In this document: positions 1-44,857 of the stretch, piece after piece
Layout of the letters: the number at the start of each line of letters is the position of its first letter
Position numbering within the stretch: the stretch's first letter is position 1
UHGV virus genome: UHGV-0186980
DNA from: a virus
DNA: 44,857 bases
Strand: one strand, 5' to 3'
Program-made: the position numbers and the translations under genes
Notes under the pieces: generated by a model
Told to the model about the DNA's origin: nothing
Seen by the model: the letters and a program-made list of their open reading frames with translations, nothing else
The model's database searches: none

Positions 1-3000
1 AGCCCGTTTTCCAGCGCCGTCGTCCGGTTCCCGATGCTGGACAACGTATCGCCCTGCTGAGTGACTTTCGTGGTCAGGGTATCCACTGCTGACGCGGTGG
101 CATCGGCGATTTTCTGTGCGCGGTTCGCTGCGGTGACGTTGCGCAGATGCCAGTCTGCTGCATACCAGACCGTACCAAAGGGTGAACTCTGGTTAACCTG
201 CAGGAAGGGGCGCAGGAAATTCGTGTCAGACGGCACCGTAAAGCGCCATGTTGCGCGCTTCCAGGCCGCCGTGGTTTTCGTGTTACCGCCAGAAAGTCTC
301 GCTTTAACCCCTTCCGTCGCTGAGGTGCCGCTGGCGATATAGAGATTAAAATCGGCCTGACCGGCGCCGCAGGCTACCAGGGCCGACATCTCGAAGACAT
401 CACCCGGAGTGACAGCAATGTTGTTTATTTTTGGGACATGATCGCGGCCTGCCAGACGAACCACGTACGCAAACGGGCAATCCCCGGGCACGCCAGCAGC
501 GCCGGATGATACGACGTCATACCCCATGCGGTCGTAAGAAGGATCAAATGCCGGGTTAGGTATATAGTCATCCCCGGCTGCTTTTGCGGCGCTAATTGAG
601 CTGTTGAGGGAAGTGATATTACTGTTCGCTGCAGTCAGGCCACTTTCCGTCTTCTCCACTCGCCCGGTCAGTGACGTCAGCGCGCTCTGATCCGCCTTTT
701 TACTCACATTCGAGTTCGTCGTGGTCAGGTCATTCTGCAGCTTTGTGATTGCCTGGCTGTGGCTGGCCAGTTTCCCTTCCGCTGAGTCAACGCGACTGGT
801 CAGGTCAGTCACGGCAGAGGCATTTGCCTTCTTCGACACCCCGGTCGACGAAAAAACGTCGACTTTACGGATATACAGACGCGCACTGTTTGACGGTACC
901 CAGCCCCCGGCGGCAAACCGCAGATAGACATAATTCCCGGTAAAGTTTTCCGGAATGGTCAGCTCCACGGTTTTCGTCTGCCAGCTGGTCGTCACGCCAC
1001 TCAGCCACGGGGATTCTGAGGATAGCCAGGCGACAGGATTGCCCAAATCAGTTATCACACCAACGGTATCAGACGATACGCTGTTCATCGTTTCCGATGT
1101 TTTGTACTCAAATGAGACGGTAAGCGTCAGCCCGGCCTCAGCAGGGATACGCGTGACGTTGGCAACCCGAACAGAGCCGGTTGTCGTTCTCAGCGCTTTT
1201 TCACCTGCATCATACGTGAATGCCGAGCCGGTACCGGAGTTCTCCCAGAACGACAGATCCACATCCATGCCGCCGTTACTAATCAGGCTCCCTTCAGCCA
1301 GGGTGTTTTTCAGCATCGTCAGCTGGCCAGACTGTGTGGTCAGGTTGCCTTCCGTCGCGGATACCCGGTTGGTTAACGCCGTGACCGCGCTCGCATCGGC
1401 CTTTTTACTGACGTTTGAATTGGTTGTCGTCAGGTCGTTCTGCAGTTTAGCGATCGCGCTGCCCTGGCTGGTCAGCGTTTTATCCTGCTGGCTGACGCTG
1501 GACTGCAGGCCCGTGATGGCGTTGCTGTTTGCGGCCACGCCCGACTCTGCTTTACCGACGCGGTTAGACAGCGAGGTCAGCGAATTCCCCTGGCTGGTTA
1601 ACGTAGTGCCCTGCTGTTCAACCTTTTGCGTGAGGGACTGCAGCGCGGTTGCATCGGCTTTTTTACCCAGACTGGTTTCCAGCCCGCTGATTTTGCTGGC
1701 CTGTGCGCTTTGTGCGGTCGACAGGGAACTCAGCTCCTCCGCCACCGAGGATTTATTCTCGTTGAACTGCGTCTGCAGCGATTCCCGGGCTGTCACCTCT
1801 GCTTTATCAGCAGTGATACGGGCATTCATCTCCTGAAACAACAGGCCAGAGCGCAGGTCTGCCAGATTATTGCTTTCACTCGTCCCCCGCATCTGCGTGG
1901 CCAGCGTGGCTCGCTTATTCGCTTCTGCCGTATCGGCATTCGCACGGGCTGTCGATTCTTCGCGCAATGCTGCAGTGCTGGCTCCCGGCGTCGGTCGACC
2001 CACGGCAATCCAGTCAATGATGATGAAATTATCATCAGACTGATCCACCGTTAAATCGAGGCGAAACTGGACAACCGGCTTGCTGTCATCGCTTCCCCAG
2101 GGAATGTCCTGAATACTGAGAACAGCCCTGCCACTGCTGTCATAATCCGGCTCTGCGACGGTCAGCATGCGACTGTCGTTGAACGACTGACCTTCATAGC
2201 GCCAGCGGATTTGACCACTCCACGCGGGCGTCCCCGTTTTCTTAAGACGCAGTTTCAGAAAGCGGTACGCTGAGCCACTGATACTGATTCCAGGAGATGT
2301 AATGTAAGCATCTGTCGCATGGTTTGCCGGTCTCAGCCAGCCGTTTTCAACAACCGAAGGCGTGCCGCCGTTAGATGTCCAGCCTTCCCGGTCGTTATCA
2401 AAGTACCAGATAGCCTGGCTGTCAAACTGCTCCCCGGTTCCCGCCGAAATCTGAGCCATCTGTGTGGCCAGAGAATCATTCACATTCTGGATGATTTGCT
2501 GTGTCGACTCGATAGCTGCAACACGCTCGTTTTTTTCATTCAGCAGCTGGTCTGCCGCCTGCGCCGCTTTCGCGTTGACGTCCGCAATGCGGTCGGCAGT
2601 CTCCTGTTTTACCGCTTTGTCCCAGCCTGTATTCGCCTGGGCGATGGACTGTTTCAGACTGTTTTCAACCGTCTGCAGCTGGGATTTTAACGCAGCATCC
2701 CCTTCGGCCAGGGTTTTGTTAACGTCAGCGATCTGCTGGTCAACGGAGGCATTAATATCGCTCACGGCATCGGTGATGCTCTTGTTGACTGCCGTGATAT
2801 TGTCACTGAGCGTCTGATTTACGCTGTTGATATTCTCCGTTATCGACTTGTTGACCGCCTCTATCTGCCCGTCAACCTGCTGGCGGATCTCAGACGCGGA
2901 ATCATCAATACTCTGGTTAATATCGGTGACCTGCTGCGCGACTTCTTCACGAATAGCATCGGCGGTTTTTGTCAGCTCCTTGTGGGTCTCCTCAATATCC

Positions 3001-5510
3001 CGCTGGGCTTCCTGCCAGGCTTCCGTATCCTTAATCGCATCGGTCAGCTTGTCGTAATACTCACCGATATCGTCGCTGGCCATCCCCTGCACCCAGGCGG
3101 TCCACGGGCTTTCATTGCCGATACGATCAACGATCCGCGCGCGGTACCAGAATATCGCCGCAATCTGCAGGCCCATCTGCTGATACGTTTTACCCGGATA
3201 CGCCACATCAGACAGCGCCATCGCCCCGTTGCCGTTGGGATTAGGACTGTACTGCAGCTCGGTTTTCTGCGTATCGCCGCTCCCCTCCGGGAACTCCCAG
3301 TTCAGCTGCACGCCATGCAGCAGGGAAGTGGTGGTCAGCGCCAGCGGTGCCGACGGCAAACCGATTTTTCCGGTCAGCGTTTTCTCTTCTGAGTATGCCC
3401 AGCCGCTGGAGACCTCTGCAGCGTTGATCGCCCGGACACGGGCCAGATAACGACCGGCGTAAATGCCGCTGACCTCGAACGAGGTGGTCGAGCTGCGCGG
3501 CACGTTAATCCAGTTACCGTCATTACGTCGCCACTGCGCTTCATACGAAATCGCATCTTTCACCGCATTCCAGTGCACCTGCATCGTTTCAACGCTGATG
3601 CCCTGATTCACCACAGAATACGAGCTGATGACGATATTTTCCGGCGGTGACTGGTTCCCCGGAGGAATAACGCTTATCGGGCGCTGGTCGATGATCGCGC
3701 CGGTATCGATACGCGGAAATTTATCCGGGTCGTGGGCCACGCCGGTGATTGTATACGTGGCATTGTTGTTGTCCTTTACCCCAATCACGCGGTACTGCTG
3801 TGTATACAGATCGTCGGACTCAATAACCCATACGCACTCTGTTTCCGGCGTCTCACTGTAGGCCGTAGTGACTGTTATCTGCCGTCGACCGTTGACTGAC
3901 TGGATCGTCCGGGCCTGAGATATGCCTGACGGTAGGTTCAGCTGCAGCCGGTCACCGGCTTTTGCATCAGTATCCCGGTCAAGGGTAATCACCCGGCCAT
4001 TAACCGCACTGATACGCCCGCCGTTCACGCGTCCGGCCAGCAGTTCATCAGCCAGGCCAATGATGTAGCCCGGCTGCGGAATTTTGCCATCGAGACCGAC
4101 ATCGATTTCAACCATGCGGTCTTTGTTGTTGGTCAGAATGCCCCACAGCCCTTTCCTGTGGGCTTCGCTCTGCCGGGTACACCCAATGGCCGTCACTTCG
4201 AGCTGGTTAAAGCTGTAGCGGGAAACCAGCTCCGGGACGAACGCCGGTTCCATCGCATCAGCATACGCATTCGCCGGGTCGGACCAGGAGACCAGCGCGT
4301 TGGTGTAGCGGGCCTTGCTTGTGCTGCTCGAATAACGCGGTTTGCCAATAATGTTCGCCCGCGTGTAGTTGAAATCAACATCGCGCGGCATATCCGCCTG
4401 CACAACAATCTGCTCACCGCTCCAGCAGGTCATTCCCCGGAAAATAGCCGCAAAGTCACGCAGCACGGTGTAGGCATCATTGCGTTCCTGCACGTAAACG
4501 TTACAGAGATAGCGAGGCTCCATGCCATCGCCGCCCCTGCCATCGGGGACCATCTGATCGCAATACTGCGCAATCTGGTACAGCGTCCATTTAGAGATAT
4601 TCGCGCTGGTCAGACGGTTGCCGAGGCCAAACCGGTCTGAAACAACGATATCGTAATAAATCCATGCCGGGTTATCCGTCCAGGCCCATTTAAACCCGCC
4701 GGTCCAGGTGCCGGTATACTCGCGGCTCTCCGGGTTGTAGTTATCAGGAACGCGGATCACGCGCCCGCGTGGCTCACAGGAAATTTGCGGGATGGAACCA
4801 TTAAACTGGCTGGAGTCGAACTCGATATAGAGCAGCGCGGTATGCGGATAGCGCAGCTTCGCGTCGATTACTTCTGTGTAGCTCTGTAACGTCATCACAT
4901 CGCCGATTTTGACGCTGTTGGCGTCCGGCGATACTTTCCGCAGGCGGAGCGTCCATGTGCTCCCCGCTTGCGGCAGGTCGATGCGGTGGCTGCGCTCATA
5001 GCCGGAAGTGGTTTTCCCGGTAACCGCCGTTTCCAGCACGGTCTGCCATGCACCGCCATCTGTCTGCAAATCGATGGCGTATTTAACCGTGTTGCCCACC
5101 ACGTCACCATCATCTTCCTGCTTCATCAGGGACGGCCACTTCAGACGGACGCGGACGGCAGATAGCTGAGTATTTGTAAACGTATGGCTCCAGGCGGTTT
5201 CGCTGGATATTTCTGTTCCGACGCTGATTTCATTTTCAGTGCCGGGAATGCCTTGAATATATTTTTGTGCCTGTGTTCCGGGACGAAATTCCCAGGCCAC
5301 GCCGGAAAAGTTCTCTGACCCGTCGGCATTTAATAGCGGGGTACCATCGAGATAAATATCCTTGCCCGTTAATTCACCTGCAAATTCTCCCTCGCCCAGC
5401 GCGATGAGAATTTTGGCTTTTGCTACGGACTGTAAATCATCCGGCTGCTCCGTCGGCGTGCGCTGGCTTGAGCTGCCACCTTTGCGCCCTTTGATTATGT
5501 TATTTGCCAT
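1..5510 (-). CDS. J: Host specificity / central tail fibre protein J-like, with long C-terminal fibre-repeat extension; 3' end truncated by window
   Basis: ATG at 5510-5508, N-terminus MANNIIKGRKGGSSSQRTPTEQ resembles lambda J; same frame checked open at 2040-2099 and at 3-119; absent from ORF track, consistent with an edge-truncated ORF. Antisense ORFs in the track (955..1836+ etc.) are Ser/Val/Ala-rich junk. Confidence 0.75.
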   Translation of the reverse strand, partial: MANNIIKGRKGGSSSQRTPTEQPDDLQSVAKAKILIALGEGEFAGELTGKDIYLDGTPLLNADGSENFSGVAWEFRPGTQAQKYIQGIPGTENEISVGTEISSETAWSHTFTNTQLSAVRVRLKWPSLMKQEDDGDVVGNTVKYAIDLQTDGGAWQTVLETAVTGKTTSGYERSHRIDLPQAGSTWTLRLRKVSPDANSVKIGDVMTLQSYTEVIDAKLRYPHTALLYIEFDSSQFNGSIPQISCEPRGRVIRVPDNYNPESREYTGTWTGGFKWAWTDNPAWIYYDIVVSDRFGLGNRLTSANISKWTLYQIAQYCDQMVPDGRGGDGMEPRYLCNVYVQERNDAYTVLRDFAAIFRGMTCWSGEQIVVQADMPRDVDFNYTRANIIGKPRYSSSTSKARYTNALVSWSDPANAYADAMEPAFVPELVSRYSFNQLEVTAIGCTRQSEAHRKGLWGILTNNKDRMVEIDVGLDGKIPQPGYIIGLADELLAGRVNGGRISAVNGRVITLDRDTDAKAGDRLQLNLPSGISQARTIQSVNGRRQITVTTAYSETPETECVWVIESDDLYTQQYRVIGVKDNNNATYTITGVAHDPDKFPRIDTGAIIDQRPISVIPPGNQSPPENIVISSYSVVNQGISVETMQVHWNAVKDAISYEAQWRRNDGNWINVPRSSTTSFEVSGIYAGRYLARVRAINAAEVSSGWAYSEEKTLTGKIGLPSAPLALTTTSLLHGVQLNWEFPEGSGDTQKTELQYSPNPNGNGAMALSDVAYPGKTYQQMGLQIAAIFWYRARIVDRIGNESPWTAWVQGMASDDIGEYYDKLTDAIKDTEAWQEAQRDIEETHKELTKTADAIREEVAQQVTDINQSIDDSASEIRQQVDGQIEAVNKSITENINSVNQTLSDNITAVNKSITDAVSDINASVDQQIADVNKTLAEGDAALKSQLQTVENSLKQSIAQANTGWDKAVKQETADRIADVNAKAAQAADQLLNEKNERVAAIESTQQIIQNVNDSLATQMAQISAGTGEQFDSQAIWYFDNDREGWTSNGGTPSVVENGWLRPANHATDAYITSPGISISGSAYRFLKLRLKKTGTPAWSGQIRWRYEGQSFNDSRMLTVAEPDYDSSGRAVLSIQDIPWGSDDSKPVVQFRLDLTVDQSDDNFIIIDWIAVGRPTPGASTAALREESTARANADTAEANKRATLATQMRGTSESNNLADLRSGLLFQEMNARITADKAEVTARESLQTQFNENKSSVAEELSSLSTAQSAQASKISGLETSLGKKADATALQSLTQKVEQQGTTLTSQGNSLTSLSNRVGKAESGVAANSNAITGLQSSVSQQDKTLTSQGSAIAKLQNDLTTTNSNVSKKADASAVTALTNRVSATEGNLTTQSGQLTMLKNTLAEGSLISNGGMDVDLSFWENSGTGSAFTYDAGEKALRTTTGSVRVANVTRIPAEAGLTLTVSFEYKTSETMNSVSSDTVGVITDLGNPVAWLSSESPWLSGVTTSWQTKTVELTIPENFTGNYVYLRFAAGGWVPSNSARLYIRKVDVFSSTGVSKKANASAVTDLTSRVDSAEGKLASHSQAITKLQNDLTTTNSNVSKKADQSALTSLTGRVEKTESGLTAANSNITSLNSSISAAKAAGDDYIPNPAFDPSYDRMGYDVVSSGAAGVPGDCPFAYVVRLAGRDHVPKINNIAVTPGDVFEMSALVACGAGQADFNLYIASGTSATEGVKARLSGGNTKTTAAWKRATWRFTVPSDTNFLRPFLQVNQSSPFGTVWYAADWHLRNVTAANRAQKIADATASAVDTLTTKVTQQGDTLSSIGNRTTALENG

Positions 5511-5520
5511 ATCGCGTCCA

Positions 5521-5546
5521 TAAAAAAAGCCACCGCAAGGTGGCCT
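5521..5546 (-). terminator. Intrinsic terminator-like hairpin between I and J (GCCACC-GCAA-GGTGGC followed by T-run on minus strand)
   Basis: 6-bp GC stem, 4-nt loop, 7 A on plus strand = U-run for minus-strand transcripts; 12 nt upstream of J ATG. Confidence 0.5.
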
Positions 5547-5573
5547 GTACTGGAGGAATTACTGACTGATTAT

Positions 5574-6173
5574 TTATTGCTGGTCTTCGACGTATATTCC
5601 TGCGGAAATAATCGCGCCGCCAATTCGCCGCTTACCATAAAGCAAACCAACGGGATAACCCTGTGAGGCGGTATTTGTTACACCGCCAAAGGCATAGCTG
5701 GCTTTATTCTCGGGAGATTCTCTGCGGGCTAGACCTCCGGGCTGAGGGGAAAGCATCTGGACGACGCCGCCTAGCATCATGGCTGCGCCGCTGGTCATAA
5801 GGCTTGCAGCCAGTGGAGAAGCCGTCCCGCCCGAAACATACGTCATTACCGCGCCCACAACGACCAGCACTGCGCCAAGAATCGTTTGAAGAATTCCGGC
5901 CTTTTTACTACCAATGACGACAGGAACGATGCGGACTACTTCTCCTGTAGCAGGAAATCCCAAATCATCCTTACCAATATTCTTCTTGCCCCGGAAAACA
6001 GCAAAGGTCAGTCCCTGTTCCTTGCTGTTAAGCATGAATTTTTCGAACCCAGGAATGGTCGCCGCTAATGCGGCCCCCGCTTCATGAATTGTGCTAATTA
6101 AACGATAGTGGAACCTGCCAAAGGTTTTTCCCAAAACGCCAGAAAGCTCTATTCGTGTCATGGTTTCTTGCAT
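5574..6173 (-). CDS. I: Tail assembly protein I
   Basis: C-terminal half (MMLGGVVQMLSPQ, PVGLLYGKRRIGGAIIS) matches lambda gpI as remembered; position between K and J. Confidence 0.8.
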   Translation of the reverse strand: MQETMTRIELSGVLGKTFGRFHYRLISTIHEAGAALAATIPGFEKFMLNSKEQGLTFAVFRGKKNIGKDDLGFPATGEVVRIVPVVIGSKKAGILQTILGAVLVVVGAVMTYVSGGTASPLAASLMTSGAAMMLGGVVQMLSPQPGGLARRESPENKASYAFGGVTNTASQGYPVGLLYGKRRIGGAIISAGIYVEDQQ

Positions 6174-6218
6174 ATATATTCCATTTAAAAACCCGGTTAA
6201 GCCTAGTTTTAGTGTTAT

Positions 6219-6623
6219 TTACTGTCCGCATAGCTTACGTATAGCCATGTACCTAATAGTATCGGCCTCATCACGAACGTATACTTTACTGGATAAATAA
6301 TACTTTGGTGACATAAATGGCAATAATGTAGGCTCAGCAACCAGTGTTATAGCAAAGGGGGTCGGTCCGTTATAGGCACCAAAACTATTTCTCCCGTTAA
6401 CTTTCCCGATTATGCAATATGCGCCATTTCCAATATCTCTATCATTTATTTCTCTTGTTACCAAATCAGTAAATTCGGCACTATCAGGATCTTTCATTAT
6501 CCTTTTAATTTCTTTCTTCGCGATATCAGTAATCTGATCATTACCTGGCTTACAGCCTGCCAGGCAAATAGCGCATAAAAATACAGTTAAAAAATTCCTC
6601 ACTTGCTTCTCCTTTTCAGTCAA
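6219..6623 (-). CDS. Small lipoprotein moron (signal peptide with lipobox LAGC); possible superinfection-exclusion protein
   Basis: N-terminus ...RNFLTVFLCAICLAGCKPG; AT-rich insert between K and I; possible GTG start near 6603. Confidence 0.55.
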   Translation of the reverse strand: MTEKEKQVRNFLTVFLCAICLAGCKPGNDQITDIAKKEIKRIMKDPDSAEFTDLVTREINDRDIGNGAYCIIGKVNGRNSFGAYNGPTPFAITLVAEPTLLPFMSPKYYLSSKVYVRDEADTIRYMAIRKLCGQ

Positions 6624-6668
6624 AAACTTAAAGTCCCTTGTAGGATAAACCTGAATATGAAGAGAAGG

Positions 6669-7379
6669 CTAACACAGAGAGTGATGGCGAACGATTTTCA
6701 TCGTTCGGTCTAACCAGTACCCGCCATACGGCACTCGCTGGCTGAGGTGGCCATAGAGATGGTGCAGCAGCATGTTCCCTTCCAGCAGAATCCCGGCATG
6801 GTTCCACTTATCTGCCTGCACCTGCATGATGACCATATCGCCCGGCTGCGGCGGGCCATCAAATTCACGGAACCCGCATTCGTACCAGCAATCATGGTAG
6901 AAGTTATCCGGATAATCGTTTTCCCACCAGTGATAGTCGACACGGTAGTCATGCAGCTCGATGCCGTGGGTCTGCCGAAAATAACTCATCACCAGCCCCC
7001 AACAGTCGTAATGGCCAAGCACGAACGGTCGCTCGATGAGCGGCAGCTCACCCCTTGGATGGATGGTGCGGAGATCGCCTTCCGGCCAACTGATGATATG
7101 CCAGGGGAGCAGCGTGGCATCACACTGCGCTTTATCCAGTTCGCTGGGCTGAGTGGTCGCATCCGGATGGCTGTGAACAATACCGATGACCACACCCCAA
7201 TCTTCTACCTCTGCGTAATCTTCTGGAGCCAGGACGAAATTATCATTCGACTCGCTGGCCAGGTTCCTGCAGGGGAAATAGCGCTCAACACGCCCCTTCT
7301 GAGCAAGCAGCCCGCAGGCCTCTCGCGGGTACTCAGACGCAGCATGCGTCTGAATGGCTTTAATCGTTTTCTGACGCAT
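6669..7379 (-). CDS. K: Tail assembly protein K (JAMM/MPN + NlpC/P60-like)
   Basis: HSHP-x7-S-x2-D JAMM motif (IVHSHPDATTQPSELD) and YDCWGLV cysteine motif; position. Confidence 0.85.
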   Translation of the reverse strand: MRQKTIKAIQTHAASEYPREACGLLAQKGRVERYFPCRNLASESNDNFVLAPEDYAEVEDWGVVIGIVHSHPDATTQPSELDKAQCDATLLPWHIISWPEGDLRTIHPRGELPLIERPFVLGHYDCWGLVMSYFRQTHGIELHDYRVDYHWWENDYPDNFYHDCWYECGFREFDGPPQPGDMVIMQVQADKWNHAGILLEGNMLLHHLYGHLSQRVPYGGYWLDRTMKIVRHHSLC

Positions 7380-7380
7380 A

Positions 7381-8136
7381 TCAGCTCCTTATCAACGACG
7401 TGCCAGGGAACCCCCCGAACGGCAGCTCGTTGTTTTCACCAAAGCGCAATTTGCACGCCGAGAGCGTCCCATTGCAGACGTCCTTCGAAGGGTCATCGAC
7501 CGGTTTGTTGTTCTTATCGAAATATTTTGTCCCGGCATAATCACAACCATCGCCGCTGCGGTACTGGTTGCGAATACACCAGGTGCAAATCGAGTGGTAT
7601 TGCCGGGTAGGAATCATTAGCCCCTGCAGGTCCAGCGGGCTTGATAGGGTGAACTCCACCGCTTCATCGGTTTCAAGATTTTTGGCATCGATAAAATACA
7701 GCTGACGCTTTTCCTGCGTAGGGTCTGCGGACGCGTTTCCCTCCGTGAAATTTCGCGCATCGAGATACTGCTTTTGAGTCTCATGTATCGTGATCCGCGC
7801 CTGCGCCATGTCGTCGTAATACAGGCATAGCGCTGTAATTGATCCGTCGATATTGCCCACCCGCAGCGTTGGTTGCGCATCGCTCCCCGAGGTGCTGGAT
7901 TCAATCCCTTCCAGCTCGCACGGCCAGGCTTTATATTCGATACCCTGCCACCAGATACTTTTCGCGGGTAATGCTGCTTCATCCCCACCGGCAGCGATGA
8001 TTTCCTCTGCTGAATGTGGAACGTTATAACCGTGGAAATACAAGACCTCGCCCATATTAAAAGCGCGGCCGTCTATTTCGAACAACCGGATTTCATCACC
8101 CGGCTCCAGTTTCTGGTAATTTGCATTCAGACTCAT
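7381..8136 (-). CDS. L: Minor tail protein L
   Basis: C-terminal Cys cluster (CTWCIRNQYRSGDGCDY ... CNGTLSACKLRF) resembles lambda gpL. Confidence 0.85.
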   Translation of the reverse strand: MSLNANYQKLEPGDEIRLFEIDGRAFNMGEVLYFHGYNVPHSAEEIIAAGGDEAALPAKSIWWQGIEYKAWPCELEGIESSTSGSDAQPTLRVGNIDGSITALCLYYDDMAQARITIHETQKQYLDARNFTEGNASADPTQEKRQLYFIDAKNLETDEAVEFTLSSPLDLQGLMIPTRQYHSICTWCIRNQYRSGDGCDYAGTKYFDKNNKPVDDPSKDVCNGTLSACKLRFGENNELPFGGFPGTSLIRS

Positions 8137-8471
8137 GGTTTAAATCCCTGAATAAAAGTGGCTGAAAGTGAATAATTCCCGCCGCCCATCGGCACGGGCT
8201 TATATTGTTCACAACGGAATAGCCCCGCATCTTCAAGCGGCGGAGTCCACTGAAACGACTTTGTACCTGCATGCCGGTCCAGGAACTGTTTTATTGGTCG
8301 GATATACTCCTCAGTACCGACAAAACTCAACTCCCATTCCTGGGACCGGGTATTTAATCCGTCCCCTGAAACCTGCGTATACCCGTCACCAAATTCCGCC
8401 TTTCTGGTGCGAAACTTCACGGTTTGCGCAGGGTTTACCCGGGGACTCCAAGTGAATATCTCAATGGCCAT
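8133..8471 (-). CDS. M: Minor tail protein M
   Basis: 112 aa, FGDGYTQ and WTPP motifs as in lambda gpM; overlaps L start and H stop. Confidence 0.75.
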   Translation of the reverse strand: MAIEIFTWSPRVNPAQTVKFRTRKAEFGDGYTQVSGDGLNTRSQEWELSFVGTEEYIRPIKQFLDRHAGTKSFQWTPPLEDAGLFRCEQYKPVPMGGGNYSLSATFIQGFKP

Positions 8472-11400
8472 TAGCGTTGTCCTCTTACGGCGCTCCAGAT
8501 AGCGCCACCCGGGCGCATATCCTTCGCCTGCAGCTCACGATATTTTTTCTCGACGAACGACCCAATCTGCTGGCCAAACTCTTCAAACCCTGACGTGCTG
8601 TCAGTCGAGGTTTTGTCGCCAGAAATGGTGATCCAGACTTTTGGCCCTTCAACAGACGCTGAGGGCTGGCCGGATGCTGTCGCCCGGATGCCTGAAAACT
8701 CATCCGCGGCACGCGGCGCAGGTATCATCGGAGCCGCCCCCATTCCGGTGATCCCCTCTGCGCTTGTGCTGAAACCTGTTCCGACAAGACTTTGAATCGT
8801 GGTCAGAAGTGACTGTGTCGCCATATCAATCAGCCCCTTAATGACCGACAGGGCCGGGCCGGAGGACTGTTCACCAATGGCACGGACGCCCAGCGAACCA
8901 TCAGTCCCTCGGGTCAGTGGCATAATGGCCTCTGGACCAGCCTCACCAAATACCCCCGCGCCTTTGGCAAAGGCGAAGAGCTGCGGGGTGTCGTGGATCT
9001 GGTTGCTGTAGGCACTTAATGAAGGGGAATCGTAGACGCCACCTTTTGCGTTGAATTCCACCGTGGCTGCAGCGGCTTCATACGAACCGGACGGCGTATT
9101 TCCACCTCCTGCCGCACCTGCACTTCCTCCGATCGCACCGCCAAAAGCAGAACCGACCATGCCAAAAATACTCTGCAGTGCACTGGAAAGCGCGATACGC
9201 GTGGCAATTTGCGCCAAATCTGAAAGGATTGAAATAGTAAAGCTTTTGAAGCTTCCTTTACCGGTTATGGCAAAGGAAGCGAGGGAGCTTGCCATGCTGT
9301 CAAAGGCACTCGTGGTAAAGCTGGCTATCTGGCTGTTTGCATCCCGCGCATTATCTGTCCAGTTCTTCGCCCCACGCCTGAATCCCGCGCTGTAATCCTG
9401 TTCTGCTCTCAGACGATCCTGCACGCTTTGCTCGGTAATCTGCAGTTCCTGCTGCTTTATCCGCTCCAGATCGGCCAGACGGGCCTGATATTCAGCCGAT
9501 GTGGTATCGATAAAATCTTTCTCCAGCGCAATGCGCCGCTGATTAAAGCGGTTAATAATGGCGTTACGGGCTTCTGCGTCGCTAGCTTCCTGTTCGGAAA
9601 GGTTGTACTTCTCCAGATTCAGAGCAGCTTCGCGCTGCATAGCCTGAGCCTCTTCAGCCCACTTACGGCTTTCAGCCTGATATTTCAGCGAGGTTTTTCG
9701 CAAGACGGCTTCTTTTTCAAGCTGAATATTCGACTGCAGTTGCGCCCGGATCTGGTCCTGCATATTCACCAGGCTTTGCTGGCTTTTGGTCAGGTTTTCA
9801 CCCTTCAGCCCGGAGAGTTTTTCATTAAAGGCGACCAGCTGTCGTTCGGATTCTGTCAACGTATCAGTGGTCTGCGCCTGTTCTTTCAGTACTGCGTTTC
9901 GTTGCAGTGCCTGCTCCAGCATTCGCTGCCCTTCAGTCTCGCCGCTACCAGACTTTTTGGGTTTATCTTTCTTCGTGGCCTTGTCGTATTCATCATTAAT
10001 CCCTTTCAGGATCCGCTGATACTCCTGCGAGCCGGATGCGTAAATGCTGTTATTGAGTTTTTTTATCGCTGCAGCACGCTTTTCTGCTGCGGTACTCCCG
10101 GCATCCATGTAGCTCTTCAGCCCGGCAGCGTTTTTTATACGGTCACTTTGTGCCTCGGCGTATCCTGCTTTGCTTGTAGCGATAAAGCGGCGTGTCTTTT
10201 CGTCAAACTCTTTCTGGTCTTTAGTGAGGAGATCGGTCAAAGCAATGGTTTCACCAAGACTTCCGAGTATCCCCCACTCACGCCCAAGATTTTTTAACTT
10301 ATCAAGATAAGTTTCCGCGTGTGCCGCCAGCTCTTTCAGTTTAAAGCTTTCCGCATCAAGAGCTTGTTCCATGATGAGCTGCGTTGCTTTCGCTGTTTCC
10401 CCTTTATTCGTCAGGCTGATAACCTGTGCGACAATGGATTCATTCAGCGAAATGCCCTGGGCTGTCAGCTGGGCCATCGCATTAAGCGGGTCTCCCTTCA
10501 GGGCAGATATTTTGCTGACCAGATCCTCAGCGTTCCCACCGGCTTCAGCGTAGGCTGTCGCAATAAATGCAACTTCATGCAGCAATGCACCACTGAAACC
10601 ACCGTTTGCCGCAGCGACCACAGCAGAAAGGGAATGTTCTGTACCACCAAGCTGAGCATTGAGGCTTCTCAGTTCAGTGAGAGATAACTGAGCTGACGTT
10701 CTCGTTCCGAGTAGCGCCGCATTCAGTTTTTTTGTTTGCTCCTCGGATTTTTTAAACTCGCTGTAAATCATTGAGCCACCGGCAGCAAGCACCGACAGGC
10801 CAATACCAACAGGTCCACCCAGCAGACTCATCGCCGAACTAAGCGCCCGGCTGCTGGTCGCTGCAATACGCTGGGTCACAGTAAGCTGGGTATTTGCCGC
10901 AGCAGCAGCTTCTGTTGCTGCTGTTAGTGCCGCCTTTCCACCTGTTTCGGCGGCATCAGCGGTCACAACAACCGCTTTGGCGGCTTTTAATTTTTCAAGC
11001 CCGCTGGCCTCAAGACGGTTCGCTTCAATGATCGCCCGCTCATTCTTCAGGTGTTCATCCTGATAGCTGACATTCAGCCCGTACAGCTTATTAACTTCGG
11101 TTTGTTTCGCGTAATACTCGTCCAGCGCAATCGCCTGCTCACGCTGGGCCTGCGCTGCCGCTATCGTCTTTTCAGCGATAGCAGCTTTATTCAGCGCAGA
11201 CTGCCTTTCGGCCTGTGCCGCCGCAATTTGTGCCTTTGCCGCCGACTCCAGTTCGGCAGCTGCCTGACGGGCTGCATCCTGCTGTGTCTTCCAGCCTCCT
11301 GCCGAACTGTCAAGTCGCCCCTTTAAGGTATGAACGGCGGGGATAAGTGCATTAATTATGCTGCTGCTGGCGACATTACTCCCGGCTGCAACTTCATGAA

Positions 11401-11653
11401 GCACGAAGTTCAGTTGGCCAGCACCTCGGGTGGCACCGGCAAACTGATCATCATTAGCACCCTGCACGCCGATTTTTTTTGCGGCCTCGACGGTTTTGGC
11501 TATCGCTGTTGTCAGCTCGTTAGCCTGTGCTGTCGCCTGCTGATTAAATTTTTTACTGGCCTGCCCTGCGTTCTGATATGCCTCGGTAATTTGCGACCGG
11601 AATGCAGCTGAATTCAGATGCAGGGCAACCGATAAGCTGGCTACATCACTCAT
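8471..11653 (-). CDS. H: Tail tape measure protein
   Basis: 1060 aa, Ala/Gln-rich coiled-coil protein downstream of G/T. Confidence 0.85.
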   Translation of the reverse strand: MSDVASLSVALHLNSAAFRSQITEAYQNAGQASKKFNQQATAQANELTTAIAKTVEAAKKIGVQGANDDQFAGATRGAGQLNFVLHEVAAGSNVASSSIINALIPAVHTLKGRLDSSAGGWKTQQDAARQAAAELESAAKAQIAAAQAERQSALNKAAIAEKTIAAAQAQREQAIALDEYYAKQTEVNKLYGLNVSYQDEHLKNERAIIEANRLEASGLEKLKAAKAVVVTADAAETGGKAALTAATEAAAAANTQLTVTQRIAATSSRALSSAMSLLGGPVGIGLSVLAAGGSMIYSEFKKSEEQTKKLNAALLGTRTSAQLSLTELRSLNAQLGGTEHSLSAVVAAANGGFSGALLHEVAFIATAYAEAGGNAEDLVSKISALKGDPLNAMAQLTAQGISLNESIVAQVISLTNKGETAKATQLIMEQALDAESFKLKELAAHAETYLDKLKNLGREWGILGSLGETIALTDLLTKDQKEFDEKTRRFIATSKAGYAEAQSDRIKNAAGLKSYMDAGSTAAEKRAAAIKKLNNSIYASGSQEYQRILKGINDEYDKATKKDKPKKSGSGETEGQRMLEQALQRNAVLKEQAQTTDTLTESERQLVAFNEKLSGLKGENLTKSQQSLVNMQDQIRAQLQSNIQLEKEAVLRKTSLKYQAESRKWAEEAQAMQREAALNLEKYNLSEQEASDAEARNAIINRFNQRRIALEKDFIDTTSAEYQARLADLERIKQQELQITEQSVQDRLRAEQDYSAGFRRGAKNWTDNARDANSQIASFTTSAFDSMASSLASFAITGKGSFKSFTISILSDLAQIATRIALSSALQSIFGMVGSAFGGAIGGSAGAAGGGNTPSGSYEAAAATVEFNAKGGVYDSPSLSAYSNQIHDTPQLFAFAKGAGVFGEAGPEAIMPLTRGTDGSLGVRAIGEQSSGPALSVIKGLIDMATQSLLTTIQSLVGTGFSTSAEGITGMGAAPMIPAPRAADEFSGIRATASGQPSASVEGPKVWITISGDKTSTDSTSGFEEFGQQIGSFVEKKYRELQAKDMRPGGAIWSAVRGQR

Positions 11654-11880
11654 TGTCCTAGAATCCTCATAACATCAGCACACTGCTGGTCAGCAAGAGA
11701 AGGGGAATGGCTGGCAGTGGTTTCTTGAGCGGACAGATGAACAGCTTCACCACCGCTCAGGGAGAACCAGGCCTGCCAGTAAAGAAGAATATCTGCAGGA
11801 AGACTGGCAATTTTTCGTGGGTCATACTCCCCCATGCGGGCGGCAAGCGAAAAAACCGCCATAAGCCAGGGGGAGTTCAT
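11650..11880 (-). CDS. T: Tail assembly chaperone T segment (expressed as G-T fusion by -1 frameshift)
   Basis: -1 frame ORF beginning at the G stop; slippery heptamer at the G 3' end. Confidence 0.6.
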   Translation of the reverse strand: MNSPWLMAVFSLAARMGEYDPRKIASLPADILLYWQAWFSLSGGEAVHLSAQETTASHSPSLADQQCADVMRILGQ

Positions 11881-12224
11881 TAGTTTTTTTGTGCTTCCTC
11901 CAGCGTACCGTAGCTAAAACGCTGGACCTTGCTCATCGCCTCGGTTATCGATGCATAGGAGCGTGATTTCATCAGTTCCAGCGGAGAAGGCAGGTTCTGC
12001 AGGGGAAGGCCATTTTCGTCGACCAGAGCGCTCAGTACCAGCCCTGCAGCTTCCAGCATCAGCCCTCGCGTATTATCGGGACCGGTCAGCTGTGATGCTT
12101 TATCTTCAAACTCTGACATTTCAAAGGCGGTAAGACGTCTGATATGGAATTCGCTGCCAAACAATTGGACAGGAACTGCATCACTGTCAGGGGCCAGAAG
12201 GCGGGATTTAACGTCATCTTTCAT
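11880..12224 (-). CDS. G: Tail assembly chaperone G
   Basis: 114 aa acidic protein immediately upstream of T and tape measure; conserved gene order. Confidence 0.6.
   Translation of the reverse strand: MKDDVKSRLLAPDSDAVPVQLFGSEFHIRRLTAFEMSEFEDKASQLTGPDNTRGLMLEAAGLVLSALVDENGLPLQNLPSPLELMKSRSYASITEAMSKVQRFSYGTLEEAQKN
11883..11889 (-). other. Programmed -1 frameshift slippery heptamer A_AAA_AAC at 3' end of G
   Basis: Minus-strand ...GCA CAA AAA AAC TAA; -1 shift reads ...K K L M N S P W = T frame. Confidence 0.6.
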
Positions 12225-12287
12225 TGGTTACTCTCCATAAAATAGCCACCCGGACCGGAGGTGGCTGTCACTTCAATAATGATGTGG

Positions 12288-12746
12288 TTATGCCCCGCTG
12301 CTGTTGGCAGTGCCCCAGGTGATTTTGTTCTGCTTTCCCTGCACGGTGATCTGAATGACCTCACTCGCCGGAGCGGTGATTTCGTTCATCTGCCAGCCGG
12401 ACAGCGCCAGCAACATCGTCGCCGTCCGCTTGTTCGGTAGTTCAACATACAGCTGGATAGTTTCTCGGGCTTCCGCTGCGTTAAGCAGAGCGGCAAAATC
12501 CGTATTGCTCGGATCATCAATAAAACCCAGCGACTTTTCAGGCCCGTCAGGCAGATCACTGATGGATTGTTTCTGCTTATCAAGCAGCGTAGTGCAGTCG
12601 ACAAAACCTCCCGTCTGCCCCATTGCGCCCAGCGCTTTACAGTTAACCAGCGGCTTCAGAGCCGATGCTGCAGCGCCGGGTTCCCCGTATTTTACGATGG
12701 TGCCAGCAGGCAACATCGCATATTCAGGCGAACTCTTATCAGCCAT
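12288..12746 (-). CDS. Major tail protein (V-position, HK97-like tail tube subunit)
   Basis: 152 aa, position upstream of G/T; no motif recognised. Confidence 0.5.
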   Translation of the reverse strand: MADKSSPEYAMLPAGTIVKYGEPGAAASALKPLVNCKALGAMGQTGGFVDCTTLLDKQKQSISDLPDGPEKSLGFIDDPSNTDFAALLNAAEARETIQLYVELPNKRTATMLLALSGWQMNEITAPASEVIQITVQGKQNKITWGTANSSGA

Positions 12747-12781
12747 AATTTTCTCTCTTTTTTATGAATGGGTAGCTAACG

Positions 12782-13186
12782 CTACCTGTTTTGAATGCCG
12801 TTGCGGATTTCGACCGCTAGGACGCGCAGAACCTTCTGGACATTGTGATCCAGCGCCGGTCGGATAAACGGTTGAGCCACTTGTTTAACGGTGCCAACCT
12901 CCTGCGCCAGTGCTTTCATATGATGCTTTTTACTCGGTCCAACCCGGAGGGTGACAACGGTACTTCGGTACTTCGCTGTTCCCTTCCTTGAGCTGATTTT
13001 TATACTGTCCCGCATATGAGGGCCGGGGCTTTCTTTGTCAAAGCCGGCATGCTGCTTCATATCCTCCTGGACAACCTTTAACGCCTCACGACCGGCATCC
13101 CGTAACACCTTCGTCGCGACCTTTTCCCCCAAAGCGGTTAACTGCCGTTCCAGCTCATCCAGCCCTTTCACCTCCATTCGGATCAT
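12782..13186 (-). CDS. HK97 gp10-like head-tail/tail-terminator component
   Basis: 134 aa, ...FIRPALDHNV... resembles HK97 gp10 family as remembered. Confidence 0.5.
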   Translation of the reverse strand: MIRMEVKGLDELERQLTALGEKVATKVLRDAGREALKVVQEDMKQHAGFDKESPGPHMRDSIKISSRKGTAKYRSTVVTLRVGPSKKHHMKALAQEVGTVKQVAQPFIRPALDHNVQKVLRVLAVEIRNGIQNR

Positions 13187-13572
13187 GAAGAGTCCTCCAC
13201 GTAGTGAATGATGAAATCACGAATCAGGCGGTACTGGATGCTGCGGTTCGTCAGCGTCGTTTTATCCTGTTGGATACCACCACGCTCCACATACTGAACC
13301 GGGATACCCTCAAGCTGGCCGTGAACGATTGACTTCCATTCCGACCAGATTTTTTTATCAAGTAGCAGCAGTGAGGTGTAATCATCAACGCGGTACAGGT
13401 TCACCTGGATACGGGCAGATACGATCCCCGTCCGTAATGTTCCCGAGACCATTTCCGGGTCAGAGATACGCTGAAAGGTCACTCCTTCCTGGACCGTGTC
13501 CGGCAGTAAAAGCGGGTACGCATCCATGCCGGTGATGCGCTCCAGCGCGGTTTTAATCGCCAGTTCTATCAT
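13183..13572 (-). CDS. Head-tail joining / tail completion protein (start refined to internal ATG 13572)
   Basis: Track ORF N-terminus is junk-like and overlaps upstream gene; MIELAIKTALERITG start 20 nt inside upstream gene end. Confidence 0.45.
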   Translation of the reverse strand: MIELAIKTALERITGMDAYPLLLPDTVQEGVTFQRISDPEMVSGTLRTGIVSARIQVNLYRVDDYTSLLLLDKKIWSEWKSIVHGQLEGIPVQYVERGGIQQDKTTLTNRSIQYRLIRDFIIHYVEDSS

Positions 13573-13891
13573 GGCGCCCGTCAGCCTCCCCCGTAATGAT
13601 GATCCGGTCAGTTTTACGGTCGATATTCCGGACTGTATAAACCAAGTCTTTTGTCGTGATTTTCCAGTCGATATCGACCACCACGCCCGGATAGACGGTA
13701 AACAGGCAGGTTTCCACCACTTGCTGTTGGTCCATCGTGCGGACTTTTCTTCCCGATACCAGCTCCCGCTTTGCCCAGGCCTTTCCCGATTCAACTAACT
13801 TTTCCGGCAGCGGTTCACCCAACGGCCCACGACCGGATTGCATATAGCCAATCACAATGCGGCAGGTCATTTCTTCCGGTTTAAGACTCAT
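13553..13891 (-). CDS. Head-tail adaptor-like protein
   Basis: 112 aa, position between connector and tail completion genes. Confidence 0.45.
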   Translation of the reverse strand: MSLKPEEMTCRIVIGYMQSGRGPLGEPLPEKLVESGKAWAKRELVSGRKVRTMDQQQVVETCLFTVYPGVVVDIDWKITTKDLVYTVRNIDRKTDRIIITGEADGRHDRTGD

Positions 13892-14208
13892 AGCGTGTCC
13901 TTTAAAGGGAAAAGAAGACTACTTACCGACAACGTTTCCAGCCACTGGCCCCTGAATCCATTCAGATACGCATCGCCGACCAGATACTGCACGGCCAGCC
14001 TGATATCCTCATCTGCCACGAATCCACGGACGGTATCAGGGAGCGCTTGCAGCTCCTCATCACTGGTGACCAGCTTGCAGTTGTAATCACGCTCGATGCT
14101 TCGCTGTGCGGCGTTAACCATTCTCGTGAGCATGGCGTCGTGCTCAGTGAAATCCAGCTCCAGGCGAAGCTGGGTTTTCACATCATCCAATGTCAGTATC
14201 AAAATCAC
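13888..14208 (-). CDS. Head-tail connector (gp6-like); start refined to GTG/TTG near 14208/14202
   Basis: LTLDDVKTQLRLELDFTEHDAMLTRMVNAAQRSIE resembles gp6-like connector proteins; AGGGAG RBS upstream. Confidence 0.5.
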   Translation of the reverse strand: MILILTLDDVKTQLRLELDFTEHDAMLTRMVNAAQRSIERDYNCKLVTSDEELQALPDTVRGFVADEDIRLAVQYLVGDAYLNGFRGQWLETLSVSSLLFPLKDTL

Positions 14209-14467
14209 TTTCTCCCTTGCGGGGGGCCATCGCTTTCTTTGCGTCTTCCGGCCATACCGCAATATGACGTTCGACCAGCTCTTCAGCATGGACTGCATCA
14301 AAGCAGGCCGTATCGCCGCGCGAATATCGATGATGAGGGCCTAAGAAAACGACGGCCTTACGCCCCGAAGTGTTCGCTCCGACCACAATTTGGTCAGCAG
14401 TGTTTTCTGAACCTTCGACATCAGAACCGTCTTCGGTCGCCGCTGGTTTAGTCGCTTTACCTGCCAT
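14183..14467 (-). CDS. Hypothetical protein downstream of major capsid gene
   Basis: 94-aa ORF with plausible codon usage; no motif recognised. Confidence 0.4.
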   Translation of the reverse strand: MAGKATKPAATEDGSDVEGSENTADQIVVGANTSGRKAVVFLGPHHRYSRGDTACFDAVHAEELVERHIAVWPEDAKKAMAPRKGESDFDTDIG

Positions 14468-14565
14468 GTTATTTCTCCTGGAATAGAAAAAGCCCGCTGT
14501 TGCGGGCCAGAGGTGGTTGAATGTTTTCTTCTGTGCGACCGTGGTCGCACAGAATACCGGGTCGG

Positions 14566-15858
14566 TTAAAACAGCACTTTAGTCCCGAGTACAAGCCCTT
14601 CAGGATGGCGGAAGCCAATGTCGTGTTCAGTAATAACTCGGATCAGAGACTGGTTGCGGGAGAACGCTGACACCAGATTGCCATCGGCGTCGATATAAGA
14701 GGCCTCTTTCGAGAAATCGACCTTCATATTGCCGTCTTCACCAATAACCACGTCATTGAAGTCGGCAAAGTAGATCTCGGACTCCTTACCGCCGGTACCC
14801 AGATTGGCAGGAATAGCGCTGGTACGCTGAATCGGGTAGCCCTTCAGCATGCTCTGTGGCCCCTGGGACATTTCCGGATAGACTTTGTTACCGTTGCCAT
14901 CACGCAGGCCGTACAGCTTCATGTAAGTACGGTTAGACATGCCCCAGCCGCAGCTGATCATGTTGCTGTTACCGTCCATTGCCATCAGGATGATCTTATC
15001 GAGATACTCATCAATCGTGTTCAGATTGATTTCAGCAGCTTCCCACGGCAGCAGGCGGTTCCATTCGGTTGCCCGCGCCTTCATACCCGTCGGCGTATCG
15101 CCGGTACCGTCATCACGCATGAACGCCTTATCTTCGCGAACAGAAATGGCGGTCAGAATATCTTGCAGGACCAGTTGCTCAACGTTAAACCCGGCACGCC
15201 CAATCAGCTGGTTAGAGATTGGCACCATCGCAATCATGGTTTTTGCCGTCAGTTTCACATCATCAAAGCGCGCTTCCGACACTTTGGCATCTTTGTTTTC
15301 GCCGGTATAACTTGCCGTTGCACCACCGGCCAGGCGCGGCAGCGCCATATTGCCATTAGGCAACGGAATGGAGCGGGCACCCAGCTTACGGATGATGGTA
15401 CGGTCACGCAGTAGCTCAATCACTTCGCTGTGCAGGTTCTGCGGGATGAGAACTCCGCCAGATGATGCGGCAGTGGAGATGGCCATCGATACAGATGGGT
15501 CATTCAGTTCTTCTGCGGCAAACGTTGCCGCGTCCTGCAGATTGCCCGCCCCCGCTGCAACGGCCATGACAAGACGAGTCATCCCGGCACCGGTATATTG
15601 CTTCGGCTCCTGCTTCACAACAATGCCCGGAGCCTGCTGTGTAGCTTTAACCGGTTTCGCAACCACCGCTGCGGCACGTTCAGCAGCTTCCAGTCGTTCC
15701 ATTTTGGCGCTGATATCGCTGAACTGCTGCTGCAGACCAGCAAACTCTGTCAGCTGCTCCGCTGTCAGCGTACCGCCATTCGCTTCAATCGTGGCCAGTG
15801 CCTGGACTTGTTCGTTAATACCCGCACGCTGACGACGCAATTCTTCAATCTGTGGCAT
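14566..15858 (-). CDS. Major capsid protein, HK97 fold, with N-terminal coiled-coil delta domain
   Basis: 430 aa; N-terminal 100 aa coiled coil (QIEELRRQRAGINEQ...), typical HK97-type MCP organisation. Confidence 0.8.
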   Translation of the reverse strand: MPQIEELRRQRAGINEQVQALATIEANGGTLTAEQLTEFAGLQQQFSDISAKMERLEAAERAAAVVAKPVKATQQAPGIVVKQEPKQYTGAGMTRLVMAVAAGAGNLQDAATFAAEELNDPSVSMAISTAASSGGVLIPQNLHSEVIELLRDRTIIRKLGARSIPLPNGNMALPRLAGGATASYTGENKDAKVSEARFDDVKLTAKTMIAMVPISNQLIGRAGFNVEQLVLQDILTAISVREDKAFMRDDGTGDTPTGMKARATEWNRLLPWEAAEINLNTIDEYLDKIILMAMDGNSNMISCGWGMSNRTYMKLYGLRDGNGNKVYPEMSQGPQSMLKGYPIQRTSAIPANLGTGGKESEIYFADFNDVVIGEDGNMKVDFSKEASYIDADGNLVSAFSRNQSLIRVITEHDIGFRHPEGLVLGTKVLF

Positions 15859-15932
15859 TTTATTTCTCTCTTTTTAGGTATAAAAAAAGCAGCCCGGAGG
15901 CTGCTTTCTGGTGGTGACGCGCTTGCGTCGGG

Positions 15933-16853
15933 TTACATTCTGGTTTGCAGGTCCATCGCTGCCGCCTGCAGCTTGATGGAACCGGCTTTTTGAGGCGTTT
16001 TGTACTTCGCCGCAATAGCATTGATCGCCGACTGAGGGTCTGAAACTTCATCGGCCAGACCGGCAGAAATAGCACTGGCACCGAAAAAAGTCCCTGCCTG
16101 TGTGCCAATAACGGCCTGTAAATCTAAATCTCGATATTCAGCAACCGAAGTCGTGAATGTCTGGTACATATCGTCAAGTATCTTGTCGTACATTGCGAGA
16201 GAGGCTTCACTCAGTGGCTCATGAGAAGTACCGTTATTTTTGTTATCTCCACGATACATGGAGGTAAATTTTACACCGATATTCTCTTCCATTTTCGATG
16301 TATCCAGGTGTTCCATTATCACCCCGATAGACCCCACGCCGCTGGTCTGGCTAATAACGATTTTATTGCAGGCAGAGGCAATAAAATAAGCCGCTGAAAA
16401 CGCGTTGAAGTTAACAATCGCGGTAATGGATTTCGTCTCTCGCGACTGATAGATGTAATCTGCCAGTTCTTTACACCCGGAGGCGTAACCCCCACCGGAA
16501 TTTATATCCAGCACGATTTCGCTGATGGATGAATCGTTTAACGCCGCGTGCAACTGACTGCGAATACGCTCATAGCTGGTTAGCTCCGTACAGGCTTGCG
16601 TTATTTGTCCCCGACGCGGCACCAGTAATCCATGTACAGGAATAACAGCCACGCCACCGGCTGGCTGGACCTGCTCAGGAGTCGGGGTGCCATCCGGATT
16701 GAGTGCCATCGTGAAAACCGGGTCCGTCACTGTTCCCTGAATGCGCGGGAGCAACACGGCCTTTACGGCATCCATCGTTTGCTGCGTGACGTAATGCGGG
16801 ACGCCAAACACTTGGGCGGTAAGATGCGGCAGATTTAGGTTTGTGATATTCAT
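15933..16853 (-). CDS. Prohead maturation protease (ClpP/S49-like serine protease)
   Basis: DINSGGGYASG motif and position between portal and capsid genes. Confidence 0.7.
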   Translation of the reverse strand: MNITNLNLPHLTAQVFGVPHYVTQQTMDAVKAVLLPRIQGTVTDPVFTMALNPDGTPTPEQVQPAGGVAVIPVHGLLVPRRGQITQACTELTSYERIRSQLHAALNDSSISEIVLDINSGGGYASGCKELADYIYQSRETKSITAIVNFNAFSAAYFIASACNKIVISQTSGVGSIGVIMEHLDTSKMEENIGVKFTSMYRGDNKNNGTSHEPLSEASLAMYDKILDDMYQTFTTSVAEYRDLDLQAVIGTQAGTFFGASAISAGLADEVSDPQSAINAIAAKYKTPQKAGSIKLQAAAMDLQTRM

Positions 16854-16864
16854 GAGTTTTGCCT

Positions 16865-16890
16865 ATAAAAAAACCCGCTTTCGCGGGTTT
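16865..16890 (-). terminator. Intrinsic terminator (AAACCCGC-TTTC-GCGGGTTT) downstream of the 115-aa moron
   Basis: 8-bp stem with 7-A run on plus strand (U-run for minus-strand transcripts). Confidence 0.6.
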
Positions 16891-16913
16891 AATAGATATC
16901 GGAGGTGAGGCGC

Positions 16914-17261
16914 TTATTCTATAGAGGTAGATTGTCGTCCTGTGAGAGTGAACTCTACATTCACATCGTCGAAGCCCCTCGAATCTTTCCTGGGATAGTC
17001 CATTTCTTTGCAAAACATTTTGAAGCCAAGCTGAGCAAAGTTTTTTTCCTGTTCTGCTGGAAAATATTCGGAGAAAGATACAGCAAGGCACTCGTGATTT
17101 TTGAACTTCGTCCGCTCGACGGGCCATCCTACACTCTTGCAACGCCGGGTGAGATCTTCTTCATCGGCACCCAGCAGAAATACTCTAAATGCCACCTGGC
17201 TGTATGTTCTAATACTGCCAGTCGGCTTCATTGGCTGATTAGGATCATAATTTGAGAACAT
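16914..17261 (-). CDS. Hypothetical 115-aa moron inside head-gene module
   Basis: AT-rich insert between portal and protease with its own terminator; no family recognised. Confidence 0.55.
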   Translation of the reverse strand: MFSNYDPNQPMKPTGSIRTYSQVAFRVFLLGADEEDLTRRCKSVGWPVERTKFKNHECLAVSFSEYFPAEQEKNFAQLGFKMFCKEMDYPRKDSRGFDDVNVEFTLTGRQSTSIE

Positions 17262-17353
17262 TTTTGCACCTGAAATGGCCTATGAATTATGCAGGTATAT
17301 TATCACTAAAATTGATGAAAGGGTGCCTGTAGCCAGCAAGACAACCACCTTAA

Positions 17354-18616
17354 TTAACGAGCCAGAATCGCTTCAATCTTAGCCAGTTGTTTTGCCGTCG
17401 GAATTTTATCGCCTGGCAGGATTTGATTGCTGTCGACCATGTTCAGTGGTGTCAGATATCTGTCCCCGCCCTCAATCGGCGGCAGGTTTTCCATGCGGCG
17501 AATATCGTTGGTCGATAACCAGCCCCACTGACGACCCAGCGCATATGACTCATAGCGCGATTTCTGGTCGCCACGCAGTAAGCCGGAAACGTTGAATTCG
17601 ATATACAAGTCGCGGCGTTCGCTGGCCAGCAATAAATCACGCTGCAGTGCCCCTTCATGGCGTTTCAGCCAGGCGAGGAGCGTATACATCACGAACTGCA
17701 GACCCTGATGCTCGATGTTGTTATTGGTCGCTTTCGCAAGCATTTGCACCATGTGTGGCGGGATTTTGTAGAGCCGACACACTTCCTCCACGCCCCACTG
17801 GCGCGATTGCAGCAGCTGTGCTTTCTCGTTGTCCTGCGACATCTGCTTGTAGCTCATTCCTTCTTGCAGCAGCGCCACAGAAAAGGCATTACGCATACCA
17901 GAATATCGGTCAGTCCATTTAGCCAGTAGCTGGTCTATCTTCTCCTGGCTCTTGATTGCCGGGGCGGCCTGTGGACGCTCGATAACGCCGCTCATCGTTG
18001 TTCCGCGCCGGAATGTGGCAGATGCATGCTCCTCCACTGCCAGATTCAGCCCGAGTACATCTGCGTTCGTCTGAATCGGTGAACTGCCGATATAGCCATC
18101 CAGAGAAAAGACTTTCACATGGTGCACCATGCGCATCGGTAACGTTTCACCGATGTCCGGGATTTCATAATAGGGCATCCCGTCCGGGCCTTTCAGAACA
18201 ATGACCTTTTTCGGGTTAATTGGGATGAGTTCTTTTGGGTAGCCTCTACCGTCACGGTCGATGATCGAGTAGCAATTGCCCTCCAGCCCCAGCAACCCCT
18301 GCTGCTGCTCAAAGTACTCAAATGAAGTGTCTTTTTTGTTTGGCTGAGAATGAATCAGGTCATAAATCGGGTGGTCTGTCGCACGTTGCCGCCCACCATT
18401 TTTATCTCGTCGATAGAGTTCGACAGGCAGCTGCGCGACGGACTCCGCCAGGAGGGTTACGCACGCACGAACAGCAGAAAGTGCAAGCGCCGTTTCCGGC
18501 GTAATCATGACACCGGCTTTACTGTGACTTGAACGGACACCACCCAGCATTGCTTCCCAGAATCCGCCACCTGATACCGACCGCTTTTTACCTTCAAACA
18601 TCTGGGGAATAAACAT
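17354..18616 (-). CDS. Portal protein (HK97-family)
   Basis: 420 aa, downstream of large terminase. Confidence 0.8.
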   Translation of the reverse strand: MFIPQMFEGKKRSVSGGGFWEAMLGGVRSSHSKAGVMITPETALALSAVRACVTLLAESVAQLPVELYRRDKNGGRQRATDHPIYDLIHSQPNKKDTSFEYFEQQQGLLGLEGNCYSIIDRDGRGYPKELIPINPKKVIVLKGPDGMPYYEIPDIGETLPMRMVHHVKVFSLDGYIGSSPIQTNADVLGLNLAVEEHASATFRRGTTMSGVIERPQAAPAIKSQEKIDQLLAKWTDRYSGMRNAFSVALLQEGMSYKQMSQDNEKAQLLQSRQWGVEEVCRLYKIPPHMVQMLAKATNNNIEHQGLQFVMYTLLAWLKRHEGALQRDLLLASERRDLYIEFNVSGLLRGDQKSRYESYALGRQWGWLSTNDIRRMENLPPIEGGDRYLTPLNMVDSNQILPGDKIPTAKQLAKIEAILAR

Positions 18617-18795
18617 TATTTCTCCCCGCTATTTTTTGCGCTGGCGGATACCGAGCGCGCGATTAAAAAAGACCAAAGCAGACAGAGTATTCCGCCTGTG
18701 ATAAACCCCGCTGCAGGTAATAAAAGCCAGGCTCCGGTAGAAACCAATAAAGCCCCGGCAAGGCCAATAATGAAACTCAGAATTGTGATTAGCAC
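18616..18795 (-). CDS. Possible small membrane protein (59 aa, GTG start), translationally coupled between terminase and portal
   Basis: GTG overlapping terminase 3' end; product VLITILSFIIGLAGALLVSTGAWLLLPAAGFITGGILCLLWSFLIARSVSASAKNSGEK; TAATG overlap with portal start; below track length threshold. Confidence 0.3.
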   Translation of the reverse strand: MLITILSFIIGLAGALLVSTGAWLLLPAAGFITGGILCLLWSFLIARSVSASAKNSGEK

Positions 18796-20510
18796 GCTAC
18801 GTCTTCCTCATCATAGATAGATTTGATGACTGCGCTGTTCAACATGGCGCGCCCTATCCCCATCATTAAACCAACCGCACCATCAATCTTGTTTTGTTTC
18901 CCCTCCTTTGTCGGACGGACAATATCGTCGCTGCCCGGCAAATACCGACCTACAACGTTCTGGATGCACCAGTTCATGATGGGATTTCCGTCATGATGGA
19001 ATCGCCCCGACGCCAGTGCAGCTTCAATCTCTCTCATGGGGTCGCTCATATGGGTGAAGTTCTGTCTGATTTCGACGGGTTCCAGTCCCTCTTCCTCAAG
19101 CAGATGGCGCAAGGAAGTGGCACCATAAGGATCGATAGGACACTGGGCGATTTTCACGTTCTGACGTAACTGCAGGATGGATTCGAAAATCAGCCGATAA
19201 TCTACTTCTGCGCCCTCAGTTGGAATTAAAACGCCCTGTCCCACAAAGGACTGATAACGTTCAGAGGTATGCTTAAGCTTCGGGTCGACAGAATAGATGG
19301 TGTCTTCAGGCACCCAGAACATAGGGCCTACGCAGTAGAAATGGGTAATACCTTCTATATCGCGACGAAAAACAGGAATAACGGCGTTAAGATCGACCTT
19401 TGACGCTAGATCTATTCCCAGCCAGCATTCCTCATCGGCAAAATCAGACAATTTCAGACTCTTGTCAGCAGCAGCCATCCATTTCTGTAAATCGTAAAAG
19501 ACTGTTTTTGCGCTAACCCAACGATTAAAATGCTTGGTCAGGATCTTGTTGGTCTGACTGGGGTTCGATATCGCCAGTAACTGTTTTGCGCGAAGAAAGT
19601 GCTCTTTTACCGATATCCCATAATTGGGATTGGCTTTAATGAGCGCTTCCGGCTGAGTCCAGTCATCATCATCATCCAGACCATAGATGATGCCGAAAAT
19701 GCCCTCATTCTCTTCCCCATTGCGGGTTTTGCGCAGGATCTCCACCACCTGTTCCCGCTTCTCATAGCACGGCGATGTAATGTCATAACCGGCTGTCGTG
19801 ATGATGAGCGTAATGGGTTGCTCGCGAGCCCCCATCCCTGTCGTCATCGTGGTATACAGGGCATCGGTAATATGTTCGTGGTATTCGTCGATAATGGCGC
19901 ATGACGGCGAATCACCGTCACCGGGATCGCCAATCACGGGTGCAAATATGGAGCCATCCGGGCGAGTCATTTTTTTTGCCCAGGGCTTTATAGAAAATTT
20001 CTGCCGCAATGCGGGCAGCTTTTTCACCATCAACAACGCCGGAGCAAACACTTTCCAGGCCTGCTTTTCGGTCGTGGCGCCGCAGTACACTTCCGCACCA
20101 TGTTCACCGTCAGCGCAGAACATATAATTGCCAACGGCAGCGGCAATTGCTGATTTGCCGTTCTTTCTAGGAACTTCGATATAGATCTCAGTGAACCGCC
20201 GCAGGCCACTTTTTTTATTTACCCAGCCAAACGGAACACCCAGGGCAAACTTTTGCCAGGGTTCAAATTCTATCCTGAGTTTTCGGCGGGCCCATTCCCC
20301 TGCGGTATGTGGCATTTTTTGTGCAAAACGAAGAAATCGCTCTGCCTTATTTTTATCGAACCGGTAAGGCCAGTTCGGATCCTTCGCGCGTTCCAGGTCA
20401 TCAAGATGTCGCTTGCAGGCAAGAATAGTTAACTGACATGCCAGAATCTTCCCGCCAACGATATCCCGTGCATACTGGTTCGCCGCATTGACGTTCGGAT
20501 ATGTGGCCAT
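18789..20510 (-). CDS. Terminase large subunit
   Basis: 573 aa; ATPase N-terminal region and nuclease C-terminal region; upstream of portal. Confidence 0.85.
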   Translation of the reverse strand: MATYPNVNAANQYARDIVGGKILACQLTILACKRHLDDLERAKDPNWPYRFDKNKAERFLRFAQKMPHTAGEWARRKLRIEFEPWQKFALGVPFGWVNKKSGLRRFTEIYIEVPRKNGKSAIAAAVGNYMFCADGEHGAEVYCGATTEKQAWKVFAPALLMVKKLPALRQKFSIKPWAKKMTRPDGSIFAPVIGDPGDGDSPSCAIIDEYHEHITDALYTTMTTGMGAREQPITLIITTAGYDITSPCYEKREQVVEILRKTRNGEENEGIFGIIYGLDDDDDWTQPEALIKANPNYGISVKEHFLRAKQLLAISNPSQTNKILTKHFNRWVSAKTVFYDLQKWMAAADKSLKLSDFADEECWLGIDLASKVDLNAVIPVFRRDIEGITHFYCVGPMFWVPEDTIYSVDPKLKHTSERYQSFVGQGVLIPTEGAEVDYRLIFESILQLRQNVKIAQCPIDPYGATSLRHLLEEEGLEPVEIRQNFTHMSDPMREIEAALASGRFHHDGNPIMNWCIQNVVGRYLPGSDDIVRPTKEGKQNKIDGAVGLMMGIGRAMLNSAVIKSIYDEEDVAC

Positions 20511-20944
20511 CAGTCAAACTCATCAAATTCATTCCCGTCATCGTCCTGATCATTTTTGCCGCTGGTCATTCGGATACGGCTGAGCGGATCTAACCCCAGT
20601 AGCGAGCCCAGACGGGCTATCTGGGAAACAGAGTCATTTCTGACGTTTACGGCAGGATGTTTTTTTAACCCTCCCATTTCGCTTTCAGTTGTCAGCCCGT
20701 TAGCCAGTAATTTTTCGGCTTCGAGCATCAGATGGAAGGCGTTGCAGTAAGCCAGAAGTAAAGGGGCATCTTCAAGCTCAAAAACGCCTCTTTCGATCAG
20801 GATTTTACTTTGAGTCTTCCATATTCTTATAGCCGCCTCCCCCATCAACTCAGCCGGGGGCGCGATTCGGGTCAGTTTACTTTTTTGCCCGGTGGGTAAA
20901 ACGGGTTTTCTTCCCCCTCCAGACGATCTAATACCAGCAGCCAT
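20510..20944 (-). CDS. Terminase small subunit (P27-like)
   Basis: 144 aa, acidic C-terminus, overlaps TerL start (ATGA). Confidence 0.6.
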   Translation of the reverse strand: MAAGIRSSGGGRKPVLPTGQKSKLTRIAPPAELMGEAAIRIWKTQSKILIERGVFELEDAPLLLAYCNAFHLMLEAEKLLANGLTTESEMGGLKKHPAVNVRNDSVSQIARLGSLLGLDPLSRIRMTSGKNDQDDDGNEFDEFD

Positions 20945-21081
20945 AACTCCTCTTTTGATAGGTGAAACCTGCCGGAAAAAAGATCCTTATTTCTGGCGTG
21001 TAAAAATGTCCTTCAAGCGGCAGTCCCAAAGCGCGAAAGGGGTCAGGGATTTGATCCCCCCTACCCCTGGCGGCAGCTGCC

Positions 21082-21294
21082 TCAGTCGAGGTGGAAGTCG
21101 TCATTCAGGTTGCGCCGACGACCGCTGCTCGCGTTGTGTGGGCAGGCACTCGAGTTATGCCCGGACTGACCGCAATAACTGCAGCGCAAATTGGCGCGAC
21201 GTGAGGAACCACCCCACGTTTTCGGGCAGTTCGCGTATGTATGAAGCTGTGAACCGCAATAAGTACAGCGGGTATAACCCATCATGCCCTCCAT
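21082..21294 (-). CDS. Small protein with two CX2CX4HX4C zinc-knuckle motifs
   Basis: RCTYCGSQLHTYANCP and RCSYCGQSGHNSSACP. Confidence 0.5.
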   Translation of the reverse strand: MEGMMGYTRCTYCGSQLHTYANCPKTWGGSSRRANLRCSYCGQSGHNSSACPHNASSGRRRNLNDDFHLD

Positions 21295-21312
21295 TCATTA
21301 AGAATGCCGTTA

Positions 21313-21753
21313 TCAGGTTTCAGTTGGTGCCGGTGCAACGCCACCATCAGCCTGCAGCACACTTTCCGGCAAACGCTCAATCAGCGGGGCATTCTCAAAT
21401 ACTTTGAGACCGTACTGGCCAACCCAAGTGCTTTCCTGCCCAACGCTGCCAGAGATGAAGTCCATCACTTCTGCCAACAGCTCTTTAACCAGAGCCTCCG
21501 TACGCGTCCGCCAGTGGCCTTCAATGGCGACCAGGAGAGGATCTGAACCGTTGGCAATACTTTGCTTGCCTACCGAGTAGGTTTTCTTTTTCGCCTTATC
21601 GGTCACACACTGCAGCTGTGTCATCAGGGCCAGAACAGCAATCGGAGTTGTATCGCGGACTTCGATAGTCATCGTGGCCAGCTTGTTACCCGATTCAGCA
21701 TCAGTGGATGATGCGTAGTACATTGAAATGGTTAAATCATCACGACTGAACAT
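21313..21753 (-). CDS. Hypothetical protein (146 aa)
   Basis: ORF between HNH and terminase small subunit; no motif recognised. Confidence 0.45.
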   Translation of the reverse strand: MFSRDDLTISMYYASSTDAESGNKLATMTIEVRDTTPIAVLALMTQLQCVTDKAKKKTYSVGKQSIANGSDPLLVAIEGHWRTRTEALVKELLAEVMDFISGSVGQESTWVGQYGLKVFENAPLIERLPESVLQADGGVAPAPTET

Positions 21754-21755
21754 GA

Positions 21756-22052
21756 TTAATGGCTCCGGTTACGGTTGCGATTTTTATTGCGGTTACGCTG
21801 ATGGCGCGGTGCGGTTTCGGCTGGCAGGTGCTCGCCTTCGAACGCTTGCGCTGGCTCTTGCGGTTGCGGTTGCGGTTGAGCGGGAACCAGTCCCTCGGGA
21901 ATTTCACCACCTACCTCAAACTTGAGATGCGGTTCTTTCCCCAAGAAATGGCTGAAGTTCAGGCCCGATAGTCCTGCATTGAGCATCGAGATCCCCTCGA
22001 CATCAACGGTAACGAGTTGGCCATCAACGTATTCAATTTTTAAATTCTTCAT
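21756..22052 (-). CDS. Hypothetical protein with Pro/Gln-rich and basic NRNKNRNRNR tail (start refined to ATG 22052)
   Basis: MKNLKIEYVDGQLVTV...; ATGA overlap with HNH stop. Confidence 0.45.
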   Translation of the reverse strand: MKNLKIEYVDGQLVTVDVEGISMLNAGLSGLNFSHFLGKEPHLKFEVGGEIPEGLVPAQPQPQPQEPAQAFEGEHLPAETAPRHQRNRNKNRNRNRSH

Positions 22053-22411
22053 CGTGTTCTCTCTGTTGCGGTTTTCGTTCTGTGGCACGGCCAGCACAAC
22101 GATTCCAGATTGTAATTGTCATCAGTACCGCCGTGGGCTTTAGGAATGATGTGGTCGACGCTGGTAGCTTTTGTGGCGATACCGTGGCGTCGGCAGTTCT
22201 GGCAAAGGTATTTGTCGCGCACGAGTATCTGGGCACGAATGATTTCCCAGGAACGACCGTATCCGCGTTGCTGTCGGGTTTTTCCGGTCTGATAGTTACG
22301 CCAGCCATCGCCAGTGTGTTGCTGCCGATGGATCTCGCAGTATCTAGTGGCGTCATTCGTCACTGCCGCGCATCCTCTGTGCCGGCAAGGTCGTTTAGCT
22401 CGTGGTGGCAT
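22049..22411 (-). CDS. HNH endonuclease (terminase-associated)
   Basis: VDHIIPKAHGG...NLESLCWPCH HNH motif; start refined to MPPRAKRP (track start is upstream junk). Confidence 0.8.
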   Translation of the reverse strand: MPPRAKRPCRHRGCAAVTNDATRYCEIHRQQHTGDGWRNYQTGKTRQQRGYGRSWEIIRAQILVRDKYLCQNCRRHGIATKATSVDHIIPKAHGGTDDNYNLESLCWPCHRTKTATERTR

Positions 22412-22556
22412 ACACATCCTCAAGCATGAATTTGGAGAGAGTAAAAGCGGCACTGTCGATGGGGAACTCTGAAACTGGCAACGATGCGAATGACAAATCG
22501 TCATACGAAATCACCACCAGCTTCCCTCCTACGTATTCAATTTTTAAGCTCTTCAT
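22395..22556 (-). pseudogene. Short paralogous copy (53 codons) of the N-terminus of the 21756..22052 gene, upstream of HNH
   Basis: MKSLKIEYVGGKLVVI... vs MKNLKIEYVDGQLVTV...; 24-nt near-identical DNA at 22533-22556 and 22029-22052. Confidence 0.35.
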
Positions 22557-22730
22557 CATGTGGCATCACGAATACAAAAAGCCCCGCAGATGCGAGGCTA
22601 CTGGTTATACATCAGGGTGTTATTGATAGAGAGCAGCGTGTAAGGTTATCGCTCAGCCGCCTGTGGTGGGACACAGGTAGATATTGTAATTGCAGAGGGA
22701 TAGCTGATTAGCTCTGCTTAAGGAATAGAA

Positions 22731-22931
22731 ATGATTAAAAAGAATATGCACCTTCAAATGGAATCAAATGCCCAAACAATCGACGAATTGAACAAAGAAA
22801 TTGGGCAACTGAAATGTGTCGTTGGTTTCTTAATGACTCAATTACCACCGCAATCTAGGCAGGCTGTCATCAATAATCTTGAGGAGTTTGGACTTGATGA
22901 GTCAGTTAAGGAATTTACTCAGTTCCTTTGA
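22731..22931 (+). CDS. Hypothetical 66-aa protein
   Basis: ATG with AAGGAA RBS; AT-rich accessory region. Confidence 0.4.
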   Translation: MIKKNMHLQMESNAQTIDELNKEIGQLKCVVGFLMTQLPPQSRQAVINNLEEFGLDESVKEFTQFL

Positions 22932-23315
22932 ACAAGGCTTGACCTAATAAATTAATGTACCAGCCTTGAGAATTTTTGGGTTGTGTCCCAGGCGAAGTAG
23001 TGGACTCGCTTCCTTCGCCTGAAACATTTTTTGGGTTTGAAGTTTTGACGTTCAACGTTTTCAAGTTATTCCTCCTTATTACGATCCCCGCTAAGTGATA
23101 CAGACAGATTTATCCCTTGGTAGGGATAGATGTTCTCACCGATTCGTAAATCCGCTCACAGGTCATTCCTGCTTTGTAGCGTTCGTCTGCAATTGCAGCA
23201 TACGCCACGGGGATTAACTACTTATGTCTAACAATCGACAGTCTCATTGTTACAGCCATTAAAAAAACCACCCATGTGGAGTGCCCCCCGAAATGTGGCC
23301 TATCTGATCGCTATG

Positions 23316-23445
23316 AAAAAGGCCGCAAAAGAGATGCGGCCTTTTGTCATGCACAGTTATCGATTAAATAAACTCTCAGGAGCCATCCGGGAGAGCATCA
23401 CTTAAACGGGTAACTGACCTCCGACAGACTGGTGTTGGGACGGAG
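23316..23445. repeat. Imperfect direct repeat copy 1 (~130 bp) containing terminator-like hairpin GGCCGCAAAAGAGATGCGGCC and CTCTCAGGAGCCATCCGGGAGAG
   Basis: Blocks shared with 24610-24740: AAAAAGGCCGCAAAA..ATGCG.CCTTT, CTCTCAGGAGCCA.CCGGGAGAG, TAACTGACC. Confidence 0.55.
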
Positions 23446-23790
23446 GTGCAATGAGAGTAGTGTGTTTCATTTTTTTTCATACCAGCAAACACAAAATAAT
23501 GGCAGTTCTTCCTGTTAATCGATAACTGCTATTCAATTAGTCTGGCCAGACGGATGATTATCCTGCCAGGAGTTATCACACTCACACAATGAAAATCTTT
23601 AAAAAAAATCCTTAGCCGGTTCACTCGCCTTCGAACAGGTGCAATGACCTTGCTCTGACGAAATTAGCTTTAATCGTTCGTTGCCATCTTCCGTACAAAC
23701 AAAATAGTCACAAAAAAATAAAGGTTAAAAAGTGAGCTATTTACTGTCCTGTGGTGTATGGTTAGCAATCACTCACGAGGATAAAAACCA

Positions 23791-23961
23791 TGGCGATGCT
23801 CAAAGACAAGATACGTACACTCAGACCTGTAAAAAGCACCTGTCCTCACTGCTCTCGCCAGTCAACACATAGCCTGTCGAGAATAAAAAACGATATAACA
23901 TTGATCTGCCCATACTGCGGAAATATTTTCCTCCCCTCAGAAAGTAAACCTGTTAAGTAAC
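23791..23961 (+). CDS. Small zinc-ribbon protein (CX2C-x18-CX2C), 56 aa
   Basis: MAMLKDKIRTLRPVKSTCPHCSRQ...LICPYCGNIF; GAGGA RBS 8 nt upstream. Confidence 0.45.
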
Positions 23962-24203
23962 TGATCGAATACTTTACTGAAGCTGAAGTCCACTCTCAGG
24001 CTTCAGTAAACGAAACGACTTAGCAATCAGCGTCAGGACGCGCTACAGCCTGTATCCAGCAGACCGCAAAAATAACGGCTCACTCCTTTCAGGCGATTCA
24101 TTCGCTCAAAATCACCAGGAGTTAACATGCTTCTTCTCCTGCTTCTGATAATCAAAAAACCGCAAATGCGAGGTTTATTTGGTAAATATTGGTTTACCTG
24201 AAC

Positions 24204-24473
24204 CTAGGAATAATAGGCTGCGAAATGCTCCTCAACCTGCGCCCTTGTGTCTGCGCTCTCGTTTAATGTCAATGAGTCATAACCCTTAATGTGAAAAACA
24301 GGTTCATATGCATAAACAGTAATCAATGCGTAAATTGCATTGTCAGTACCAGAAAAAATCTCATATTTCACACGCGACAGGCGCTTATGTTCATTAACTA
24401 ACATGTATGTTTCGATAAGCTTATGAGTAACCACGTTTTTTCCTTCATGACAAAAAAATCCCCTTTTAACCAT
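24204..24473 (-). CDS. Hypothetical 89-aa protein
   Basis: ORF in AT-rich cassette; no motif recognised. Confidence 0.4.
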   Translation of the reverse strand: MVKRGFFCHEGKNVVTHKLIETYMLVNEHKRLSRVKYEIFSGTDNAIYALITVYAYEPVFHIKGYDSLTLNESADTRAQVEEHFAAYYS

Positions 24474-24609
24474 ACGCGTTAGGAGCTAAGAATTGAAATT
24501 ATTAGCATTATCGAAGCCACTCGGCAGAATGGTCTCTGTGATGCATTTGCATTTGCATTTATCTTTGCCATGCGTACAAGCAAAATGGTGGCCTTACGGA
24601 TGCCTGTTA

Positions 24610-24740
24610 CGCACAATAAAAAAGGCCGCAAAAAAATGCGACCTTTGGTTAGTACCAGTTAGAAAACTAAAATCTCTCAGGAGCCACCCGGGAGAGGCTT
24701 TTCTGTTTTTTAACTGACCACTGCCGTTTCGGTGTTGACT
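24610..24740. repeat. Imperfect direct repeat copy 2 (~130 bp)
   Basis: See copy 1 at 23316-23445. Confidence 0.55.
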
Positions 24741-24918
24741 GGCAGTGATAACGTGATGATAGCTTCATTTAAGTTATCGATATCATTTAAATATCTAAAG
24801 AACTATTTAAACCAATAATTCTCAACTCGCCGGAACATTCAACCATAGAAACAGGTTTCTATGCTGGTCTTTTGATGGTAAGCATCAATTCACCACAACC
24901 AGCTTAGTTGCTAATAAA

Positions 24919-25131
24919 TTATTCGGGGGTACCTTCAACGTTGAACCATAGATCTAAATGTTTAATGTAGCGCTGGATGGACACACAAATAACCACTCCA
25001 TCTTTAAGGTTAACAGACTTAATAACACATCCTTTCGGTGCAAAATACTCCCCATCATAATGGGGGCGAATGGAATGCTCGTCTCCGTAACGATAACCGT
25101 GCGGAAGTTGAGGGAGTGAATTTCTTGTCAT
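24919..25131 (-). CDS. Hypothetical 70-aa protein downstream of spanin genes
   Basis: ORF directly downstream of lysis cassette; no motif recognised. Confidence 0.4.
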   Translation of the reverse strand: MTRNSLPQLPHGYRYGDEHSIRPHYDGEYFAPKGCVIKSVNLKDGVVICVSIQRYIKHLDLWFNVEGTPE

Positions 25132-25298
25132 GGGCAGCTTCTTAGATAAAAGGAATTTGAAAATCCATAGTGCATTAGCAACCTTGACTTAGATACCAAC
25201 TTTTCATTGTTTACTGCTCTAATATCTCGTTTTCAGATTTTTTGTTCATACGATGATTTAAATATCAATACCTTAAGCGTGCGACATTTATATCTGAT

Positions 25299-25529
25299 TT
25301 ATCTTGCTCCCTTCTCTGTAAGCTGCGGGCAGTTGGCCTGCACGGATTTGTTGTACGCCAAGATGTCGCGCTTCGTCTGCTTATCCAGCACGTCAATATC
25401 GCGGTCAGTGAGATAGATAATTTTCGCCCACAGGCACCCTGTATCAACGACCACCGGGGCGGGTGAATTGCTCGCGCAGCTCACGATCAACATCGTCATC
25501 AGGCATATGGCTAACAGTCTGCTGTACAT
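25299..25529 (-). CDS. o-spanin (Rz1-like outer-membrane lipoprotein), overlapping the 3' end of the i-spanin gene
   Basis: MYSRLLAICLMTMLIVSCAS lipobox; alternate frame overlapping Rz-like gene. Confidence 0.6.
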   Translation of the reverse strand: MYSRLLAICLMTMLIVSCASNSPAPVVVDTGCLWAKIIYLTDRDIDVLDKQTKRDILAYNKSVQANCPQLTEKGAR

Positions 25530-25722
25530 CACTGGCCTCCCTGGTGGCTTCCTCTTTCCGTTCTGCCGCAGCGACTCTGGCGGCGGCATCCTCTTCTGTA
25601 CGTTTCTTCTCAGATTCCGCTACGGCTTTTTCACGACCGCTCATTCTGCCCAAACCAAATACACCCATGAGCAGAAGAACTGCCGCAGTGAGAAATGCCA
25701 GAATGGCTTTAATTTGCGTCAT
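25444..25722 (-). CDS. i-spanin (Rz-like)
   Basis: N-terminal TM helix then charged coiled coil; directly downstream of endolysin. Confidence 0.65.
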   Translation of the reverse strand: MTQIKAILAFLTAAVLLLMGVFGLGRMSGREKAVAESEKKRTEEDAAARVAAAERKEEATREASDVQQTVSHMPDDDVDRELREQFTRPGGR

Positions 25723-26261
25723 AGCTTCACTCGCTCTTTCACCCAGCCATAAACGAACGACTCATTAGCCGAGCGCTGTTCAGCCAGTTCAAGATACCTT
25801 TGGCCCTGGCTGCAATTGAGAGCGCGCAGCAGCACTTCTTCACCTTCCTTACCCCGGGTATTCAGATAGGATTTCAAAGCATTGATGCTACGGGGTCCAA
25901 TCTGCCCGTCAGCAATAAGATCTGGATAAAGTTTCTGTTGATTGTTGAAAACGTTCAGCCAGCGCTGGAACCATTTCACCTGAACAGATGGCCCCATATT
26001 TACGCCTGTATCGCACAACTCTGCCGCAATTGATGGAGAAACTGTCGCAACCAGGTCAAAGCGCGGCCCATACCAGTAATCGGCTGAAAGGATATCCAGA
26101 GCCTGCTGACGAGTCAGATCACGCATATCGCCTGAATAACCATGGGCACGGGCAACGGCCTGAGTAATCCCCCAGTTAGTTGGACCACCCTTGTCGTTTG
26201 GATTGTTAACATAGCCACCCTCTTTACCGAGGATGCTGTTGAAAATATCTTCTTTAGTCAT
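25719..26261 (-). CDS. Endolysin (GH108-type lysozyme with peptidoglycan-binding domain)
   Basis: N-terminus MTKEDIFNSILGKEGGYVNNPNDKGGPTNWGIT typical of GH108 family as remembered. Confidence 0.75.
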   Translation of the reverse strand: MTKEDIFNSILGKEGGYVNNPNDKGGPTNWGITQAVARAHGYSGDMRDLTRQQALDILSADYWYGPRFDLVATVSPSIAAELCDTGVNMGPSVQVKWFQRWLNVFNNQQKLYPDLIADGQIGPRSINALKSYLNTRGKEGEEVLLRALNCSQGQRYLELAEQRSANESFVYGWVKERVKL

Positions 26262-26539
26262 TAATCCCTCAGTACATCAATCAGGCGCGCCACATTCCCT
26301 CTAAACCAGAGAACCGCAGCGCAGATAAGTATGTTCCCCAGCACCACCAGCCAGTTCGCTGACTCGTAAAGGCCGAACAGGAAACGAAATGGAATGCTGG
26401 CATACACCAGCACCATGAGATAAGCGATGATCGAAATTCCCGGGCGATGCCGCGCGCCATCACGCCGATAGAACATCAGGATCAGCACAATAACCGCACA
26501 AATCACAGCATTCACCAGAGCCGCCGGATTATTTACCAC
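26261..26539 (-). CDS. Holin/antiholin-like membrane protein
   Basis: 92 aa with 2-3 hydrophobic helices, immediately upstream of endolysin. Confidence 0.55.
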   Translation of the reverse strand: MVNNPAALVNAVICAVIVLILMFYRRDGARHRPGISIIAYLMVLVYASIPFRFLFGLYESANWLVVLGNILICAAVLWFRGNVARLIDVLRD

Positions 26540-26918
26540 TGGAGCCTCCTCCCCGTAGCCGGGTCAGCATACTGAACAAGCTATTCAGGTCCTGGCTATT
26601 TAGAAAAGTCAGCACCTTAATGATCAACGCAGAAATAATGACCGCACCCAGCGCATCAAGCGGGCGTTCTCTGTAACCGGTCCACACCGCTAACTTTGCC
26701 CCAAGCAAACCAGCGCCAAGTACGCCAACAATAAATGACGTAACGAAGTATGCTGCCAGACGCTTGCGGGTAATATCGGCCGCAGTTGCAACGTAAAACA
26801 CGGCACCGGCAAAAGCACCGAACACAACGCCATAATCAATTCCGGTTACCATGCCGAAAATACTGGCGCCCATGAGCCCGGCGGTCGCTATGGCAGTACC
26901 AGAAACAGGTTCGGACAT
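26529..26918 (-). CDS. Putative holin (multi-TM membrane protein)
   Basis: 129 aa, Gly/Ala-rich TM helices, first gene of lysis cassette. Confidence 0.55.
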   Translation of the reverse strand: MSEPVSGTAIATAGLMGASIFGMVTGIDYGVVFGAFAGAVFYVATAADITRKRLAAYFVTSFIVGVLGAGLLGAKLAVWTGYRERPLDALGAVIISALIIKVLTFLNSQDLNSLFSMLTRLRGGGSSGK

Positions 26919-36682: not shown

Positions 36683-36938
36683 GGTGACCTCTCTTTTTCT
36701 GTGGTGTAACTTCTTGTTTACTTTCCGTATGCTTCAAATACCGATGCGGATATAAAATCTGGAGTTCATCTATCTGGCCTGAAAAAAAATTGACCAGTTT
36801 CTCCGCAATGTCAGTTGACGCAACCTGTTGCCCTCGCTCGATTCGGCTCAAGTTTCCAGGATCAATATCTACTGCTGCAGCAACATGGGACAAAGTCATA
36901 CCTTGCGACTTACGCAAGTATCTTAACGGTGATTGCAT
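36675..36938 (-). CDS. cro: Cro-like HTH repressor
   Basis: XRE-type HTH (LSHVAAAVDIDPGNLSRIERGQQ); AGGAGG RBS; divergent from cI. Confidence 0.7.
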   Translation of the reverse strand: MQSPLRYLRKSQGMTLSHVAAAVDIDPGNLSRIERGQQVASTDIAEKLVNFFSGQIDELQILYPHRYLKHTESKQEVTPQKKRGHRG

Positions 36939-37036
36939 AAAACCTCCTTTAAATTGCGCATTACGCATATTAAAGGGTACTTACGCCTTGCGCAAGTTGC
37001 TTTGCATATAACGCAAAAATGACTTGTAATTAACTT
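36939..37036. promoter_or_regulatory. OR region: divergent PR/PRM promoters with TTGCG-N5-CGCAA operator palindromes; cI mRNA likely leaderless
   Basis: Sites at 36954-36968 and 37002-37016; PRM -35 TTGCAT (37002-37007), -10 TGTAAT (37025-37030) ends 6 nt before cI ATG. Confidence 0.6.
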
Positions 37037-37732
37037 ATGAACATCGGAAAGCGAATCAGAGAACTACGCCTTGCAAAGGGCTTAAAAATAAACGACCTGG
37101 CTGATGCTTTGGGCATTGATGGCGCCAATATTTCTCGCATGGAAACAGGTAAACAGAAATCATTTACCGAACAATCCCTTAATCTTTATGCAAAGGCATT
37201 AGGCGTAGAAGTTGCTGAGCTCTTTACACCTCCCCAAAATGAAATTACTGTATATAATAACAGTATAAAACATCCAGTTCATGGAGAGGGTAGCTCGGTG
37301 TTTAGAGTGGAAATGCTTGATGTCAGTGCGAGCGCTGGTGGTGGATTTATTCAGGGCAGTGATGTTATTGATGTCATAAGGTCTATTGAATACAACAACG
37401 ACCAAGCCATGACTTTATTCGGTGGCAGAACACCAGACTCAGTGAAGGTCATTAACGTTCGGGGCGACAGCATGGCTGACACTATTCAGCCTGGAGATTT
37501 GATTTTCGTCGATGTTTCAGTCAATAGCTTTGATGGCGATGGCATCTACGTCTTTGGTTTCGATGGCAAAATATATGTTAAGCGCCTGCAAATGATACCA
37601 GATAAAATGCTCGTGATTTCTGATAATCCAAAATACAGAGAATGGGAAATCGATCGGGCTAATGAATACCGCTTTTGCGTTTATGGCAAAGTAATGATCA
37701 GCCAGTCACAAGCCTTCAAGCGCCACGGCTAA
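37037..37732 (+). CDS. cI: CI repressor (HTH + S24 LexA-like autopeptidase domain)
   Basis: N-terminal HTH; C-terminal GDSM Ser and VKR Lys motifs. Confidence 0.85.
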   Translation: MNIGKRIRELRLAKGLKINDLADALGIDGANISRMETGKQKSFTEQSLNLYAKALGVEVAELFTPPQNEITVYNNSIKHPVHGEGSSVFRVEMLDVSASAGGGFIQGSDVIDVIRSIEYNNDQAMTLFGGRTPDSVKVINVRGDSMADTIQPGDLIFVDVSVNSFDGDGIYVFGFDGKIYVKRLQMIPDKMLVISDNPKYREWEIDRANEYRFCVYGKVMISQSQAFKRHG

Positions 37733-37750
37733 CCAGTTCCATTCATTTTT

Positions 37751-37775
37751 GCCGCCTTTATGGCGGCTTTTTTAC
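37751..37775 (+). terminator. Intrinsic terminator after cI (GCCGCC-loop-GGCGGC + TTTTTT)
   Basis: 6-bp GC stem and T-run 19 nt after cI stop. Confidence 0.65.
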
Positions 37776-37785
37776 GCCCTCAAAA

Positions 37786-37822
37786 CTGCGAATTACGCAA
37801 TTTTTAGTTGCGTAATTCGCAA
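37786..37822. promoter_or_regulatory. OL: two operator palindromes TGCG-AATTA-CGCA and TTGCG-TAATT-CGCAA matching OR sites
   Basis: Mutually inverse 14-15-nt palindromes 7 nt apart, same consensus as OR. Confidence 0.6.
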
Positions 37823-37940
37823 CTTCATATTATCGTTGGTTGCATCGATAGCGAACAGGCAGGACGCCCACGAAGTAGCCGCCCGGGGCATATGAAGGCC
37901 GGGATGATTCGCTAAGCAACCAGACAGCAGAGGCTTCAGG

Positions 37941-38153
37941 ATGAATTCAGCACAACGCCGTAAGGCATACCGCAAGCTACCAAAAGCTGGAGGAATTGTA
38001 GTTCTACACGGTGTCCCTCGTTTAGTCCTAGGGTTATGCACATTTAACAGCTTTACGGGCGAAGAACGTAGCAAACCATCAGTAAACCGTATCAGAGTAC
38101 AAATGTCAGGCGGCTCAACTGCGGCCCCCCTGGTGCGTAATTTGAAGTTTTGA
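37941..38153 (+). CDS. Possible N-like antiterminator (70 aa, arginine-rich N-terminus)
   Basis: MNSAQRRKAYRKLPK resembles arginine-rich motifs of lambdoid N proteins; first ORF after OL. Confidence 0.3.
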   Translation: MNSAQRRKAYRKLPKAGGIVVLHGVPRLVLGLCTFNSFTGEERSKPSVNRIRVQMSGGSTAAPLVRNLKF

Positions 38154-38162
38154 TTAAAAACA

Positions 38163-38324
38163 GGTGTCTTCGGGAGGGGTTGCGGAGCTGGATTGACCAC
38201 CAGCAACAGAAACTCACCCGACATACAGCAGCCGTTTAACCCACGGCGTCGGGGGTCCAGTAAACCTGGATTAATACTGTAGGGGTTGTGCCGGTTGGTC
38301 GCCGGCGCCCCGCCCGAAGACACC
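38163..38324 (+). other. Structured element closed by a perfect 12-bp inverted repeat (GGTGTCTTCGGG ... CCCGAAGACACC); candidate cis-RNA/ncRNA
   Basis: Lies in GC-rich ORF-poor segment 38154-38880; internal hairpins. Confidence 0.35.
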
Positions 38325-39042
38325 TGAGTTAACACAACATGAAAGCGCATTCCATCTTCATCCGTCGTGGGGACTGGTTTGTAACTGAAGGAGTGCGCTT
38401 CCAGTTGTGAACGGCAACATTCACACCGTTGTATGGCACATGCAACGTCAGCGGCCTGAGAGTTCCCTTTATCCATCAACTCTCAGAACACCGGAATGTG
38501 CAAGCCAGGTGTTTCAGGCACGACGTGCGCCCCACCAGCGCGGCGAAAAGGTGTGACGCCCGGGAAGAGTCCGGGACACAACAGGTAAGAGCATTCCCGC
38601 CACACGAGGCTGAAACCCAAGCGCCATGTGGATGCGCCGAAAAGCTACGACGGGGCGTTGGTAGAAGATCGGAGTGCTCTTTCCGTTGTGGTAATTGCGG
38701 CTATGCGCACGTGACGAGCCAAACCCGTTCAATGAATGCGTTTCCGGGAAGTGTACGTCGCCGGTTACTGGCTAAACCCGGCAGGTGGAGGCACCACCGC
38801 CACAACCTAGTTAACTGTGCTGTGTGTGGTCTTGGCGGTTATCCAGTTTTCCACTATCCAAAGGAGGAAGAGGATAACGTTGTGATGGATAACCGCCCTT
38901 TTTACACAATACAAAAGAGCATCACCGGGCGACGGGCTCATTACCCAATCCACCCGGGCGGCATCCAAACCGCAGGTACTCTTCTGTGTTGTGTACGGAG
39001 AAATTCCCGGCGGTGGCAGCCGCCTTTCGAGAGGGTAAAACC

Positions 39043-39414
39043 ATGAGTAATGATCGCATGACAGTAGTGCCCGATTTCCTGGGTGAACTGGACGCCGGCG
39101 TGTTCATGAACAAGATTGCGGCGGCTCTTAATACCACCGCGCTCGGCGTTCTGAACAACGGCAACAAAGGCAAGGTTGTCCTCACCTTTGATTTTGAGCG
39201 TATGGGCAACTCTGTTGAAGAGAAGCGCGTCAAGATTAAGCACAAGCTGAACTACAGCACCCCAACTCCCCGCGGCAAAGCGTCGGAAGAGGACACCACC
39301 GAAACACCAATGTGGGTTAACAAAGGCGGCAAGCTCACTATCCTGCAGGAGGATCAGGGGCAACTCTTCGGTATCACCGGCACGGTGGACGGAAAGCTTA
39401 AAGCGGCTCAGTGA
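39043..39414 (+). CDS. YfdP-like hypothetical protein
   Basis: 123 aa from internal ATG; ATGA-coupled to an upstream 54-codon basic ORF (38883-39046). Confidence 0.5.
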   Translation: MSNDRMTVVPDFLGELDAGVFMNKIAAALNTTALGVLNNGNKGKVVLTFDFERMGNSVEEKRVKIKHKLNYSTPTPRGKASEEDTTETPMWVNKGGKLTILQEDQGQLFGITGTVDGKLKAAQ

Positions 39415-39470
39415 TCCGCCCGCACAAATTCACTGATACCACTTCGCTAATCAGTTAATAAGGAATTTTT

Positions 39471-40298
39471 ATGTCTCAGTTAGACAGCGGTACTTTTCAG
39501 CAAGTTAAAGACCTAGTGCTTTCCGGTTATCACCTGAACGATATCCACGGCTTAGCCTGCCCGACCGCCCTACTACCACAAGACACCAACGTTGAAAGTC
39601 TGGAGCGTTTTGCTCTTGAGCGCTTCCGTTTCCGCGGTGCCATGGACACAACTAGCATTGACGATTTCGTTCGCTATTCCGTTGGTTATGCCCAGGAAGA
39701 CGAAAAAGCCCGTTGCTTCATCGATGCCGATAGCATGCTGGCGCGCTCCATCTTCAATATCGGTACTCTGGATAACCCAGGCCACGCTGATAATGTCGCT
39801 TCGATCAAACTGAAGAAAACCGCACCGTTCCGCGCGCTGCTGTCGATCAACGGCGATCACCTCATTCAGAAGCAAATCGCCGAATGGCTGGAAGACTGGA
39901 GCGATTACCTTATTGCGTTCGATGCCGACGGCAACACGATGAAAATCGCCCAGGCAGCACAGGCAGTTCGCCGCGTCACCATTCAGCAAACTAACGCCTC
40001 CGATCATGAAGATGGTGATTTCAGTGGCAAAAAATCGCTAATGCAGAGTATCGAAGCCAGTAGTAAAGATGTGATGCCGGTAGCGTTCGAGTTCAAATGT
40101 GTGCCGTATGAAGGGCTCGGCGAACGTGCATTTAGCCTGCGCAACAGCCTGCTGAAAAGTAATGATCCGGTATTCGTCTTGCGTATTGTCCAGCTGGAAG
40201 CCCAGGAAGAAGCGATCGCCAATGAGTTCCGCGACCTGCTGACTAGTAAGTTCGACGGTAAGCCTGTGGAAACCTTTATCGGTAACTTCAAAGCCTGA
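39471..40298 (+). CDS. YfdQ-like protein (DUF2303)
   Basis: 275 aa; size and neighbourhood match the yfdP-yfdQ-yfdR cluster of E. coli prophage CPS-53 as remembered. Confidence 0.55.
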   Translation: MSQLDSGTFQQVKDLVLSGYHLNDIHGLACPTALLPQDTNVESLERFALERFRFRGAMDTTSIDDFVRYSVGYAQEDEKARCFIDADSMLARSIFNIGTLDNPGHADNVASIKLKKTAPFRALLSINGDHLIQKQIAEWLEDWSDYLIAFDADGNTMKIAQAAQAVRRVTIQQTNASDHEDGDFSGKKSLMQSIEASSKDVMPVAFEFKCVPYEGLGERAFSLRNSLLKSNDPVFVLRIVQLEAQEEAIANEFRDLLTSKFDGKPVETFIGNFKA

Positions 40299-40430
40299 TT
40301 GCTCTCCATTAAATCCCCGGCACCGCGGGGATTTATTAAAGCGTAATCCTGAAATTTATCGCCTTTTGGCGAGGGATTCTTACACCCAAAAACCAGCGCT
40401 GTGCAGAGCGCGATTAAATGGAGAAATACG

Positions 40431-40958
40431 ATGAGCTTTATTCAAACCTTTACTGGCAAACATTTTAACTATCTCGACATCCAGCTGGATGCCATTGAGA
40501 TCGAAGATATCGCTAACGCGCTCTCGAATATTTGCCGCTTTTCCGGCCATCTTCCAGAGTTCTACAGCGTAGGCCAGCACAGCGTATTAACCAGCCATCT
40601 GGTACCGCAGGAGTTCGCGCTTGAAGCACTGCTGCACGACGCCGCCGAAGCTTATTTGCAGGATATCCCAGCGCCGCTTAAACGCCTGCTCCCAGACTAC
40701 CGAGCCATCGAGGATCGGGTTGATGCTGCTATCCGTCAAAAATTTGGTCTGCCTTCTGAGCAGCACCCGACCGTCAAATATGCCGACCTGGTGATGCTGG
40801 CAAGCGAACGCCGTGATTTTGAAATCGACGACGGCACTCACTGGCCTATGCTCGACGGAATTATTCCCACCGACCAATTCGTTATCAATCCCGTTCGCCC
40901 GGGTCAGTGCTATGGGATGTTCATGAACCGCTTCAACCAGCTGATGGAGCGGCGCTAA
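40431..40958 (+). CDS. HD-domain phosphohydrolase (YfdR-like 5'-deoxynucleotidase)
   Basis: H...HD motif (SVGQHSV, EALLHDAAEAY); start refined to MSFIQTF. Confidence 0.7.
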   Translation: MSFIQTFTGKHFNYLDIQLDAIEIEDIANALSNICRFSGHLPEFYSVGQHSVLTSHLVPQEFALEALLHDAAEAYLQDIPAPLKRLLPDYRAIEDRVDAAIRQKFGLPSEQHPTVKYADLVMLASERRDFEIDDGTHWPMLDGIIPTDQFVINPVRPGQCYGMFMNRFNQLMERR

Positions 40959-41155
40959 TGGCACACGTAAAAGTAAAAGACCTCGTTGCGGCTGCACATG
41001 CCGCATCACAAGATTTGCCACCAGCATCAGCGAAGTTAATGCGCGATACCGCTACTCGTCTGGACGTTACCTACGCCGCACTAACTGAAGCAATGGATCA
41101 AAACACAGCGCTGGCGGCTATGTTAGCTGCAGCGCAGAAAAAGGAGAAAAATTAA
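40958..41155 (+). CDS. Hypothetical 65-aa protein
   Basis: TAATG-coupled to upstream gene. Confidence 0.4.
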   Translation: MAHVKVKDLVAAAHAASQDLPPASAKLMRDTATRLDVTYAALTEAMDQNTALAAMLAAAQKKEKN

Positions 41156-41156
41156 C

Positions 41157-41729
41157 GTGAACCATTTAATGATCGACCTCGAAACGATGGGCAATAAGCC
41201 TGCTGCACCAATCGTTGCGATCGGCGCTGTATTCTTCGCCCCGAAAAGCAGTGAGTTGGGCGCAGAGTTCTATATGGCCGTTAACCTCGCCAGTGCTATG
41301 GATCAGGGTGCGACACCTGACGGTGATACTATCCTGTGGTGGCTCAAACAATCATCAGAGGCCCGAGCAGCTATTTGTACTGACGATACCAGAAGCATTA
41401 CATTTGCTCTCTCCGAGTTGAGTTCATTTATCAGCCGTCACTCTGACAACCCACGATATCTGAAAGTCTGGGGTAATGGTTCTAACTTTGACAATGTGAT
41501 TTTACGCTCAGCCTACGACCGCGCCGGCCAAACCTGCCCGTGGCAATTCTGGAACGACTGCGACGTGCGCACCATGGTGTTGCTCGGCAAACAACTTGGT
41601 TTCGACCCTAAGCGCAAGATGCCATTTGATGGTGTAGCCCACAATGCACTGGCCGATGCTCGCCACCAGGCAAAATACGTGTCCGCAATCTGGCAAAAGC
41701 TAATTCCAGCCACCAGCACCGAAGAATAA
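41157..41729 (+). CDS. DEDDh 3'-5' exonuclease
   Basis: MIDLETMG (D-x-E), downstream H/D residues; GTG start after AGGAG. Confidence 0.7.
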   Translation: MNHLMIDLETMGNKPAAPIVAIGAVFFAPKSSELGAEFYMAVNLASAMDQGATPDGDTILWWLKQSSEARAAICTDDTRSITFALSELSSFISRHSDNPRYLKVWGNGSNFDNVILRSAYDRAGQTCPWQFWNDCDVRTMVLLGKQLGFDPKRKMPFDGVAHNALADARHQAKYVSAIWQKLIPATSTEE

Positions 41730-41771
41730 ACCTCACGCCCGGGTGCAGCCGGGCTGTATGGAGATCCTGCC

Positions 41772-41981
41772 ATGGCAAAACTTATGAAAGCGAGTCAATG
41801 GGGAAAACGCGAATTTACCAAAGACTCTATTCCGGATAATCGAACCATTAAACGTTGGGTCGAAAATGGCCTACTCACAGGTAAAATCGTCGACGGCTCT
41901 GTTTTCGTCTACGAATCTGAAAAATGGGGGGTCGACTCGATGGTTAATCATGCGGTTCGCCAGCTTATCAGTGAGGGTTAA
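41772..41981 (+). CDS. xis: Excisionase
   Basis: 69 aa, ...RTIKRWVENGLLTGKIVDGSVFVYESE; immediately upstream of int. Confidence 0.7.
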   Translation: MAKLMKASQWGKREFTKDSIPDNRTIKRWVENGLLTGKIVDGSVFVYESEKWGVDSMVNHAVRQLISEG

Positions 41982-41983
41982 CC

Positions 41984-43165
41984 ATGGCAGCAAGGCCAAG
42001 AAAAAGGGAATACCGCCATCTACCTGATTATCTAATATTTGATAAAGATCGCGGCGTTTATAAATTCACCTTAATTACAGGGAAGAAAAAGAACATTGGG
42101 AAAGATCGGGCTATAGCCATCGCTATTGCGCGCGAATACAACCTCAGAATGCGGCAGGCAAATGCTCCGTCAGTTGAATTGCTTATCCGTGATTCTGGCG
42201 GCGTGTCGGGTGAAGCTAAACCTTTTGCCGAGCATGTTGATCACATCATGGCGCGTGCGATTGAAAATGAACGTCCGTCGCAAAATACGCTTGATGACTG
42301 GAACAACGACGCACTAAGGGTGAAGGAATTCTTTAGCAACATACCAGCTTGCGATATTGAGCTGGAGCATGTGAACGCCTACATAAAGCATTACCACTCA
42401 GATTCATCAGCGAACGTACAAAACCGGAAGGTCAGCTTCCTTAAAAAATTGTTCTCGTATGCGGTCGATGAATCATTGATGTTTGATAATCCTGCTACAC
42501 GCAAAAAAATGCGAAGAACCGAAGAGAAGAAACGCCAGCGTCTTTCACTCGATAACTTTAAAGCCATTCGTCGGGCCGCCGAACCCTGGTTACGCACCGC
42601 GATGGATTTAGCATTACAGACGACGCACGCTCGCCTTGAAGTGTCTAGGATTCGGTATTCAATTCGTGAACCTAAGAACGGTATTTGTGGTTGTGTATGG
42701 CTCGAACAGCCAGAAGATGGCATATATGGAACGCTTTACATCCATCGTCAAAAGGTACAAAAGAAGGAAGCATCGCACGTTGCGATTCCAATTGGGGATG
42801 AGCTAAAGCGCATAATTGATGAAAGTAGGGATAACGTAGCTAGTCCGTTTGTTGTTCATCGGATTCCGGAGCGACAGGTTAAACGCAGTAAAGAAGTTTC
42901 ACACCCAACTCAAGTTGCGCCTGACTATCTTAGTCGCTCGTTCTCCTCGTTACGCGATGAGCTAGGGCTTTGTGATCATCTTGCGATGGACGAACGCCCT
43001 ACATTTCACGAGATCAGAGCCCTTGCAGCACATTTGTTTAATAGCCAAGGAATCGATCCTCAAGGCAGAATGGCTCACAGTGATGCAAAATCAACAAAGA
43101 TTTATACTCAAAACCACATTGATTGGATCGTCGTTCCACACGGGGAAATTAAATACAATGCATAA
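41984..43165 (+). CDS. int: Tyrosine integrase
   Basis: 393 aa; C-terminal HEIRALAAHL...AHSDAKSTKIYTQNH catalytic region. Confidence 0.9.
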   Translation: MAARPRKREYRHLPDYLIFDKDRGVYKFTLITGKKKNIGKDRAIAIAIAREYNLRMRQANAPSVELLIRDSGGVSGEAKPFAEHVDHIMARAIENERPSQNTLDDWNNDALRVKEFFSNIPACDIELEHVNAYIKHYHSDSSANVQNRKVSFLKKLFSYAVDESLMFDNPATRKKMRRTEEKKRQRLSLDNFKAIRRAAEPWLRTAMDLALQTTHARLEVSRIRYSIREPKNGICGCVWLEQPEDGIYGTLYIHRQKVQKKEASHVAIPIGDELKRIIDESRDNVASPFVVHRIPERQVKRSKEVSHPTQVAPDYLSRSFSSLRDELGLCDHLAMDERPTFHEIRALAAHLFNSQGIDPQGRMAHSDAKSTKIYTQNHIDWIVVPHGEIKYNA

Positions 43166-43199
43166 TGAAATTGGCCTCAAATGAGGCCAATTAGTGGGA

Positions 43200-43583
43200 T
43201 TAGGAAGCTTCTGACTTGGTCATATCAGCGCAACGCTGGATTAATTTCTCTGCAGTCTTAATTGCGGTGCTTGATTGGGTTGATGTAACAGTGTCGTTAA
43301 GTCTGTAATCACAAACTATTCTCTGATCCTTAAGCGATTGTAGAGCATACCCCAAACCAATTAAGTCTCTTTTATCAAAAGGTTCGTTGCCCTTCCAAGC
43401 ATCGTTAACGAGATAGTCAATGAGGCCCTGGTGACTTTCCTTCGGCCCCATGGTCAAACACGGAAGTACGTGGTGATAGGCGCCATAATACGCACGAGCG
43501 ACAGCATTTCTGTAACCAATTTCGTCGTTACGTTTTTCACAATCTTTTGCGAAAGCGATAATCTCAGAACTATTAACTGGCAC
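43200..43583 (-). CDS. Cargo protein B (unknown; possible HEPN-like R-x6-H motif)
   Basis: Start refined to GTG 43583 with GGAGGA RBS; 11-nt overlap with cargo A stop; RAYYGAYHH. Confidence 0.5.
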   Translation of the reverse strand: MPVNSSEIIAFAKDCEKRNDEIGYRNAVARAYYGAYHHVLPCLTMGPKESHQGLIDYLVNDAWKGNEPFDKRDLIGLGYALQSLKDQRIVCDYRLNDTVTSTQSSTAIKTAEKLIQRCADMTKSEAS

Positions 43584-44340
43584 GCGCAGGTTCCTCCGAA
43601 TGTCCTTCAAACCAGACGCTGAAAGGTTTTCCAATCAAACTTTCATTTTCTGCAAGAGAAAATGCTATATCTAGGTTCATATCAGAGAGAACATCAGAAT
43701 CTTCAGTATTAACTGTCATGACATACGATGACGTCCGCTCTTCAGGGACAGAGCAGAAAGACATAGCAACAGGACCAACCTTATGGTAGCTCATGATATC
43801 CACAATGCGATTTGCAATATCCTGGAATTCTTCATCAGTAATTCCAGTTGTACTTTTGAAAGTCGTGGATTGGGCCAGTGCTGTGGCTGCGAGGTGCTTA
43901 ACCAATTCAGCCTCCTTTTCATCTACCATACTTATCAACCTCTCAGCATAGTAGAGCGCTTTGTCAATACGCCCCAAGAACAAGTTGGCTTCCCATGCAT
44001 GGGACAACATTGTAGGCGAGTTATAACGTTCAACTAATCGATTTACCGCTTGTTCAACTTCACGAAAACTGCCGTAATCGTTAAGGTAAACTACATAATT
44101 TTGAGCAATGAGTAGGTTGTTATGCTTCAATGCTTCTTCAAAGAATGCAACAGCCGAATCCTTACGCCCAAAAGCACCATTAGCCAACGCTTTGAGATAG
44201 TCCTCAGATGCACTGTCGCGCAACTTTTCTATATCTCTTAGATATCGAAAATATTGCATTTCGGATATCGTACCCCGAGCCGCAAGTATATCGATTAATT
44301 CGCTGCTGATTTCGTTCGCTTTTAGCGCCAATTTTGGCAT
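43573..44340 (-). CDS. Cargo protein A (unknown; helical TPR-like N-terminal region)
   Basis: ATG 44340 with AAGGA RBS (track start is an upstream TTG at 44388); AT-rich DNA between int and att core. Confidence 0.5.
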   Translation of the reverse strand: MPKLALKANEISSELIDILAARGTISEMQYFRYLRDIEKLRDSASEDYLKALANGAFGRKDSAVAFFEEALKHNNLLIAQNYVVYLNDYGSFREVEQAVNRLVERYNSPTMLSHAWEANLFLGRIDKALYYAERLISMVDEKEAELVKHLAATALAQSTTFKSTTGITDEEFQDIANRIVDIMSYHKVGPVAMSFCSVPEERTSSYVMTVNTEDSDVLSDMNLDIAFSLAENESLIGKPFSVWFEGHSEEPARAS

Positions 44341-44508
44341 TAATTTTTCCTTAAGAAGCGTTAGCTCAGTTGCTTTTTCATGTAGCAATCTTAGTAAGTC
44401 TGTGAAGAGTACACGAGGATGCTCTCGATTTCCAACGACCTGTATAACCCTAAAGGAATGTCAACTCTTGACAATTGAATAAATGCCACTTTCATCAACA
44501 AACGAAGA

Positions 44509-44545
44509 TATCCACAGACACGCCTAATGCACAACTCTGTGGATA
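44509..44545. promoter_or_regulatory. Perfect 10-bp inverted repeat TATCCACAGA-N17-TCTGTGGATA upstream of cargo operon (operator or integrase arm-type site)
   Basis: Exact reverse-complement arms; third related half-site CCACAGAAA at 44558-44566. Confidence 0.4.
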
Positions 44546-44778
44546 ACTATTACTTACCCACAGAAATGTACTTTTCGCTCGGTTTGCAAAAAGTGCTATA
44601 GATGGGACCTATTAATAACAGCAAGCAAAAACAAACTGTAAAAATTGTGGGGTAAAACTGACGTTAAGTATTTGATGTATATAGTGTGGATTTTGCATAA
44701 AGCGCACTGTTTGTATATACAGTCGAATACACTCCAGAAGCAGTATTTACAAGGGCTCCAGCACCTTTACAGCAGTGA

Positions 44779-44824
44779 CATGGGGTGTCGGGGGTCGGAG
44801 GTTCAAATCCTCTCGTGCCGACCA
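44779..44824 (+). tRNA. 3' 46-nt fragment of tRNA-Pro(GGG) (proL-like), anticodon loop to CCA; prophage attachment-site core, not an intact gene
   Basis: CATGGGGTGTCGGGGGTCGGAGGTTCAAATCCTCTCGTGCCGACCA matches the 3' part of E. coli proL as remembered; no complementary 5' acceptor half upstream. Confidence 0.7.
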
Positions 44825-44857
44825 AATAATCCCAGTAAAACCAGCCTTTTAAGGCTG

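What the first reader, a model, noticed from the sequence alone, without database searches (positions are those of the whole stretch)
1..5510. Unusually long J-like tail tip protein with fibre-type repeat blocks and embedded beta-rich domains
The J-like ORF is open for more than 1836 codons and runs off the window, whereas lambda J is about 1130 aa. The extension, roughly the first 2100 nt of the window, contains repeated DNA blocks (around 690-870, 1390-1680; motif ...CCTTTTTACT(G/C)AC(G/A)TT(T/C)GA(A/G)TT...GTCAGGTC(G/A)TTCTGCAG) encoding repeated ...NSNVSKKADASAVTALTNRV...-type heptad segments like side-tail-fibre proteins, separated by non-repetitive segments. This looks like a J-Stf fusion that may define host range.
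Basis: seen in the sequence. Interest (0 to 1): 0.45.

Follow-up and report, generated by a model that had tools for sequence, protein, structure and literature searches.

The report
Giant phiKO2-type tail-tip fibre gene
This is the first 1836 codons of a giant version of the phage lambda tail-tip protein J, a type known from Klebsiella phage phiKO2, in which a long helical shaft studded with sugar-binding-like domains sits inside J rather than being a fused side-fibre gene.

Summary
On the minus strand an ORF starts at ATG 5510 and stays open for 1836 codons to the window edge. The quoted DNA motifs each occur exactly twice, 705 nt apart.

The gene is a homologue of Klebsiella phage phiKO2 gene 21 (3433 aa, annotated "similar to lambda J"). 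It sits in a lambda-type M-L-K-I-J tail-tip module of an integrated mosaic prophage.

- Residues 1-~850 are the J hub and FN3 region.
- After that come proline-free helical segments alternating with three unrelated ~150-aa beta domains.
- B1 matches the carbohydrate-binding domain of the roseophage R4C megatron protein. The B2 and B3 models have a CBM4/16/22-type fold.

In the full-length relatives examined (3264 and 3433 aa, and 4233-4797-aa database proteins) the J tip-fibre domain (PF09327) follows this array. The array is therefore an insertion at about lambda J residue 851/854, not a J-Stf fusion. There is no similarity to lambda Stf or Tfa.

The window gene is a mosaic: one domain cassette is phiKO2-type and the rest is K. 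oxytoca NBRC 105695-type, with breakpoints in the helical linkers.

The family is already in the literature and databases. This is a new mosaic member, and its function and structure are still untested.

The parts
3..5510 (-). 5' part (1836 codons) of a giant J-type tail-tip fibre gene. The start is ATG 5510 and the 3' end lies beyond the left window edge.
   Evidence: Open frame. phrog_2589, 2505 bits. 85% aa identity to phiKO2 gp21 1-1652. 97% DNA identity to the K. oxytoca NBRC 105695 gene.
3054..5510 (-). J core, aa 1-~819: hub domains plus FN3 domains. FNIII-A_GpJ is aa 91-217 = nt 4860-5240; Phage-tail_3 is aa 342-503 = nt 4002-4487; fn3 is aa 638-698 = nt 3417-3599.
   Evidence: Pfam. 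PDB phmmer: F2-pyocin fibre 25vf E 4.8e-270 over aa 3-843; lambda gpJ 8iyk aa 12-844 = J 4-840. blastp to lambda J 12-855 = 4-851.
2445..3053 (-). CC1, aa ~820-1022: proline-free helical segment with 11-residue periodicity, starting where the F2-pyocin alpha-helical shaft starts.
   Evidence: Composition and periodicity (3.67-residue period, z about 20). Apolipoprotein-type 11/22-mer hits. A three-stranded shaft from residue 819 in the pyocin homologue.
1986..2435 (-). B1, aa ~1026-1175: beta domain related to the carbohydrate-binding domain of the R4C megatron protein. It belongs to the phiKO2-type cassette.
   Evidence: Profile A3 vs PDB: 8gtc_M residues 489-627, E 1.7e-12. Residues 482-629 are named the carbohydrate-binding domain in PMC10276861. 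98-100% DNA identity to phiKO2 but 40-73% to L006.
1305..1973 (-). CC2, aa ~1180-1402: proline-free Ala/Ser/Thr/Leu-rich repeats (~42-aa units, ...NSNVSKKADASAVTALTNRV...). It contains the recombination breakpoint at aa ~1221-1235 (nt ~1806-1850) and reader motif copy 2 (1400-1445).
846..1295 (-). B2, aa ~1406-1555: beta-sandwich domain with a CBM4/CBM16-like fold.
   Evidence: AF2 model pLDDT 76.5. Foldseek PDB top hits CBM4-2 and CBM16, E 3e-7, TM about 0.6. Pfam CBM_4_9 only E 0.094.
585..845 (-). CC3, aa ~1556-1642: a second copy of the helical repeat. It contains reader motif copy 1 (695-740).
   Evidence: 57-61% aa identity to CC2 segments.
126..575 (-). B3, aa ~1646-1795: beta-sandwich domain with a CBM16/4/22-like fold. 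It belongs to a small family found almost only inside giant tail-tip proteins.
3..122 (-). CC4, aa ~1797-1836: start of the next helical linker, cut by the window edge.
   Evidence: Related to aa 1283-1316 at 58%. Window nt 1 corresponds to L006 nt 11532, inside a 300-nt, 90% internal repeat of that gene.
5574..6173 (-). Tail assembly protein I homologue, immediately upstream of J.
   Evidence: Pfam Lambda_tail_I.
6669..11653 (-). The rest of the tail-tip module: K (6669-7379), L (7381-8136), M (8133-8471) and the tape measure protein (8471-11653).
   Evidence: Pfam NLPC_P60 + Prok-JAB, Phage_tail_L, Phage_min_tail, Tape_meas_lam_C. 80-85% DNA identity to phiKO2-group phages.

Best explanation
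The region encodes the N-terminal ~56% of a phiKO2 gp21-type giant tail-tip protein. This is the single J homologue of an integrated, mosaic Klebsiella prophage.

Shown:
- Residues 1-~850 are homologous to the lambda J hub and FN3 region.
- After that, proline-free helical segments alternate with three mutually unrelated ~150-aa beta domains.
- B1 matches the domain that the authors of the roseophage R4C structure name 'carbohydrate-binding' in the megatron protein. The B2 and B3 models match CBM4/16/22 folds.
- In complete relatives, seven such domains are followed by the J tip-fibre domain (PF09327) and a C-terminal region.
- The window gene is a recombinant whose B1 cassette is phiKO2-type and whose remainder is K. 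oxytoca NBRC 105695-type, with breakpoints inside the helical linkers.

Inferred:
- Three copies form the tail-tip hub, as in lambda and the F2 pyocin.
- Their helical segments form one long three-stranded shaft. The window part has about 550 helical residues, roughly 80 nm if fully extended. The closest complete relative has roughly 1000, about 150 nm.
- The shaft displays trimers of sugar-binding-like modules along its length and carries the J-type tip and receptor-binding end distally.
- The modules probably bind capsule or other surface polysaccharide reversibly, so they contribute to host range.
- The conserved linker repeats serve as recombination sites that let modules be swapped, duplicated or lost.
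For: Identity and context:
- Searches cover the ORF, Pfam, phrog_2589, 93% DNA identity to phiKO2 gene 21 over nt 1393-5600, and the M-L-K-I-J order.

Insertion rather than fusion:
- phiKO2 gp21 aligns to lambda J on both sides of the array, and PF09327 lies at 3162-3293.
- L006 J (3264 aa) has lambda J 854-1000 at 2986-3135 and PF09327 at 2977-3107.
- Database proteins of 4797 and 4233 aa have FNIII-A_GpJ at the N-terminus, CBM_4_9 in the middle and PF09327 near the C-terminus.

Helical shaft:
- None of the four helical segments (553 residues in all) contains a proline, and CC1 has a 3.67-residue periodicity with z about 20.
- The best solved homologue of the J core (F2 pyocin) has a three-stranded alpha-helical shaft with an insertion domain starting at residue 819.

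Beta domains:
- B1 vs megatron 489-627, E 1.7e-12.
- B2 by Foldseek, E 3e-7 to CBM4-2.
- Relatives are named 'carbohydrate binding domain-containing' by their sources, and some pass Pfam CBM_4_9.

Module shuffling:
- Identity profiles show nt 1851-2525 at 98-100% to phiKO2 and 40-73% to L006, and nt <=1805 at 98-100% to L006 and 56-91% to phiKO2.
- The same domain families occur at different positions in different proteins.

Biological plausibility:
- Induced Klebsiella prophages were reported to infect in a capsule-type-specific way while no convincing depolymerase was found, and two prophages in that study carried a ~4200-aa gp21 homologue (PMC7784688).
Against: - The 3' ~1450 codons are not in the window, so the C-terminal J tip domain is inferred from relatives and not seen here.
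- B2 fails the Pfam CBM_4_9 threshold (13.5 vs 25.9 bits), and B1 and B3 had no Pfam match at all. Fold matches have modest TM (0.5-0.65) and 10-20% identity. No sugar-binding residues were examined and no binding data exist.
- Electron microscopy of the related phage NAR688 describes a central tail spike and multiple long fibres, not an obvious single ~150-nm central fibre. The shaft may therefore be folded or flexible, or the fibres seen may be something else.
Confidence: 0.8

Rival explanations
1. J-Stf fusion: a lambda-J-like gene fused end to end to a side-tail-fibre gene, so that the side fibre is carried on J.
For: - The extension is fibre-like: repeats, helical segments and beta domains.
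- The closest complete relative has no separate fibre gene after J; umuD/umuC-like genes and then host genes follow.
Against: - There is no similarity to lambda orf-401, orf-314 or Tfa; the best E is 0.28 over 25 aa.
- No side-tail-fibre PHROG is hit.
- The J tip-fibre domain lies after the array in phiKO2, L006, P0124 and P0130, so the array is internal to J.
- KpLi5 and 48ST307 still carry a separate fibre gene downstream of the giant J.
Confidence: 0.05
2. Artefact: a sequencing or assembly error (lost stop, frameshift, or collapse of repeats) has merged two or more genes into one long ORF.
For: - The gene contains internal repeats, and almost all database homologues of the array are partial proteins on 1-4 kb contigs, so it does break assemblies.
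- Two phage records show the gene split: 48ST307 as 3193 + 551 aa, and Kpn74 as 3088 aa plus fragments.
Against: - Independent complete records have uninterrupted ORFs of 3433 aa (phiKO2), 3792 aa (KpLi5) and 3264 aa (K. oxytoca NBRC 105695).
- The window ORF is collinear with them, at 98-100% identity to one or the other over its whole length.
- The other five frames carry 34-119 stops each in nt 1-6000.
Confidence: 0.03
3. The beta domains and shaft are mainly structural or docking elements, for example attachment sites for separate side fibres as on the F2-pyocin shaft, or spacers that let the tip reach through a thick capsule. On this reading they are not glycan-binding modules themselves.
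For: [quoted passage not shown]
- NAR688 virions show multiple long fibres.
- B2 is below the Pfam CBM threshold, B1 and B3 had no Pfam match, and no ligand residues were checked.
Against: - All three domains point to carbohydrate-binding folds from independent evidence.
- Seven to nine different modules per protein, rapid cassette exchange and restriction to a host genus with very many capsule types fit ligand diversity better than a conserved docking role.
- The closest complete relative has no fibre gene downstream that could dock there.
Confidence: 0.15

Closest known systems
Klebsiella phage phiKO2 gp21 (YP_006601, 3433 aa, 'similar to lambda J protein') and its PHROG family phrog_2589
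   Same: - 98-100% aa identity over aa 1-1250, and collinear over aa 1-1642.
- The same M-L-K-(moron)-I-J gene order.
- The same alternation of helical linkers and beta domains.
- phrog_2589 hit at 2505 bits.
   Different: - From aa ~1370 the modules differ: B2 is about 20% identical to the phiKO2 domain at that position, and B3 corresponds to phiKO2 residues 2326-2482 at 57%.
- phiKO2 is a linear-plasmid (telomere) phage. The window element has a lambda-type integrase and lambdoid early genes.
J-type ORF of a prophage in Klebsiella oxytoca NBRC 105695 (NZ_BCZK01000001, locus L006 6074-15868, 3264 aa)
   Same: - 97% DNA identity across the tail module.
- 98-100% identity over window nt 3-1805.
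- It supplies the likely missing part: four more beta domains, PF09327 at 2977-3107, and a C-terminal region.
   Different: - The B1 cassette (window nt 1851-2525) is only 40-73% identical.
- There is an 18-aa indel in CC1.
Phage lambda gpJ (1132 aa; PDB 8iyk)
   Same: The hub and FN3 region are homologous: aa 12-855 = J 4-851 at 31% identity. The position after gpI is the same.
   Different: - Lambda goes almost directly from residue ~851 into the beta-structured central straight fibre and the LamB-binding end.
- Here a helical/CBM-like array of more than 980 aa (about 2100-2300 aa in complete relatives) intervenes.
- The NCBIfam lambda_TipJ score is far below its cut-off (441 vs 1950 bits).
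F2-type pyocin central fibre protein BHP1 (PDB 25vf; PMC13455828)
   Same: - It is the best solved match of the J core (E 4.8e-270, aa 3-843 = 2-847).
- After the two FN3 domains it has a three-stranded alpha-helical shaft with an insertion domain starting at residue 819. CC1 starts at the same point here.
   Different: The pyocin protein is 1204 aa with one insertion domain. Here the shaft is several-fold longer and carries many different beta domains. Whether side fibres dock on it is unknown.
Carbohydrate-binding domain of the roseophage R4C megatron protein (PDB 8gtc_M, residues 482-629)
   Same: B1 is homologous at the sequence-profile level (E 1.7e-12). Both are accessory domains of the tail-tip protein of a siphophage.
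   Different: In megatron the domain sits on the periphery of the baseplate body, not on a coiled-coil shaft. The rest of the proteins did not align outside this domain in the PDB searches.
Acinetobacter phage ME3 gp104 (over 5300 aa, with several galactose-binding-like domains and DUF1983; PMC11058221)
   Same: The same general design: a very long tail protein with multiple galactose-binding-like domains and a DUF1983 segment.
   Different: It has a different host and lineage. It was not aligned here, so the relation is by architecture only.

Membership tests
Lambda J / TipJ tail-tip proteins | N-terminal hub and FN3 region homologous to lambda gpJ | tested here: met
   Pfam FNIII-A_GpJ E 8e-47 and Phage-tail_3 E 3.9e-12. 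8iyk_J E 4.5e-114. blastp 12-855 = J 4-851.
Lambda J / TipJ tail-tip proteins | Gene lies at the end of the tape measure-M-L-K-I tail-tip module | tested here: met
   Pfam hits for I, K, L, M and the tape measure protein in ORFs 5574-11653.
Lambda J / TipJ tail-tip proteins | C-terminal central straight fibre domain (PF09327 / DUF1983) and receptor-binding end | not testable with these tools
   The 3' end lies outside the window. The domain is present in phiKO2 gp21 (3162-3293), L006 J (2977-3107), P0124 and P0130.
Lambda J / TipJ tail-tip proteins | Score above the NCBIfam lambda_TipJ (NF049904) cut-off, i.e. a close lambda-J equivalent | tested here: not met
   440.8 bits against a cut-off of 1950. 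It is a J homologue but not a lambda-J equivalent.
phiKO2 gp21-type giant tail-tip fibres (phrog_2589) | Full-length collinearity with gp21-type proteins, and a J core followed by alternating helical linkers and beta domains | tested here: met
   phrog_2589 at 2505 bits. 85% identity over gp21 1-1652. Architecture comparison.
Lambda Stf-type side tail fibres | Sequence similarity to Stf (orf-401 / orf-314) | tested here: not met
   blastp and phmmer found no significant match.
Lambda Stf-type side tail fibres | Tfa-type assembly chaperone gene downstream | not testable with these tools
   The downstream region is outside the window. In L006, J is followed by umuD/umuC-like genes and a host BLUF-EAL gene.
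CBM4/9/16/22-type carbohydrate-binding modules (galactose-binding-domain-like fold) | Beta-sandwich fold of this type | tested here: met
CBM4/9/16/22-type carbohydrate-binding modules (galactose-binding-domain-like fold) | Sequence membership in Pfam CBM_4_9 (PF02018) | tested here: not met
   B2 scores 13.5 bits against a cut-off of 25.9; B1 and B3 have no hit. Other modules in relatives do pass.
CBM4/9/16/22-type carbohydrate-binding modules (galactose-binding-domain-like fold) | Demonstrated glycan binding, or conserved ligand-binding residues | not tested
   No ligand-site analysis was done and no experiment exists.
Three-stranded alpha-helical shaft of J homologues (F2 pyocin type) | Helical segment starting right after the FN3 domains, with coiled-coil periodicity | tested here: met
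   CC1 starts at about aa 820, has no proline, and has a 3.67-residue periodicity with z about 20. The pyocin shaft starts at residue 819.
Three-stranded alpha-helical shaft of J homologues (F2 pyocin type) | Trimeric parallel coiled coil | not testable with these tools
   No multimer prediction was available.

The most novel reading that the evidence does not exclude
The exchangeable CBM-like modules on the giant J shaft could be the capsule-type readers of depolymerase-less temperate Klebsiella phages. Each module would bind a different capsule or O-antigen structure. The array would set which capsule types a phage can adsorb to, and the conserved helical linker repeats would be a built-in recombination system that re-sorts modules between prophages and phage-plasmids. 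The shaft might additionally dock side fibres, as in the F2 pyocin.
Probability: 0.3. Interest if true: 0.6.

Novelty: new member of a known kind. Interest (0 to 1): 0.3.

Why it matters
Klebsiella has very many capsule types, and capsule type governs which phages can infect a strain. Virulent Klebsiella phages handle this with depolymerase tailspikes. How temperate siphophages achieve capsule-type specificity without convincing depolymerases is not settled (PMC7784688). Giant J proteins carrying seven or more different sugar-binding-like modules are an obvious candidate.

The three-way comparison made here shows whole-module exchange with breakpoints in the helical linkers. That gives a concrete, testable model for how host range is re-sorted.

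There is also a practical point. The gene's internal repeats fragment short-read assemblies, so this host-range determinant is mostly recorded as 'partial hypothetical proteins'.

None of this makes the window's gene a new kind of system. The family has been annotated since phiKO2 and has been noted in integrated prophages.

Tried and rejected
- An exact 60-mer from the window's left end found nothing in genome contigs. The source genome is not among the species representatives. The protein-based scan then found a 97% relative.
- The original phiKO2 genome paper (guessed id PMC355964) is not held. What it says about gene 21 could not be checked, so nothing is cited from it.
- blastp of the protein against itself returned only the diagonal. 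It was replaced by fragment-vs-whole searches.
- hhalign between profiles of B1, B2 and B3 gave no significant similarity (probability <=2.7%). They are treated as three families, not as repeats of one domain.
- Pfam on the isolated domains gave nothing for B1 and B3 and a sub-threshold CBM_4_9 hit for B2.
- PDB profile searches for B2 and B3 gave nothing significant. Fold assignment therefore rests on AF2 models.
- Lambda Stf and Tfa comparison was negative.
- Telomere-phage identity for the whole element was rejected. Only the head and tail genes are phiKO2-like, and the rest is lambdoid with an integrase.
- No tRNA genes are present.
- Literature searches found no structural or functional study of gp21-type giant J proteins. 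This is absence in the held library only.
Full report
**1. What is in the sequence**

The long reading frame is on the minus strand. The ATG is at 5510 and an in-frame stop lies upstream at 5561. There is no stop down to nt 3, giving 1836 codons from the ATG. The other five frames of nt 1-6000 carry 34-119 stops.

They are 705 nt apart, and none is expected in shuffled sequence. They lie inside a longer diverged repeat, 634-770 vs 1339-1475 at 70% identity. Further related copies occur at 12-59 / 1569-1616 and 1462-1490 / 1588-1616.

At protein level the helical segments 1252-1405, 1556-1644 and 1800-1836 are related, at up to 61% identity.

**2. Identity and context**

- Pfam finds FNIII-A_GpJ (aa 91-217), Phage-tail_3 (342-503) and fn3 (638-698).
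- PHROGs gives phrog_2589 ('tail protein', profile length 3686) at 2505 bits, and phrog_31 'central tail fiber J'.
- Window nt 1393-5600 is 93% identical to gene 21 of Klebsiella phage phiKO2. That gene is 10,302 nt (3433 aa) and is annotated 'similar to lambda J protein'.
- The ORFs upstream are homologues of I, K, L, M and the tape measure protein. The head and tail region is 80-85% identical to phiKO2-group phages.
- The rest of the window is lambdoid, with replication, Q and methylase genes and a lambda-type integrase at 41984-43165.

The element is therefore an integrated mosaic prophage, not a telomere phage.

**3. Architecture**

Solved structures match only the first ~845 residues:

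| PDB entry | Protein | E-value | Query range |
|---|---|---|---|
| 25vf | F2-pyocin fibre | 4.8e-270 | aa 3-843 |
| 8iyk | lambda gpJ | 4.5e-114 | aa 12-844 = J 4-840 |

Beyond that, composition separates proline-free helical segments from globular beta-rich segments:

| Type | Segment | Residues |
|---|---|---|
| Helical | CC1 | ~820-1022 |
| Helical | CC2 | ~1180-1402 |
| Helical | CC3 | ~1556-1642 |
| Helical | CC4 | ~1797-1836+ |
| Beta-rich | B1 | ~1026-1175 |
| Beta-rich | B2 | ~1406-1555 |
| Beta-rich | B3 | ~1646-1795 |

CC1 has a strong 11/3-residue periodicity (z about 20) and resembles 11/22-mer apolipoprotein repeats. It is a hendecad-type segment, not a heptad one.

In the F2 pyocin, the closest solved homologue of the J core, a three-stranded alpha-helical shaft with an insertion domain starts at residue 819, directly after the FN3 domains (PMC13455828). 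CC1 starts at the same place here. The trimeric state of the window protein is inferred and was not tested.

**4. The beta domains**

- Profiles of B1, B2 and B3 are not detectably related to each other.
- The B1 profile matches residues 489-627 of the roseophage R4C megatron protein (8gtc_M, E 1.7e-12). The authors of that structure call residues 482-629 the carbohydrate-binding domain (PMC10276861).
- The AF2 model of B2 (pLDDT 76.5) matches CBM4-2 and CBM16 by Foldseek, E 3e-7, TM about 0.6.
- At sequence level B2 is below the Pfam CBM_4_9 threshold, and B1 and B3 had no Pfam match. Other modules in relatives pass it, and sources name relatives 'carbohydrate binding domain-containing' or 'phage tail tip fiber protein'.
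- The B3 family is small, with 84 representatives among 1.84 billion clusters. It sits almost always in the middle of 2000-4800-aa proteins.

**5. Insertion, not fusion**

phiKO2 gp21 aligns with lambda J on both sides of the array: 12-855 = J 4-851 and 3171-3371 = J 854-1065. PF09327 (the J tip-fibre domain) lies at 3162-3293.

The closest complete relative was found by a protein-guided scan of species-representative genomes. It is a prophage of K. oxytoca NBRC 105695 (L006), 97% identical in DNA across the tail module.

- Its J ORF is uninterrupted and 3264 aa long.
- It has seven embedded beta domains.
- Lambda J 854-1000 aligns at 2986-3135, and PF09327 lies at 2977-3107.
- umuD/umuC-like genes and then a host BLUF-EAL gene follow it.

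Proteins of 4797 and 4233 aa have the same ends. Neither the window protein nor gp21 shows similarity to lambda Stf (orf-401, orf-314) or Tfa.

Relative to lambda, a 2100-2300-aa array sits at about J residue 851/854, near the start of the central fibre. By collinearity with L006, window nt 1 corresponds to L006 nt 11532. About 1445 codons of the window gene are therefore missing.

**6. Mosaicism**

| Window nt | Content | Identity to phiKO2 | Identity to L006 |
|---|---|---|---|
| 1851-2525 | B1 with flanking helices | 98-100% | 40-73% |
| 1266-1805 (fine 45-nt scan) | CC2 up to the start of B2 | 56-91% | 98-100% |
| 3-1760 (150-nt bins) | CC2 onward to the window edge | 37-81% | 97-100% |
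| 2526-2660 | part of CC1 | ~100% | ~100% |

The B1 cassette has therefore been exchanged as a unit, with breakpoints at about aa 995 (CC1) and aa 1221-1235 (CC2). B2 is only about 20% identical to the phiKO2 domain at the same position. B3 corresponds to phiKO2 residues 2326-2482 (57%) and KpLi5 residues 2592-2746 (83%).

phiKO2 itself carries two domain pairs (1384-1571 / 2594-2781 and 1694-1860 / 2904-3070) that are 98% identical, which points to a large internal duplication. The same domain families occur at different positions in different proteins.

These internal repeats explain why nearly all database homologues of the array are 'partial' proteins on 1-4 kb contigs. The window edge falls inside a 300-nt, 90% internal repeat of the L006 gene.

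**7. Mechanism**

Shown: a J-type hub region, helical linkers, three CBM-like domains, cassette exchange, and a J tip domain at the far end in relatives.

Inferred:
- Three chains build the tail-tip hub and one long three-stranded shaft.
- The window part has about 550 helical residues, roughly 80 nm if extended. L006 has roughly 1000, about 150 nm.
- The shaft displays trimers of glycan-binding-like modules and carries the J-type receptor-binding end distally.
- The modules would give reversible, multivalent binding to capsule or LPS.

This fits the report that induced Klebsiella prophages infect in a capsule-type-specific way without convincing depolymerases. In the same study two integrated prophages carried a ~4200-aa gp21 homologue (PMC7784688).

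One caveat remains. EM of the related phage NAR688 describes a central spike and multiple long fibres (PMC12042878), which does not obviously match a single 150-nm central fibre. A docking role for the shaft, as in the F2 pyocin, stays possible.

**8. Novelty**

The family is already recorded in several places:
- phiKO2 gp21 and its annotation;
- phrog_2589;
- source names such as 'phage tail tip fiber protein';
- a comparable Acinetobacter phage protein with several galactose-binding-like domains plus DUF1983 (PMC11058221).

The window gene is a new mosaic member of that family. The held literature contains no structural or functional study of the array. The interesting open question is what the modules bind and whether they set capsule tropism, not whether the long ORF exists.

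Noticed in passing
window 6219-6623 (-): A 134-aa ORF lies between the K and I homologues in a low-GC stretch (44.6% GC in 6001-7000). It has a lipoprotein-like N-terminus (...FLCAICLAGC...) and no Pfam hit. phiKO2 has an unrelated lipobox protein (gp19, annotated as a putative moron) at the same position. A 99% identical copy is in the K. oxytoca NBRC 105695 prophage (L006 4959-5360). It looks like a moron slot, possibly for a surface or exclusion lipoprotein.
   Followed up: partly
window 22500-25300: About 2.8 kb with 40-47% GC and no ORF of 90 aa or more, only small ORFs of 40-89 aa on both strands. It lies next to ORFs at 18789-22504 that were not identified here.
   Followed up: no
window 5500-44857: The element is a mosaic. 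Head and tail genes are 80-85% identical to telomere phages of the phiKO2 group. The remainder resembles lambdoid integrating phages (replication, Q and methylase genes) and includes a lambda-type integrase at 41984-43165. No phiKO2 match covered the part of the window beyond the head and tail genes.
   Followed up: partly
window 1-122, and L006 11396-11695 / 13880-14179: The left window edge falls inside a 300-nt internal repeat (90% identity) of the closest full-length gene. Almost all database homologues of the array are partial proteins on 1-4 kb contigs. The gene seems to fragment short-read assemblies routinely, so this host-range gene is under-recorded.
   Followed up: partly
L001 (phiKO2) gene 21, aa 1384-1571 / 2594-2781 and 1694-1860 / 2904-3070: phiKO2 gp21 contains two beta-domain pairs that are 98% identical, consistent with a recent internal duplication of about 480 aa within the array.
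   Followed up: partly
L009 (Limoniibacter endophyticus contig) and L011 (Microbacterium barkeri, 648-nt contig): Segments 77-80% identical to the Klebsiella-type array turned up in assemblies of unrelated genera. One is a 648-nt contig. These are more likely contaminating Klebsiella or phage DNA than real occurrences.
   Followed up: no
L006 15868-19327: In the K. oxytoca NBRC 105695 prophage the giant J gene is followed by umuD-like and umuC-like (IMS family) genes and then a host BLUF-EAL gene. This echoes the umuD/dinI genes that follow gene 21 in phiKO2.
   Followed up: partly

What the first reader, a model, noticed from the sequence alone, without database searches (positions are those of the whole stretch)
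11878..11892. Conserved G-T programmed -1 frameshift signal
The slippery heptamer A_AAA_AAC occupies the last codons of G, and the -1 frame continues as the T ORF through to the tape-measure start. This matches the conserved tail assembly chaperone frameshift of long-tailed phages and confirms the gene calls.
Basis: partly seen in the sequence, partly recalled or inferred. Interest (0 to 1): 0.25.

Follow-up and report, generated by a model that had tools for sequence, protein, structure and literature searches.

The report
Phage tail chaperone G-T frameshift site
This is the well-known programmed -1 ribosomal frameshift that lets a long-tailed phage make a small amount of a fused "G-T" tail-assembly chaperone alongside plain G; it is real and strongly conserved, but ordinary.

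Summary
Gene G (12224..11880, Pfam Phage_TAC_14) ends CAA AAA AAC TAA. The heptamer A_AAA_AAC (11889..11883) forms its last codons, and the -1 frame runs on for 77 codons (T) to a TGA that overlaps the tape-measure ATG (11653).

The G-T fusion matches a 195-position tail-chaperone profile (phrog_25875) end to end. In relatives found through the T domain alone, 55 of 59 non-redundant junctions have AAAAAAC followed directly by a stop. The three heptamer codons never vary (60/60), while flanking codons vary synonymously. 53 of 60 homologs have no start codon for T, so the window's TAATG start is not conserved.

A 51-nt hairpin begins 6 nt downstream (-28.8 kcal/mol, z = -4.3). Its outer stem shows compensatory changes at third-codon positions; one pair is intact in 53/53 sequences with six pair types.

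phiKO2 gp13/gp14, a family member, is already annotated as a putative programmed frameshift, and IS1 uses the same A6C motif in E. coli.

Rivals are transcriptional slippage on the A7 run and independent T initiation; both are less likely. No protein-level evidence exists here.

The parts
11880..12224 (-). Gene G, tail assembly chaperone (114 aa), the 0-frame product
   Evidence: ORF. Pfam PF16462 Phage_TAC_14 at E 2.9e-12, 47 bits against a 22.1 cut-off. phrog_25875 and phrog_344 tail assembly chaperone.
11883..11889 (-). Slippery heptamer A_AAA_AAC (last A of CAA, then AAA, then AAC), the proposed -1 shift site
   Evidence: The codons are NAA-AAA-AAC in 60/60 non-redundant homologs while flanking codons vary synonymously. 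Present with an adjacent stop in 55/59 junctions ascertained through T only.
11880..11882 (-). G stop codon TAA directly 3' of the heptamer; a possible 'shifty stop' contributor
   Evidence: A stop is adjacent in 82/86 loci and in 55/59 unbiased contexts (TGA 29, TAA 24, TAG 2). One homolog (L138) has a sense codon in between.
11650..11885 (-). T segment: the -1 frame read after the shift (CUA AUG AAC UCC ...), 77 codons plus TGA. It gives a 191-aa G-T fusion.
   Evidence: The T part matches phrog_14748 and positions 118-194 of phrog_25875, and the fusion matches positions 4-194 of 195 in one stretch at 165 bits. T is in the -1 frame in all homologs with a T hit except the indel variants.
11878..11880 (-). 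In-frame ATG of T overlapping G's stop (TAATG). It is not conserved and is probably incidental.
   Evidence: The same T-frame codon is ACC 25, ACT 15, ATG 7, AGG 4 and others among 63 unique contexts. 53/60 homologs have no ATG/GTG/TTG before the conserved SPW motif.
11826..11876 (-). 51-nt hairpin 6 nt 3' of the heptamer; the putative frameshift stimulator. The outer stem is 11876..11869 paired with 11833..11826.
   Evidence: MFE -28.8 kcal/mol, z = -4.31, 0/200 shuffles fold as well. Outer stem is 88.9% paired in 53 sequences against 75.3% shuffled; covariation score 0.297 against 0.088 (0/500); slid controls are at most 0.095. Pair 23-65 is paired in 53/53 with 6 pair types and needs at least 11 state changes on an NJ tree. 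Mean pair probability is 0.82-0.98 for the core 7 bp. Against: RNAalifold predicted no consensus structure.
11897..11901 (-). SD-like GGAGG 7 nt 5' of the heptamer (codons Leu-Glu-Glu); a possible upstream stimulator, unproven
   Evidence: GAGG sits at this spacing in 46/60 homologs and is absent in 14. It is largely explained by the conserved L-E-E residues.
8471..11653 (-). Tape measure protein gene (1060 aa). Its ATG overlaps the T stop as ATGA.
   Evidence: Pfam Tape_meas_lam_C at 6.7e-19 and TMP_4 at 1.1e-17.
12288..12746 (-). Major tail tube gene immediately upstream of G
   Evidence: Pfam Phage_TTP_13 at 2.7e-74.

Best explanation
This is a programmed -1 ribosomal frameshift of the lambda G/G-T type in the late operon of a Klebsiella oxytoca lambdoid prophage. 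Most ribosomes translate G (114 aa) and terminate at TAA. A small fraction slip back one base on A_AAA_AAC. This happens either with tRNA-Lys in the P site and tRNA-Asn in the A site (tandem slip), or with tRNA-Asn in the P site while the stop codon waits in the A site. These ribosomes then read CUA AUG AAC UCC... in the -1 frame and produce a 191-aa G-T fusion (...Q-K-N-L-M-N-S-P-W...) that ends just as the tape-measure gene starts. AAC-ending heptamers are weak shifters in E. coli, so the slip is probably boosted by the conserved hairpin 6 nt downstream, and perhaps by the adjacent stop codon and the upstream GGAGG. By analogy with lambda, the G domains of G and G-T coat the tape-measure protein, and the T domain recruits the tail tube protein. 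Shown here: the sequence anatomy, protein family membership, nucleotide-level conservation of the heptamer, the absence of a T start in most homologs, and covariation in the hairpin. Inferred: that slippage occurs, its efficiency, the role of the hairpin, stop and SD, and the protein function.
For: Anatomy. G is Pfam Phage_TAC_14, and tail tube and TMP flank it. The fusion matches phrog_25875 across positions 4-194 of 195 in one stretch at 165 bits, against 81 bits for G alone and 65 for T alone. All tblastn hits in annotated phages come in two pieces, meaning two frames. phiKO2 gp13/gp14 is annotated 'putative programmed frameshift'. AAAAAAC plus stop occurs in 82/86 loci and in 55/59 non-redundant loci ascertained through T only. 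The heptamer codons are invariant in 60/60, while the neighbouring Ala, Leu and Glu codons vary synonymously. AAC is never AAT, although AAT would be synonymous in both frames. 53/60 homologs lack any start codon for T upstream of the conserved SPW motif. For the hairpin: z = -4.3, covariation 0/500 shuffles with low slid controls, and at least 11 state changes at one pair without ever unpairing. Rare contigs with one extra A in the run fuse G and T in frame as ...EEAKKKL..., which places the frame junction at the run. Literature: G-T frameshifting is widely conserved, a 30:1 G:GT ratio is crucial, and A_AAA_AAC is used for g-t in HCTV-2 (PMC5009743). IS1's A_AAA_AAC is a proven -1 PRF in E. 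coli (PMC4066793; PMC12428005).
Against: There is no protein or reporter evidence for this locus or, to my knowledge, for any member of this TAC_14 family; phiKO2's annotation says 'putative'. A_AAA_AAC is a weak shifter in E. coli (PMC5009743; PMC4066793). RNAalifold found no consensus structure on the same alignment, and the 111-nt context folds no better than shuffles (z = -1.33). The window has an in-frame ATG for T overlapping G's stop (TAATG), which could allow coupled reinitiation. The A7 run could also support some transcriptional slippage, which gives the same reading frame. A Vibrio-phage clade of the same family lacks the heptamer, so the motif is not universal in the family.
Confidence: 0.85

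Rival explanations
1. Transcriptional slippage. RNA polymerase occasionally adds one extra A while copying the A7 run, producing mRNAs in which G and T are in the same frame. Standard translation then gives G-T as ...Q-K-K-L-M-N-S-P-W....
For: The site is a homopolymer of 7-9 A in all homologs. One extra A gives exactly the right frame, as shown by contigs L012, L013, L102 and L117 with A9 in place of A8, which encode in-frame fusions. Bacterial RNAP slips efficiently on runs of 9 A/T (PMC5009743).
Against: The run is only A7 in the window and in 42/60 homologs; only 2/60 reach A9. The review describes efficient slippage at 9. Three conserved features are expected of a ribosomal signal and not of a polymerase slippage site: the codon phase, the invariant C at heptamer position 7 (AAT would be synonymous in both frames), and the covarying hairpin located downstream. 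The identical A6C motif in IS1 is described as ribosomal frameshifting. A minor contribution cannot be excluded.
Confidence: 0.07
2. Independent or coupled initiation of T. In this prophage the ATG at 11880..11878 overlaps G's TAA (TAATG), so terminating ribosomes reinitiate and make a free 76-aa T protein. No fusion is needed, and the heptamer is incidental.
For: TAATG stop/start overlap is a common coupling arrangement in phage operons. Gene callers list T as an ATG ORF of 76 aa. Seven of 60 unique homolog contexts share this ATG.
Against: 53/60 homologs have no ATG/GTG/TTG in the T frame before the conserved SPW motif, and the codon at the ATG position is mostly ACC or ACT. No SD-like sequence lies within 3-16 nt of the ATG in any of the seven; GGAGG is 16 nt upstream (11901..11897). 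This rival does not explain the 60/60 nucleotide invariance of the heptamer or the covarying hairpin. The fusion matches a single full-length profile. In lambda the T domain functions only as part of G-T (PMC5009743). Free T could still be made as a by-product.
Confidence: 0.05
3. Chance or coding artefact. The K-N C-terminus of G happens to be encoded AAA AAC, and T is a separate small gene or a non-functional ORF, with no recoding.
For: AAAAAAC is common in this window, 19 copies. In-phase slippery heptamers occur at 0.5% of codon positions.
Against: T is conserved as protein in the -1 frame at 34-72% identity across dozens of phages. The heptamer shows zero synonymous variation in 60 sequences while its neighbours vary. 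The gene order and the exact abutment to the TMP start are conserved.
Confidence: 0.02

Closest known systems
Bacteriophage lambda G / G-T programmed -1 frameshift (Levin, Hendrix and Casjens 1993; Xu, Hendrix and Duda 2004, 2013, 2014; reviewed in PMC5009743)
   Same: Two overlapping ORFs lie between the major tail gene and the tape-measure gene. The second ORF is in the -1 frame, and an X_XXY_YYZ heptamer sits near the end of G. A low-level fusion product is expected. The neighbouring genes are lambda-like (Tape_meas_lam_C, M, L, K, I).
   Different: The heptamer is A_AAA_AAC rather than lambda's G_GGA_AAG. It sits in the very last two codons, directly against the stop. G belongs to a different sequence family (Phage_TAC_14). 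A covarying 3' hairpin is present. Whether lambda has an equivalent was not examined here.
Klebsiella phage phiKO2 gp13/gp14 and the PY54, P840, KpLi5 and Fostie homologs (the same Phage_TAC_14 / phrog_25875 family)
   Same: Homologous G and T (about 36-47% identity). The ...GAA AAA AAC TAA junction, the -1 T frame, the abutment to the TMP start, and the hairpin outer stem (CTCGCCC/GGGCGAG) are all shared. phiKO2's GenBank record annotates a 'putative programmed frameshift from gene 13'.
   Different: Those phages have no in-frame ATG at the junction; the window has TAATG. They are N15-like linear-plasmid prophages or other siphoviruses, whereas the window is an integrated lambdoid prophage. 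Several of their records lack or mis-call T.
IS1 insA-insB' A6C (A_AAA_AAC) -1 frameshift in E. coli
   Same: The same heptamer is used in an enterobacterial host near the end of the upstream ORF, giving a low-level fusion protein (PMC12428005; PMC4066793).
   Different: IS1 has no established stimulator, while here a conserved hairpin follows at 6 nt. The proteins and biology are unrelated.
E. coli dnaX -1 frameshift signal (upstream SD, A_AAA_AAG, 3' stem-loop)
   Same: An A-rich heptamer with a 3' stem-loop a few nucleotides downstream and an SD-like element upstream.
   Different: The heptamer ends in AAC (tRNA-Asn), not AAG, so it is much weaker (PMC5009743). The SD-like element is 7 nt upstream and present in only 46/60 homologs. 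The shift extends the protein, whereas in dnaX it truncates it.

Membership tests
Long-tailed phage G/G-T tail assembly chaperone -1 frameshift (lambda paradigm) | Two adjacent ORFs located between the major tail (tube) gene and the tape-measure gene | tested here: met
   Tail tube 12746..12288 (Phage_TTP_13, 2.7e-74), G 12224..11880, T 11880..11650, TMP 11653..8471 (Tape_meas_lam_C, TMP_4).
Long-tailed phage G/G-T tail assembly chaperone -1 frameshift (lambda paradigm) | The downstream ORF is in the -1 frame and overlaps the end of the upstream ORF | tested here: met
   The T frame is -1, open from 11913, with a 31-nt overlap. It is -1 in all homologs with a T hit except the indel variants.
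Long-tailed phage G/G-T tail assembly chaperone -1 frameshift (lambda paradigm) | A slippery X_XXY_YYZ sequence in 0-frame phase within the overlap | tested here: met
   A_AAA_AAC at 11889..11883.
Long-tailed phage G/G-T tail assembly chaperone -1 frameshift (lambda paradigm) | The arrangement and the shift site are conserved among homologs beyond what the protein sequence requires | tested here: met
   55/59 unbiased unique junctions. Heptamer codons are invariant in 60/60 against synonymous variation in the flanks.
Long-tailed phage G/G-T tail assembly chaperone -1 frameshift (lambda paradigm) | The downstream ORF lacks its own conserved translation start | tested here: met
   53/60 homologs have no ATG/GTG/TTG before the SPW motif. 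The window's ATG is shared by only 7 contexts and has no SD within range.
Long-tailed phage G/G-T tail assembly chaperone -1 frameshift (lambda paradigm) | Both G and a larger G-T fusion protein are produced, at a fixed low GT:G ratio | not testable with these tools
   This needs western blotting, mass spectrometry or a reporter assay.
Long-tailed phage G/G-T tail assembly chaperone -1 frameshift (lambda paradigm) | G and G-T are required for tail assembly and are absent from virions | not testable with these tools
   This needs genetics and virion proteomics.
Pfam PF16462 Phage_TAC_14 / PHROG 25875 | Score above the curated gathering threshold; full-length match of the fusion to the PHROG profile | tested here: met
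   47 bits against a 22.1 cut-off, profile positions 2-113 of 113. The fusion scores 165 bits over positions 4-194 of 195.
Ribosomal -1 PRF with a 3' RNA stimulator | A stable stem-loop or pseudoknot starting about 5-9 nt 3' of the heptamer, supported by covariation | tested here: met
   6-nt spacer, -28.8 kcal/mol, z = -4.31. Covariation 0.297 against 0.088 with 0/500 shuffles. Multiple independent compensatory events. Caveat: RNAalifold gave no consensus structure, and the stimulatory function itself was not tested.
dnaX-type upstream SD stimulator | A conserved SD-like sequence at a stimulatory distance 5' of the heptamer | tested here: inconclusive
   GGAGG lies 7 nt upstream in the window. 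GAGG is present in 46/60 and absent in 14/60, and is confounded by the conserved Leu-Glu-Glu codons.
Programmed transcriptional slippage site | A homopolymer run long enough for efficient RNAP slippage (about 9 A/T per PMC5009743) | tested here: not met
   The window has A7. Homologs have A7 in 42, A8 in 16 and A9 in 2. Literature threshold.
Rfam curated frameshift elements | A match to any Rfam family at the gathering score | tested here: not met
   No hits in the whole window.

The most novel reading that the evidence does not exclude
The most novel reading that remains open concerns how the signal works in this TAC_14 family. The frameshift signal may be a fixed three-part module: a deliberately weak A6C heptamer, a stop codon that is almost always directly adjacent, and a covarying 51-nt hairpin. 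Under this reading, slippage competes with termination (a 'shifty stop' with tRNA-Asn in the P site). The G:G-T ratio would then be set by release-factor activity and hairpin stability rather than by the heptamer alone. This would be a family-specific variant of the lambda mechanism and possibly responsive to host physiology.
Probability: 0.3. Interest if true: 0.3.

Novelty: already known. Interest (0 to 1): 0.12.

Why it matters
It matters mainly for annotation. The 191-aa G-T fusion should be annotated as a ribosomal-slippage CDS. T should not be called as a free 76-aa protein or dropped, as several public records of this family do. The comparative data also give a clean, testable example of a weak A6C heptamer paired with a covarying 3' hairpin and an adjacent stop codon. 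This could be useful as a benchmark for frameshift predictors and for dissecting how low frameshift ratios are tuned. It does not open a new biological question.

Tried and rejected
(1) RNAalifold on the 53-sequence junction alignment returned no consensus structure. I therefore tested the stem seen in the single-sequence fold explicitly and with per-sequence partition functions.
(2) Folding 111 nt of context gave an unimpressive z of -1.33. Only the isolated 51-nt hairpin is significant. The region upstream of the heptamer shows no significant structure (z = -1.0).
(3) The genome-contig scan with G alone returned only the source locus. That identified the host but gave no diversity.
(4) The first viral scan used a pattern that included G's C-terminus, so its count was biased. 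I repeated it with T-only patterns.
(5) There was no PDB sequence relative of G-T at E <= 1. Structure prediction was not pursued because it would not bear on the frameshift.
(6) The primary phiKO2 paper (PMC355964) is not held, and the P840 paper does not discuss the frameshift.
(7) I suspected that a J (tail tip) gene was missing downstream of gpI. It is a >1850-aa ORF that runs off the window edge.
(8) I considered the other in-phase heptamers with long -1 ORFs (8513, 13912-13906). They are ordinary overlaps with the next gene.
(9) No Rfam family and no tRNA were found in the window.

Full report
**1. The observation**

The genes in this region are on the minus strand. Read on that strand, 11894..11878 is GCA CAA AAA AAC TAA TG.
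- The 114-aa ORF 12224..11880 (G) ends ...E-A-Q-K-N followed by TAA.
- The heptamer A_AAA_AAC occupies 11889..11883 in the X_XXY_YYZ phase, directly against the stop (11882..11880).
- The -1 frame is open from 11913, a 31-nt overlap. It continues for 77 codons to TGA 11652..11650, which overlaps the ATG (11653..11651) of a 1060-aa ORF as ATGA.

The one thing missing is the strand.

On its own the heptamer is unremarkable.
- AAAAAAC occurs 19 times in the window, against 9.6 expected.
- In-phase X_XXY_YYZ motifs occupy 54 of 10,725 codon positions in the window's long ORFs.
- The one at 11889 is the only such motif that sits at the very end of its ORF and opens a long -1 ORF. The exceptions are sites where the -1 ORF is simply the next overlapping gene.

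**2. What the genes are**

- G matches Pfam Phage_TAC_14 (47 bits against a 22.1 cut-off).
- The upstream gene is a tail tube protein (Phage_TTP_13, 2.7e-74).
- The downstream 1060-aa protein is a tape-measure protein (Tape_meas_lam_C, TMP_4).

The wider context is a standard lambdoid late operon on the minus strand. It runs TerL, portal, S49 protease, HK97-fold capsid, connectors, tube, G, T, TMP, M, L, K, I, and then a >1850-aa J-like ORF that runs off the window. An integrase, a CI-like repressor and two DNA methylases lie at the other end. G is 100% identical to a chromosomal locus of Klebsiella oxytoca NBRC 105695, so this is an integrated prophage.

The conceptual G-T fusion matches PHROG 25875. 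This is a 195-position 'tail assembly chaperone' profile. The match covers positions 4-194 in a single stretch at 165 bits, against 81 bits for G alone and 65 for T alone. Full-length fusions of this family are therefore already represented in phage annotation.

**3. Comparative evidence**

A tblastn search of the fusion against annotated phages found 97 records, each matching in two pieces, which means two reading frames.

phiKO2, PY54, P840, KpLi5 and Fostie share about 31-37% G identity and 41-47% T identity with the window. All five have ...AAA AAC followed by a stop (TAA in four, TGA in KpLi5). None has an in-frame ATG for T at the junction.

A scan of IMG/VR gave 80 more loci, and 82 of 86 loci in total carry AAAAAAC plus a stop. 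That scan used a peptide pattern covering G's C-terminus, so I repeated it with patterns from the T domain only. Of 59 non-redundant junctions from the repeat scan:
- 55 have AAAAAAC followed directly by a stop (29 TGA, 24 TAA, 2 TAG);
- one has AAAAAAC, then one sense codon, then a stop;
- two contexts have one extra A in the run, which puts G and T in one frame (...EEAKKKL...);
- one has one A fewer.

The ±1 variants are either homopolymer sequencing errors or natural indels. Either way, they place the frame junction at the run.

Codon-level conservation is the strongest single argument. In 60 non-redundant homologs:
- the three heptamer codons are NAA-AAA-AAC in 60/60;
- the adjacent Ala codon uses all four synonyms;
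- Leu uses six codons;
- Glu uses both GAG and GAA;
- AAC is never AAT, although AAT would be silent in both frames (Asn in frame 0, TTA Leu in the -1 frame).

**4. Does T start on its own?**

In this window an ATG (11880..11878) overlaps G's stop as TAATG. It is not conserved.
- The same T-frame codon is ACC in 25, ACT in 15, ATG in 7 and AGG in 4 among 63 unique contexts, with a few others.
- 53 of 60 homologs have no ATG, GTG or TTG anywhere in the T frame between its upstream stop and the conserved SPW(L) motif five codons after the heptamer.
- None of the seven ATG-bearing contexts has an SD-like sequence within 3-16 nt.

Free T may be a by-product here, but it cannot be how the family expresses the T domain.

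**5. A downstream hairpin**

A 51-nt hairpin (11876..11826) begins 6 nt after the heptamer. Its MFE is -28.8 kcal/mol, z = -4.31, and none of 200 dinucleotide shuffles folds as well.

Results on 53 non-redundant, gap-free homologous junctions (alignment A2):
- The 8-bp outer stem is 88.9% paired, against 75.3% in shuffles.
- The covariation score is 0.297 against 0.088 (0/500 shuffles), and all register-slid controls are at or below 0.095.
- The pair between the third base of the Ser codon (SPW) and the third base of the Gly codon (GE.D) is intact in 53/53. Its six pair types are CG 20, AU 14, GC 12, GU 5, UA 1 and UG 1.
- A second pair is CG 24, GC 17, GU 3, UG 3, with 6 unpaired.
- On a rough NJ tree built from the flanking columns, the first pair needs at least 11 state changes and is never unpaired.
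- Per-sequence partition functions give mean pair probabilities of 0.82-0.98 for the core 7 bp, and 0.4-0.7 for the inner helices, which vary between lineages.

Three points count against the hairpin. RNAalifold returned no consensus structure for the same alignment. The 111-nt context is not significantly structured. The shuffle control does not correct for phylogeny.

The position (6-7 nt 3' of the shift site) and the synonymous-site covariation are what is expected of a -1 PRF stimulator. That role is inferred, not shown.

An SD-like GGAGG lies 7 nt upstream (11901..11897). GAGG is present at this spacing in 46/60 homologs, but it is confounded with the conserved Leu-Glu-Glu codons. I leave it as inconclusive.

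**6. Mechanism and rivals**

The best-supported mechanism is a low-efficiency -1 ribosomal slip on A_AAA_AAC. Two variants are possible: tandem P/A-site slippage, or P-site tRNA-Asn slippage while the stop codon occupies the A site. Both give ...Q-K-N-L-M-N-S-P-W... and a 191-aa G-T.

Published work agrees on the background.
- G-T frameshifting is widely conserved, and a roughly 30:1 G:GT ratio is crucial for lambda tail assembly (PMC5009743).
- A_AAA_AAC is much less shift-prone than A_AAA_AAG in E. coli.
- Heterogeneous ZZN codons such as AAC are poor shifters, and stimulators raise their efficiency (PMC4066793).
- The identical A6C motif is the proven -1 frameshift site of IS1.

A weak heptamer together with a hairpin and an adjacent stop is a plausible way to set a low ratio.

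Transcriptional slippage would give the same frame, with the product ...Q-K-K-L.... It is the main rival. However, the run is only A7 in the window and in 42/60 homologs, while efficient slippage is described for runs of about 9. It would also not explain the conserved C, the phase, or a downstream hairpin. Independent T initiation and pure chance are addressed in sections 3 and 4.

**7. Comparison with known systems, and novelty**

The locus meets every sequence-level criterion of the lambda-type G/G-T frameshift. It belongs to the same protein family as phiKO2 gp13/gp14, where the frameshift was already proposed.

It differs from lambda in three ways: the heptamer (A6C, not G_GGA_AAG), its position flush against the stop, and its protein family.

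The hairpin with covariation and the near-invariant adjacent stop are tidy details, but conserved hairpins at phage G-T sites have been considered before (PMC4066793). No Rfam family covers the hairpin.

**8. Verdict**

The feature is real and ordinary. Its practical value is correct annotation of the 191-aa G-T product.

Confidence that a G-T fusion is made by -1 ribosomal frameshifting at this heptamer is about 0.85. No protein-level evidence is available.

Noticed in passing
L005 1495..2090 (Vibrio phage K282; 82 similar Vibrio phage records): A Vibrio-phage clade of the same chaperone family keeps the G / -1 T / TMP layout but lacks A6C. Its G ends GCA AAG GAA GCC TAA, so the only obvious shift-prone element is an A_AAG tetramer two codons before the stop. 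A different hairpin (CACUUCU...AGAAGUG) follows. The shift motif appears to have been replaced within the family.
   Followed up: partly
L012/L117/L121, L013/L102, L033, L124 (IMG/VR contigs): The homopolymer length varies by ±1 A. An A9 in place of A8 fuses G and T in frame in two lineages. An A6 in place of A7 breaks the arrangement in L124. L033 carries a 1-nt indel at another A-run about 30 nt upstream. These could be sequencing errors or natural indels that bypass or abolish the frameshift.
   Followed up: partly
L004 1468..2025 (Klebsiella phage KpLi5); L002 (PY54); L003 1941..2078 (P840): Public records mis-annotate this locus. KpLi5 calls an antisense 'hypothetical protein' across G-T. 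PY54 has no T or G-T CDS. P840 calls only a truncated 46-aa ORF16. Several Klebsiella phage records have no annotation here at all.
   Followed up: no
window 3..5558 (-): A J-like central tail fibre ORF of more than 1850 aa follows gpI and runs off the left edge of the window. This is unusually long compared with lambda J. It is not listed by the ORF tool because it is cut by the window end.
   Followed up: partly
window 13900..13912 (-): A cluster of three consecutive in-phase slippery heptamers (TTT CCC TTT AAA G) sits 3-5 codons before the stop of the head-tail connector gene (14301..13888). The -1 frame is open for about 115 codons because it is the next gene (13891..13553, Phage_HCP). This is probably an ordinary ATGA gene overlap rather than recoding.
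   Followed up: no
window, whole: AAAAAAC is about twice as frequent as expected: 19 copies against 9.6, and none of 100 shuffles reaches 19. Five of the copies fall in the tape-measure and G genes on the coding strand. This is likely Lys/Asn-rich coding bias.
   Followed up: no
window 27739..28815 (-), 31125..33098 (-), 30070..31128 (-): The prophage carries two DNA methyltransferases, an N6/N4 type and a 657-aa protein with a C5-cytosine methylase domain in its N-terminal part, flanking a DUF968 protein. The C-terminal roughly 500 aa of the 657-aa protein has no Pfam match.
   Followed up: no
window 11650..11653 and 11878..11882 (-): G, T and TMP are chained by overlapping stop/start signals: TAATG at G/T and ATGA at T/TMP. 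This is consistent with tight translational coupling through the tail module.
   Followed up: yes

What the first reader, a model, noticed from the sequence alone, without database searches (positions are those of the whole stretch)
16865..17353. Independent moron inside the head-gene module between portal and protease
An AT-rich insert carries a 115-aa ORF (16914..17261) with no recognisable motif, an upstream AT-rich promoter-like region and a strong intrinsic terminator immediately downstream (16865-16890), wedged between two essential co-transcribed head genes. This is the architecture of a lysogeny-expressed moron, often a fitness, exclusion or anti-defence factor.
Basis: partly seen in the sequence, partly recalled or inferred. 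Interest (0 to 1): 0.5.

Follow-up and report, generated by a model that had tools for sequence, protein, structure and literature searches.

The report
Orphan accessory gene inside prophage head genes
A rare 460-base insertion between the portal and protease genes of a Klebsiella oxytoca lambdoid prophage carries a real, fast-evolving 115-residue protein of unknown function followed by a proper terminator: a textbook 'moron' cassette whose own promoter and function remain unproven.

Summary
On the minus strand a 115-aa ORF (16914-17261) sits between the portal gene (17354-18616) and the S49 prohead protease gene (15933-16853). An 8-bp GNRA-loop hairpin with a T-run (16890-16864) follows it.

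In 84 related head modules the portal-protease spacer is only 35-37 nt. Only K. oxytoca prophages and one Citrobacter lineage carry the 486-501 nt version.

The Citrobacter copy is also 115 aa and 45% identical, in the same slot, so the ORF is a real gene. It evolves 3-25 times faster than its neighbours (dN 0.48).

The last 46-48 nt upstream and the terminator are conserved although synonymous sites are saturated. Empty junctions carry the same CCCGC/GCGGG hairpin without a T-tract, so the terminator form goes with the cargo.

No sigma-70 consensus promoter is detectable in the window, and expression is untested.

The protein is soluble and mildly acidic, with a low-confidence generic ferredoxin-like model. 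It matches nothing in Pfam, PHROGs, NCBIfam, PADLOC or PDB, and the family has two lineages in 15 billion proteins.

Verdict: a genuine moron-type accessory cassette, not a structural gene. The function is probably conflict-related but is only inferred. It is a new member of a known kind, of moderate-low interest.

The parts
17354..18616 (-). Portal gene (420 aa), upstream neighbour. Its stop codon TAA (17354-17356) is the left edge of the insertion.
   Evidence: PF04860, E = 9.8e-103. It is 88-95% identical to portals of phiKO2-like Klebsiella phages and prophages.
17310..17353 (-). Distal part of the upstream intergenic region. It cannot be aligned with the Citrobacter homologous locus.
   Evidence: Pairwise and 3-way alignments.
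17262..17309 (-). Conserved proximal upstream block of 46-48 nt. It holds TG-A-TAATAT (17305-17297, extended -10-like), CATAAT (17291-17286) and the Shine-Dalgarno AGGTG (17271-17267). It is a candidate promoter plus 5' UTR.
   Evidence: It is 79% identical to L020, while third codon positions of all neighbouring genes are only 39-62% identical, i.e. saturated. There is no consensus sigma-70 hit in the window. In L020 two candidates score 9.4-9.9.
16914..17261 (-). ORF115: a 115-aa soluble protein, 13.4 kDa, pI 5.9, with no transmembrane segment. The predicted core is beta-beta-alpha-beta-beta-alpha.
17041..17047 (-). A7 run inside ORF115 (codons E72-K73-N74). It is the site of a 1-nt deletion in one K. 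oxytoca genome, which gives a truncated 99-aa product (P0002).
16864..16890 (-). Intrinsic terminator: 8-bp stem AAACCCGC/GCGGGTTT, GAAA tetraloop and T-run. It lies 10 nt upstream of the protease ATG (counted from the end of the T-run).
   Evidence: It is conserved in L020 and L102 with a UUCG loop. The core stem CCCGC/GCGGG sits at the same distance from the protease ATG in 83 of 84 empty junctions, none of which has a T-tract.
15933..16853 (-). S49-family prohead protease gene (306 aa), downstream neighbour.
   Evidence: PF01343, E = 6.6e-31.
29351..30199 (-). Q-type antiterminator gene, upstream on the same strand. It is context for read-through of the terminators inside the late operon.
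   Evidence: PF06323, E = 1.1e-34.

Best explanation
This is a horizontally acquired accessory cassette (a moron). It was inserted into the roughly 9-nt gap between the portal stop codon and a pre-existing junction hairpin of an HK97/phiKO2-type head module, in an integrated lambdoid prophage of Klebsiella oxytoca. It encodes a real, non-structural, soluble 115-aa alpha+beta protein.

During lytic growth the gene is transcribed with the late operon by Q-modified polymerase, which reads through the terminator. The conserved 46-48 nt block upstream of the ATG (extended -10-like TGATAATAT) probably also gives low-level Q-independent transcription. The upgraded hairpin plus T-tract then stops that transcription before the protease and capsid genes.

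The product most likely acts as a small binding or inhibitor protein in phage-host or phage-phage conflict. Anti-defence or exclusion of competitors is more likely than a membrane-based exclusion factor or an enzyme.

Shown: the insertion, the coding status, the terminator, the constrained upstream block, the rapid protein divergence and the rarity. Inferred: promoter activity, expression in lysogens and the conflict function.
For: Insertion:
- 84 related junctions have a 35-37 nt spacer. 13 have 486-501 nt.
- Portals closer to the window's (94.5%) are empty, while the more distant Citrobacter one (89.5%) is filled. The distribution is therefore patchy.

Real gene:
- The homologue is 45% identical, has the same 115-aa length and sits in the same slot.
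- Third-position substitutions are in excess, and the antisense frame is closed in the homologue.
- pN 0.36 is below pS 0.78.

Accessory rather than structural:
- dN is 0.48 against 0.02-0.15 for TerL, portal, protease and MCP.
- The protease allele does not co-vary with the insert.

Cis elements under constraint:
- The proximal upstream block is 79% identical and the terminator is conserved, although synonymous sites are saturated.
- The two terminator loops are both stable tetraloops, GAAA and UUCG.
- The T-tract is present only in filled junctions: 0 of 84 empties have one.

Other points:
- GC is 43.8% against 50-54% in the flanks.
- A Q antiterminator lies upstream on the same strand.
- The protein is soluble, has pI 5.9, has no transmembrane segment, and hits no enzyme or defence family.
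- The moron definition is taken from PMC3594210.
Against: - No sigma-70 consensus promoter is detected in 17262-17353. The best PWM score there is matched by 64% of shuffles.
- The -10-like hexamers overlap and none has a conserved -35.
- Intrinsic terminators also follow the capsid and tail-tube genes in the same late operon, so a terminator alone does not prove autonomy.
- The GC deviation is modest (12th percentile).
- There are no expression data and no functional homology of any kind.
- The structure model is low-confidence (pLDDT 59) and its fold matches are generic.
Confidence: 0.55

Rival explanations
1. Late-operon passenger with no promoter of its own. The gene is expressed only during lytic growth, by Q-antiterminated read-through. 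It acts then, for example as an anti-defence or host-takeover factor needed during replication and packaging. The hairpin is simply the ancestral junction hairpin, or an mRNA 3'-stabiliser like those after the capsid and tail-tube genes.
For: - No consensus promoter is found in the window.
- The gene has the same orientation as the late operon, downstream of Q.
- Similar terminators follow other late genes.
- The hairpin core pre-exists in 83 of 84 empty junctions.
Against: - The T-tract and the extended stem occur only where the cargo is present, in both diverged lineages.
- 46-48 nt upstream of the ATG are constrained well beyond the Shine-Dalgarno sequence.
Confidence: 0.3
2. Head-assembly accessory protein. 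It would modulate or chaperone the portal, the protease or the scaffold, and would be specific to this head-module variant.
For: The only support is its position between the portal and protease genes and its co-orientation with them.
Against: - It is absent from 84 of 97 related head modules, including ones whose portals are 94.5% identical.
- It evolves 3-25 times faster than the structural neighbours.
- The protease allele does not track its presence.
- It hits no PHROG or Pfam structural family.
Confidence: 0.07
3. A selfish mobile unit that maintains itself at this junction, such as a homing-endonuclease-like gene, a toxin or an addiction gene.
For: The distribution is patchy and the cassette always sits at one precise intergenic site.
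Against: - No nuclease, toxin or HTH motif is found in any library.
- There are no terminal inverted repeats or target-site duplications.
- It is very rare: 2 loci in 2.9 million viral contigs.
- In K. oxytoca the near-identity extends about 700 nt into the portal gene and through the protease gene, so the head modules are simply close relatives. There is no sign of an element sweeping across divergent flanks.
Confidence: 0.05
4. Not a gene: a chance ORF in a non-coding spacer.
For: There is no database family, and a mirror ORF of similar length lies on the plus strand (16905-17255).
Against: - The homologue conserves the length and both termini at 45% identity.
- The substitution pattern shows codon-position bias.
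- The mirror ORF has 9 stops in the homologue.
Confidence: 0.02

Closest known systems
HK97 gene 15 moron (Juhala et al. 2000; Cumby et al. 2012, as reviewed in PMC3594210)
   Same: Both are a single small gene added between two late morphogenesis genes that are adjacent in related lambdoid/HK97-type phages. Both differ in base composition from their surroundings and carry their own terminator. Both are non-essential for virion assembly.
   Different: gp15 sits in the tail operon. It is an inner-membrane protein with bacterial YebO homologues, and it is shown to be expressed from the prophage and to exclude superinfecting phages. ORF115 sits in the head module. It is soluble, has no bacterial homologues, and has neither a demonstrated promoter nor a demonstrated function.
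Anti-CRISPR loci of Pseudomonas Mu-like phages, located between the gene G homologue and the protease/scaffold gene (PMC3993853)
   Same: Both are small, fast-diverging ORFan proteins inserted immediately upstream of the protease/scaffold gene inside the head-gene cluster. In both, a conserved non-coding region lies 5' of the variable cargo.
   Different: Those loci end with a conserved HTH regulator gene (aca1), often hold several acr genes, and have recognisable -35/-10 boxes. Here there is one gene, no HTH partner, a terminator instead, and no sequence similarity to anything. Anti-CRISPR activity was not tested.
Lambda bor/lom and other late-region lysogenic-conversion genes
   Same: They are accessory genes embedded in, or next to, late structural operons of lambdoid prophages.
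   Different: They encode envelope proteins with signal sequences, known homologues and known phenotypes. ORF115 has no signal peptide or transmembrane segment.
The 59-aa membrane protein between the large terminase and portal genes in the same module (window 18616-18795; phrog_502, PHROG category 'moron, auxiliary metabolic gene and host takeover')
   Same: It is also a small non-structural gene lodged between essential head and packaging genes of this module.
   Different: It is conserved across phiKO2-like relatives, overlaps its neighbours without a promoter or terminator of its own, and is a membrane protein. It is an old resident rather than a recent insertion.

Membership tests
Moron (sensu Juhala et al. 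2000; definition as in PMC3594210) | Extra DNA between two genes that are adjacent in related phages | tested here: met
   84 related junctions have a 35-37 nt spacer. The window has 500 nt.
Moron (sensu Juhala et al. 2000; definition as in PMC3594210) | [quoted passage not shown] | tested here: met
   GC is 43.8% in the insert against 50-54% in the flanks. GC3 is 0.46 against 0.53-0.60. The deviation is modest, since 12% of equal-sized windows are as low.
Moron (sensu Juhala et al. 2000; definition as in PMC3594210) | Own transcription terminator | tested here: met
   There is an 8-bp GC-rich stem, a GNRA loop and a T-run at 16890-16864. It is conserved in the Citrobacter lineage. The T-tract is absent from all 84 empty junctions. 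Termination activity itself was not assayed.
Moron (sensu Juhala et al. 2000; definition as in PMC3594210) | Own promoter | tested here: inconclusive
   No sigma-70 consensus hit is found in the window, and the PWM score is no better than shuffles. However, a block of 46-48 nt is constrained and contains TGnTAAyAT. L020 has two candidate promoters.
Moron (sensu Juhala et al. 2000; definition as in PMC3594210) | Expression from the repressed prophage | not testable with these tools
   This needs RNA-seq, 5'-RACE or reporter assays in lysogens.
Head structural or assembly protein of the HK97/phiKO2-type module | Conserved presence and position across related head modules | tested here: not met
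   It is absent from 84 of 97 related modules. It hits no PHROG or Pfam structural family.
Known anti-phage defence systems (PADLOC-DB v2) | Match to a defence-protein model | tested here: not met
   There are 0 families at E <= 10.
Anti-CRISPR operon (acr-aca architecture) | Adjacent HTH regulator (aca) gene downstream of the small ORF | tested here: not met
   The ORF is followed directly by the terminator and the protease gene. Neither the ORF nor anything else in the insert has an HTH hit.
Anti-CRISPR operon (acr-aca architecture) | Inhibition of a CRISPR-Cas system, or homology to a known Acr | not testable with these tools
   No Acr library is available. The searches of PDB by sequence and by fold gave nothing specific.
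Homing endonuclease or transposable element | Nuclease or transposase motif, terminal repeats or target-site duplication | tested here: not met
   There are no Pfam or NCBIfam hits. Only chance-level short repeats are found.

The most novel reading that the evidence does not exclude
ORF115 would be the founding member of a new family of small ferredoxin-like phage proteins. So far the family is confined to two prophage lineages, in K. oxytoca and in Citrobacter farmeri/amalonaticus. The protein would neutralise a host immune system or block competing phages. It would be expressed from a minimal extended -10 promoter, and insulated by a terminator that evolved in situ from the ancestral portal-protease junction hairpin. 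That would be a documented case of a phage converting a resident RNA hairpin into a moron terminator.
Probability: 0.3. Interest if true: 0.55.

Novelty: new member of a known kind. Interest (0 to 1): 0.3.

Why it matters
Morons are where temperate phages keep exclusion, anti-defence and host-fitness genes. Rapidly evolving ORFans in such slots have repeatedly turned out to be new inhibitors such as anti-CRISPRs, or new exclusion proteins.

This cassette is a clean and unusually well-delimited example. Its insertion point is defined to within about 10 nt. There are 84 empty sites for comparison and two diverged alleles. There is also a visible change of a resident hairpin into a canonical terminator.

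It gives a compact, directly testable candidate for K. oxytoca and Citrobacter phage-host conflict biology. At present, though, it is one more hypothetical prophage gene, and nothing about it would surprise a phage genomicist.

Tried and rejected
- **Remote homology.** Nothing was found in Pfam, PHROGs, PADLOC or NCBIfam, in the PDB by sequence profile, or by tblastn against phages and plasmids. The one phage hit, E = 0.3 in Rhodobacter phage RcKemmy, is chance.
- **Large protein searches.** The word-index search of 5.8 billion clusters was run with the single sequence and with a profile. The exhaustive phmmer search covered 1.84 billion representatives. Only the two lineages appear.
- **P0004.** This fourth hit (5491 aa) is a repeat-inflated artefact, a 29-aa weak match repeated many times.
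- **5' UTR hairpin.** A hairpin ACCUG...CAGGU that would sequester the Shine-Dalgarno sequence is not more stable than shuffles (z = +0.6). Dropped.
- **Programmed frameshift at the A_AAA_AAC run.** The heptamer is not conserved in the Citrobacter allele. The 99-aa variant is a 1-nt deletion in a single genome. Dropped.
- **'Identical insert in divergent flanks' as a sign of a sweep.** On inspection the near-identity extends about 700 nt into the portal gene and through the protease gene. The look-up was also by exact protein, so nothing special can be concluded.
- **Transposon signatures.** None were found.
- **Rfam and tRNA scans.** Nothing was found.
- **The plus-strand mirror ORF 16905-17255.** It has 9 stops in the homologue.

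Full report
**Context.** The window is an integrated lambdoid prophage.
- On the plus strand it encodes an integrase (41984-43165) and a cI-like S24 repressor (37037-37732).
- On the minus strand it encodes a CII-like protein, two DNA methyltransferases, a Q antiterminator (29351-30199), a holin and endolysin, and an HNH endonuclease.
- An HK97/phiKO2-type late operon follows on the minus strand: small terminase 20510-20944, large terminase 18789-20510, a 59-aa membrane protein 18616-18795, portal 17354-18616, S49 prohead protease 15933-16853 and major capsid protein 14566-15858.
- The closest deposited phages are the Klebsiella telomere phages of the phiKO2 group. They match only over the portal gene, at 82-89% nucleotide identity.
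- Exact-protein look-ups place the locus in chromosomes of Klebsiella oxytoca.

**Check of the observation.**
- The minus-strand ORF 16914-17261 encodes 115 aa and has an AGGTG Shine-Dalgarno sequence 5 nt before the ATG.
- Directly downstream lies AAACCCGC-GAAA-GCGGGTTT followed by TTTTAT (16890-16861). It ranks among the best terminator-like sites of the 19-kb late region and folds at -16.2 kcal/mol, z = -2.5.
- The insert is 43.8% GC against 50-54% for its neighbours. GC3 is 0.46 against 0.53-0.60. Since 12% of equal-sized windows in the prophage are as low, 'AT-rich' is only moderately true.
- The promoter claim is the weak part. The sigma-70 scan reports nothing in 17262-17353, and a PWM scan gives a best score that 64% of shuffles reach.

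**It is an insertion.**
- In phiKO2 and KpLi5 the portal and protease genes are 36 nt apart.
- The same holds in Klebsiella sp. I138, K. pneumoniae ATCC 13883 and Citrobacter werkmanii prophages.
- I measured the spacer in all 97 loci that carry both genes. It is 35-37 nt in 84 of them and 486-501 nt in 13. Twelve of the 13 are K. oxytoca-type and one is from Citrobacter farmeri.
- Empty sites include portals 94.5% identical to the window's. These are closer than the filled Citrobacter locus (89.5%), so the distribution is patchy, as expected for mosaic exchange or repeated loss.
- No terminal repeats or target duplications flank the insert.

**It is a real gene.**
- The word-index search of 5.8 billion protein clusters and the exhaustive phmmer search of 1.84 billion representatives return only two lineages.
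  - One is the K. oxytoca cluster: six near-identical variants, plus a 99-aa product of a 1-nt deletion in an A7 run.
  - The other is a Citrobacter farmeri/amalonaticus cluster (P0003 and three variants).
- P0003 is 45% identical, exactly 115 aa, and is encoded in exactly the same slot between the portal and S49 protease genes.
- Both termini and several internal motifs are conserved: SNxxPNQPMKxTG, CKxxGWxVE, CLxVxFSxYxPAxQEK and VEFxLTGxxSxxIE.
- Substitutions between the two alleles fall 45/39/70 on codon positions 1/2/3. The plus-strand mirror ORF (16905-17255) has nine stops in the Citrobacter sequence.
- A scan of 2.9 million IMG/VR contigs with the family profile finds just one locus of each lineage.

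**Evolutionary rates and constrained non-coding DNA.**
- Between the window and the Citrobacter locus, synonymous sites are saturated in every gene. Third-position identity is 39-62%.
- dN is 0.02 for TerL, 0.06 for the portal, 0.06 for MCP, 0.15 for the protease and 0.48 for ORF115.
- The protein is therefore under purifying selection (pN 0.36 < pS 0.78) but diverges 3-25 times faster than its structural neighbours.
- Against that background two non-coding pieces stand out as constrained.
  - The first is the 46-48 nt immediately upstream of the ATG (17262-17309), which is 79% identical. The distal 44 nt cannot be aligned.
  - The second is the terminator with its flanks.
- The upstream block contains TG-A-TAATAT (TAACAT in Citrobacter), CATAAT (AATAAT) and the Shine-Dalgarno sequence. 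No conserved -35 is present. If this is a promoter it is of the extended -10 type or is weak.
- In the Citrobacter sequence two candidates reach scores of 9.4-9.9.
- I rate the promoter as plausible but undemonstrated.

**The terminator and the ancestral hairpin.**
- 83 of the 84 empty junctions carry a perfect 5-bp hairpin, usually CCCGC-nnn-GCGGG. It starts a few nucleotides after the portal stop and ends 17-20 nt before the protease ATG. None has a T-tract after it.
- In the filled junctions the same core stem sits at the same distance from the ATG. The sequence downstream of it (GGTAAAAAACATG in L020) matches that of the empty sites.
- In the filled junctions the stem is extended by A/T pairs, closed by a stable tetraloop (GAAA here, UUCG in Citrobacter) and followed by a T-run.
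- The simplest reading is that the cargo landed between the portal stop codon and a resident hairpin, and that the hairpin then took the form of a canonical intrinsic terminator.
- The terminator form co-occurs with the cargo in both diverged lineages and never occurs without it. This is the best indirect argument that some transcription across ORF115 is not Q-modified and needs to be stopped, in other words that the cassette has its own promoter.
- The argument is weakened because good terminators also follow the capsid gene (14508-14491) and the tail-tube gene (12266-12244) in the same operon. There they presumably act on mRNA stability or stoichiometry under Q read-through.

**The protein.**
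- It is 13.4 kDa, pI 5.9 (5.5 for the Citrobacter allele) and hydrophilic, with no segment hydrophobic enough for a membrane span.
- AlphaFold2 with the two-sequence alignment gives pLDDT 59. The core, residues about 20-80, reaches 70-80 and has beta-beta-alpha-beta-beta-alpha topology. The N-terminal 16 residues are disordered but conserved.
- I draw no functional conclusion from them beyond 'small alpha+beta domain'.
- There are no hits in Pfam, PHROGs, PADLOC or NCBIfam, or to PDB sequences.

**Interpretation.**
- The cassette meets the sequence-level definition of a moron (PMC3594210) on four counts: extra DNA, deviant composition, own terminator and patchy distribution.
- It is inconclusive on its own promoter and untestable here on prophage expression.
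- It clearly fails the test for a conserved structural component, and its presence does not track a particular protease allele.
- It lies in the late-operon orientation downstream of Q, so it will be transcribed during lytic growth whatever else happens. Whether it is also expressed in lysogens is open.
- Four properties point away from membrane exclusion proteins and enzymatic defence systems, and towards small inhibitor or binder proteins of the anti-defence kind. It is small, soluble and mildly acidic. It is an ORFan confined to two host genera. It diverges fast. It has no enzymatic motif.
- The nearest architectural analogue is the anti-CRISPR locus of Pseudomonas Mu-like phages. That locus also sits immediately upstream of the protease/scaffold gene and has a conserved 5' non-coding region with variable cargo (PMC3993853). 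Here, however, the diagnostic aca HTH gene is absent.
- This functional assignment is inference, and I hold it at roughly 0.3-0.4.

**Verdict.** This is a genuine, well-delimited moron-type accessory cassette carrying a new ORFan protein family. It is a new member of a known kind. Interest is moderate-low.

Noticed in passing
Empty portal-protease junctions, e.g. L001 3910-3945, L014 5267-5303, L016 5261-5296: 83 of 84 insert-free junctions keep a 5-bp GC hairpin (mostly CCCGC-nnn-GCGGG) in the 36-nt spacer. The loops vary, one stem is an alternative (CCGCG/CGCGG in L014), and none has a T-tract. This is a conserved RNA or DNA structure of unknown role between the portal and protease genes of phiKO2-like head modules.
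   Followed up: partly
window 18616-18795 (-): A 59-aa two-TM-like membrane protein (phrog_502, E = 9e-18, PHROG category 'moron/host takeover') overlaps the end of the large terminase gene and abuts the portal start. Unlike ORF115 it is conserved in phiKO2, KpLi5 and the Citrobacter locus.
   Followed up: partly
window 17041-17047 (-); L013 6001-6300: An A7 run inside ORF115 has lost one A in a single K. oxytoca assembly (GCA_004360035.1), giving a frameshifted 99-aa product (P0002). This is either a sequencing error or an inactivating slippage mutation. The run is not conserved in the Citrobacter allele.
   Followed up: partly
window 22600-25300: About 2.7 kb between the lysis cassette and the HNH/terminase genes contains no ORF of 90 aa or more on either strand. 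It holds only small ORFs, no tRNA and no Rfam hit. A good terminator-like hairpin lies at 22599-22580 (-).
   Followed up: no
window 27739-28815 (-), 30070-31128 (-), 31125-33098 (-): The prophage carries an N6/N4 DNA methyltransferase, a DUF968 protein and a 657-aa protein with an N-terminal C5-cytosine methyltransferase domain. They surround the Q antiterminator gene and are probably anti-restriction or epigenetic cargo.
   Followed up: no
window 14508-14491 (-), 12266-12244 (-), 5546-5527 (-): Strong intrinsic-terminator-like hairpins lie directly after the major capsid gene, after the 152-aa gene at 12288-12746 (tail-tube family in the related loci), and at the end of the tail region. All are inside or at the end of the Q-dependent late operon.
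   Followed up: partly
L015 (NZ_BMZO01000013.1, labelled Limoniibacter endophyticus) and L018 (NZ_BSEJ01000056.1, labelled Microbacterium barkeri): Contigs in assemblies of an alphaproteobacterium and an actinobacterium encode portals 89-94% identical to this Klebsiella prophage portal. The junction in L015 is identical to the K. pneumoniae type. Enterobacterial contamination of those assemblies is the likely cause.
   Followed up: no
window 16905-17255 (+): A 116-aa GTG-initiated ORF mirrors ORF115 on the opposite strand. It is a shadow ORF, with nine stops in the Citrobacter homologue.
   Followed up: yes

What the first reader, a model, noticed from the sequence alone, without database searches (positions are those of the whole stretch)
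18616..18795. Possible 59-aa membrane peptide coupled between terminase and portal
A GTG-initiated ORF overlapping the terminase stop encodes two hydrophobic helices and ends in TAATG with the portal start. It falls below the ORF-track length threshold and could be a real small protein or a chance ORF.
Basis: seen in the sequence. Interest (0 to 1): 0.25.

Follow-up and report, generated by a model that had tools for sequence, protein, structure and literature searches.

The report
Conserved small membrane protein before portal

Summary
The ORF runs from GTG at 18795 to TAA at 18616 (59 aa). Its start overlaps the TerL stop (GTGCTAA) and its stop overlaps the portal start (TAATG).

It is a real gene:
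- All 84 loci with a close portal relative keep the frame intact, with ATG or GTG at the same position.
- Variable sites per codon position are 31/18/52.
- pN/pS is 0.33 in frame and 1.1-1.5 out of frame.
- dN/dS is about 0.19 at dS about 1 (p = 9e-7).

It matches PHROG 502 "membrane protein" (E = 9e-18). Homologues include phiKO2 gp3, phiP27 L37, ST64B Sb3 and E. coli YmfR, which is found in 1385 of 5426 complete E. coli genomes. An identical protein is already in NCBI as "hypothetical protein".

A profile search finds 813 cluster representatives. In 9 of 11 sampled, the gene lies directly upstream of an HK97-type portal gene. HK97 and phi1026b lack it, so it is accessory.

It is predicted to be an N-in/C-in hairpin with near-invariant Gly, Trp and Pro. 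The prophage has a separate full lysis cassette.

Function is untested. My best guess (about 0.3) is an inner-membrane factor linked to portal or prohead assembly.

Verdict: an ordinary, already known family. Low interest.

The parts
18616..18795 (-). Small ORF (59 codons plus stop): YmfR / PHROG 502 family membrane protein
   Evidence: ORF list and sequence. PHROG 502 E = 8.6e-18. 100% identical to the NCBI K. oxytoca protein QY077_05695. Intact in 84 of 84 related loci. Coding signature in this frame only.
18789..18795 (-). GTGCTAA: start codon of the small ORF overlapping the last TerL codon and the TerL stop
   Evidence: Sequence. The same position carries ATG in 65 related loci and GTG in 19. 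The A/G difference is the synonymous third base of TerL's penultimate Ala codon.
18802..18809 (-). Shine-Dalgarno-like GAGGAAGA, 7-14 nt upstream of the GTG, encoded by the TerL C-terminal ..DEED.. codons
   Evidence: Sequence. GA(T/C)GAGGAAGA is present in nearly all 84 related loci. That it acts as a ribosome-binding site is inferred.
18724..18792 (-). Predicted helix 1 (residues 2-24), with the G11xxG14 motif, G21 and W23
   Evidence: AlphaFold2 helix 2-24. Hydropathy. G11, G14, G21 and W23 are near-invariant in 193 family members.
18658..18717 (-). Predicted helix 2 membrane part (residues 27-46), starting P27-A-A-G30-F and containing G34-G35
   Evidence: AlphaFold2 helix 27-56. P27/P28, G30 and G35 are near-invariant.
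18619..18657 (-). Polar, basic C-terminal tail (R47..K59), predicted cytoplasmic; its last codons double as the portal ribosome-binding site
   Evidence: R47 is conserved (R or K in 144 of 193) and the rest is poorly conserved. GGGGAG at 18627-18622 lies 5 nt before the portal ATG. Relatives carry GGAGGT or GGGGGT at the same place.
18614..18618 (-). TAATG stop/start overlap with the portal gene
   Evidence: Sequence. The same overlap is present in 82 of 84 related loci; 2 lost the stop and run 22 nt into the portal gene.
18789..20510 (-). Large terminase subunit gene (upstream neighbour)
   Evidence: Pfam TerL_ATPase 4e-30 and TerL_nuclease 8e-34.
17354..18616 (-). HK97-type portal gene (downstream neighbour, translationally coupled)
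   Evidence: TIGR01537 portal_HK97 E = 5.8e-76.

Best explanation
SHOWN or strongly supported (confidence about 0.9, which is the number given below). The ORF is a genuine protein-coding late gene of an integrated HK97-like siphovirus prophage of Klebsiella oxytoca. It encodes a 59-aa member of the YmfR / PHROG 502 family, whose members include phiKO2 gp3, phiP27 L37, ST64B Sb3 and E. coli e14 YmfR. The protein is a helical hairpin of two hydrophobic helices joined by a very tight turn (G21-A-W23 ... P27). Both ends are predicted to be cytoplasmic. The gene sits in the TerS-TerL-X-portal-protease-capsid operon with no promoter or terminator of its own. Its start overlaps the TerL stop and its stop overlaps the portal start. 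It is therefore most likely translated by termination-reinitiation, and ribosomes leaving it are delivered to the portal start.

INFERRED (confidence about 0.3; not included in the number below). The hairpin inserts into the inner membrane and oligomerises through its glycine-rich helix faces. During late infection it acts as a non-essential accessory of the portal or prohead step. For example, it may hold or nucleate the portal ring at the membrane, or bring the coupled portal cistron to the membrane. This would be analogous in principle to membrane-bound portal initiation in T4, which depends on gp40 (PMC9958956). No experiment on any family member was found.
For: Real gene:
- 84 of 84 loci with a portal at least 88% identical keep the frame; 82 have the same 59-codon length.
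- The start is ATG in 65 loci and GTG in 19, at the same position.
- In 35 distinct sequences, variable sites per codon position are 31/18/52. pN/pS is 0.33 in frame, against 1.09 and 1.45 in the other two frames. Both of those frames, and two of the three antisense frames, carry stops in every sequence.
- dN/dS is 0.19 at dS 1.0 against phage KpLi5 (Fisher p = 9e-7) and 0.27 against ST846.

Family:
- PHROG 502 E = 8.6e-18. All tested homologues hit the same PHROG.
- tblastn finds it in 46 phage records, in the TerL-portal slot in every record inspected, across gamma- and alpha-proteobacterial phages.
- RefSeq names the E. coli homologue ymfR, in 1385 of 5426 complete genomes.
- A profile search finds 813 50%-identity cluster representatives, the 150 listed being 49-122 aa.

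Link to the portal:
- In 9 of 11 sampled distant members a PF04860 portal gene follows directly, usually with stop/start overlap. This holds even where extra small genes separate X from TerL.
- Against phiKO2, identity jumps from about 60% to 92-97% exactly at the TerL stop / X start, so X travels with the portal there.

Membrane hairpin and topology:
- No charged residue in positions 1-46. AlphaFold2 helices 2-24 and 27-56, pLDDT 73.
- G11, G14, G21, W23, G30 and G35 are near-invariant. P27/P28 and R47 are conserved.
- Distant members have R-D or long basic stretches before helix 1 (positive-inside rule at both ends).

Oligomer: natural tandem duplications of the hairpin exist (P0065, P0145, P0164).

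Not a moron or the holin:
- GC is 47.8%, against 49.7% for TerL and 53.0% for portal.
- No promoter-like site is adjacent.
- A complete lysis cassette lies elsewhere: two holin-family genes, an endolysin and two spanins at 25299-26918.
Against: Nothing contradicts the gene call. Translation and membrane insertion were not measured here, and I found no experimental paper on any member.

Against the inferred portal-assembly role:
- HK97 and phi1026b have related head modules with TerL and portal overlapping directly and no such gene. It cannot be a general requirement of HK97-type portals.
- The conserved residues all lie inside the membrane or in the turn. The only cytoplasmic part is a 13-residue, poorly conserved tail whose end is constrained by the portal ribosome-binding site. 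There is therefore no obvious conserved surface for binding a cytoplasmic portal.
- Mosaic junctions do not always keep X with the portal. Between KpLi5 and ST846 the junction lies about 60 nt inside the portal gene and X goes with TerL.
- No solved phage structure contains a chain of this family.
Confidence: 0.9

Rival explanations
1. Accessory lysis-timing or membrane-permeabilising protein (holin-like or antiholin-like). The hairpin accumulates in the inner membrane late in infection and modulates hole formation or the proton-motive force.
For: It has the size, the two hydrophobic helices, the predicted N-in/C-in topology, the glycine-rich helix faces and the short basic C-terminal tail that are general hallmarks of class II holins (the holin hallmarks are from general knowledge). 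It is expressed from the late operon. From general knowledge, T7 shows that lysis genes can sit among packaging genes.
Against: The prophage already has a complete lysis cassette about 6.5 kb away: PHROG 198 and 217 holins, an endolysin and Rz/Rz1-like spanins. There is no Pfam or PHROG holin match even at E up to 10. Across the family the gene is tied to the portal gene, not to endolysins.
Confidence: 0.15
2. Superinfection-exclusion or host-takeover membrane protein. It blocks an inner-membrane route of DNA entry or a host membrane protein. This is what the PHROG category label 'moron, auxiliary metabolic gene and host takeover' suggests.
For: The conserved residues are intramembrane, which suits an interaction with host membrane proteins. 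The PHROG category label points this way. From general knowledge, known exclusion proteins such as T4 Imm and HK97 gp15 are small inner-membrane proteins.
Against: It is not built like a moron. It overlaps both neighbours and has no adjacent promoter-like site. The terminator-like hairpins that do fall inside it come from T-rich Leu/Phe codons. Its GC content is unremarkable. It would be expressed late in lytic growth and not from the prophage. There is no PADLOC match. The strict position before the portal across hundreds of lineages is unexplained by this role.
Confidence: 0.15
3. Only the act of translating the ORF matters. It would be a coupling bridge that sets the portal:TerL ratio, or an SRP substrate that drags the late mRNA to the membrane. 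The peptide itself has no specific partner.
For: Both junctions are classic coupling overlaps, conserved in 82 of 84 loci. The C-terminal codons encode the portal ribosome-binding site. The ORF evolves about three times faster at non-synonymous sites than its neighbours (dN/dS 0.19-0.27 against 0.03-0.08).
Against: HK97 and phi1026b couple TerL directly to the portal without a bridge. Specific residues (G11, G14, G21, W23, P27, G30, G35, R47) are near-invariant from Klebsiella to Azospirillum phages and in 193 family members. That is more than a generic hydrophobic or spacer requirement.
Confidence: 0.1
4. Virion-associated ejection or pilot peptide. It would be packaged near the portal and inserted into the next host's inner membrane to help DNA entry.
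For: The gene is adjacent to the portal and lies in the head-gene operon. It has membrane-inserting character.
Against: No chain of this family occurs in any solved structure, including phage particles. A 46-residue uncharged hairpin with no soluble domain would be hard to keep soluble in a capsid (inference). No proteomic report was found.
Confidence: 0.05
5. Chance ORF in a non-coding spacer between TerL and portal.
For: A 59-codon open frame arises in 6% of shuffles of this sequence. The ORF is short and starts with GTG.
Against: The frame is intact in 84 of 84 relatives despite dS of about 1. Variation is dominated by the third codon position. pN/pS is 0.33 in this frame only. The amino-acid motif is conserved in alpha- and gamma-proteobacterial phages.
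Confidence: 0.01

Closest known systems
Klebsiella phage phiKO2 gp3 (YP_006583.1, 'membrane protein')
   Same: 91.5% identical and also 59 aa. It has the same GTG start overlapping the TerL stop and the same stop/start overlap with the portal. X and portal DNA are 92-97% identical to the window.
   Different: phiKO2 is a linear plasmid prophage, whereas the window is an integrated prophage with an integrase. The TerL genes are only about 60% identical, so the module boundary lies exactly at the start of X. Neither protein has been studied experimentally, as far as I could find.
E. coli e14 prophage YmfR, phage phiP27 L37 and Salmonella ST64B Sb3 (60 aa, 'membrane protein')
   Same: They share PHROG 502 (E = 4e-28 for L37). 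They are 44% identical to the window protein over 57 residues and carry the same GAW..P.AGF..G..CL.WS motif. They occupy the same slot between TerL and the HK97-type portal.
   Different: They start with ATG 11 nt after the TerL stop and do not overlap it. They are paired with a different prohead protease type. The function is equally unknown: a search for 'ymfR' returned 13 papers, none about the gene by title or abstract.
PHROG 7105 (e.g. Salmonella phage F1055 gp3, 52 aa)
   Same: It is a sister family in the same TerL-portal slot, overlapping both neighbours. It has a similar D-x-A-G-x-A-G ... A-G-G ... L-L-W motif. The two PHROGs cross-hit weakly.
   Different: It is shorter and more divergent. 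The window protein matches it only at E = 0.64.
Phage T4 gp40 and membrane-bound gp20 portal initiation
   Same: This is a precedent for a phage-encoded factor needed to assemble a portal initiator attached to the inner membrane (PMC9958956). That is the kind of role inferred here from the strict coupling to the portal gene.
   Different: No sequence relationship was tested or is expected. The phage type and portal family differ. T4 gp40 is required for portal assembly, whereas this gene is absent from HK97 and phi1026b. This is an analogy only.
Class II holins / pinholins (two-TMD holins such as phage 21 S; general knowledge)
   Same: They are small, with two hydrophobic helices, predicted N-in/C-in topology, glycine-rich helices and a short charged C-terminal tail.
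   Different: There is no sequence match to any holin family. The gene is not next to an endolysin. The prophage has its own holin-endolysin-spanin cassette.

Membership tests
YmfR / PHROG 502 small phage membrane protein | Significant match to the family profile | tested here: met
   phrog_502 E = 8.6e-18, residues 1-53 on profile positions 3-55 of 58. Homologues from nine other sources hit the same profile.
YmfR / PHROG 502 small phage membrane protein | Length about 50-65 aa with two hydrophobic helices and a tight turn | tested here: met
   59 aa. No charge in residues 1-46. AlphaFold2 helices 2-24 and 27-56. Family median length is 61 aa.
YmfR / PHROG 502 small phage membrane protein | Conserved motif G-L-A-G ... 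G-A-W-L ... P-x-A-G-F-I-x-G-G ... R | tested here: met
   The window protein has G11, G14, G21, W23, P27, G30, G35 and R47, the positions that are near-invariant in 193 members.
YmfR / PHROG 502 small phage membrane protein | Gene lies directly upstream of an HK97-type (PF04860) portal gene and downstream of TerL | tested here: met
   Window: TerL 20510..18789, X 18795..18616, portal 18616..17354. The same order holds in the phage records and in 9 of 11 sampled distant members.
YmfR / PHROG 502 small phage membrane protein | Protein is made and inserted in the inner membrane | not testable with these tools
   Only prediction is available, and no experimental paper was found.
Class II holin / pinholin | Two transmembrane helices, N-in/C-in, charged C-terminal tail | tested here: inconclusive
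   The predicted architecture fits. It is generic for small hairpin membrane proteins, and the topology was not measured.
Class II holin / pinholin | Sequence membership in a holin family | tested here: not met
   No holin family appears among the Pfam hits at E up to 10 or the PHROG hits.
Class II holin / pinholin | Located in the lysis cassette next to the endolysin | tested here: not met
   The lysis cassette is at 25299-26918. This gene is at 18616-18795, between TerL and the portal.
Lambda gpW head-tail joining protein (name given to homologues in some automated annotations) | Homology to gpW, a soluble head-completion protein | tested here: not met
   No gpW family appears in the Pfam or PHROG results. 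The protein is almost entirely hydrophobic. The name appears to be positional only.
Moron-type superinfection-exclusion gene | Autonomous expression unit (own promoter and terminator, deviant composition), expressed from the prophage | tested here: not met
   It overlaps both neighbours. No promoter-like site is adjacent. GC is 47.8%, against 49.7% and 53.0% in the neighbours. There is no PADLOC match.
T4 gp40-like portal assembly factor (functional class) | Required for, or stimulates, assembly of the membrane-attached portal initiator | not testable with these tools
   This is an inference from gene coupling only. The precedent is described in PMC9958956.

The most novel reading that the evidence does not exclude
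The hairpin oligomerises into a ring or patch in the inner membrane. Supporting hints are the glycine-zipper faces and the natural tandem-fused dimers. This assembly would serve as the membrane platform on which the co-translated HK97-type portal dodecamer is nucleated, or would bring the late mRNA to the membrane through co-translational insertion. If so, head assembly in a large group of temperate proteobacterial phages would start at the membrane, as it does in T4. That would give a function to YmfR, a protein of unknown function present in about a quarter of complete E. coli genomes.
Probability: 0.2. Interest if true: 0.55.

Novelty: already known. Interest (0 to 1): 0.2.

Why it matters
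For this window it settles an annotation question. The ORF that fell below the length threshold is a real gene and should be kept, and TerL, X and the portal form one translationally coupled unit.

More broadly, the family is large: 813 cluster representatives, and ymfR in 1385 of 5426 complete E. coli genomes. It is tied to the portal gene, yet no experiment on it was found. A simple deletion in an inducible model phage such as ST64B, phiP27 or a phiKO2-like phage could assign a function to a very common prophage gene. The finding itself adds no new kind of element.

Tried and rejected
- **Family and structure searches.** Pfam, NCBIfam, PADLOC, a PDB sequence profile, Rfam and Foldseek against PDB and BFVD gave nothing significant. 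The weak Pfam hits (ATP-synt_I, 8xMP, RseC; E = 0.17-0.67) are generic hairpin similarities and were not used.
- **Locus searches with the 59-aa protein.** The search for related loci on GTDB genomes found patterns, but none was confirmed by tblastn. The 22-sequence alignment was too variable to search with. I switched to the portal protein as the query.
- I rebuilt it as A2.
- **Literature.** Searches for phiKO2 gene 3, ST64B sb3, ymfR and small membrane proteins near portal genes found no functional study. The phiKO2 genome paper is not held. The gonococcal 'holin' NGO0488 is unrelated in position.
- **Frameshift fusion.** I considered a TerL-X fusion by programmed frameshifting. I rejected it because X's frame has two stops five codons upstream of the GTG, and there is no slippery heptamer in the last TerL codons.
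- **Other-strand gene.** I considered a gene on the other strand. One antisense frame is open in 31 of 35 sequences, but the substitution pattern fits only the sense frame.
- **Tandem-duplicated member.** A single-sequence AlphaFold2 model of P0145 was low confidence (pLDDT 62) and showed only two hairpins.
- **Uninformative locus.** L016 (Selenomonadaceae) has a truncated portal and could not be used.
Full report
**1. What is in the sequence**

The finding's coordinates are right, but the gene is on the minus strand. The ORF runs from GTG at 18795-18793 to TAA at 18618-18616. It encodes MLITILSFIIGLAGALLVSTGAWLLLPAAGFITGGILCLLWSFLIARSVSASAKNSGEK (59 aa).

The upstream gene, 20510..18789, is a large terminase (TerL_ATPase and TerL_nuclease). 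The downstream gene, 18616..17354, is an HK97-type portal (TIGR01537, E = 6e-76).

- The string GTGCTAA holds the ORF's start and the TerL stop.
- The string TAATG holds the ORF's stop and the portal start.
- A GAGGAAGA stretch formed by TerL's C-terminal ..DEED.. codons lies 7-14 nt before the GTG.
- The ORF's last codons (GGG GAG AAA) form the portal's Shine-Dalgarno sequence.

Residues 1-46 have no charged residue, and GRAVY is 1.35. On its own the ORF is not compelling: 6% of shuffles of its interior stay open.

**2. Context**

The window is an integrated siphovirus-type prophage. It carries:

- an integrase at 41984-43165 and a tape-measure gene at 8471-11653;
- an S49 prohead protease and an HK97-fold capsid protein;
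- a P27-family small terminase;
- an HNH endonuclease at 22504..22049.

A protein 100% identical to the ORF product is in NCBI as a Klebsiella oxytoca chromosomal 'hypothetical protein', QY077_05695.

The prophage has a complete lysis cassette elsewhere: PHROG 198 and 217 holins, an endolysin and two Rz-like spanins at 25299-26918.

**3. Is it a real gene?**

I used the window's portal protein to collect 84 loci with portals 88-100% identical (4 from GTDB genomes, 80 from IMG/VR). All 84 keep an intact ORF in the same frame.

- 82 loci have 59 codons and end in TAATG. Two lost the stop and run 22 nt into the portal gene.
- The start is ATG in 65 loci and GTG in 19, at the same nucleotide. The A/G difference is the silent third base of TerL's penultimate Ala codon.

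Among 35 distinct 180-nt sequences:

- Variable sites per codon position are 31, 18 and 52.
- Summed pN/pS is 0.33 in the ORF's frame, against 1.09 and 1.45 in the two other sense frames.
- Both of those frames contain stops in every sequence.

| Comparison (Nei-Gojobori) | Small ORF dN/dS | Notes |
|---|---|---|
| Window vs phiKO2 | 0.20 | portal 0.063 |
| Window vs KpLi5 | 0.19 | dS 1.0, the same dS as the adjacent portal; TerL 0.082, portal 0.061; Fisher p = 9e-7 |
| Window vs ST846phi9.1 | 0.27 | TerL 0.026, portal 0.062 |

The only disrupted copy, in phage Kpn74, lies in a record whose portal is also split into three ORFs. I read that as sequence error.

**4. What family is it?**

The protein matches PHROG 502, 'membrane protein' (E = 8.6e-18). 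It matches no Pfam, NCBIfam, PADLOC, PDB or Rfam entry.

tblastn finds homologues in 46 phage records. In each record I inspected, the gene lies between TerL and the portal:

- phiKO2 gp3: 91.5% identical, annotated 'membrane protein';
- other Klebsiella phages: about 75% and 55% identical;
- Yersinia PY54: present but unannotated;
- phiP27 L37 and ST64B Sb3: 44% identical;
- the SfI, SfII and SfIV group;
- Marinobacter AS1, Stutzerimonas PG1 and the alpha-proteobacterial Azospirillum phage Cd.

In RefSeq E. coli genomes the phiP27-type homologue is named ymfR. It occurs in 1385 of 5426 complete genomes, flanked by TerL and the portal in 11 of the 12 records listed.

A profile search of 1.84 billion cluster representatives gives 813 hits at E <= 1e-3; the 150 listed are 49-122 aa long. 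PHROG 7105 (Salmonella phage F1055, 52 aa) is a sister family in the same slot. A PHROG 4810 ORF in Vibrio phage Her, also in that slot, matches both families only weakly (E 0.02-0.08).

**5. Anatomy of the protein**

AlphaFold2 with an 18-sequence alignment gives two helices, 2-24 and 27-56 (pLDDT 73).

In 193 family members:

- The near-invariant positions are G11, G14, G21, W23, G30 and G35.
- P27/P28, A29, F31, I32 and R47 are strongly conserved.
- The C-terminal tail is variable.

Most distant members have R-D just before helix 1. Some have long basic, coiled-coil-like N-terminal extensions (P0113, P0163). By the positive-inside rule, both ends are cytoplasmic and the W-containing turn sits at the periplasmic interface.

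Three of the 150 listed representatives are tandem duplications of the whole hairpin (P0065, P0145, P0164). Together with the small-residue faces, this suggests the unit works as a parallel oligomer. That is an inference.

**6. Link to the portal**

I looked up the genomic context of 11 distant representatives.

- In 9, a PF04860 portal gene follows directly, mostly with stop/start overlap. This includes two cases where one or two extra small genes separate X from TerL (L097, L104).
- One contig ends too early to tell (L115).
- One has no recognisable portal (L100).

Against phiKO2, identity in 100-nt windows jumps from about 60% across TerL to 92-97% exactly at the TerL stop / X start, and stays high through the portal. 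Between phiP27 and ST64B, a 96-98% identical block covers X plus the first ~170 nt of the portal. Between KpLi5 and ST846, however, the junction lies about 60 nt inside the portal, and X goes with TerL. Co-inheritance with the portal is therefore frequent but not absolute.

HK97 and Burkholderia phi1026b have TerL and the portal overlapping directly with no such gene. The gene is an accessory, not a core part of HK97-type head assembly.

**7. How it most likely works**

Shown:

- It is a conserved coding gene in the late head operon.
- It is tightly overlapped with both neighbours.
- It encodes a hydrophobic hairpin.

Inferred from the overlaps: translation by termination-reinitiation after TerL, with hand-over of ribosomes to the portal start.

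Inferred from sequence: inner-membrane insertion, N-in/C-in topology, and oligomerisation.

The function is not known from any experiment I could find. I rank the possibilities as follows.

| Possible role | Confidence | Main points |
|---|---|---|
| Portal- or prohead-linked membrane accessory | about 0.3 | Tethers or nucleates the portal at the membrane, or localises the coupled portal cistron there. Analogous in principle to T4, where the gp20 portal initiator assembles on the inner membrane with the help of gp40 (PMC9958956). |
| Holin-like lysis-timing factor | 0.15 | The architecture fits, but there is a separate lysis cassette and no homology to holins. |
| Late superinfection-exclusion or host-membrane effector | 0.15 | The gene is not built like a moron. 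|
| Translation-only bridge or mRNA membrane-targeting signal | 0.1 | Specific residues are too conserved, and HK97 needs no bridge. |
| Virion ejection peptide | 0.05 | No supporting data. |
| Chance ORF | 0.01 | Excluded by the comparative data. |

The main weakness of the first option is that all conserved residues lie within the membrane. The only cytoplasmic part is a short, variable tail.

**8. Comparison with known families, and novelty**

The protein passes every testable membership criterion for the YmfR / PHROG 502 family: profile match, size and architecture, motif and synteny. It fails the criteria for holin families, for lambda gpW (a name some pipelines give to homologues purely by position) and for moron-type exclusion genes.

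The exact protein and its family are already in public databases, and close homologues are annotated as membrane proteins. The finding is therefore already known as a gene. The open question is its function.

**9. Verdict**

The feature is an ordinary, already annotated small phage gene of unknown function. Interest is 0.2.

The most novel reading not excluded is a membrane platform for portal nucleation in HK97-like temperate phages. I give it a probability of about 0.2 and moderate interest if true.

Noticed in passing
window 21082-21294 (-): A 70-aa ORF between the HNH endonuclease region and the small terminase carries two C-x2-C-x4-H-x4-C motifs (CTYCGSQLHTYANC and CSYCGQSGHNSSAC). These are retroviral-type CCHC zinc knuckles, which seem unusual for a phage packaging region. 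The only hits are weak and below cutoff: Pfam zf-C2H2_10 and PHROG 9083.
   Followed up: partly
window 18789-20510 versus L001 (phiKO2): A sharp mosaic junction. The window's TerL is only about 60% identical to phiKO2 TerL in DNA, while identity jumps to 92-97% exactly at the TerL stop / small-ORF start and continues through the portal. The window's TerL instead resembles that of Klebsiella phage ST846-OXA48phi9.1, at 77-88%.
   Followed up: yes
L012 (Limoniibacter endophyticus KCTC 42097, 52-kb contig) and L015 (Microbacterium barkeri, 584-bp contig): Assemblies of unrelated bacteria contain portal genes 89-94% identical to this Klebsiella prophage portal. The 52-kb contig has the size of a phiKO2-like phage-plasmid. 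This is probably contamination of those assemblies.
   Followed up: no
2 of the 84 related loci; also proteins P0025 and P0028: In these copies the TAATG stop is lost, and the small ORF runs 22 nt into the portal gene, giving a 65-aa product ending ..GGDDVYSPDV. The coupling overlap is therefore not absolutely required.
   Followed up: partly
window 18616-18795, + strand (e.g. ORF 18698-18820, 40 aa): One antisense frame of the small gene is free of stops in 31 of 35 distinct homologous sequences. The substitution pattern does not support coding there, so this is most likely a by-product of the Leu/Gly/Ala-rich sense codons.
   Followed up: partly
window 17300-21100, especially 18676-18767 (-): There is an excess of terminator-like hairpin-plus-T-run matches (14 found against 3.6 expected), and six of them lie inside the 180-nt small ORF. 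They are probably caused by T-rich Leu/Phe codons and are not real terminators inside an operon.
   Followed up: no
L004 (Klebsiella phage Kpn74, OQ790078.1): The deposited record has frameshifts in the small ORF, and its portal is split into three CDSs. This points to sequencing or assembly errors in that record, not to gene decay.
   Followed up: partly
L100 / L101 (metagenome contigs encoding P0065): A tandem-duplicated family member (102 aa, two hairpins) sits in a module with an S78 protease but no recognisable TerL or PF04860 portal. The neighbouring ORFs of 161, 320 and 100 aa have no Pfam match. This is the one exception to the portal adjacency among 11 sampled contexts.
   Followed up: partly
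window 26261-26918 (-): Two adjacent holin-family genes (PHROG 198, 129 aa; PHROG 217, 92 aa) precede the endolysin and the nested or overlapping Rz-like spanin pair. This may be a holin/antiholin or two-component holin arrangement.
   Followed up: no

What the first reader, a model, noticed from the sequence alone, without database searches (positions are those of the whole stretch)
21082..21294. 70-aa protein with two retroviral-type CCHC zinc knuckles next to the terminase genes
Two exact CX2CX4HX4C motifs occur 28 residues apart in an otherwise Ser/Arg-rich small protein directly upstream of terS. Such knuckles bind single-stranded nucleic acid and are uncommon in phage packaging regions. 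It may help cos recognition or HNH/terminase function, or be a regulator.
Basis: seen in the sequence. Interest (0 to 1): 0.45.

Follow-up and report, generated by a model that had tools for sequence, protein, structure and literature searches.

The report
Small phage double zinc-knuckle protein
A real, strongly conserved 66-residue prophage protein with two retrovirus-style CCHC zinc knuckles sits just before the DNA-packaging (cos/terminase) genes, but its relatives occur all over other phage genomes, so it looks like a free-standing accessory protein of unknown role rather than part of the packaging machine.

Summary
ORF 21082-21294 (-) carries two exact CX2CX4HX4C motifs 28 residues apart. 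They are the only two in the window (0.04 expected by chance). The likely start is the ATG at 21282, giving 66 aa, as in its 87%-identical homologue phiKO2 Gp64. The gene is under strong purifying selection (dN/dS 0.056).

It belongs to a large uncurated family: 535 clusters at 90% identity, all named "hypothetical". Members are 58-75 aa and built from two 28-residue "extended knuckles" (CxYCGSxxHxxxxCPKTWxGSxxRxxLR) plus a conserved C-terminal [FY]-[IVL]-x-D tail. A family profile matches solved CCHC knuckles (AIR2, TUT4, retroviral NC, Lin28; E down to 1e-5). The window protein alone is below Pfam's zf-CCHC cut-off.

The packaging idea is not supported:
- Only 8 of 234 phage records with a homologous TerL carry the gene.
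- One related prophage has lost all but its last ~17 codons while keeping cos, terS and HNH.
- Distant members lie between terL and portal, in tail modules, or in early-gene arrays.
- No neighbour family is shared by more than 3 of 35 subfamilies.

Most likely it is a stand-alone, zinc-stabilised accessory protein that binds single-stranded nucleic acid or a protein partner. Its function is untested. Moderate interest.

The parts
21082..21282 (-). Probable CDS of the double zinc-knuckle protein (66 aa, 7.3 kDa, pI 9.1), homologue of phiKO2 Gp64
   Evidence: ORF list and translation. 87% identical to phiKO2 Gp64. dN/dS 0.056 over 877 pairs. Start position from homologue lengths and the phiKO2 annotation.
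21283..21294 (-).
   Evidence: Sequence read directly. Alignment to phiKO2.
21226..21267 (-). Knuckle 1: CTYCGSQLHTYANC (CX2CX4HX4C)
   Evidence: The Cys and His columns are invariant in 117 sequences.
21184..21225 (-). Conserved linker PKTWGGSSRRANLR. It is the extension of knuckle 1 and is predicted helical at residues 23-31.
   Evidence: P20 and T22 are invariant; G25 and R29 are conserved in at least 90% of sequences; W23 in at least 90% of the 28-sequence set. AF2 model.
21142..21183 (-). Knuckle 2: CSYCGQSGHNSSAC (CX2CX4HX4C)
   Evidence: An 18-nt direct repeat 84 nt (28 codons) apart reflects the internal duplication.
21085..21102 (-). C-terminal tail DDFHLD. The family-wide motif is [DN]-x-[FY]-[IVLH]-x-D at or near the C-terminus.
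   Evidence: Family sequences. The terminal Asp is conserved in at least 90% of sequences. In the AF2 model it forms beta-bridges.
21013..21081 (-). Right-hand cos flank: 69 bp between the stop codon and the inferred cos cut, with a G-rich imperfect palindrome at 21038-21068
   Evidence: Alignment to the phiKO2 virion ends. Coordinates. Inverted repeat I4. 55 bp are conserved in E. coli prophages.
20945..21012 (-). Left-hand cos flank and terS leader
   Evidence: Alignment to the phiKO2 left end.
20510..20944 (-). terS (P27/Terminase_4 family). Context, not part of the element.
   Evidence: Pfam 3.7e-17, phrog_83 6.4e-34.
18789..20510 (-). terL. Context.
   Evidence: TerL_ATPase and TerL_nuclease, phrog_9 1.6e-174.
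21313..21753 (-). phiKO2 gp62-like gene (phrog_2473, unknown function), upstream neighbour. Context.
22049..22411 (-). HNH endonuclease of the HK97-type packaging module (the ORF is callable up to 22504; the likely start is near 22411). Context.
   Evidence: Pfam HNH 2.3e-14, phrog_144 6.3e-40 aligned from residue 27. Sequence.

Best explanation
Shown: this is a genuine protein-coding gene, homologous to phiKO2 gp64. It encodes a 66-aa basic protein made of two tandem 28-residue 'extended' CCHC zinc knuckles plus a conserved C-terminal [FY]-[IVL]-x-D tail. It is the last gene before cos. No promoter-like site was found across the 20400-23000 region that holds it, HNH and terS.

Shown: it belongs to a large, uncurated family of 58-75-aa proteins, found mostly on viral contigs and prophages, with no conserved gene neighbour across phage lineages.

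Inferred from gene order and the lack of a local promoter: the gene is co-transcribed with the late genes, from HNH through cos into terS and terL.

Inferred: each knuckle binds one Zn2+. The two knuckles, the helical PKTWGGSxxR linker and the C-terminal strand pack into one small zinc-stabilised module. This module works on its own as an accessory factor, not as a subunit of the HNH-TerS-TerL machine.

Inferred: it most likely acts by binding a single-stranded nucleic acid, RNA or ssDNA, through its conserved Tyr/Trp and Arg residues, as a small chaperone or regulator. In this prophage it simply occupies the variable cargo slot between HNH and cos.
For: Real gene:
- Both motifs lie in one ORF, against 0.04 expected by chance.
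- dN/dS is 0.056 with dS 0.74, so selection acts on the protein, not on the cos DNA.
- Homologues fall into 535 clusters at 90% identity. Among the best 150 representatives at 50% identity, 107 are short single-stretch proteins.

Knuckle identity:
- The family profile hits AIR2, TUT4, RSV/HIV NC and Lin28 at E 1e-5 to 1e-2.
- Some members pass the Pfam cut-offs of AIR2-like_ZnK4 (29.4 against 27 bits) or the Lin-28A second knuckle (28.2 against 27 bits).
- The Cys and His columns are invariant. Y8, Y36, R29, R57 and D66 are conserved in at least 90% of 117 sequences, and W23 in at least 90% of the 28-sequence set.
- With the deep alignment the AF2 model reaches pLDDT 75 and pTM 0.55, with a linker helix.
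- The top Foldseek hit is a 42-residue chain of the TUT4/Lin28A/pre-let-7 complex, rmsd 1.1 A over 21 residues, though not significant.

Autonomy from packaging:
- Only 8 of 234 TerL-homologous phage records carry it.
- MK416021 is a natural deletion.
- An E. coli prophage has a different gene in the same slot.
- Contexts include terL-ZnK-portal, a tail module next to the tape-measure gene, and early-gene arrays.
- Neighbour censuses found no recurrent partner.

Late-operon placement: no promoter-like site in 20400-23000, and a terminator-like hairpin only upstream of HNH.

Basic charge: pI 9.1.
Against: - No biochemical evidence exists for zinc or nucleic-acid binding.
- The residue that stacks on bases in retroviral NC and Lin28 knuckles, the aromatic at Cys1+1 (my own knowledge), is Thr or Ser here. 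The conserved aromatic is at Cys1+2.
- The best-matching Pfam model is AIR2 ZnK4. Its following 'CPSIW' segment is, from my memory of the TRAMP literature, a protein-protein contact. That favours a protein partner.
- In 80 of 80 close relatives the gene sits between HNH and cos/terminase, and Mu-like members sit between terL and portal. A non-essential packaging-related role in some lineages is therefore not excluded.
- The window protein is below every curated family threshold.
- The structural matches are not significant.
Confidence: 0.45

Rival explanations
1. Protein-binding inhibitor or adaptor. The two zinc knuckles are only a rigid scaffold. The conserved CPKTW extension and the C-terminal [FY]-[IVL]-x-D tail dock onto a host or phage protein, for example as an anti-defence or host-takeover factor.
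For: - The family behaves like mobile accessory cargo. Many members lie in arrays of small early ORFs next to methylases, primase, Acb1, KilA-N or Rha.
- The best Pfam similarity is to AIR2-like ZnK4, including the CP..W extension.
- The canonical base-stacking position is not aromatic.
- The short C-terminal motif is conserved across all subfamilies.
Against: - There is no hit to any known defence or anti-defence model (PADLOC).
- No partner gene is identifiable.
- The protein is basic with conserved Arg and aromatic residues, which fits nucleic-acid binding equally well.
- No literature was found.
Confidence: 0.3
2. Non-essential packaging helper. In the enterobacterial clade the protein assists the HNH/TerS/TerL complex at cos, for example by binding the single-stranded cohesive end or the G-rich cos flank.
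For: - It is always the last gene before cos and downstream of HNH in 80 of 80 close relatives. HNH is the immediate neighbour in 67 of 83 loci.
- Mu-like members lie between terL and portal.
- Other members abut terL, portal or a MuF-like head gene.
- The 3' end of the gene plus the cos flank is retained in the MK416021 deletion variant.
Against: - It is absent from 226 of 234 phage records with a homologous TerL. These include the closest ones and named phage records such as PY54, SfV, ST64B and phiE125.
- The same cos flank is used without it.
- Family members occur in tail and early modules.
- dS of 0.74 shows no DNA-level constraint across the gene.
Confidence: 0.12
3. Small zinc-finger gene regulator. 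It would activate or repress transcription or translation, in the manner of P2 Ogr or Mu Com, here tuning late gene expression.
For: - The size, zinc-finger nature and late-operon position resemble Ogr and Com (my own knowledge).
- The protein is basic.
- Its position varies between early and late modules.
Against: - The Pfam scan at E<=1 listed no Ogr/Delta family for this protein.
- The Cys/His spacing differs from those C4 fingers (my own knowledge).
- No conserved target gene lies next to it.
Confidence: 0.1
4. Degenerate HNH/His-Me finger remnant. The CxxC...H...P..GG...N..CxxC...H layout superficially resembles an HNH core.
For: The order of residues resembles the neighbouring HNH gene's CxxC...DH...P...GG...N...CxxCH (my reading).
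Against: - No HNH family appears even at E<=1.
- The protein is an internal tandem duplication of a complete CCHC unit.
- All profile hits are to CCHC knuckles.
Confidence: 0.02

Closest known systems
Klebsiella phage phiKO2 Gp64 (YP_006644.1), an uncharacterised hypothetical protein
   Same: 87% identical, 66 aa, and the same position as the last gene before cos on the virion right end. Both lie downstream of HNH, gp61 and gp62 homologues.
   Different: phiKO2 is a linear-plasmid (telomere) prophage with an extra gene, gp63, between gp62 and gp64. The window is an integrated prophage with an integrase and a CI-like repressor. Its TerL is only 57.5% identical.
Retroviral-type CCHC zinc knuckles (Pfam zf-CCHC PF00098: retroviral nucleocapsid, Lin28, CNBP, TUT4/7)
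   Same: Exact CX2CX4HX4C spacing, Gly after the second Cys, and a tandem arrangement in a small basic protein. The family profile matches these chains. The top Foldseek hits are a chain of the TUT4/Lin28A complex and HIV NC.
   Different: The window protein is below the Pfam cut-off. The aromatic residue is at Cys1+2, not Cys1+1. Each knuckle carries a conserved 14-residue extension (PKTWxGSxxRxxLR). There is a conserved C-terminal tail. The protein is predicted to be compact rather than beads on a string. It is encoded by tailed phages.
Yeast Air2p/Air1p zinc knuckle 4 with its following I-W-R-x-Y linker (Pfam AIR2-like_ZnK4 PF21759; PDB 3NYB, 2LLI)
   Same: This is the best single match: QCTLCKSKKHSKERCPSIW against RCTYCGSxxHTxxNCPKTW. 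Both have Thr at Cys1+1 and CP..W after the knuckle.
   Different: Air2p is a five-knuckle eukaryotic TRAMP subunit, and its linker contacts Trf4 (my own knowledge). No Trf4-like partner exists here. The similarity is short and near threshold.
Phage Mu Com and P2 Ogr, small phage zinc-finger regulators
   Same: They are 60-70-aa phage zinc-binding proteins acting in trans on late gene expression (my own knowledge). They are functional analogies only.
   Different: They are C4-type fingers with different spacing. The Pfam scan at E<=1 listed no Ogr/Delta family for this protein.

Membership tests
CCHC zinc knuckle (Pfam zf-CCHC PF00098 and relatives) | C-X2-C-X4-H-X4-C spacing | tested here: met
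   Two exact copies. The Cys and His columns are invariant in 117 homologues.
CCHC zinc knuckle (Pfam zf-CCHC PF00098 and relatives) | Score at or above the curated Pfam gathering threshold | tested here: not met
   The window protein scores 16.6 bits against 20.8 for PF00098, and 13.5 against 27 for PF21759. Some family members pass PF21759 (29.4) or PF21890 (28.2).
CCHC zinc knuckle (Pfam zf-CCHC PF00098 and relatives) | Profile-level sequence homology to experimentally solved knuckles | tested here: met
   Profile A2 against PDB: AIR2 1.3e-5, TUT4 2.9e-5, RSV NC 1.9e-4, then HIV NC and Lin28 at about 4e-3. It also hits eukaryotic multi-knuckle proteins.
CCHC zinc knuckle (Pfam zf-CCHC PF00098 and relatives) | Aromatic residue at Cys1+1 that stacks on an unpaired base (NC, Lin28; my own knowledge) | tested here: not met
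   Position Cys1+1 is Thr or Ser in at least 90% of members. The conserved aromatic (Tyr or Phe) is at Cys1+2.
CCHC zinc knuckle (Pfam zf-CCHC PF00098 and relatives) | Knuckle 3-D fold | tested here: inconclusive
CCHC zinc knuckle (Pfam zf-CCHC PF00098 and relatives) | Binds one Zn2+ per knuckle and single-stranded nucleic acid | not testable with these tools
   Needs purified protein, with metal analysis and EMSA or anisotropy.
HNH-terminase DNA packaging machine (HK97 gp74 type) | Encoded next to HNH, terS and terL at cos | tested here: met
   Window gene order. The same order holds in 80 of 80 close relatives.
HNH-terminase DNA packaging machine (HK97 gp74 type) | Co-occurs with the machine across phages that share it | tested here: not met
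   It is present in 8 of 234 phage records with a TerL homologue at E<=1e-100. It is deleted in MK416021 and replaced by another gene in E. coli C012.
HNH-terminase DNA packaging machine (HK97 gp74 type) | Family members keep the packaging-gene neighbourhood | tested here: not met
   Members occur in tail, early and replication contexts. No neighbour family is shared by more than 3 of 35 subfamilies.
HNH / His-Me finger nuclease | Match to an HNH profile; a single beta-beta-alpha metal motif | tested here: not met
   No HNH family appears at E<=1. The protein is a tandem duplication of complete CCHC units.
phiKO2 Gp64 homologue group | High identity over the full length and the same genomic position | tested here: met
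   87% identity over 66-70 aa, and the last gene before cos.
Known anti-phage defence proteins (PADLOC-DB) | Match to a defence-system model | tested here: not met
   The window protein and eight of nine other family members gave no hit at E<=0.1. One member gave a single 0.02 hit.

The most novel reading that the evidence does not exclude
The family would be the first functional class of retroviral-type CCHC zinc-knuckle proteins in bacterial viruses. It would act as a nucleocapsid-like single-strand nucleic-acid binder or chaperone that phages carry as mobile cargo. One possible use is to sequester or remodel an RNA or ssDNA species, such as a host defence RNA or msDNA, a phage transcript, or the cohesive end. 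Its 28-residue 'extended knuckle' would be a distinct prokaryotic-virus branch of the zinc-knuckle superfamily.
Probability: 0.18. Interest if true: 0.65.

Novelty: new variant of a known kind. Interest (0 to 1): 0.35.

Why it matters
CCHC zinc knuckles are thought of as a eukaryotic and retroelement module. Here they form a large phage family under strong purifying selection that no curated library names. It has 535 clusters at 90% identity, is rare in cultured phages (10 of 50,697 records), is common in viral metagenomes, and sits on many phiKO2-like Klebsiella plasmid prophages.

Knowing its ligand would add a new type of small phage accessory factor. It would also show whether phage knuckles bind nucleic acids as retroviral ones do.

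For annotation, the result warns against reading function from the position next to the terminase. The HNH-cos interval is a cargo slot.

Tried and rejected
- Curated libraries. Pfam, PHROGs, NCBIfam and PADLOC scans of the protein and of nine diverse relatives gave nothing above threshold for the window protein.
- PF27939. This family is precomputed on some relatives but is not in the local Pfam copy, so I could not identify it.
- Structure prediction. AF2 with 28 sequences was poor (pLDDT 56). With 117 sequences it was usable (pLDDT 75).
- Literature. Four searches for phage or prophage zinc knuckles found nothing relevant. A search for phiKO2 plus gp64 also found nothing relevant. The phiKO2 genome paper is not held.
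- Conserved partner gene. Pfam censuses of 76 upstream and 80 downstream neighbours, and all-against-all clustering of 970 neighbours from 168 loci, found none.
- Degenerate-HNH idea. Rejected, because there is no HNH hit and the protein is an internal CCHC duplication.
- cos DNA constraint. The idea that the ORF is conserved only as cos DNA is rejected by dN/dS 0.056 with dS 0.74.
- Genome-contig scans.
- Rfam. No RNA family was found in the window.

Full report
**1. The observation**

The minus-strand ORF 21082-21294 translates to MEGMMGYTRCTYCGSQLHTYANCPKTWGGSSRRANLRCSYCGQSGHNSSACPHNASSGRRRNLNDDFHLD. It holds two exact CX2CX4HX4C motifs, at 21267-21226 and 21183-21142, with first cysteines 28 residues apart.

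A six-frame scan of the whole 44.9-kb window finds only these two motifs. Shuffled windows give 0.04 motifs on average, and none of 200 shuffles gave a double.

The likely start is the fifth codon, ATG at 21282. A GGAGG at 21292-21288 lies 5 nt upstream of it. The phiKO2 annotation and nearly all homologues begin there, giving 66 aa, 7.3 kDa and pI 9.1.

**2. Genomic setting**

The window is an integrated lambdoid prophage with HK97-like structural genes:
- a lambda-type integrase at 41984-43165 and a CI-like repressor at 37037-37732;
- two DNA methylases and a GH108 endolysin;
- HNH, terS (Terminase_4), terL and portal;
- an S49 protease, an HK97-fold capsid protein and a tape-measure protein.

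On the minus strand the local order is HNH, gp61-like, gp62-like (phrog_2473), the zinc-knuckle gene (ZnK below), a 137-nt gap, terS, then terL.

Aligning the gap to the two virion ends of phiKO2 places the cos cut at about 21012/21013. That is 69 bp after the stop codon. No promoter-like site occurs in 20400-23000, and the only minus-strand terminator-like hairpin lies upstream of HNH. The gene is therefore probably part of the late transcript that runs through cos.

**3. It is a real gene in a large family**

The protein is 87% identical to phiKO2 Gp64, the last gene before cos in that phage.

Fifty-nine distinct nucleotide versions from 79 sequences (78 related viral contigs plus the window) give a median dN/dS of 0.056 at mean dS 0.74. 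Selection therefore acts on the protein, not on cos DNA.

Family size:
- A single-sequence search found 40 clusters.
- A profile search found 535 clusters at 90% identity with E<=1e-5.
- An exhaustive HMM search of 1.84 billion representatives found 662 hits at E<=1e-3. Of the best 150, 107 are short proteins of 48-109 aa, mostly 58-75 aa.

Every source name is 'hypothetical' or an obvious automatic mislabel, such as RpoP or primosomal protein N'.

Distribution:
- Named hosts include Klebsiella, Salmonella, Enterobacter, Serratia, Citrobacter, Yersinia, Photorhabdus, Agrobacterium, Aurantimonas, Citreicella and Pseudooceanicola, plus Pseudomonas phage RSP.
- The family is rare in cultured phages, at 10 of 50,697 records.
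- It occurs in at least 245-288 IMG/VR stretches per scan.
- It occurs on 183 PLSDB plasmids. Most are 50-55-kb Klebsiella plasmids of phiKO2 size, and the gene is usually unannotated there.

**4. Anatomy of the family**

The family consensus is MRCTYCGSxxHTxxNCPKTWGGSxxRxxLRCSYCGxxxHxxxACPKTxxGxAARAW....[FY][IVL]xD. It is a tandem duplication of a 28-residue unit, made of a 14-residue CCHC knuckle and a 14-residue extension (PKTWxGSxxRxxLR). In many members the two halves are about 60% identical. In the window, an 18-nt direct repeat 84 nt apart still marks the duplication.

Invariant or at least 90%-conserved positions are the eight metal ligands, Y8, G10, S11, P20, T22, G25, R29, Y36, G38, A46, P48, R57 and the C-terminal Asp. 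W23 is conserved in at least 90% of the 28-sequence set.

With 117 sequences AF2 gives pLDDT 75 and pTM 0.55. The linker forms a helix at residues 23-31, and beta-bridges involve the C-terminal residues. This suggests one compact module rather than two beads on a string.

**5. Is it a retroviral-type knuckle?**

The window protein alone is sub-threshold for every curated model: zf-CCHC 16.6 against 20.8 bits, and no PHROG, NCBIfam or PADLOC family.

The family profile matches solved knuckles specifically. It hits AIR2 at 1.3e-5, TUT4 at 2.9e-5 and RSV NC at 1.9e-4, followed by HIV NC, Lin28 and Arc/Gag. Some members pass the AIR2-like_ZnK4 or Lin-28A knuckle thresholds. The profile also pulls in eukaryotic multi-knuckle proteins.

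Differences from canonical knuckles:
- Thr or Ser, not an aromatic residue, at Cys1+1;
- a conserved aromatic at Cys1+2;
- the CPKTW extension, most like AIR2 ZnK4's CPSIW;
- the C-terminal tail.

**6. Does it belong to the packaging machine?**

Among close relatives (85-100% identity) the position is fixed. The gene lies between HNH and terminase in 80 of 80 loci. HNH is the immediate upstream gene in 67 of 83 loci, and the arrangement occurs with at least two different terS types.

The broader picture argues against a packaging role:
- Of 234 phage records with a TerL homologue at E<=1e-100, only 8 carry the gene, all in the phiKO2 group.
- The two records with the closest TerL (MK416021 at 88%, Salmonella phage F1055 at 83%) lack it. 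So do records such as PY54, phiP27, SfV, ST64B and phiE125.
- MK416021 keeps the same cos flank, terS, terL, HNH and gp61/62-like genes but has lost the knuckles. Only the last ~17 codons remain.
- An E. coli prophage with the same 55-bp cos flank has an opposite-strand 171-aa gene in the slot.

Distant family members occupy other positions:
- between terL and a Mu-type portal;
- between the gene after the tape-measure gene (TMP_2) and the genes leading to an NlpC/P60 and J-like tail tip in an Agrobacterium prophage;
- next to terL, portal, MuF-like or tape-measure genes;
- in early regions with Dam or other methylases, primase, ligase and strings of small ORFs.

Pfam censuses of 76 upstream and 80 downstream neighbours show a scatter of structural, lysis, replication and accessory families. 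Clustering 970 neighbours of 168 loci found no family adjacent to more than 3 of 35 ZnK subfamilies. The gene behaves as single-gene cargo, and the HNH-cos interval is a variable cargo slot.

**7. Mechanism**

What is shown:
- the gene is real, conserved and under purifying selection;
- it has a tandem CCHC architecture;
- it lies in the late gene cluster with no local promoter-like site;
- it has no fixed partner gene across the family.

What is inferred:
- It binds two zinc ions.
- It folds into a compact module.
- It acts in trans.

I favour single-stranded nucleic-acid binding, as a chaperone or regulator, at about 0.45 including the 'stand-alone accessory' frame. The reasons are homology to nucleic-acid-binding knuckles, the conserved Tyr/Trp/Arg residues and the basic charge.

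The rivals, in order:
- Protein-binding inhibitor or adaptor (about 0.3). It is favoured by the AIR2-ZnK4-like extension, the missing Cys1+1 aromatic, the conserved C-terminal peptide and the early-gene cargo contexts.
- Non-essential packaging helper in this clade (about 0.12).
- Ogr/Com-like regulator (about 0.1).
- Degenerate HNH (about 0.02).

**8. Novelty and verdict**

The gene has been known as an unnamed hypothetical protein since phiKO2 was sequenced, and UniProt auto-labels some phage relatives as CCHC-type. No curated family, structure, function or paper was found.

I rate it a new variant of a known kind, namely an extended, tandem, phage-borne zinc knuckle. Interest is moderate at 0.35.

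Noticed in passing
window 22500-25500: An AT-rich stretch (GC 0.40-0.45 against about 0.51 in the flanks) with sparse small ORFs on both strands lies between the endolysin and the HNH gene. It is probably a foreign cargo island in the late region.
   Followed up: no
window 22395-22559 (-) and 21756-22052 (-): A 54-aa ORF upstream of HNH shares its first 22 residues (55% identity, E 6e-7) with the gp61-like gene downstream of HNH. The HNH gene therefore sits between a truncated and a full copy of one small gene, as if inserted there. The HNH start is probably near 22411, not 22504.
   Followed up: partly
loci L030, L062, L069, L019 and many others, first ~60 bp after the ZnK stop codon: Many relatives carry AT-rich repeats that resemble Fur boxes (for example AATGAGAATCATTATCATC) between the zinc-knuckle gene and the G-rich cos element. 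The window lacks them.
   Followed up: no
window 21013-21067; L178 2501-2555: A 55-bp cos-flanking segment is 91% identical in six E. coli chromosomes. In strain C012 it lies between a P27-family terS and an opposite-strand 171-aa gene followed by HNH, with no zinc-knuckle gene.
   Followed up: partly
L175 (Klebsiella phage ST846-OXA48phi9.1, MK416021) about 2050-2290: This is a natural deletion variant. Only the last ~17 codons of the zinc-knuckle gene (...RRRRSRNDDLHLD*) remain next to a conserved cos flank, terS, terL and HNH.
   Followed up: yes
proteins P0103, P0149, P0177, P0178, P0181: These proteins carry domains typical of bacteria. They have five N-terminal CCHC knuckles at a regular 22-28-residue period, fused to bacterial SH3, YARHG, SPOR or Lcl_C domains. 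All five reach at least 20.2 bits on Pfam zf-CCHC, against a cut-off of 20.8.
   Followed up: partly
window 27739-28815, 30070-31128 and 31125-33098 (-): The early region carries an N6/N4 DNA methylase, a 657-aa protein with a C5 cytosine methylase domain, and a DUF968 protein.
   Followed up: no
PLSDB plasmids: 183 plasmid records, 172 of them Klebsiella and mostly 50-55 kb and non-mobilisable (phiKO2 size), encode the protein at 80-97% identity. In most listed rows no annotated gene lies under the match.
   Followed up: no

What the first reader, a model, noticed from the sequence alone, without database searches (positions are those of the whole stretch)
22029..22556. HNH endonuclease gene flanked by duplicated gene starts
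The first 24 nt and about 16 codons of the gene downstream of HNH (MKNLKIEYVDGQLVTV) are repeated upstream of HNH as a 53-codon ORF (MKSLKIEYVGGKLVVI) that then diverges and ends inside the HNH 5' end. This suggests HNH was inserted into or next to an ancestral gene, leaving a truncated paralogous remnant.
Basis: seen in the sequence. Interest (0 to 1): 0.4.

Follow-up and report, generated by a model that had tools for sequence, protein, structure and literature searches.

The report
Gene stump beside phage packaging nuclease
The short reading frame upstream of the HNH nuclease gene is the decaying front end of a neighbouring gene family, left where two Klebsiella prophage modules were joined by recombination; this is an ordinary scar of phage mosaic evolution, not a new system.

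Summary
All genes here are on the minus strand. A 53-codon ORF (22556..22395) and the 98-codon gene after the HNH gene (geneA, 22052..21756) share 24 of their first 26 nt. Profile comparison shows homology over 34 residues (E 1e-12).

In about 130 related Klebsiella prophage loci, relatives without the HNH gene have one full geneA directly after the same terminator and ribosome-binding site that precede the short ORF. The short ORF's front end is closest to that HNH-less allele (17-23 of 30 residues), not to the adjacent geneA (10-15 of 30).

The short ORF evolves without coding constraint: dN/dS is 0.6-1.2, variation is equal at all three codon positions, and it is broken in 4 of 49 loci. HNH, geneA and geneB are under strong constraint.

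The HNH is a full-length relative of the terminase-associated GVE2 nuclease. It is intact in 64 of 65 loci with the cognate HK97-type terminase. With other terminases it is absent or frameshifted in 16 of 19 loci.

My conclusion is that the short ORF is a recombination scar at the left edge of an HNH-led module. It is neither a homing insertion nor a within-genome duplication. Interest is low.

The parts
22572..22599 (-). Intrinsic terminator (AGCCUCGCAUCUGCGGGGCU followed by a U-tract) that ends the upstream block. In HNH-less relatives the same terminator directly precedes intact geneA.
   Evidence: Terminator scan: 8-bp stem with 6 GC pairs. It appears in the RNA fold. The 46 nt upstream of the ATG are identical in L031 (short ORF) and L046 (intact geneA).
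22455..22556 (-). Codons 1-34 of the short ORF: the 5' remnant of a geneA-family gene, of the allele type found in HNH-less phages with GpA-type terminase.
   Evidence: hhalign matches residues 1-34, E 1.2e-12. Identity to the L046-type allele is 17-23/30, against 10-15/30 to the adjacent geneA types. The region is colinear with the geneA start in L007 and L046.
22395..22454 (-). Codons 35-53 plus the stop of the short ORF. This tail has unknown origin. It carries the HNH Shine-Dalgarno sequence (GAGGA, 22417-22421) and overlaps the HNH start by 17 nt.
   Evidence: It shows no nucleotide or protein similarity to any geneA allele. It does not resemble the sequence upstream of the HNH gene in phiKO2, L060 or the L072 group, judged by eye. 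The sequence was read.
22516..22561 (-). Upstream copy of the 46-nt direct repeat (start of the remnant).
22012..22057 (-). Downstream copy of the 46-nt direct repeat (start of intact geneA plus the last 5 nt of the HNH gene).
22049..22411 (-). HNH endonuclease, 120 aa. It has an N-terminal zinc ribbon (C9-x4-C14 ... C25-x2-H28) and an HNH core with two CxxC motifs. It is the terminase-associated packaging type.
   Evidence: PF01844, E 1.4e-14. phrog_144. Full-length match to GVE2 HNHE 5H0M, E 7.8e-18. dN/dS 0.05-0.11. Intact in 64/65 loci with the cognate terminase.
21756..22052 (-). geneA, 98 aa, phrog_4567, function unknown. It has a 4-strand beta domain (residues 1-50), a disordered P/Q-rich linker and a basic RNRNKNRNRNR tail. 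It is the phiKO2 gp61 homologue.
   Evidence: Intact in 80/81 loci.
21313..21753 (-). geneB, 146 aa, phrog_2473, function unknown. It is always paired with geneA. It is the phiKO2 gp62 homologue.
   Evidence: Intact in 81/81 loci.
21082..21294 (-). geneC, 70 aa, with two CCHC zinc knuckles.
   Evidence: Weak zf-CCHC hits. 87% identical to a phiKO2 right-end ORF.
20510..20944 (-). Terminase small subunit, P27 / Terminase_4 family.
   Evidence: PF05119, E 3.7e-17.
18789..20510 (-). Terminase large subunit, HK97-like (TerL_ATPase plus TerL_nuclease). It is the cognate partner of the HNH.
   Evidence: PF03354 and PF20441. Association table.

Best explanation
The short ORF is a non-functional stump. 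It consists of the first ~34 codons of a geneA-family gene fused to ~19 codons of unknown origin. It was left at the left edge of a mosaic block that begins exactly at the HNH start codon and runs HNH-geneA-geneB. The inferred history is as follows. A Klebsiella prophage of the type 'lysis genes - terminator - geneA - geneB - lambda-like (GpA) terminase' recombined illegitimately with a phage carrying the HNH-led block. The break fell inside the resident geneA, and the incoming block supplied a complete geneA of a different allele. The stump has since drifted and been shuffled by homologous recombination. The HNH itself is not a selfish element. It is the accessory nuclease of the HK97-type terminase (P27-family small subunit plus TerL) encoded 1.1 kb downstream, and is presumably needed for cos cleavage during packaging. 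The following are shown directly: the homology, the positional equivalence, the relaxed constraint, the repeated breakage of the stump, and the HNH-terminase association. The order of events and the HNH's role in packaging are inferred.
For: (1) HNH-less relatives (L007/L064/L065 and L046-L055) have one full geneA directly after the terminator. The window's sequence upstream of the short ORF plus its first 41 nt is colinear with that region (window 22721-22516 against L007; 22600-22516 against L046). Homology resumes at geneA. The 46 nt before the ATG are identical in L031 (stump) and L046 (intact gene).
(2) Stump residues 1-30 match the HNH-less allele at 17-23/30 and the adjacent alleles at 10-15/30. 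Residues 31-48 match at chance level. hhalign homology stops at residue 34.
(3) There is no coding constraint. dN/dS is 0.6-1.2, against 0.05-0.11 for HNH and 0.03 for terS and terL. Variable sites per codon position are 10/12/10 of 34. In the set anchored on geneB, which is unbiased with respect to the stump, the stump is frameshifted in L077, L083 and L121 and has lost its ATG in L078. That is 4 of 49 loci, and in these four loci the HNH is intact. Across the whole geneB-anchored set, geneA is intact in 80/81 loci and geneB in 81/81. AlphaFold2 gives geneA a confident 4-strand domain (pLDDT ~85). For the stump it gives only the first hairpin, with the rest below pLDDT 50.
(4) The left neighbour of the HNH gene is of at least three kinds: terminator plus stump; a different terminator plus a ~110-nt non-coding spacer (23 loci); or a gp59-like gene (phiKO2, L060). 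Homology begins at the HNH ATG in each case. The stump is therefore not needed for HNH expression.
(5) The HNH is a full-length homologue of GVE2 HNHE, a family described as lying next to terminase genes and acting in packaging (PMC5304195, PMC3592412). It is intact in 64/65 loci with the cognate TerL. With other terminases it is absent in 10 loci, disrupted in 6 and intact in 3 (Fisher p 2e-13, not corrected for shared ancestry). The disruption is an 11-nt tandem duplication in phages that carry a second HNH with a different terminase.
Against: The origin of the last 19 codons of the stump is unexplained. In the first, stump-selected data set the frame was open in 18/18 alleles, with P about 0.03-0.08 under neutrality. 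That signal disappeared in the unbiased set, but most alleles are still open. Three genes (geneA, geneB, geneC) separate the HNH gene from terS, which is less tight than in HK97. Three loci keep an intact HNH next to a GpA-type or other non-cognate terminase. The direction of events (gain of the HNH block versus loss by recombination between the two repeats) cannot be fixed from these data. The loci are related to one another, so the counts are not independent events.
Confidence: 0.75

Rival explanations
1. The HNH gene is a free-standing homing endonuclease. It cut near the conserved 5' end of geneA in an HNH-less phage and was copied in by break repair, together with donor flanks, and this duplicated the gene start.
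For: There is presence/absence polymorphism at one locus, with related flanks in L007 and the window. Direct repeats flank the gene. The first 26 nt of geneA are unusually conserved among alleles that are only 34-40% identical overall, as a homing target would be. Xu and Gupta speculate that nicks by such HNH enzymes could drive conversion of HNH-minus phage to HNH-plus (PMC3592412). Three intact copies sit beside non-cognate terminases.
Against: The left flank is not conserved among HNH-bearing phages; there are at least three kinds. The gene decays by frameshift when a different HNH and terminase are present and is absent with GpA terminases, which a selfish element would not do. It is a full-length homologue of a terminase-associated HNH. 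Purifying selection is strong, with dN/dS about 0.1.
Confidence: 0.1
2. The short ORF is a functional small gene. It could act either as a micro-protein (a beta-hairpin decoy of geneA) or as a leader ORF whose translation opens the HNH ribosome-binding site.
For: It is present in 49 of about 75 HNH-bearing loci and open in most of them. There is one in-frame 3-nt indel. Its stop lies 14 nt inside the HNH gene. A local hairpin (GCUUGAGG / CCACGAGC) can pair the HNH Shine-Dalgarno sequence with codons 2-4.
Against: dN/dS is about 1 and there is no third-position excess. Three independent frameshifts and a lost start codon occur with the HNH gene still intact. 23 loci and phiKO2 express the HNH gene with no such ORF upstream. 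The predicted hairpin shows no covariation, and the whole-region fold has z = -0.17. In the window the Shine-Dalgarno sequence seen in relatives (AAAGG) is gone.
Confidence: 0.08
3. geneA was tandemly duplicated in place. The HNH gene later landed between the copies and the first copy decayed.
For: There are two same-orientation copies of the gene start 504 nt apart.
Against: The upstream copy is closer to the allele of HNH-less phages than to its own neighbour. The same stump family sits next to two very different geneA types that are 34-37% identical. No locus shows two full copies.
Confidence: 0.04
4. The similarity of the two starts is coincidental, or merely reflects A-rich codon preference at gene starts.
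For: Only 26 nt are nearly identical, and A/T-rich starts are common.
Against: 0 of 100 shuffles gave a match. Profile-profile E is 1.2e-12 over 34 residues. The short ORF hits the N-terminus of phrog_4567, the geneA family.
Confidence: 0.01

Closest known systems
Terminase-associated HNH endonucleases of cos phages (HK97 gp74 type; Geobacillus virus E2 HNHE, PDB 5H0M; group 1 zinc-ribbon HNH enzymes of Xu and Gupta 2013)
   Same: It is small (120 aa), with an N-terminal zinc ribbon and an HNH core with [CxxC]2. It aligns over its full length to 5H0M. It is encoded just upstream of a P27-family small terminase and an HK97-like large terminase. Its retention tracks that terminase.
   Different: Three small genes (geneA, geneB, geneC) lie between it and terS, rather than immediate adjacency. 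No biochemical data exist for this protein. A few relatives keep it beside a lambda-like terminase.
Mosaic-junction gene remnants in temperate phages (modular evolution by illegitimate and homeologous recombination; e.g. PMC2327257, PMC3945230)
   Same: There is a sharp homology boundary at a gene start, different left neighbours in different phages, a truncated gene fragment at the joint, and later shuffling by homologous recombination through short conserved patches.
   Different: Here the fragment keeps an open 53-codon frame in most relatives and overlaps the next gene, so it looks like a gene. The source of its last 19 codons is unknown.
Klebsiella phage phiKO2 right-end genes gp59-gp62 (NC_005857)
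   Same: HNH (gp60), geneA (gp61) and geneB (gp62) are 85-97% identical in protein and in the same order, with the same ATGA overlap.
   Different: phiKO2 has gp59 (241 aa) instead of the terminator plus stump upstream of the HNH gene. Homology to the window stops at the HNH ATG.
Free-standing homing endonuclease genes of phages (intronless homing)
   Same: An HNH-family nuclease gene with presence/absence polymorphism between related genomes, lying next to a conserved sequence patch.
   Different: The flanks are not conserved on the left, the gene is lost or frameshifted when its partner terminase is replaced, and it belongs to the packaging HNH family.

Membership tests
Terminase-associated (packaging) HNH endonuclease | HNH catalytic motif with a [CxxC]2 zinc site | tested here: met
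   PF01844, E 1.4e-14, residues 70-115. C70xxC73 and C106xxC109, DH at 86-87 and H110 were read from the translation.
Terminase-associated (packaging) HNH endonuclease | N-terminal zinc-ribbon motifs (CxxxxC / CxxH), as in group 1 of Xu and Gupta | tested here: met
   RPC9RHRGC14 ... YC25EIH28 in the sequence. The motif definition is from PMC3592412.
Terminase-associated (packaging) HNH endonuclease | Full-length similarity to a characterised member | tested here: met
   GVE2 HNHE 5H0M, E 7.8e-18, query residues 1-119 against chain residues 1-127.
Terminase-associated (packaging) HNH endonuclease | Encoded next to P27-type TerS and HK97-type TerL, and co-inherited with them | tested here: met
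   terS is PF05119 and terL is PF03354 plus PF20441, lying 1.1 kb downstream. The HNH is intact in 64/65 loci with the cognate TerL, against 3/19 with other terminases. Caveat: three genes intervene.
Terminase-associated (packaging) HNH endonuclease | Stimulates or enables cos cleavage by terminase | not testable with these tools
   Needs biochemistry or genetics.
Free-standing homing endonuclease gene | Clean insertion between flanks that are conserved in both HEG-plus and HEG-minus genomes | tested here: not met
   The right flank (geneA) is conserved, but the left flank is of at least three unrelated kinds. In this window it includes a 5' gene fragment plus 19 unrelated codons.
Free-standing homing endonuclease gene | Persistence independent of host-genome function (selfish spread) | tested here: not met
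   It is frameshifted by an 11-nt duplication where a second HNH and terminase are present, and absent with GpA terminases.
Free-standing homing endonuclease gene | Cleaves the HEG-less allele near the insertion point | not testable with these tools
   Needs enzyme assays.
Gene remnant (pseudogene fragment) at a mosaic junction | Homologous to only part of a full-length gene family | tested here: met
   Residues 1-34 only. The rest matches at chance level.
Gene remnant (pseudogene fragment) at a mosaic junction | Occupies the position of the intact gene in relatives | tested here: met
   Same terminator, spacer and ATG position as intact geneA in L046 and L007.
Gene remnant (pseudogene fragment) at a mosaic junction | Relaxed selective constraint and recurrent disruption | tested here: met
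   dN/dS 0.6-1.2. Variable sites 10/12/10 per codon position. 4 of 49 loci disrupted, against 1/81 for geneA and 0/81 for geneB.
Gene remnant (pseudogene fragment) at a mosaic junction | No product with a function | not testable with these tools
   Needs expression data and mutants.
Transposon-type target-site duplication | Short identical direct repeats flanking an element that has terminal inverted repeats or a transposase | tested here: not met
   The repeats are 78% identical over 46 nt and belong to different alleles. There are no inverted repeats at the HNH borders and no transposase.

The most novel reading that the evidence does not exclude
The near-invariant first ~26 nt of geneA (ATGAAGAnnTTnAAnATTGAATACGT) are kept even between alleles that are 34-40% identical, and are present on both sides of the HNH gene. 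They could act as a recombination 'linker' that lets the HNH gene be gained or lost cleanly and lets geneA-geneB cassettes be swapped. On this reading the stump is maintained because it provides that left-hand homology, and the HNH nick may stimulate the exchange.
Probability: 0.08. Interest if true: 0.4.

Novelty: new member of a known kind. Interest (0 to 1): 0.15.

Why it matters
This matters mainly for annotation. The 53-codon ORF is called as a hypothetical protein in Klebsiella genomes, but it is best labelled a gene fragment. The HNH gene should be read as part of the packaging machinery rather than as a mobile nuclease. The locus is a clean worked example of a phage module boundary. 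It also shows an accessory nuclease tracking its terminase: it is kept with the cognate enzyme, frameshifted when a second HNH and terminase take over, and absent with lambda-like terminases. It does not open a new question.

Tried and rejected
- The region has no match in 5,426 complete E. coli genomes; the family is from Klebsiella.
- The genome-contig scan with geneB returned a single locus.
- RNA structure: the alignment fold shows no covariation, and the single-sequence fold has z = -0.17.
- The antisense 74-codon ORF (22402-22626, plus strand) is open in only 5/18 alleles, so I rejected it.
- Origin of stump codons 35-53: there is no nucleotide similarity to geneA alleles beyond chance. 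Two comparisons with the A2 allele reached p 0.014-0.025 among 16 tests, which I do not consider convincing. There is also no resemblance to other sequences upstream of the HNH gene, by eye.
- The test for 'ORF kept open by selection' gave P 0.03-0.08 in a data set chosen by similarity to the ORF. The unbiased geneB-anchored set overturned it, with four broken alleles.
- Using HNH dS as a neutral yardstick for the stump was abandoned. L019 and L026 have near-identical HNH genes but 14% different stumps, with a breakpoint about 35 nt inside the HNH gene.
- geneA and geneB function: no PDB sequence hits and no Foldseek PDB hit for the geneA model.
- P0069 and P0072, short geneA-like proteins, turned out to be truncated geneA at its normal position after the HNH gene, or to lie on a 1-kb contig. 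They are not further stumps.

Full report
**Anatomy.** The genes around the finding are on the minus strand. Reading 5' to 3' on that strand, the elements are:
- an intrinsic terminator, 22599-22580 plus a T-tract;
- a 53-codon ORF, 22556..22395;
- an HNH endonuclease gene, 22411..22049 (PF01844, phrog_144);
- geneA, 22052..21756 (98 aa, phrog_4567);
- geneB, 21753..21313 (146 aa, phrog_2473);
- geneC, 21294..21082 (70 aa, two CCHC knuckles);
- a P27-family small terminase, 20944..20510 (PF05119);
- an HK97-like large terminase, 20510..18789 (PF03354 and PF20441).

The short ORF's stop lies 14 nt inside the HNH gene. The HNH stop overlaps the geneA start as ATGA.

**Checking the observation.** The two gene starts share ATGAAGAnnTTAAAAATTGAATACGT. 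This pattern has two matches in the window and none in 100 shuffles. The starts form a 46-nt direct repeat, 78% identical, 504 nt apart. BLASTP gives 12/22 identities, E 6e-7. Alignments of the two families compared by hhalign match over residues 1-34 (probability 97.8%, E 1.2e-12). The short ORF also hits the N-terminus of the geneA PHROG.

**Relatives.** The region is 93% identical to the right end of Klebsiella phage phiKO2 from geneB up to exactly the HNH start codon. Upstream of that point phiKO2 has an unrelated gene, gp59, and no short ORF. There is no match in E. coli genomes. The short ORF has 53-54-aa homologues, 69-92% identical, in Klebsiella oxytoca and K. pneumoniae prophages. 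I collected about 130 loci from IMG/VR and one GTDB genome. They were anchored on the short ORF, on geneA, or, without bias towards the short ORF, on geneB.

**What HNH-less relatives look like.** L007/L064/L065 and L046-L055 have geneA-geneB but no HNH gene. Their terminases are lambda-like: Nu1 or DUF1441 plus GpA. In these loci geneA starts directly after the same terminator. The window's 22721-22516 is colinear with the L007 region that ends 41 nt into geneA. The window's 22600-22516 is colinear with the corresponding region of L046. Homology resumes at the window's own geneA. The 46 nt before the ATG (terminator, spacer and AAAGG Shine-Dalgarno sequence) are identical in L031, where they precede the short ORF, and in L046, where they precede intact geneA. 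The short ORF therefore sits at the ancestral geneA position.

**Which allele the stump came from.** Over residues 1-30 the short-ORF alleles match the HNH-less L046-type geneA at 17-23/30. They match the two geneA types found after the HNH gene at only 10-15/30. Over residues 31-48 identity is at chance level. No nucleotide similarity is detectable there either. The identical first 26 nt are conserved across the whole geneA family: 26/27 nt between alleles that are 34-37% identical in protein. They are not a sign of a recent copy. The stump is thus a foreign allele's 5' end, not a duplicate of the neighbouring gene.

**Is the stump a gene?**
- For the same phage pairs, dN/dS is 0.6-1.2 for the short ORF, 0.05-0.11 for HNH and about 0.03 for terS and terL.
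- Variable sites are spread evenly over the codon positions: 10, 12 and 10 of 34 in codons 1-34.
- In a first data set the frame was open in 18/18 alleles, with P 0.03-0.08 under neutrality. That set had been chosen by similarity to the ORF.
- In the geneB-anchored set, 3 of 29 alleles carry frameshifts (L077, L083, L121) and one has ATT in place of ATG (L078). This makes 4 of 49 loci, all with an intact HNH gene.
- In the whole geneB-anchored set, geneA is intact in 80/81 loci and geneB in 81/81.
- AlphaFold2 gives geneA a confident four-strand N-domain (pLDDT about 85). For the short ORF it gives only the first hairpin, with everything after residue 28 below pLDDT 50. The alignments were shallow, so this is weak evidence.
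- In the window the Shine-Dalgarno sequence seen in relatives is also gone.

I conclude that the short ORF is a decaying fragment.

**Is the stump needed for HNH expression?** No. 23 loci have a different terminator and a ~110-nt non-coding spacer in front of the HNH gene. phiKO2 and L060 have a gp59-like gene there. A small hairpin can pair the HNH Shine-Dalgarno sequence with codons 2-4, but it shows no covariation. The region as a whole folds no better than shuffled sequence.

**What the HNH is.** It aligns over its full length with the Geobacillus virus E2 HNH endonuclease (5H0M; E 7.8e-18). It has the N-terminal CxxxxC...CxxH zinc ribbon plus the [CxxC]2 HNH core of the phage enzymes found next to cos and terminase genes (PMC3592412; PMC5304195). 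Across non-redundant loci the pattern is:

| Terminase context | HNH intact | HNH disrupted | HNH absent |
|---|---|---|---|
| Cognate HK97-like TerL | 64 | 1 | 0 |
| Different TerS/TerL with its own second HNH | 1 | 5 | 0 |
| GpA-type terminase | 2 | 1 | 10 |

Fisher's test gives p 2e-13, not corrected for shared ancestry. The frameshift is an 11-nt tandem duplication, with further 8-nt and 24-nt repeat expansions in the DHxxPK motif. This is the behaviour of a functional partner of one terminase type, not of a selfish homing gene.

**History inferred.** The HNH start codon is a mosaic boundary with at least three kinds of left neighbour. In the window's lineage the left neighbour is a broken geneA of the type carried by HNH-less, GpA-terminase phages. 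The simplest account is an illegitimate join between such a phage and an HNH-geneA-geneB block. Homologous or homeologous exchanges would have followed. For example, L019 and L026 have near-identical HNH-to-terL regions but stumps that differ by 14%, with a breakpoint about 35 nt inside the HNH gene. Such processes are the accepted sources of temperate-phage mosaicism (PMC2327257, PMC3945230). The reverse event is also possible: loss of the HNH gene by recombination between the two 46-nt repeats would regenerate an L007-like arrangement. Two informative bases in L007 are compatible with this, which is not decisive. A second scar lies 0.6 kb upstream: a 3' fragment of a second Rz-like spanin at 23110-23208, although a full lysis cassette exists at 25299-26918.

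**Verdict.** There is a truncated remnant. It was not made by duplication in this genome, and there is no evidence that the HNH gene inserted itself. The feature is an ordinary recombination scar beside a known class of packaging nuclease, so both novelty and interest are low.

Noticed in passing
window 23110-23208 (-): A 32-codon ORF (…YAAIADERYKAGMTCERIYESVRTSIPTKG) is the C-terminal end of a second Rz-like spanin, about 29/31 identical to the end of the 170-aa protein of phage ST846-OXA48phi9.1. The window already has a complete lysis cassette (two holins, endolysin, Rz/Rz1) at 25299-26918. This is another recombination scar close to the finding.
   Followed up: partly
window 21756-22052 (-), geneA: The AlphaFold2 model shows a four-strand beta domain (residues 1-50, pLDDT ~85), then a disordered P/Q-rich linker and a basic RNRNKNRNRNR tail. 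A profile of the family also hits repeated segments of giant scaffoldin-like proteins at or next to their CBM_X2 (PF03442) modules (E down to 1.6e-17). Function is unknown. geneA-geneB sit between the lysis genes and three different terminase types.
   Followed up: partly
window 21082-21294 (-), geneC: A 70-aa protein with two CCHC zinc knuckles lies between geneB and terS. Xu and Gupta (PMC3592412) note that separate zinc-ribbon proteins are often encoded next to terminase-associated HNH enzymes. It is 87% identical to an ORF at the phiKO2 right end.
   Followed up: no
L005, L006, L009, L056 etc. (K. oxytoca-type relatives), HNH gene; L004 nt 3618-4004: Where a second HNH (113 aa) plus a different TerS/TerL follows geneB, the first HNH gene carries an 11-nt tandem duplication (frameshift). 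It also carries 8-nt or 24-nt repeat expansions inside the catalytic DHxxPK motif. This looks like decay of a redundant packaging nuclease in progress.
   Followed up: yes
L131, L134, L044: The HNH-geneA-geneB block lies directly upstream of a lambda-like GpA terminase. The HNH gene is intact in two of these loci and disrupted in one. They may be primary recombinants showing that the block can move without its terminase.
   Followed up: partly
window 22731-22931 (+): A 66-aa gene (phrog_6806, function unknown) is encoded on the opposite strand, between the spanin fragment and the terminator. It sits in a 2-kb stretch (22600-25300) of small ORFs and terminators that looks like a moron region between the lysis and packaging genes.
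   Followed up: no
L137 (Logan ERR12450557 contig), 3001-3144: In a phiKO2-like element, the geneA after the HNH gene is only 47 codons long (homologous to about residue 35, then divergent), with geneB starting 170 nt later. geneA itself can therefore be truncated in some relatives.
   Followed up: no

Follow-up and report, generated by a model that had tools for sequence, protein, structure and literature searches.

In phage lambda, sib/tI is a hairpin-terminator whose form, and hence whose fate, differs between terminated and antiterminated transcripts. The put sites of phage HK022 follow early promoters and suppress downstream terminators. Morons and the mosaic module boundaries of lambdoid phages are reportedly treated by Juhala et al. 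2000 and by Hendrix et al. Hfq-type small RNAs (sRNAs) are also encoded by lambda and other lambdoid prophages, in part within the late operon (10.1101/2024.10.31.621285; 10.64898/2026.05.13.724894; PMC12803456).

We describe a structured element found in a viral genome (UHGV-0186980), of which the whole stretch analysed, 44,857 nucleotides, is called the window here. The window contains exactly two copies of the element, R and L, both on the minus strand, that of the phage late operon. The element is a folded RNA of ~135 nt in three parts, namely hairpin A, hairpin B and a terminal terminator hairpin C. The copies and the features around them are as follows.

24619..24749, minus strand: R copy (138-bit match to covariance model R1, fold z = -5.1, terminator scan)
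24749-24717, minus strand: R hairpin A, stem AUCACUGCC/GGCAGUGGU, loop with UCAACACC
24716-24656, minus strand: R hairpin B, outer stem CAGUUA/UAACUG, apex core at 24696-24674
between hairpins B and C of the R copy: A-rich spacer
24646-24621, minus strand: R terminator hairpin C, with a U-tract to ~24616
23316..23447, minus strand: L copy (125-bit match to R1, fold z = -5.8)
23447-23417, minus strand: L hairpin A, stem ACCUCCG/CGGAGGU, loop with CCAACACC
23416-23354, minus strand: L hairpin B, apex core at 23395-23373
~23345-23321, minus strand: L terminator hairpin C, with a U-tract at 23320-23316
23269..23283, minus strand: second predicted intrinsic terminator, directly after the L copy (terminator scan), with the widespread motif ..CAAAGGCCACC..GGTGGCTTTTTTAATGG
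24919..25131, minus strand: 70-aa gene (PHROG 7679, function unknown, E = 1.4e-39), consistently found upstream of R and type-4 copies
24204..24473, minus strand: 89-aa ORF (PHROG 38275, function unknown, E = 7.9e-30, match from residue 15), cargo between the copies
23790..23960, plus strand: YnfU-family zinc-ribbon protein of 56 aa (Pfam PF23499, E = 5.5e-14), divergent from the L copy
24127..24201, plus strand: 24-codon poly-Leu ORF, overlapping a minus-strand hairpin with a U-tract

The base-pairing sRNAs of lambdoid phages (DicF; PasA-D/STnc100; StxS; lambda PreS, LPR2 and 6S; svsR) resemble the element in being short non-coding RNAs carried as accessory prophage cargo, but there is no sequence or Rfam match between them. 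The element follows the lysis cassette and precedes terS, whereas the known sRNAs lie between Q and the holin gene, in the immunity region or at the 3' end of cI; unlike the named lambdoid sRNAs, it is hosted mainly by Klebsiella and is almost absent from E. coli. With lambda sib/tI and the T7 RNase III hairpins it shares the form of a hairpin-terminator with a long interrupted duplex in a phage operon, but those sites lack its additional conserved loop motifs, and it is also dispensable. HK022 putL and putR, likened here by description, are similar in having two diverged copies per genome, stems kept by compensatory changes and two stem-loops in operon sense. Unlike put, the element lies in the late region of a Q-encoding phage, beyond the lysis genes, and the structure is followed after ~10 nt by a strong terminator of its own; about half of the relatives lack it. 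As with morons, there is an AT-rich accessory segment between lysis and head genes, with deviant GC content, predicted terminators of its own, short junction homologies that aid exchange, and presence or absence among close relatives. In contrast to a typical moron boundary, the boundary here is a covarying structured RNA, which goes beyond a terminator or neutral homology.

Covariance model R1 matched the L copy with E~2e-28 and the R copy with E~1e-31, and with filters off it found no third copy, and no copy near Q/pR', in the 44.8-kb window. A weak R1 match of 13.8 bits lies at 22575-22680. The blocks shared by the two repeats are GGCCGCAAAA..TGCGRCC, CTCTCAGGAGCCAYCCGGGAGAG and TAACTGACC with GGTGTTG; 100 shuffles gave an expectation of 0.00 for the 23-nt core, which occurs twice, and both copies fold far better than shuffled sequences (z = -4.2 to -5.8). 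An earlier note on this DNA had reported two imperfect direct repeats bounding an AT-rich cassette. The repeats are present, with ends within a few bases of those it gave, their shared blocks were confirmed, and the internal ORFs were found where it had placed them. The AT-richness was borne out as well (37-45% GC, vs 50-56% outside); the extent was not, as the island is wider and runs over ~22600-25300.

The loop of hairpin A, (G/C)CCAAYACC, is conserved and unpaired. Hairpin B is an interrupted stem of 23-27 bp with internal loops and a near-invariant apex, the 3' side of which, UGGCUCCUGAGAG, shows no variation among recovered copies; this invariance is partly an ascertainment effect because the loci were gathered by matching the apex, UGGCUCCUGAGAG having belonged to the search criterion after the first scan. 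The CCAAYACC loop and the A-rich spacer lay outside every search pattern. Nearly all variants fold by themselves into A, B and C, the exceptions being diverged 3b copies and some chimeras. The ~140 nt upstream of L and type-3 copies is homologous between the types, and RNAalifold gave no consensus structure for it.

Each repeat ends in a predicted intrinsic terminator, a GC-rich stem of 10-11 bp followed by 5-8 U. In the R copy, the terminator scan gave a 10-bp stem and then UUUUUUAUU; in the L copy an 11-bp stem precedes UUUUU (-20.1 kcal/mol with the flanking extension). The terminator hairpin is near-invariant across 46 variants. The motif of the second terminator, after the L copy, stands alone upstream of terS in relatives without the element. 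The weak terminator-like minus-strand hairpin that overlaps the poly-Leu ORF follows the 89-aa ORF.

Selection acts on an RNA fold read in late-operon sense, as the compensatory changes and the excess of G·U pairs demonstrate. In the trimmed MAFFT alignment A4, 91.6% of cells pair, vs 37-47% with slid partners (91% vs 38-48% over the A4 and A6 analyses), and double changes are seen in 81 cells, vs 4-21 in the slid controls. This alignment was used instead of an earlier MAFFT alignment (A3), in which L-type hairpin A was misplaced and was misdrawn by RNAalifold. In a broader alignment (A6), double changes were counted in 15 pairs (4-7 when slid), a number reached by 0 of 500 shuffles, although these pair counts lean towards structure because A6 was fitted to the model. 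The strand was indicated by 167 G·U vs 37 A·C cells and by pairing of 91.6% on the late strand vs 83.5% on the opposite one; in type 3b, G·U pairs are the sole support for the outer stem of hairpin B. Median identity over 66 loci was 95.4% for the element, vs 83.1% for the upstream and 82.6% for the downstream coding sequence. A protein-coding role for the repeat, including its annotation as 'hypothetical protein BN426_1862' in Klebsiella phages, was rejected since the frame is inconsistent: it shifts among R, 4, L and L2 variants, and no start codon exists in type 3.

The exact core was found in 117 viral contigs and a relaxed pattern added at least 41 further loci, so that the element is present in more than 150 viral contigs, in addition to phages and bacterial genomes; five Klebsiella phages, Salmonella phage SEN34, one E. 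coli genome and one K. oxytoca genome also carry it. Among E. coli genomes, megablast gave zero matches and a distant-mode search gave one in 5426, and therefore this is not an E. coli feature; the hosts are mainly Klebsiella, and the carriers Klebsiella-type lambda-like prophages. Several diverged types exist (R, L, L2, 3, 3b and 4). All full-strength R1 matches are in late-operon sense and lie between the lysis cassette and terS where these genes are covered. The 70-aa gene, whose product has no Pfam or PDB match, precedes every R or type-4 copy with checkable upstream sequence. A search of the whole window against Rfam 15 at gathering thresholds returned zero matches, and the best sub-threshold matches in 22800-25400 had E >= 1.3 (e.g. 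TarA, at 20 bits vs 80 needed, Thr_leader and suhB). When the literature was searched with the core sequence, the only matches were to unrelated eukaryotic primers. Identity with loci in papers on Klebsiella RIL-seq, the Pas sRNAs, lambda PreS/LPR2 or svsR was considered and rejected, as the loci differ. The element is a previously uncatalogued RNA family, with no Rfam match. A packaging-site (cos/pac) role was dropped because two unrelated packaging modules follow the element, with HNH and Terminase_4 in the window and a 331-aa terS elsewhere.

Position and structure are best read as those of a gene-sized RNA module between the lysis and terminase genes of Klebsiella-type lambdoid prophages. 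As to function, we tentatively favour an accessory, sRNA-type module that acts in trans and whose terminator also insulates its neighbours. Transcription would end at the module's own terminator and yield a stable RNA of ~135-150 nt, possibly up to ~280 nt in the L and type-3 forms. By analogy with other prophage sRNAs, this RNA may regulate in trans by way of the A loop, which is exposed, the B apex, which contains CUCCU, or both; a U-tail of 5-8 nt and an accessible, conserved candidate seed are both present, as in sRNAs. In the lysogen, the terminator would insulate the neighbouring accessory genes and the packaging operon, and during lytic growth Q-modified polymerase would read through the module. 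The 1.3-kb cassette of the earlier note would then be mosaic cargo between two modules. When the A loop and B apex were searched against phage mRNAs, no convincing site was found at any start codon or ribosome-binding site. A more far-reaching version, which we regard as unlikely, is that of a new prophage regulatory RNA family, with two paralogues per genome in some phages, whose anti-Shine-Dalgarno-like apex and CCAACACC loop reprogram host or competing-phage genes in Klebsiella lysogens, the modules also serving as portable homology for swapping or dropping accessory genes.

All copies face the same way, and a role in cis within the late transcript would account for this just as well. The element could be a site at which RNase III cleaves hairpin B and/or the extended terminator stem, or a block to exonucleases, after Q-antiterminated read-through; it would separate and differentially stabilise the lysis, accessory and packaging mRNAs, and in the lysogen it would do no more than terminate transcription. 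In favour are the late-operon sense of every copy at a module junction and hairpin B, a duplex with internal loops whose size suits RNase III. With read-through, and only then, the L-copy terminator stem can extend to 23349/23313 (~15 bp), but this extension is absent from the R and type-3 forms. A long-range helix of 6 bp encloses the whole element including the U-tract; one of its pairs is G-C in type 3 but U-A in type L, the single covarying position that supports it. The lack of a clear promoter also suits a cis element: a sigma-70 scan found none upstream of either copy. Hairpin A is preceded at 7-8 nt by a conserved -10-like TAYYMT, which has no -35 and loses its final T in the commonest variant; in types 3, 3b and L, a TGTGATAAT-like motif occurs ~135 nt upstream, again with no -35 and degenerate in the L copy of the window (GATAAC). 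Against a cis role, the module is dispensable, near-identical terS modules having a plain terminator instead, and an RNase III site leaves the conserved A loop and B apex unexplained. We consider this explanation somewhat unlikely.

Among 80 loci chosen by terS at least 94% identical, only ~38 have the element; of the others, many have a plain terminator or another hairpin module, and some have unrelated sequence. By this comparison of genomes the module is shown to be accessory and dispensable for the phage. Single-copy, two-copy and no-copy relatives all exist. Two loci with R/3 chimeras (L004 and L091) have the 70-aa gene joined straight to terS, and R/3b chimeras occur in another seven; chimeras are rare overall. 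These chimeric copies are taken to mark deletions by recombination between copies, and, at the level of sequence, homologous recombination between copies is shown to be able to join or delete the intervening DNA. In one locus (L024), an IS903-like end interrupts the copy.

The repeats could on these grounds be terminators plus conserved 'linker' DNA only, spread by recombination at module boundaries, with an RNA that has no function beyond termination. The chimeras lying exactly at junctions and the variable copy number agree with this, as does the predicted use of the terminator from both sides in relatives, where it faces a convergent lipoprotein gene. We judge it improbable, however, because stems A and B stay paired through compensatory and G·U changes at ~25% divergence, which is unexpected under neutrality, because the element is better conserved than the adjacent coding sequence, and because some chimeras break the fold and chimeras are rare. 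The earlier note had come closest with a duplicated terminator module: the terminator stands, but each repeat also has ~100 nt of covarying RNA structure, conserved separately and unneeded for termination. The outcome that it had named as refuting, ordinary terminators present singly in all relatives, agrees with the many that have one copy, but not with the two copies at about one fifth of the loci or with the absence of any copy from about half of the terminase-matched ones.

The DNA between the copies was compared with that of relatives. Five of these (L003, L026, L040, L073 and L044) have one copy and no cassette, window ~24617..23175 being absent. Each copy keeps its own neighbour, the 70-aa gene with R and ynfU with L; three relatives (L107, L119 and L020) are colinear with the window from ~24130/24049 down to 23110/23295. 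No terminal inverted repeats and no recombinase were found in the segment between the copies, and therefore it is a recombinational mosaic and not a discrete mobile unit. The proposal of a small inserted element thus holds as to relatives with one copy and no cassette, but not as to mobility. In other phages the cargo between copies is entirely different, e.g. DUF2560 and a 63-aa ORF. The 89-aa ORF probably starts at the GTG at 24434. The poly-Leu ORF spans a mosaic junction, as homology to L107 and L119 begins at 24130 and that to L012 and L022, which have 89-aa homologues in other contexts, ends at 24218; none of the twelve relatives with listed blastn matches has a counterpart of 24131-24217. 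We judge this ORF to be spurious.

The cassette could also be a toxin-antitoxin or regulator cassette, as had been suggested from the sequence, with the poly-Leu peptide or the 89-aa protein as toxin and the repeats as regulatory RNA. There are small convergent ORFs in an AT-rich accessory region, and a hydrophobic peptide ORF with AGGAG nearby. This suggestion did not survive and is very improbable: the peptide ORF straddles the recombination junction and has no counterpart among the twelve relatives, so that the conserved small hydrophobic ORF of a type I system is lacking, neither the 89-aa nor the YnfU protein matches a toxin or antitoxin family (the former also has no PDB match) and both are found elsewhere in the absence of the repeats, and the cargo differs wholly in other phages. 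That the repeats are the ends of a small mobile element (MITE/IS-like or an integron-like cassette) can hardly be credited, for although direct repeats bound a segment absent from close relatives, they are direct, ~25% diverged, 131-132 nt long and with internal hairpins rather than terminal inverted repeats, recombinase and transposase are absent, in different relatives each copy continues colinearly into its own flank, all copies are at one genomic position class, and the sole true IS signature seen is the IS903-like end in L024.

Klebsiella is an important pathogen whose biology is shaped by its temperate phages, and the cataloguing of phage-borne regulatory RNAs is recent and has been done mostly in E. 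coli. The finding would be ordinary if the element were only a decorated terminator. Here an RNA fold that is abundant, well supported by covariation and absent from Rfam has a defined place in many Klebsiella prophages, and it is therefore a concrete and cheap target for RNA work. The locus is also a worked example of how repeated functional non-coding modules may create, exchange and delete accessory cassettes in mosaic phage genomes.

The two stretches that the earlier note had paired as imperfect direct repeats are real repeats: three conserved blocks align between them, and a 23-nt block, CTCTCAGGAGCCAYCCGGGAGAG, occurs exactly twice in the window against zero occurrences expected. A covariance model of the element (R1), run on the window with filters off, recovered the R copy at 24619-24749 (minus strand, 138 bits) and the L copy at 23316-23447 (minus strand, 125 bits), and no third copy. 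The same three hairpins form when each copy is folded alone, at z = -4 to -6 relative to shuffled sequences:

Hairpin A: minus strand; 7-9-bp stem, ~15-nt loop
Hairpin B: minus strand; ~60 nt, outer stem CAGUUA/UAACUG, apex CUCUC..GGR-UGGC-UCC..GAGAG
Terminator hairpin (C): minus strand; after a ~10-nt A-rich spacer, GC-rich, then 5-6 U

Of the two strands, the minus strand has the better U-tract. The window is a lambdoid prophage region with its late operon on the minus strand:

37037-37732, plus: CI
29351-30199, minus: Q antiterminator
25299-26918, minus: two holins, GH108 endolysin and Rz-type spanins
Between the lysis genes and the HNH endonuclease gene: AT-rich stretch
22049-22504, minus: HNH endonuclease
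20510-20944, minus: small terminase (terS), with head genes after it

GC content is 37-45% within ~22600-25300 versus 50-56% on either flank, so the AT-rich island fills the entire Rz-to-HNH gap and is about twice as wide as the 1.3-kb cassette previously reported between the repeats. Nearby, a HicB-like antitoxin ORF (27298-27711, plus) occupies the other strand, with the Q/methylase genes on one side of it and the lysis cassette on the other; the two holin genes of that cassette (26261-26918, minus) belong to Phage_holin_8 and Phage_holin_3_7. A 113-aa ORF (PHROG 4567; 21756-22097, minus) has low-complexity ends of N-R and QP repeats (…NENRNRENT… QPQPQPQEP … NRNKNRNRNRSH). A 49-aa ORF (22915-23064, minus), which starts with TTG after a perfect AAGGAGG Shine-Dalgarno sequence, is convergent with a 66-aa ORF (PHROG 6806; 22731-22931, plus) and overlaps its 3' end; in relatives resembling locus L003, this pair comes after type-4 elements.

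Copies of the element fall into at least six sequence types (R, 4, 3, 3b, L and the SEN34-like S forms), which have diverged by ~25% with the fold retained. In hairpin A, R has the stem AUCACUGCC/GGCAGUGGU, type 3 has GUCUCUGCC/GGCAGAGGU and L has ACCUCCG/CGGAGGU; for the middle stem of hairpin B, R has AAAAG..AAAA/UUUU..GUUUU where type 3 has GCCGUAUAGA/UCUUUAUACGC. Folded individually, nearly all variants form A, B and C, diverged 3b copies and some chimeras excepted. In a MAFFT alignment of 36 trimmed elements (A4), 91.6% of cells were paired, compared to 37-47% with the partners slid, and double changes numbered 81 cells, compared to 4-21; none of 500 shuffles reached the observed percentage paired, double-change cells or covariation score. 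A second alignment of 46 distinct sequences including the S forms (A6), whose fitting to the model biases it in the model's favor, gave 91.4% (38-48% slid) and 15 double-change pairs (4-7 slid), again reached by 0 of 500 shuffles. Pairing was strand-specific: G·U occupied 167 cells versus 37 for A·C, 91.6% of cells paired on the late strand versus 83.5% on the opposite strand, and the outer stem of type 3b hairpin B (UUAGUUAG/CUGGUUGG) is paired through G·U only. This points to an RNA read in the late-operon sense and not to a DNA palindrome. Conserved coding over the element was not found, as overlapping small ORFs change frame and start codon between types; the hypothetical protein annotated over it in Klebsiella phages was rejected on the same grounds.

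Across 66 loci with the same upstream gene, identity to the window sequence is 95.4% for the R element and 83.1%, 86.4% and 82.6% for the upstream CDS, intergenic stretch and downstream stretch, respectively. The apparent invariance of the apex arises in part because apex matching was how loci were collected; in 3b copies, S forms and R variants, which were reached in other ways, its 5' side varies, often C-to-U with a wobble pair preserved. The hairpin-A loop CCAAYACC, the GGUCAGUUA junction and UAACUG are conserved though outside every search pattern. A possible 6-bp long-range pairing of (G/U)RUGAA with UUCAU(C/A), in the window ~23478-23483 with ~23311-23316, encloses the whole element including its U-tract; in an alignment of full-length type 3, L and S units it contains a G-C in type 3 that is U-A in type L. 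This helix could form in read-through transcripts only.

The exact core was found in 117 IMG/VR viral contigs, and a relaxed pattern (3' apex plus terminator) added at least 41 new loci. BLAST and annotation placed the element in five Klebsiella phages, Salmonella phage SEN34 and one E. coli chromosome (1 of 5426 genomes); among one-genome-per-species representatives, K. oxytoca was the only match. Wherever annotation or sequence permitted a check, the holin/endolysin/Rz genes precede it and the small terminase gene follows it, and all full-strength model matches are on the late-operon strand. No Rfam family matches it and a full-text literature search by core sequence returned nothing relevant; by these searches the element is a new example of an established kind, the phage-borne structured small RNA/terminator modules.

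Eighty loci were sampled, blind to the element, through a 331-aa small terminase of at least 94% identity. Only ~38 of them carry the element, ~263 nt upstream of terS. Many of the others have a plain terminator (..CAAAGGCCACC..GGTGGCTTTTTTAATGG) or a different hairpin-plus-terminator module at the site, and some have unrelated sequence. The plain-terminator motif, with a loop between its arms, also directly follows the window L copy (23283-23269, minus) as a second terminator; it is widespread and stands in for the element upstream of terS in L125, L138, L158 and other loci. Termination thus seems to be the common requirement of this junction, with hairpins A and B an optional extra. On this view an essential cis role in late gene expression becomes less likely, and cargo that has a function of its own more likely.

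Two copies occur in 22 of 100 core-selected and 15 of 80 terS-selected loci, usually as R followed 978 nt on by 3b, with DUF2560 and a 63-aa ORF in between. In gene-order maps, a 70-aa gene (PHROG 7679) immediately precedes R and type-4 copies in all loci with available upstream sequence, type 3/3b copies precede the 331-aa terS in nearly all loci with available downstream sequence, and the gene before an L copy is a divergent ynfU-family member or another gene. Between type 3/3b copies and terS lies a small reverse-strand lipoprotein gene with its 3' end towards the element terminator; the lipoprotein-like ORF of L122 (5175-5336, minus; MKRIMLAVFVICGALSLSGC...) and equivalent loci, on the opposite strand to the element, appears to use that terminator from the opposite side.

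The window combines R and the 70-aa gene, then an 89-aa ORF (PHROG 38275), then ynfU and the L copy. Comparison with relatives lacking the cassette, as the earlier note had suggested, resolved its boundaries: five loci (L003, L026, L040, L073, L044) are colinear with window 25248-24618, then jump to 23174-22020, with a single element and no cassette. Three others (L107, L119, L020) match ~24130-23110 (ynfU and L) and lack the 70-aa gene, R copy and 89-aa ORF. In L004 and L091, an R 5' half is fused to a type-3 3' half and the 70-aa gene is joined straight to terS; seven further loci hold R/3b chimeras. Crossovers fall within conserved motifs, and the R/3 chimeras at least lose canonical hairpin A or B pairing in predicted folds. 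The chimeras show the mechanism: they are what homologous recombination between two direct copies should leave once the cargo is lost. No inverted termini or recombinase were found at the cassette. The only IS signature seen was an IS903-like end interrupting an element copy in L024 (~11141-11275), where the second copy is cut in its 5' half by sequence ending GGCTTTGTTGAATAAATCG, which resembles an inverted repeat of the IS903 type.

The zinc-ribbon ORF (23790-23960, plus) was upheld as a YnfU-family member (Pfam PF23499, E = 5.5e-14); within its 3' region, ACTCTCAGG (23993-24001, plus) shares 9 nt with the element core and would complement the apex of the element RNA, with ~0.3 chance matches expected in the window. 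The PHROG match of the 89-aa ORF (24204-24473, minus) begins at residue 15, and its true start is probably the GTG at 24434. Both ORFs recur in other contexts. The proposed poly-Leu ORF (24127-24201, plus) was treated as spurious, as it spans the junction of the ynfU and 89-aa blocks, overlaps a weak minus-strand hairpin and U-tract after the 89-aa ORF, and has no counterpart of 24131-24217 among the twelve relatives with blastn matches listed. No toxin or antitoxin family was detected among the internal ORFs, and the toxin/regulator option of the earlier note is not supported; the note's observation was confirmed and its reading was right in part.

The element is an accessory RNA-level fold in the late sense with a strong predicted terminator, present as paralogous copies that recombine with one another. 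We infer that the module gives a stable RNA ending at its own terminator, which would act in trans via the A loop and/or the CUCCU-containing apex. In a lysogen the terminator would insulate neighboring accessory genes and the packaging operon, and in lytic growth Q-modified polymerase would read through it. Precedent comes from several sRNAs of lambdoid prophages, among them late-operon examples of lambda itself (10.1101/2024.10.31.621285; 10.64898/2026.05.13.724894; PMC12803456; PMC7547250); none of these is the window's element.

The promoter and target are the weak points of this trans-acting reading. A sigma-70 scan found no promoter for the element. A -10-like TAYYMT without a -35 lies 7-8 nt upstream of hairpin A in all types, its final T missing in the commonest variant. 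Types 3, 3b, L and S have ~140 nt of upstream homology in common, with a TGTGATAAT-like extended -10 (GATAAC in the window) and no conserved structure by RNAalifold. Another motif, GTGSCTKYGATAATG, with a GATAAT -10-like hexamer, occurs in the window at ~23572-23580 and ~24500 (both minus) and in the upstream regions of L047, L006 and L177; it recurs ahead of DUF2560, ahead of the 89-aa ORF and ~135 nt before type 3/3b/L elements, possibly as a promoter common to accessory genes. No targets were found among phage mRNAs. The chief alternative gives the element a cis role in the late transcript on read-through, with RNase III cutting the long hairpin B or with retroregulation of the sib kind; the single orientation of all copies, the duplex length of hairpin B, the extension of the L terminator on read-through and the possible enclosing helix favor it, whereas the dispensability of the element and the conservation of its loop sequences do not.

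The evolutionary role of the element is clear: it is a repeated homology that assembles and deletes accessory-gene cassettes. Its interest would rise should the RNA turn out to be regulatory in Klebsiella lysogens.
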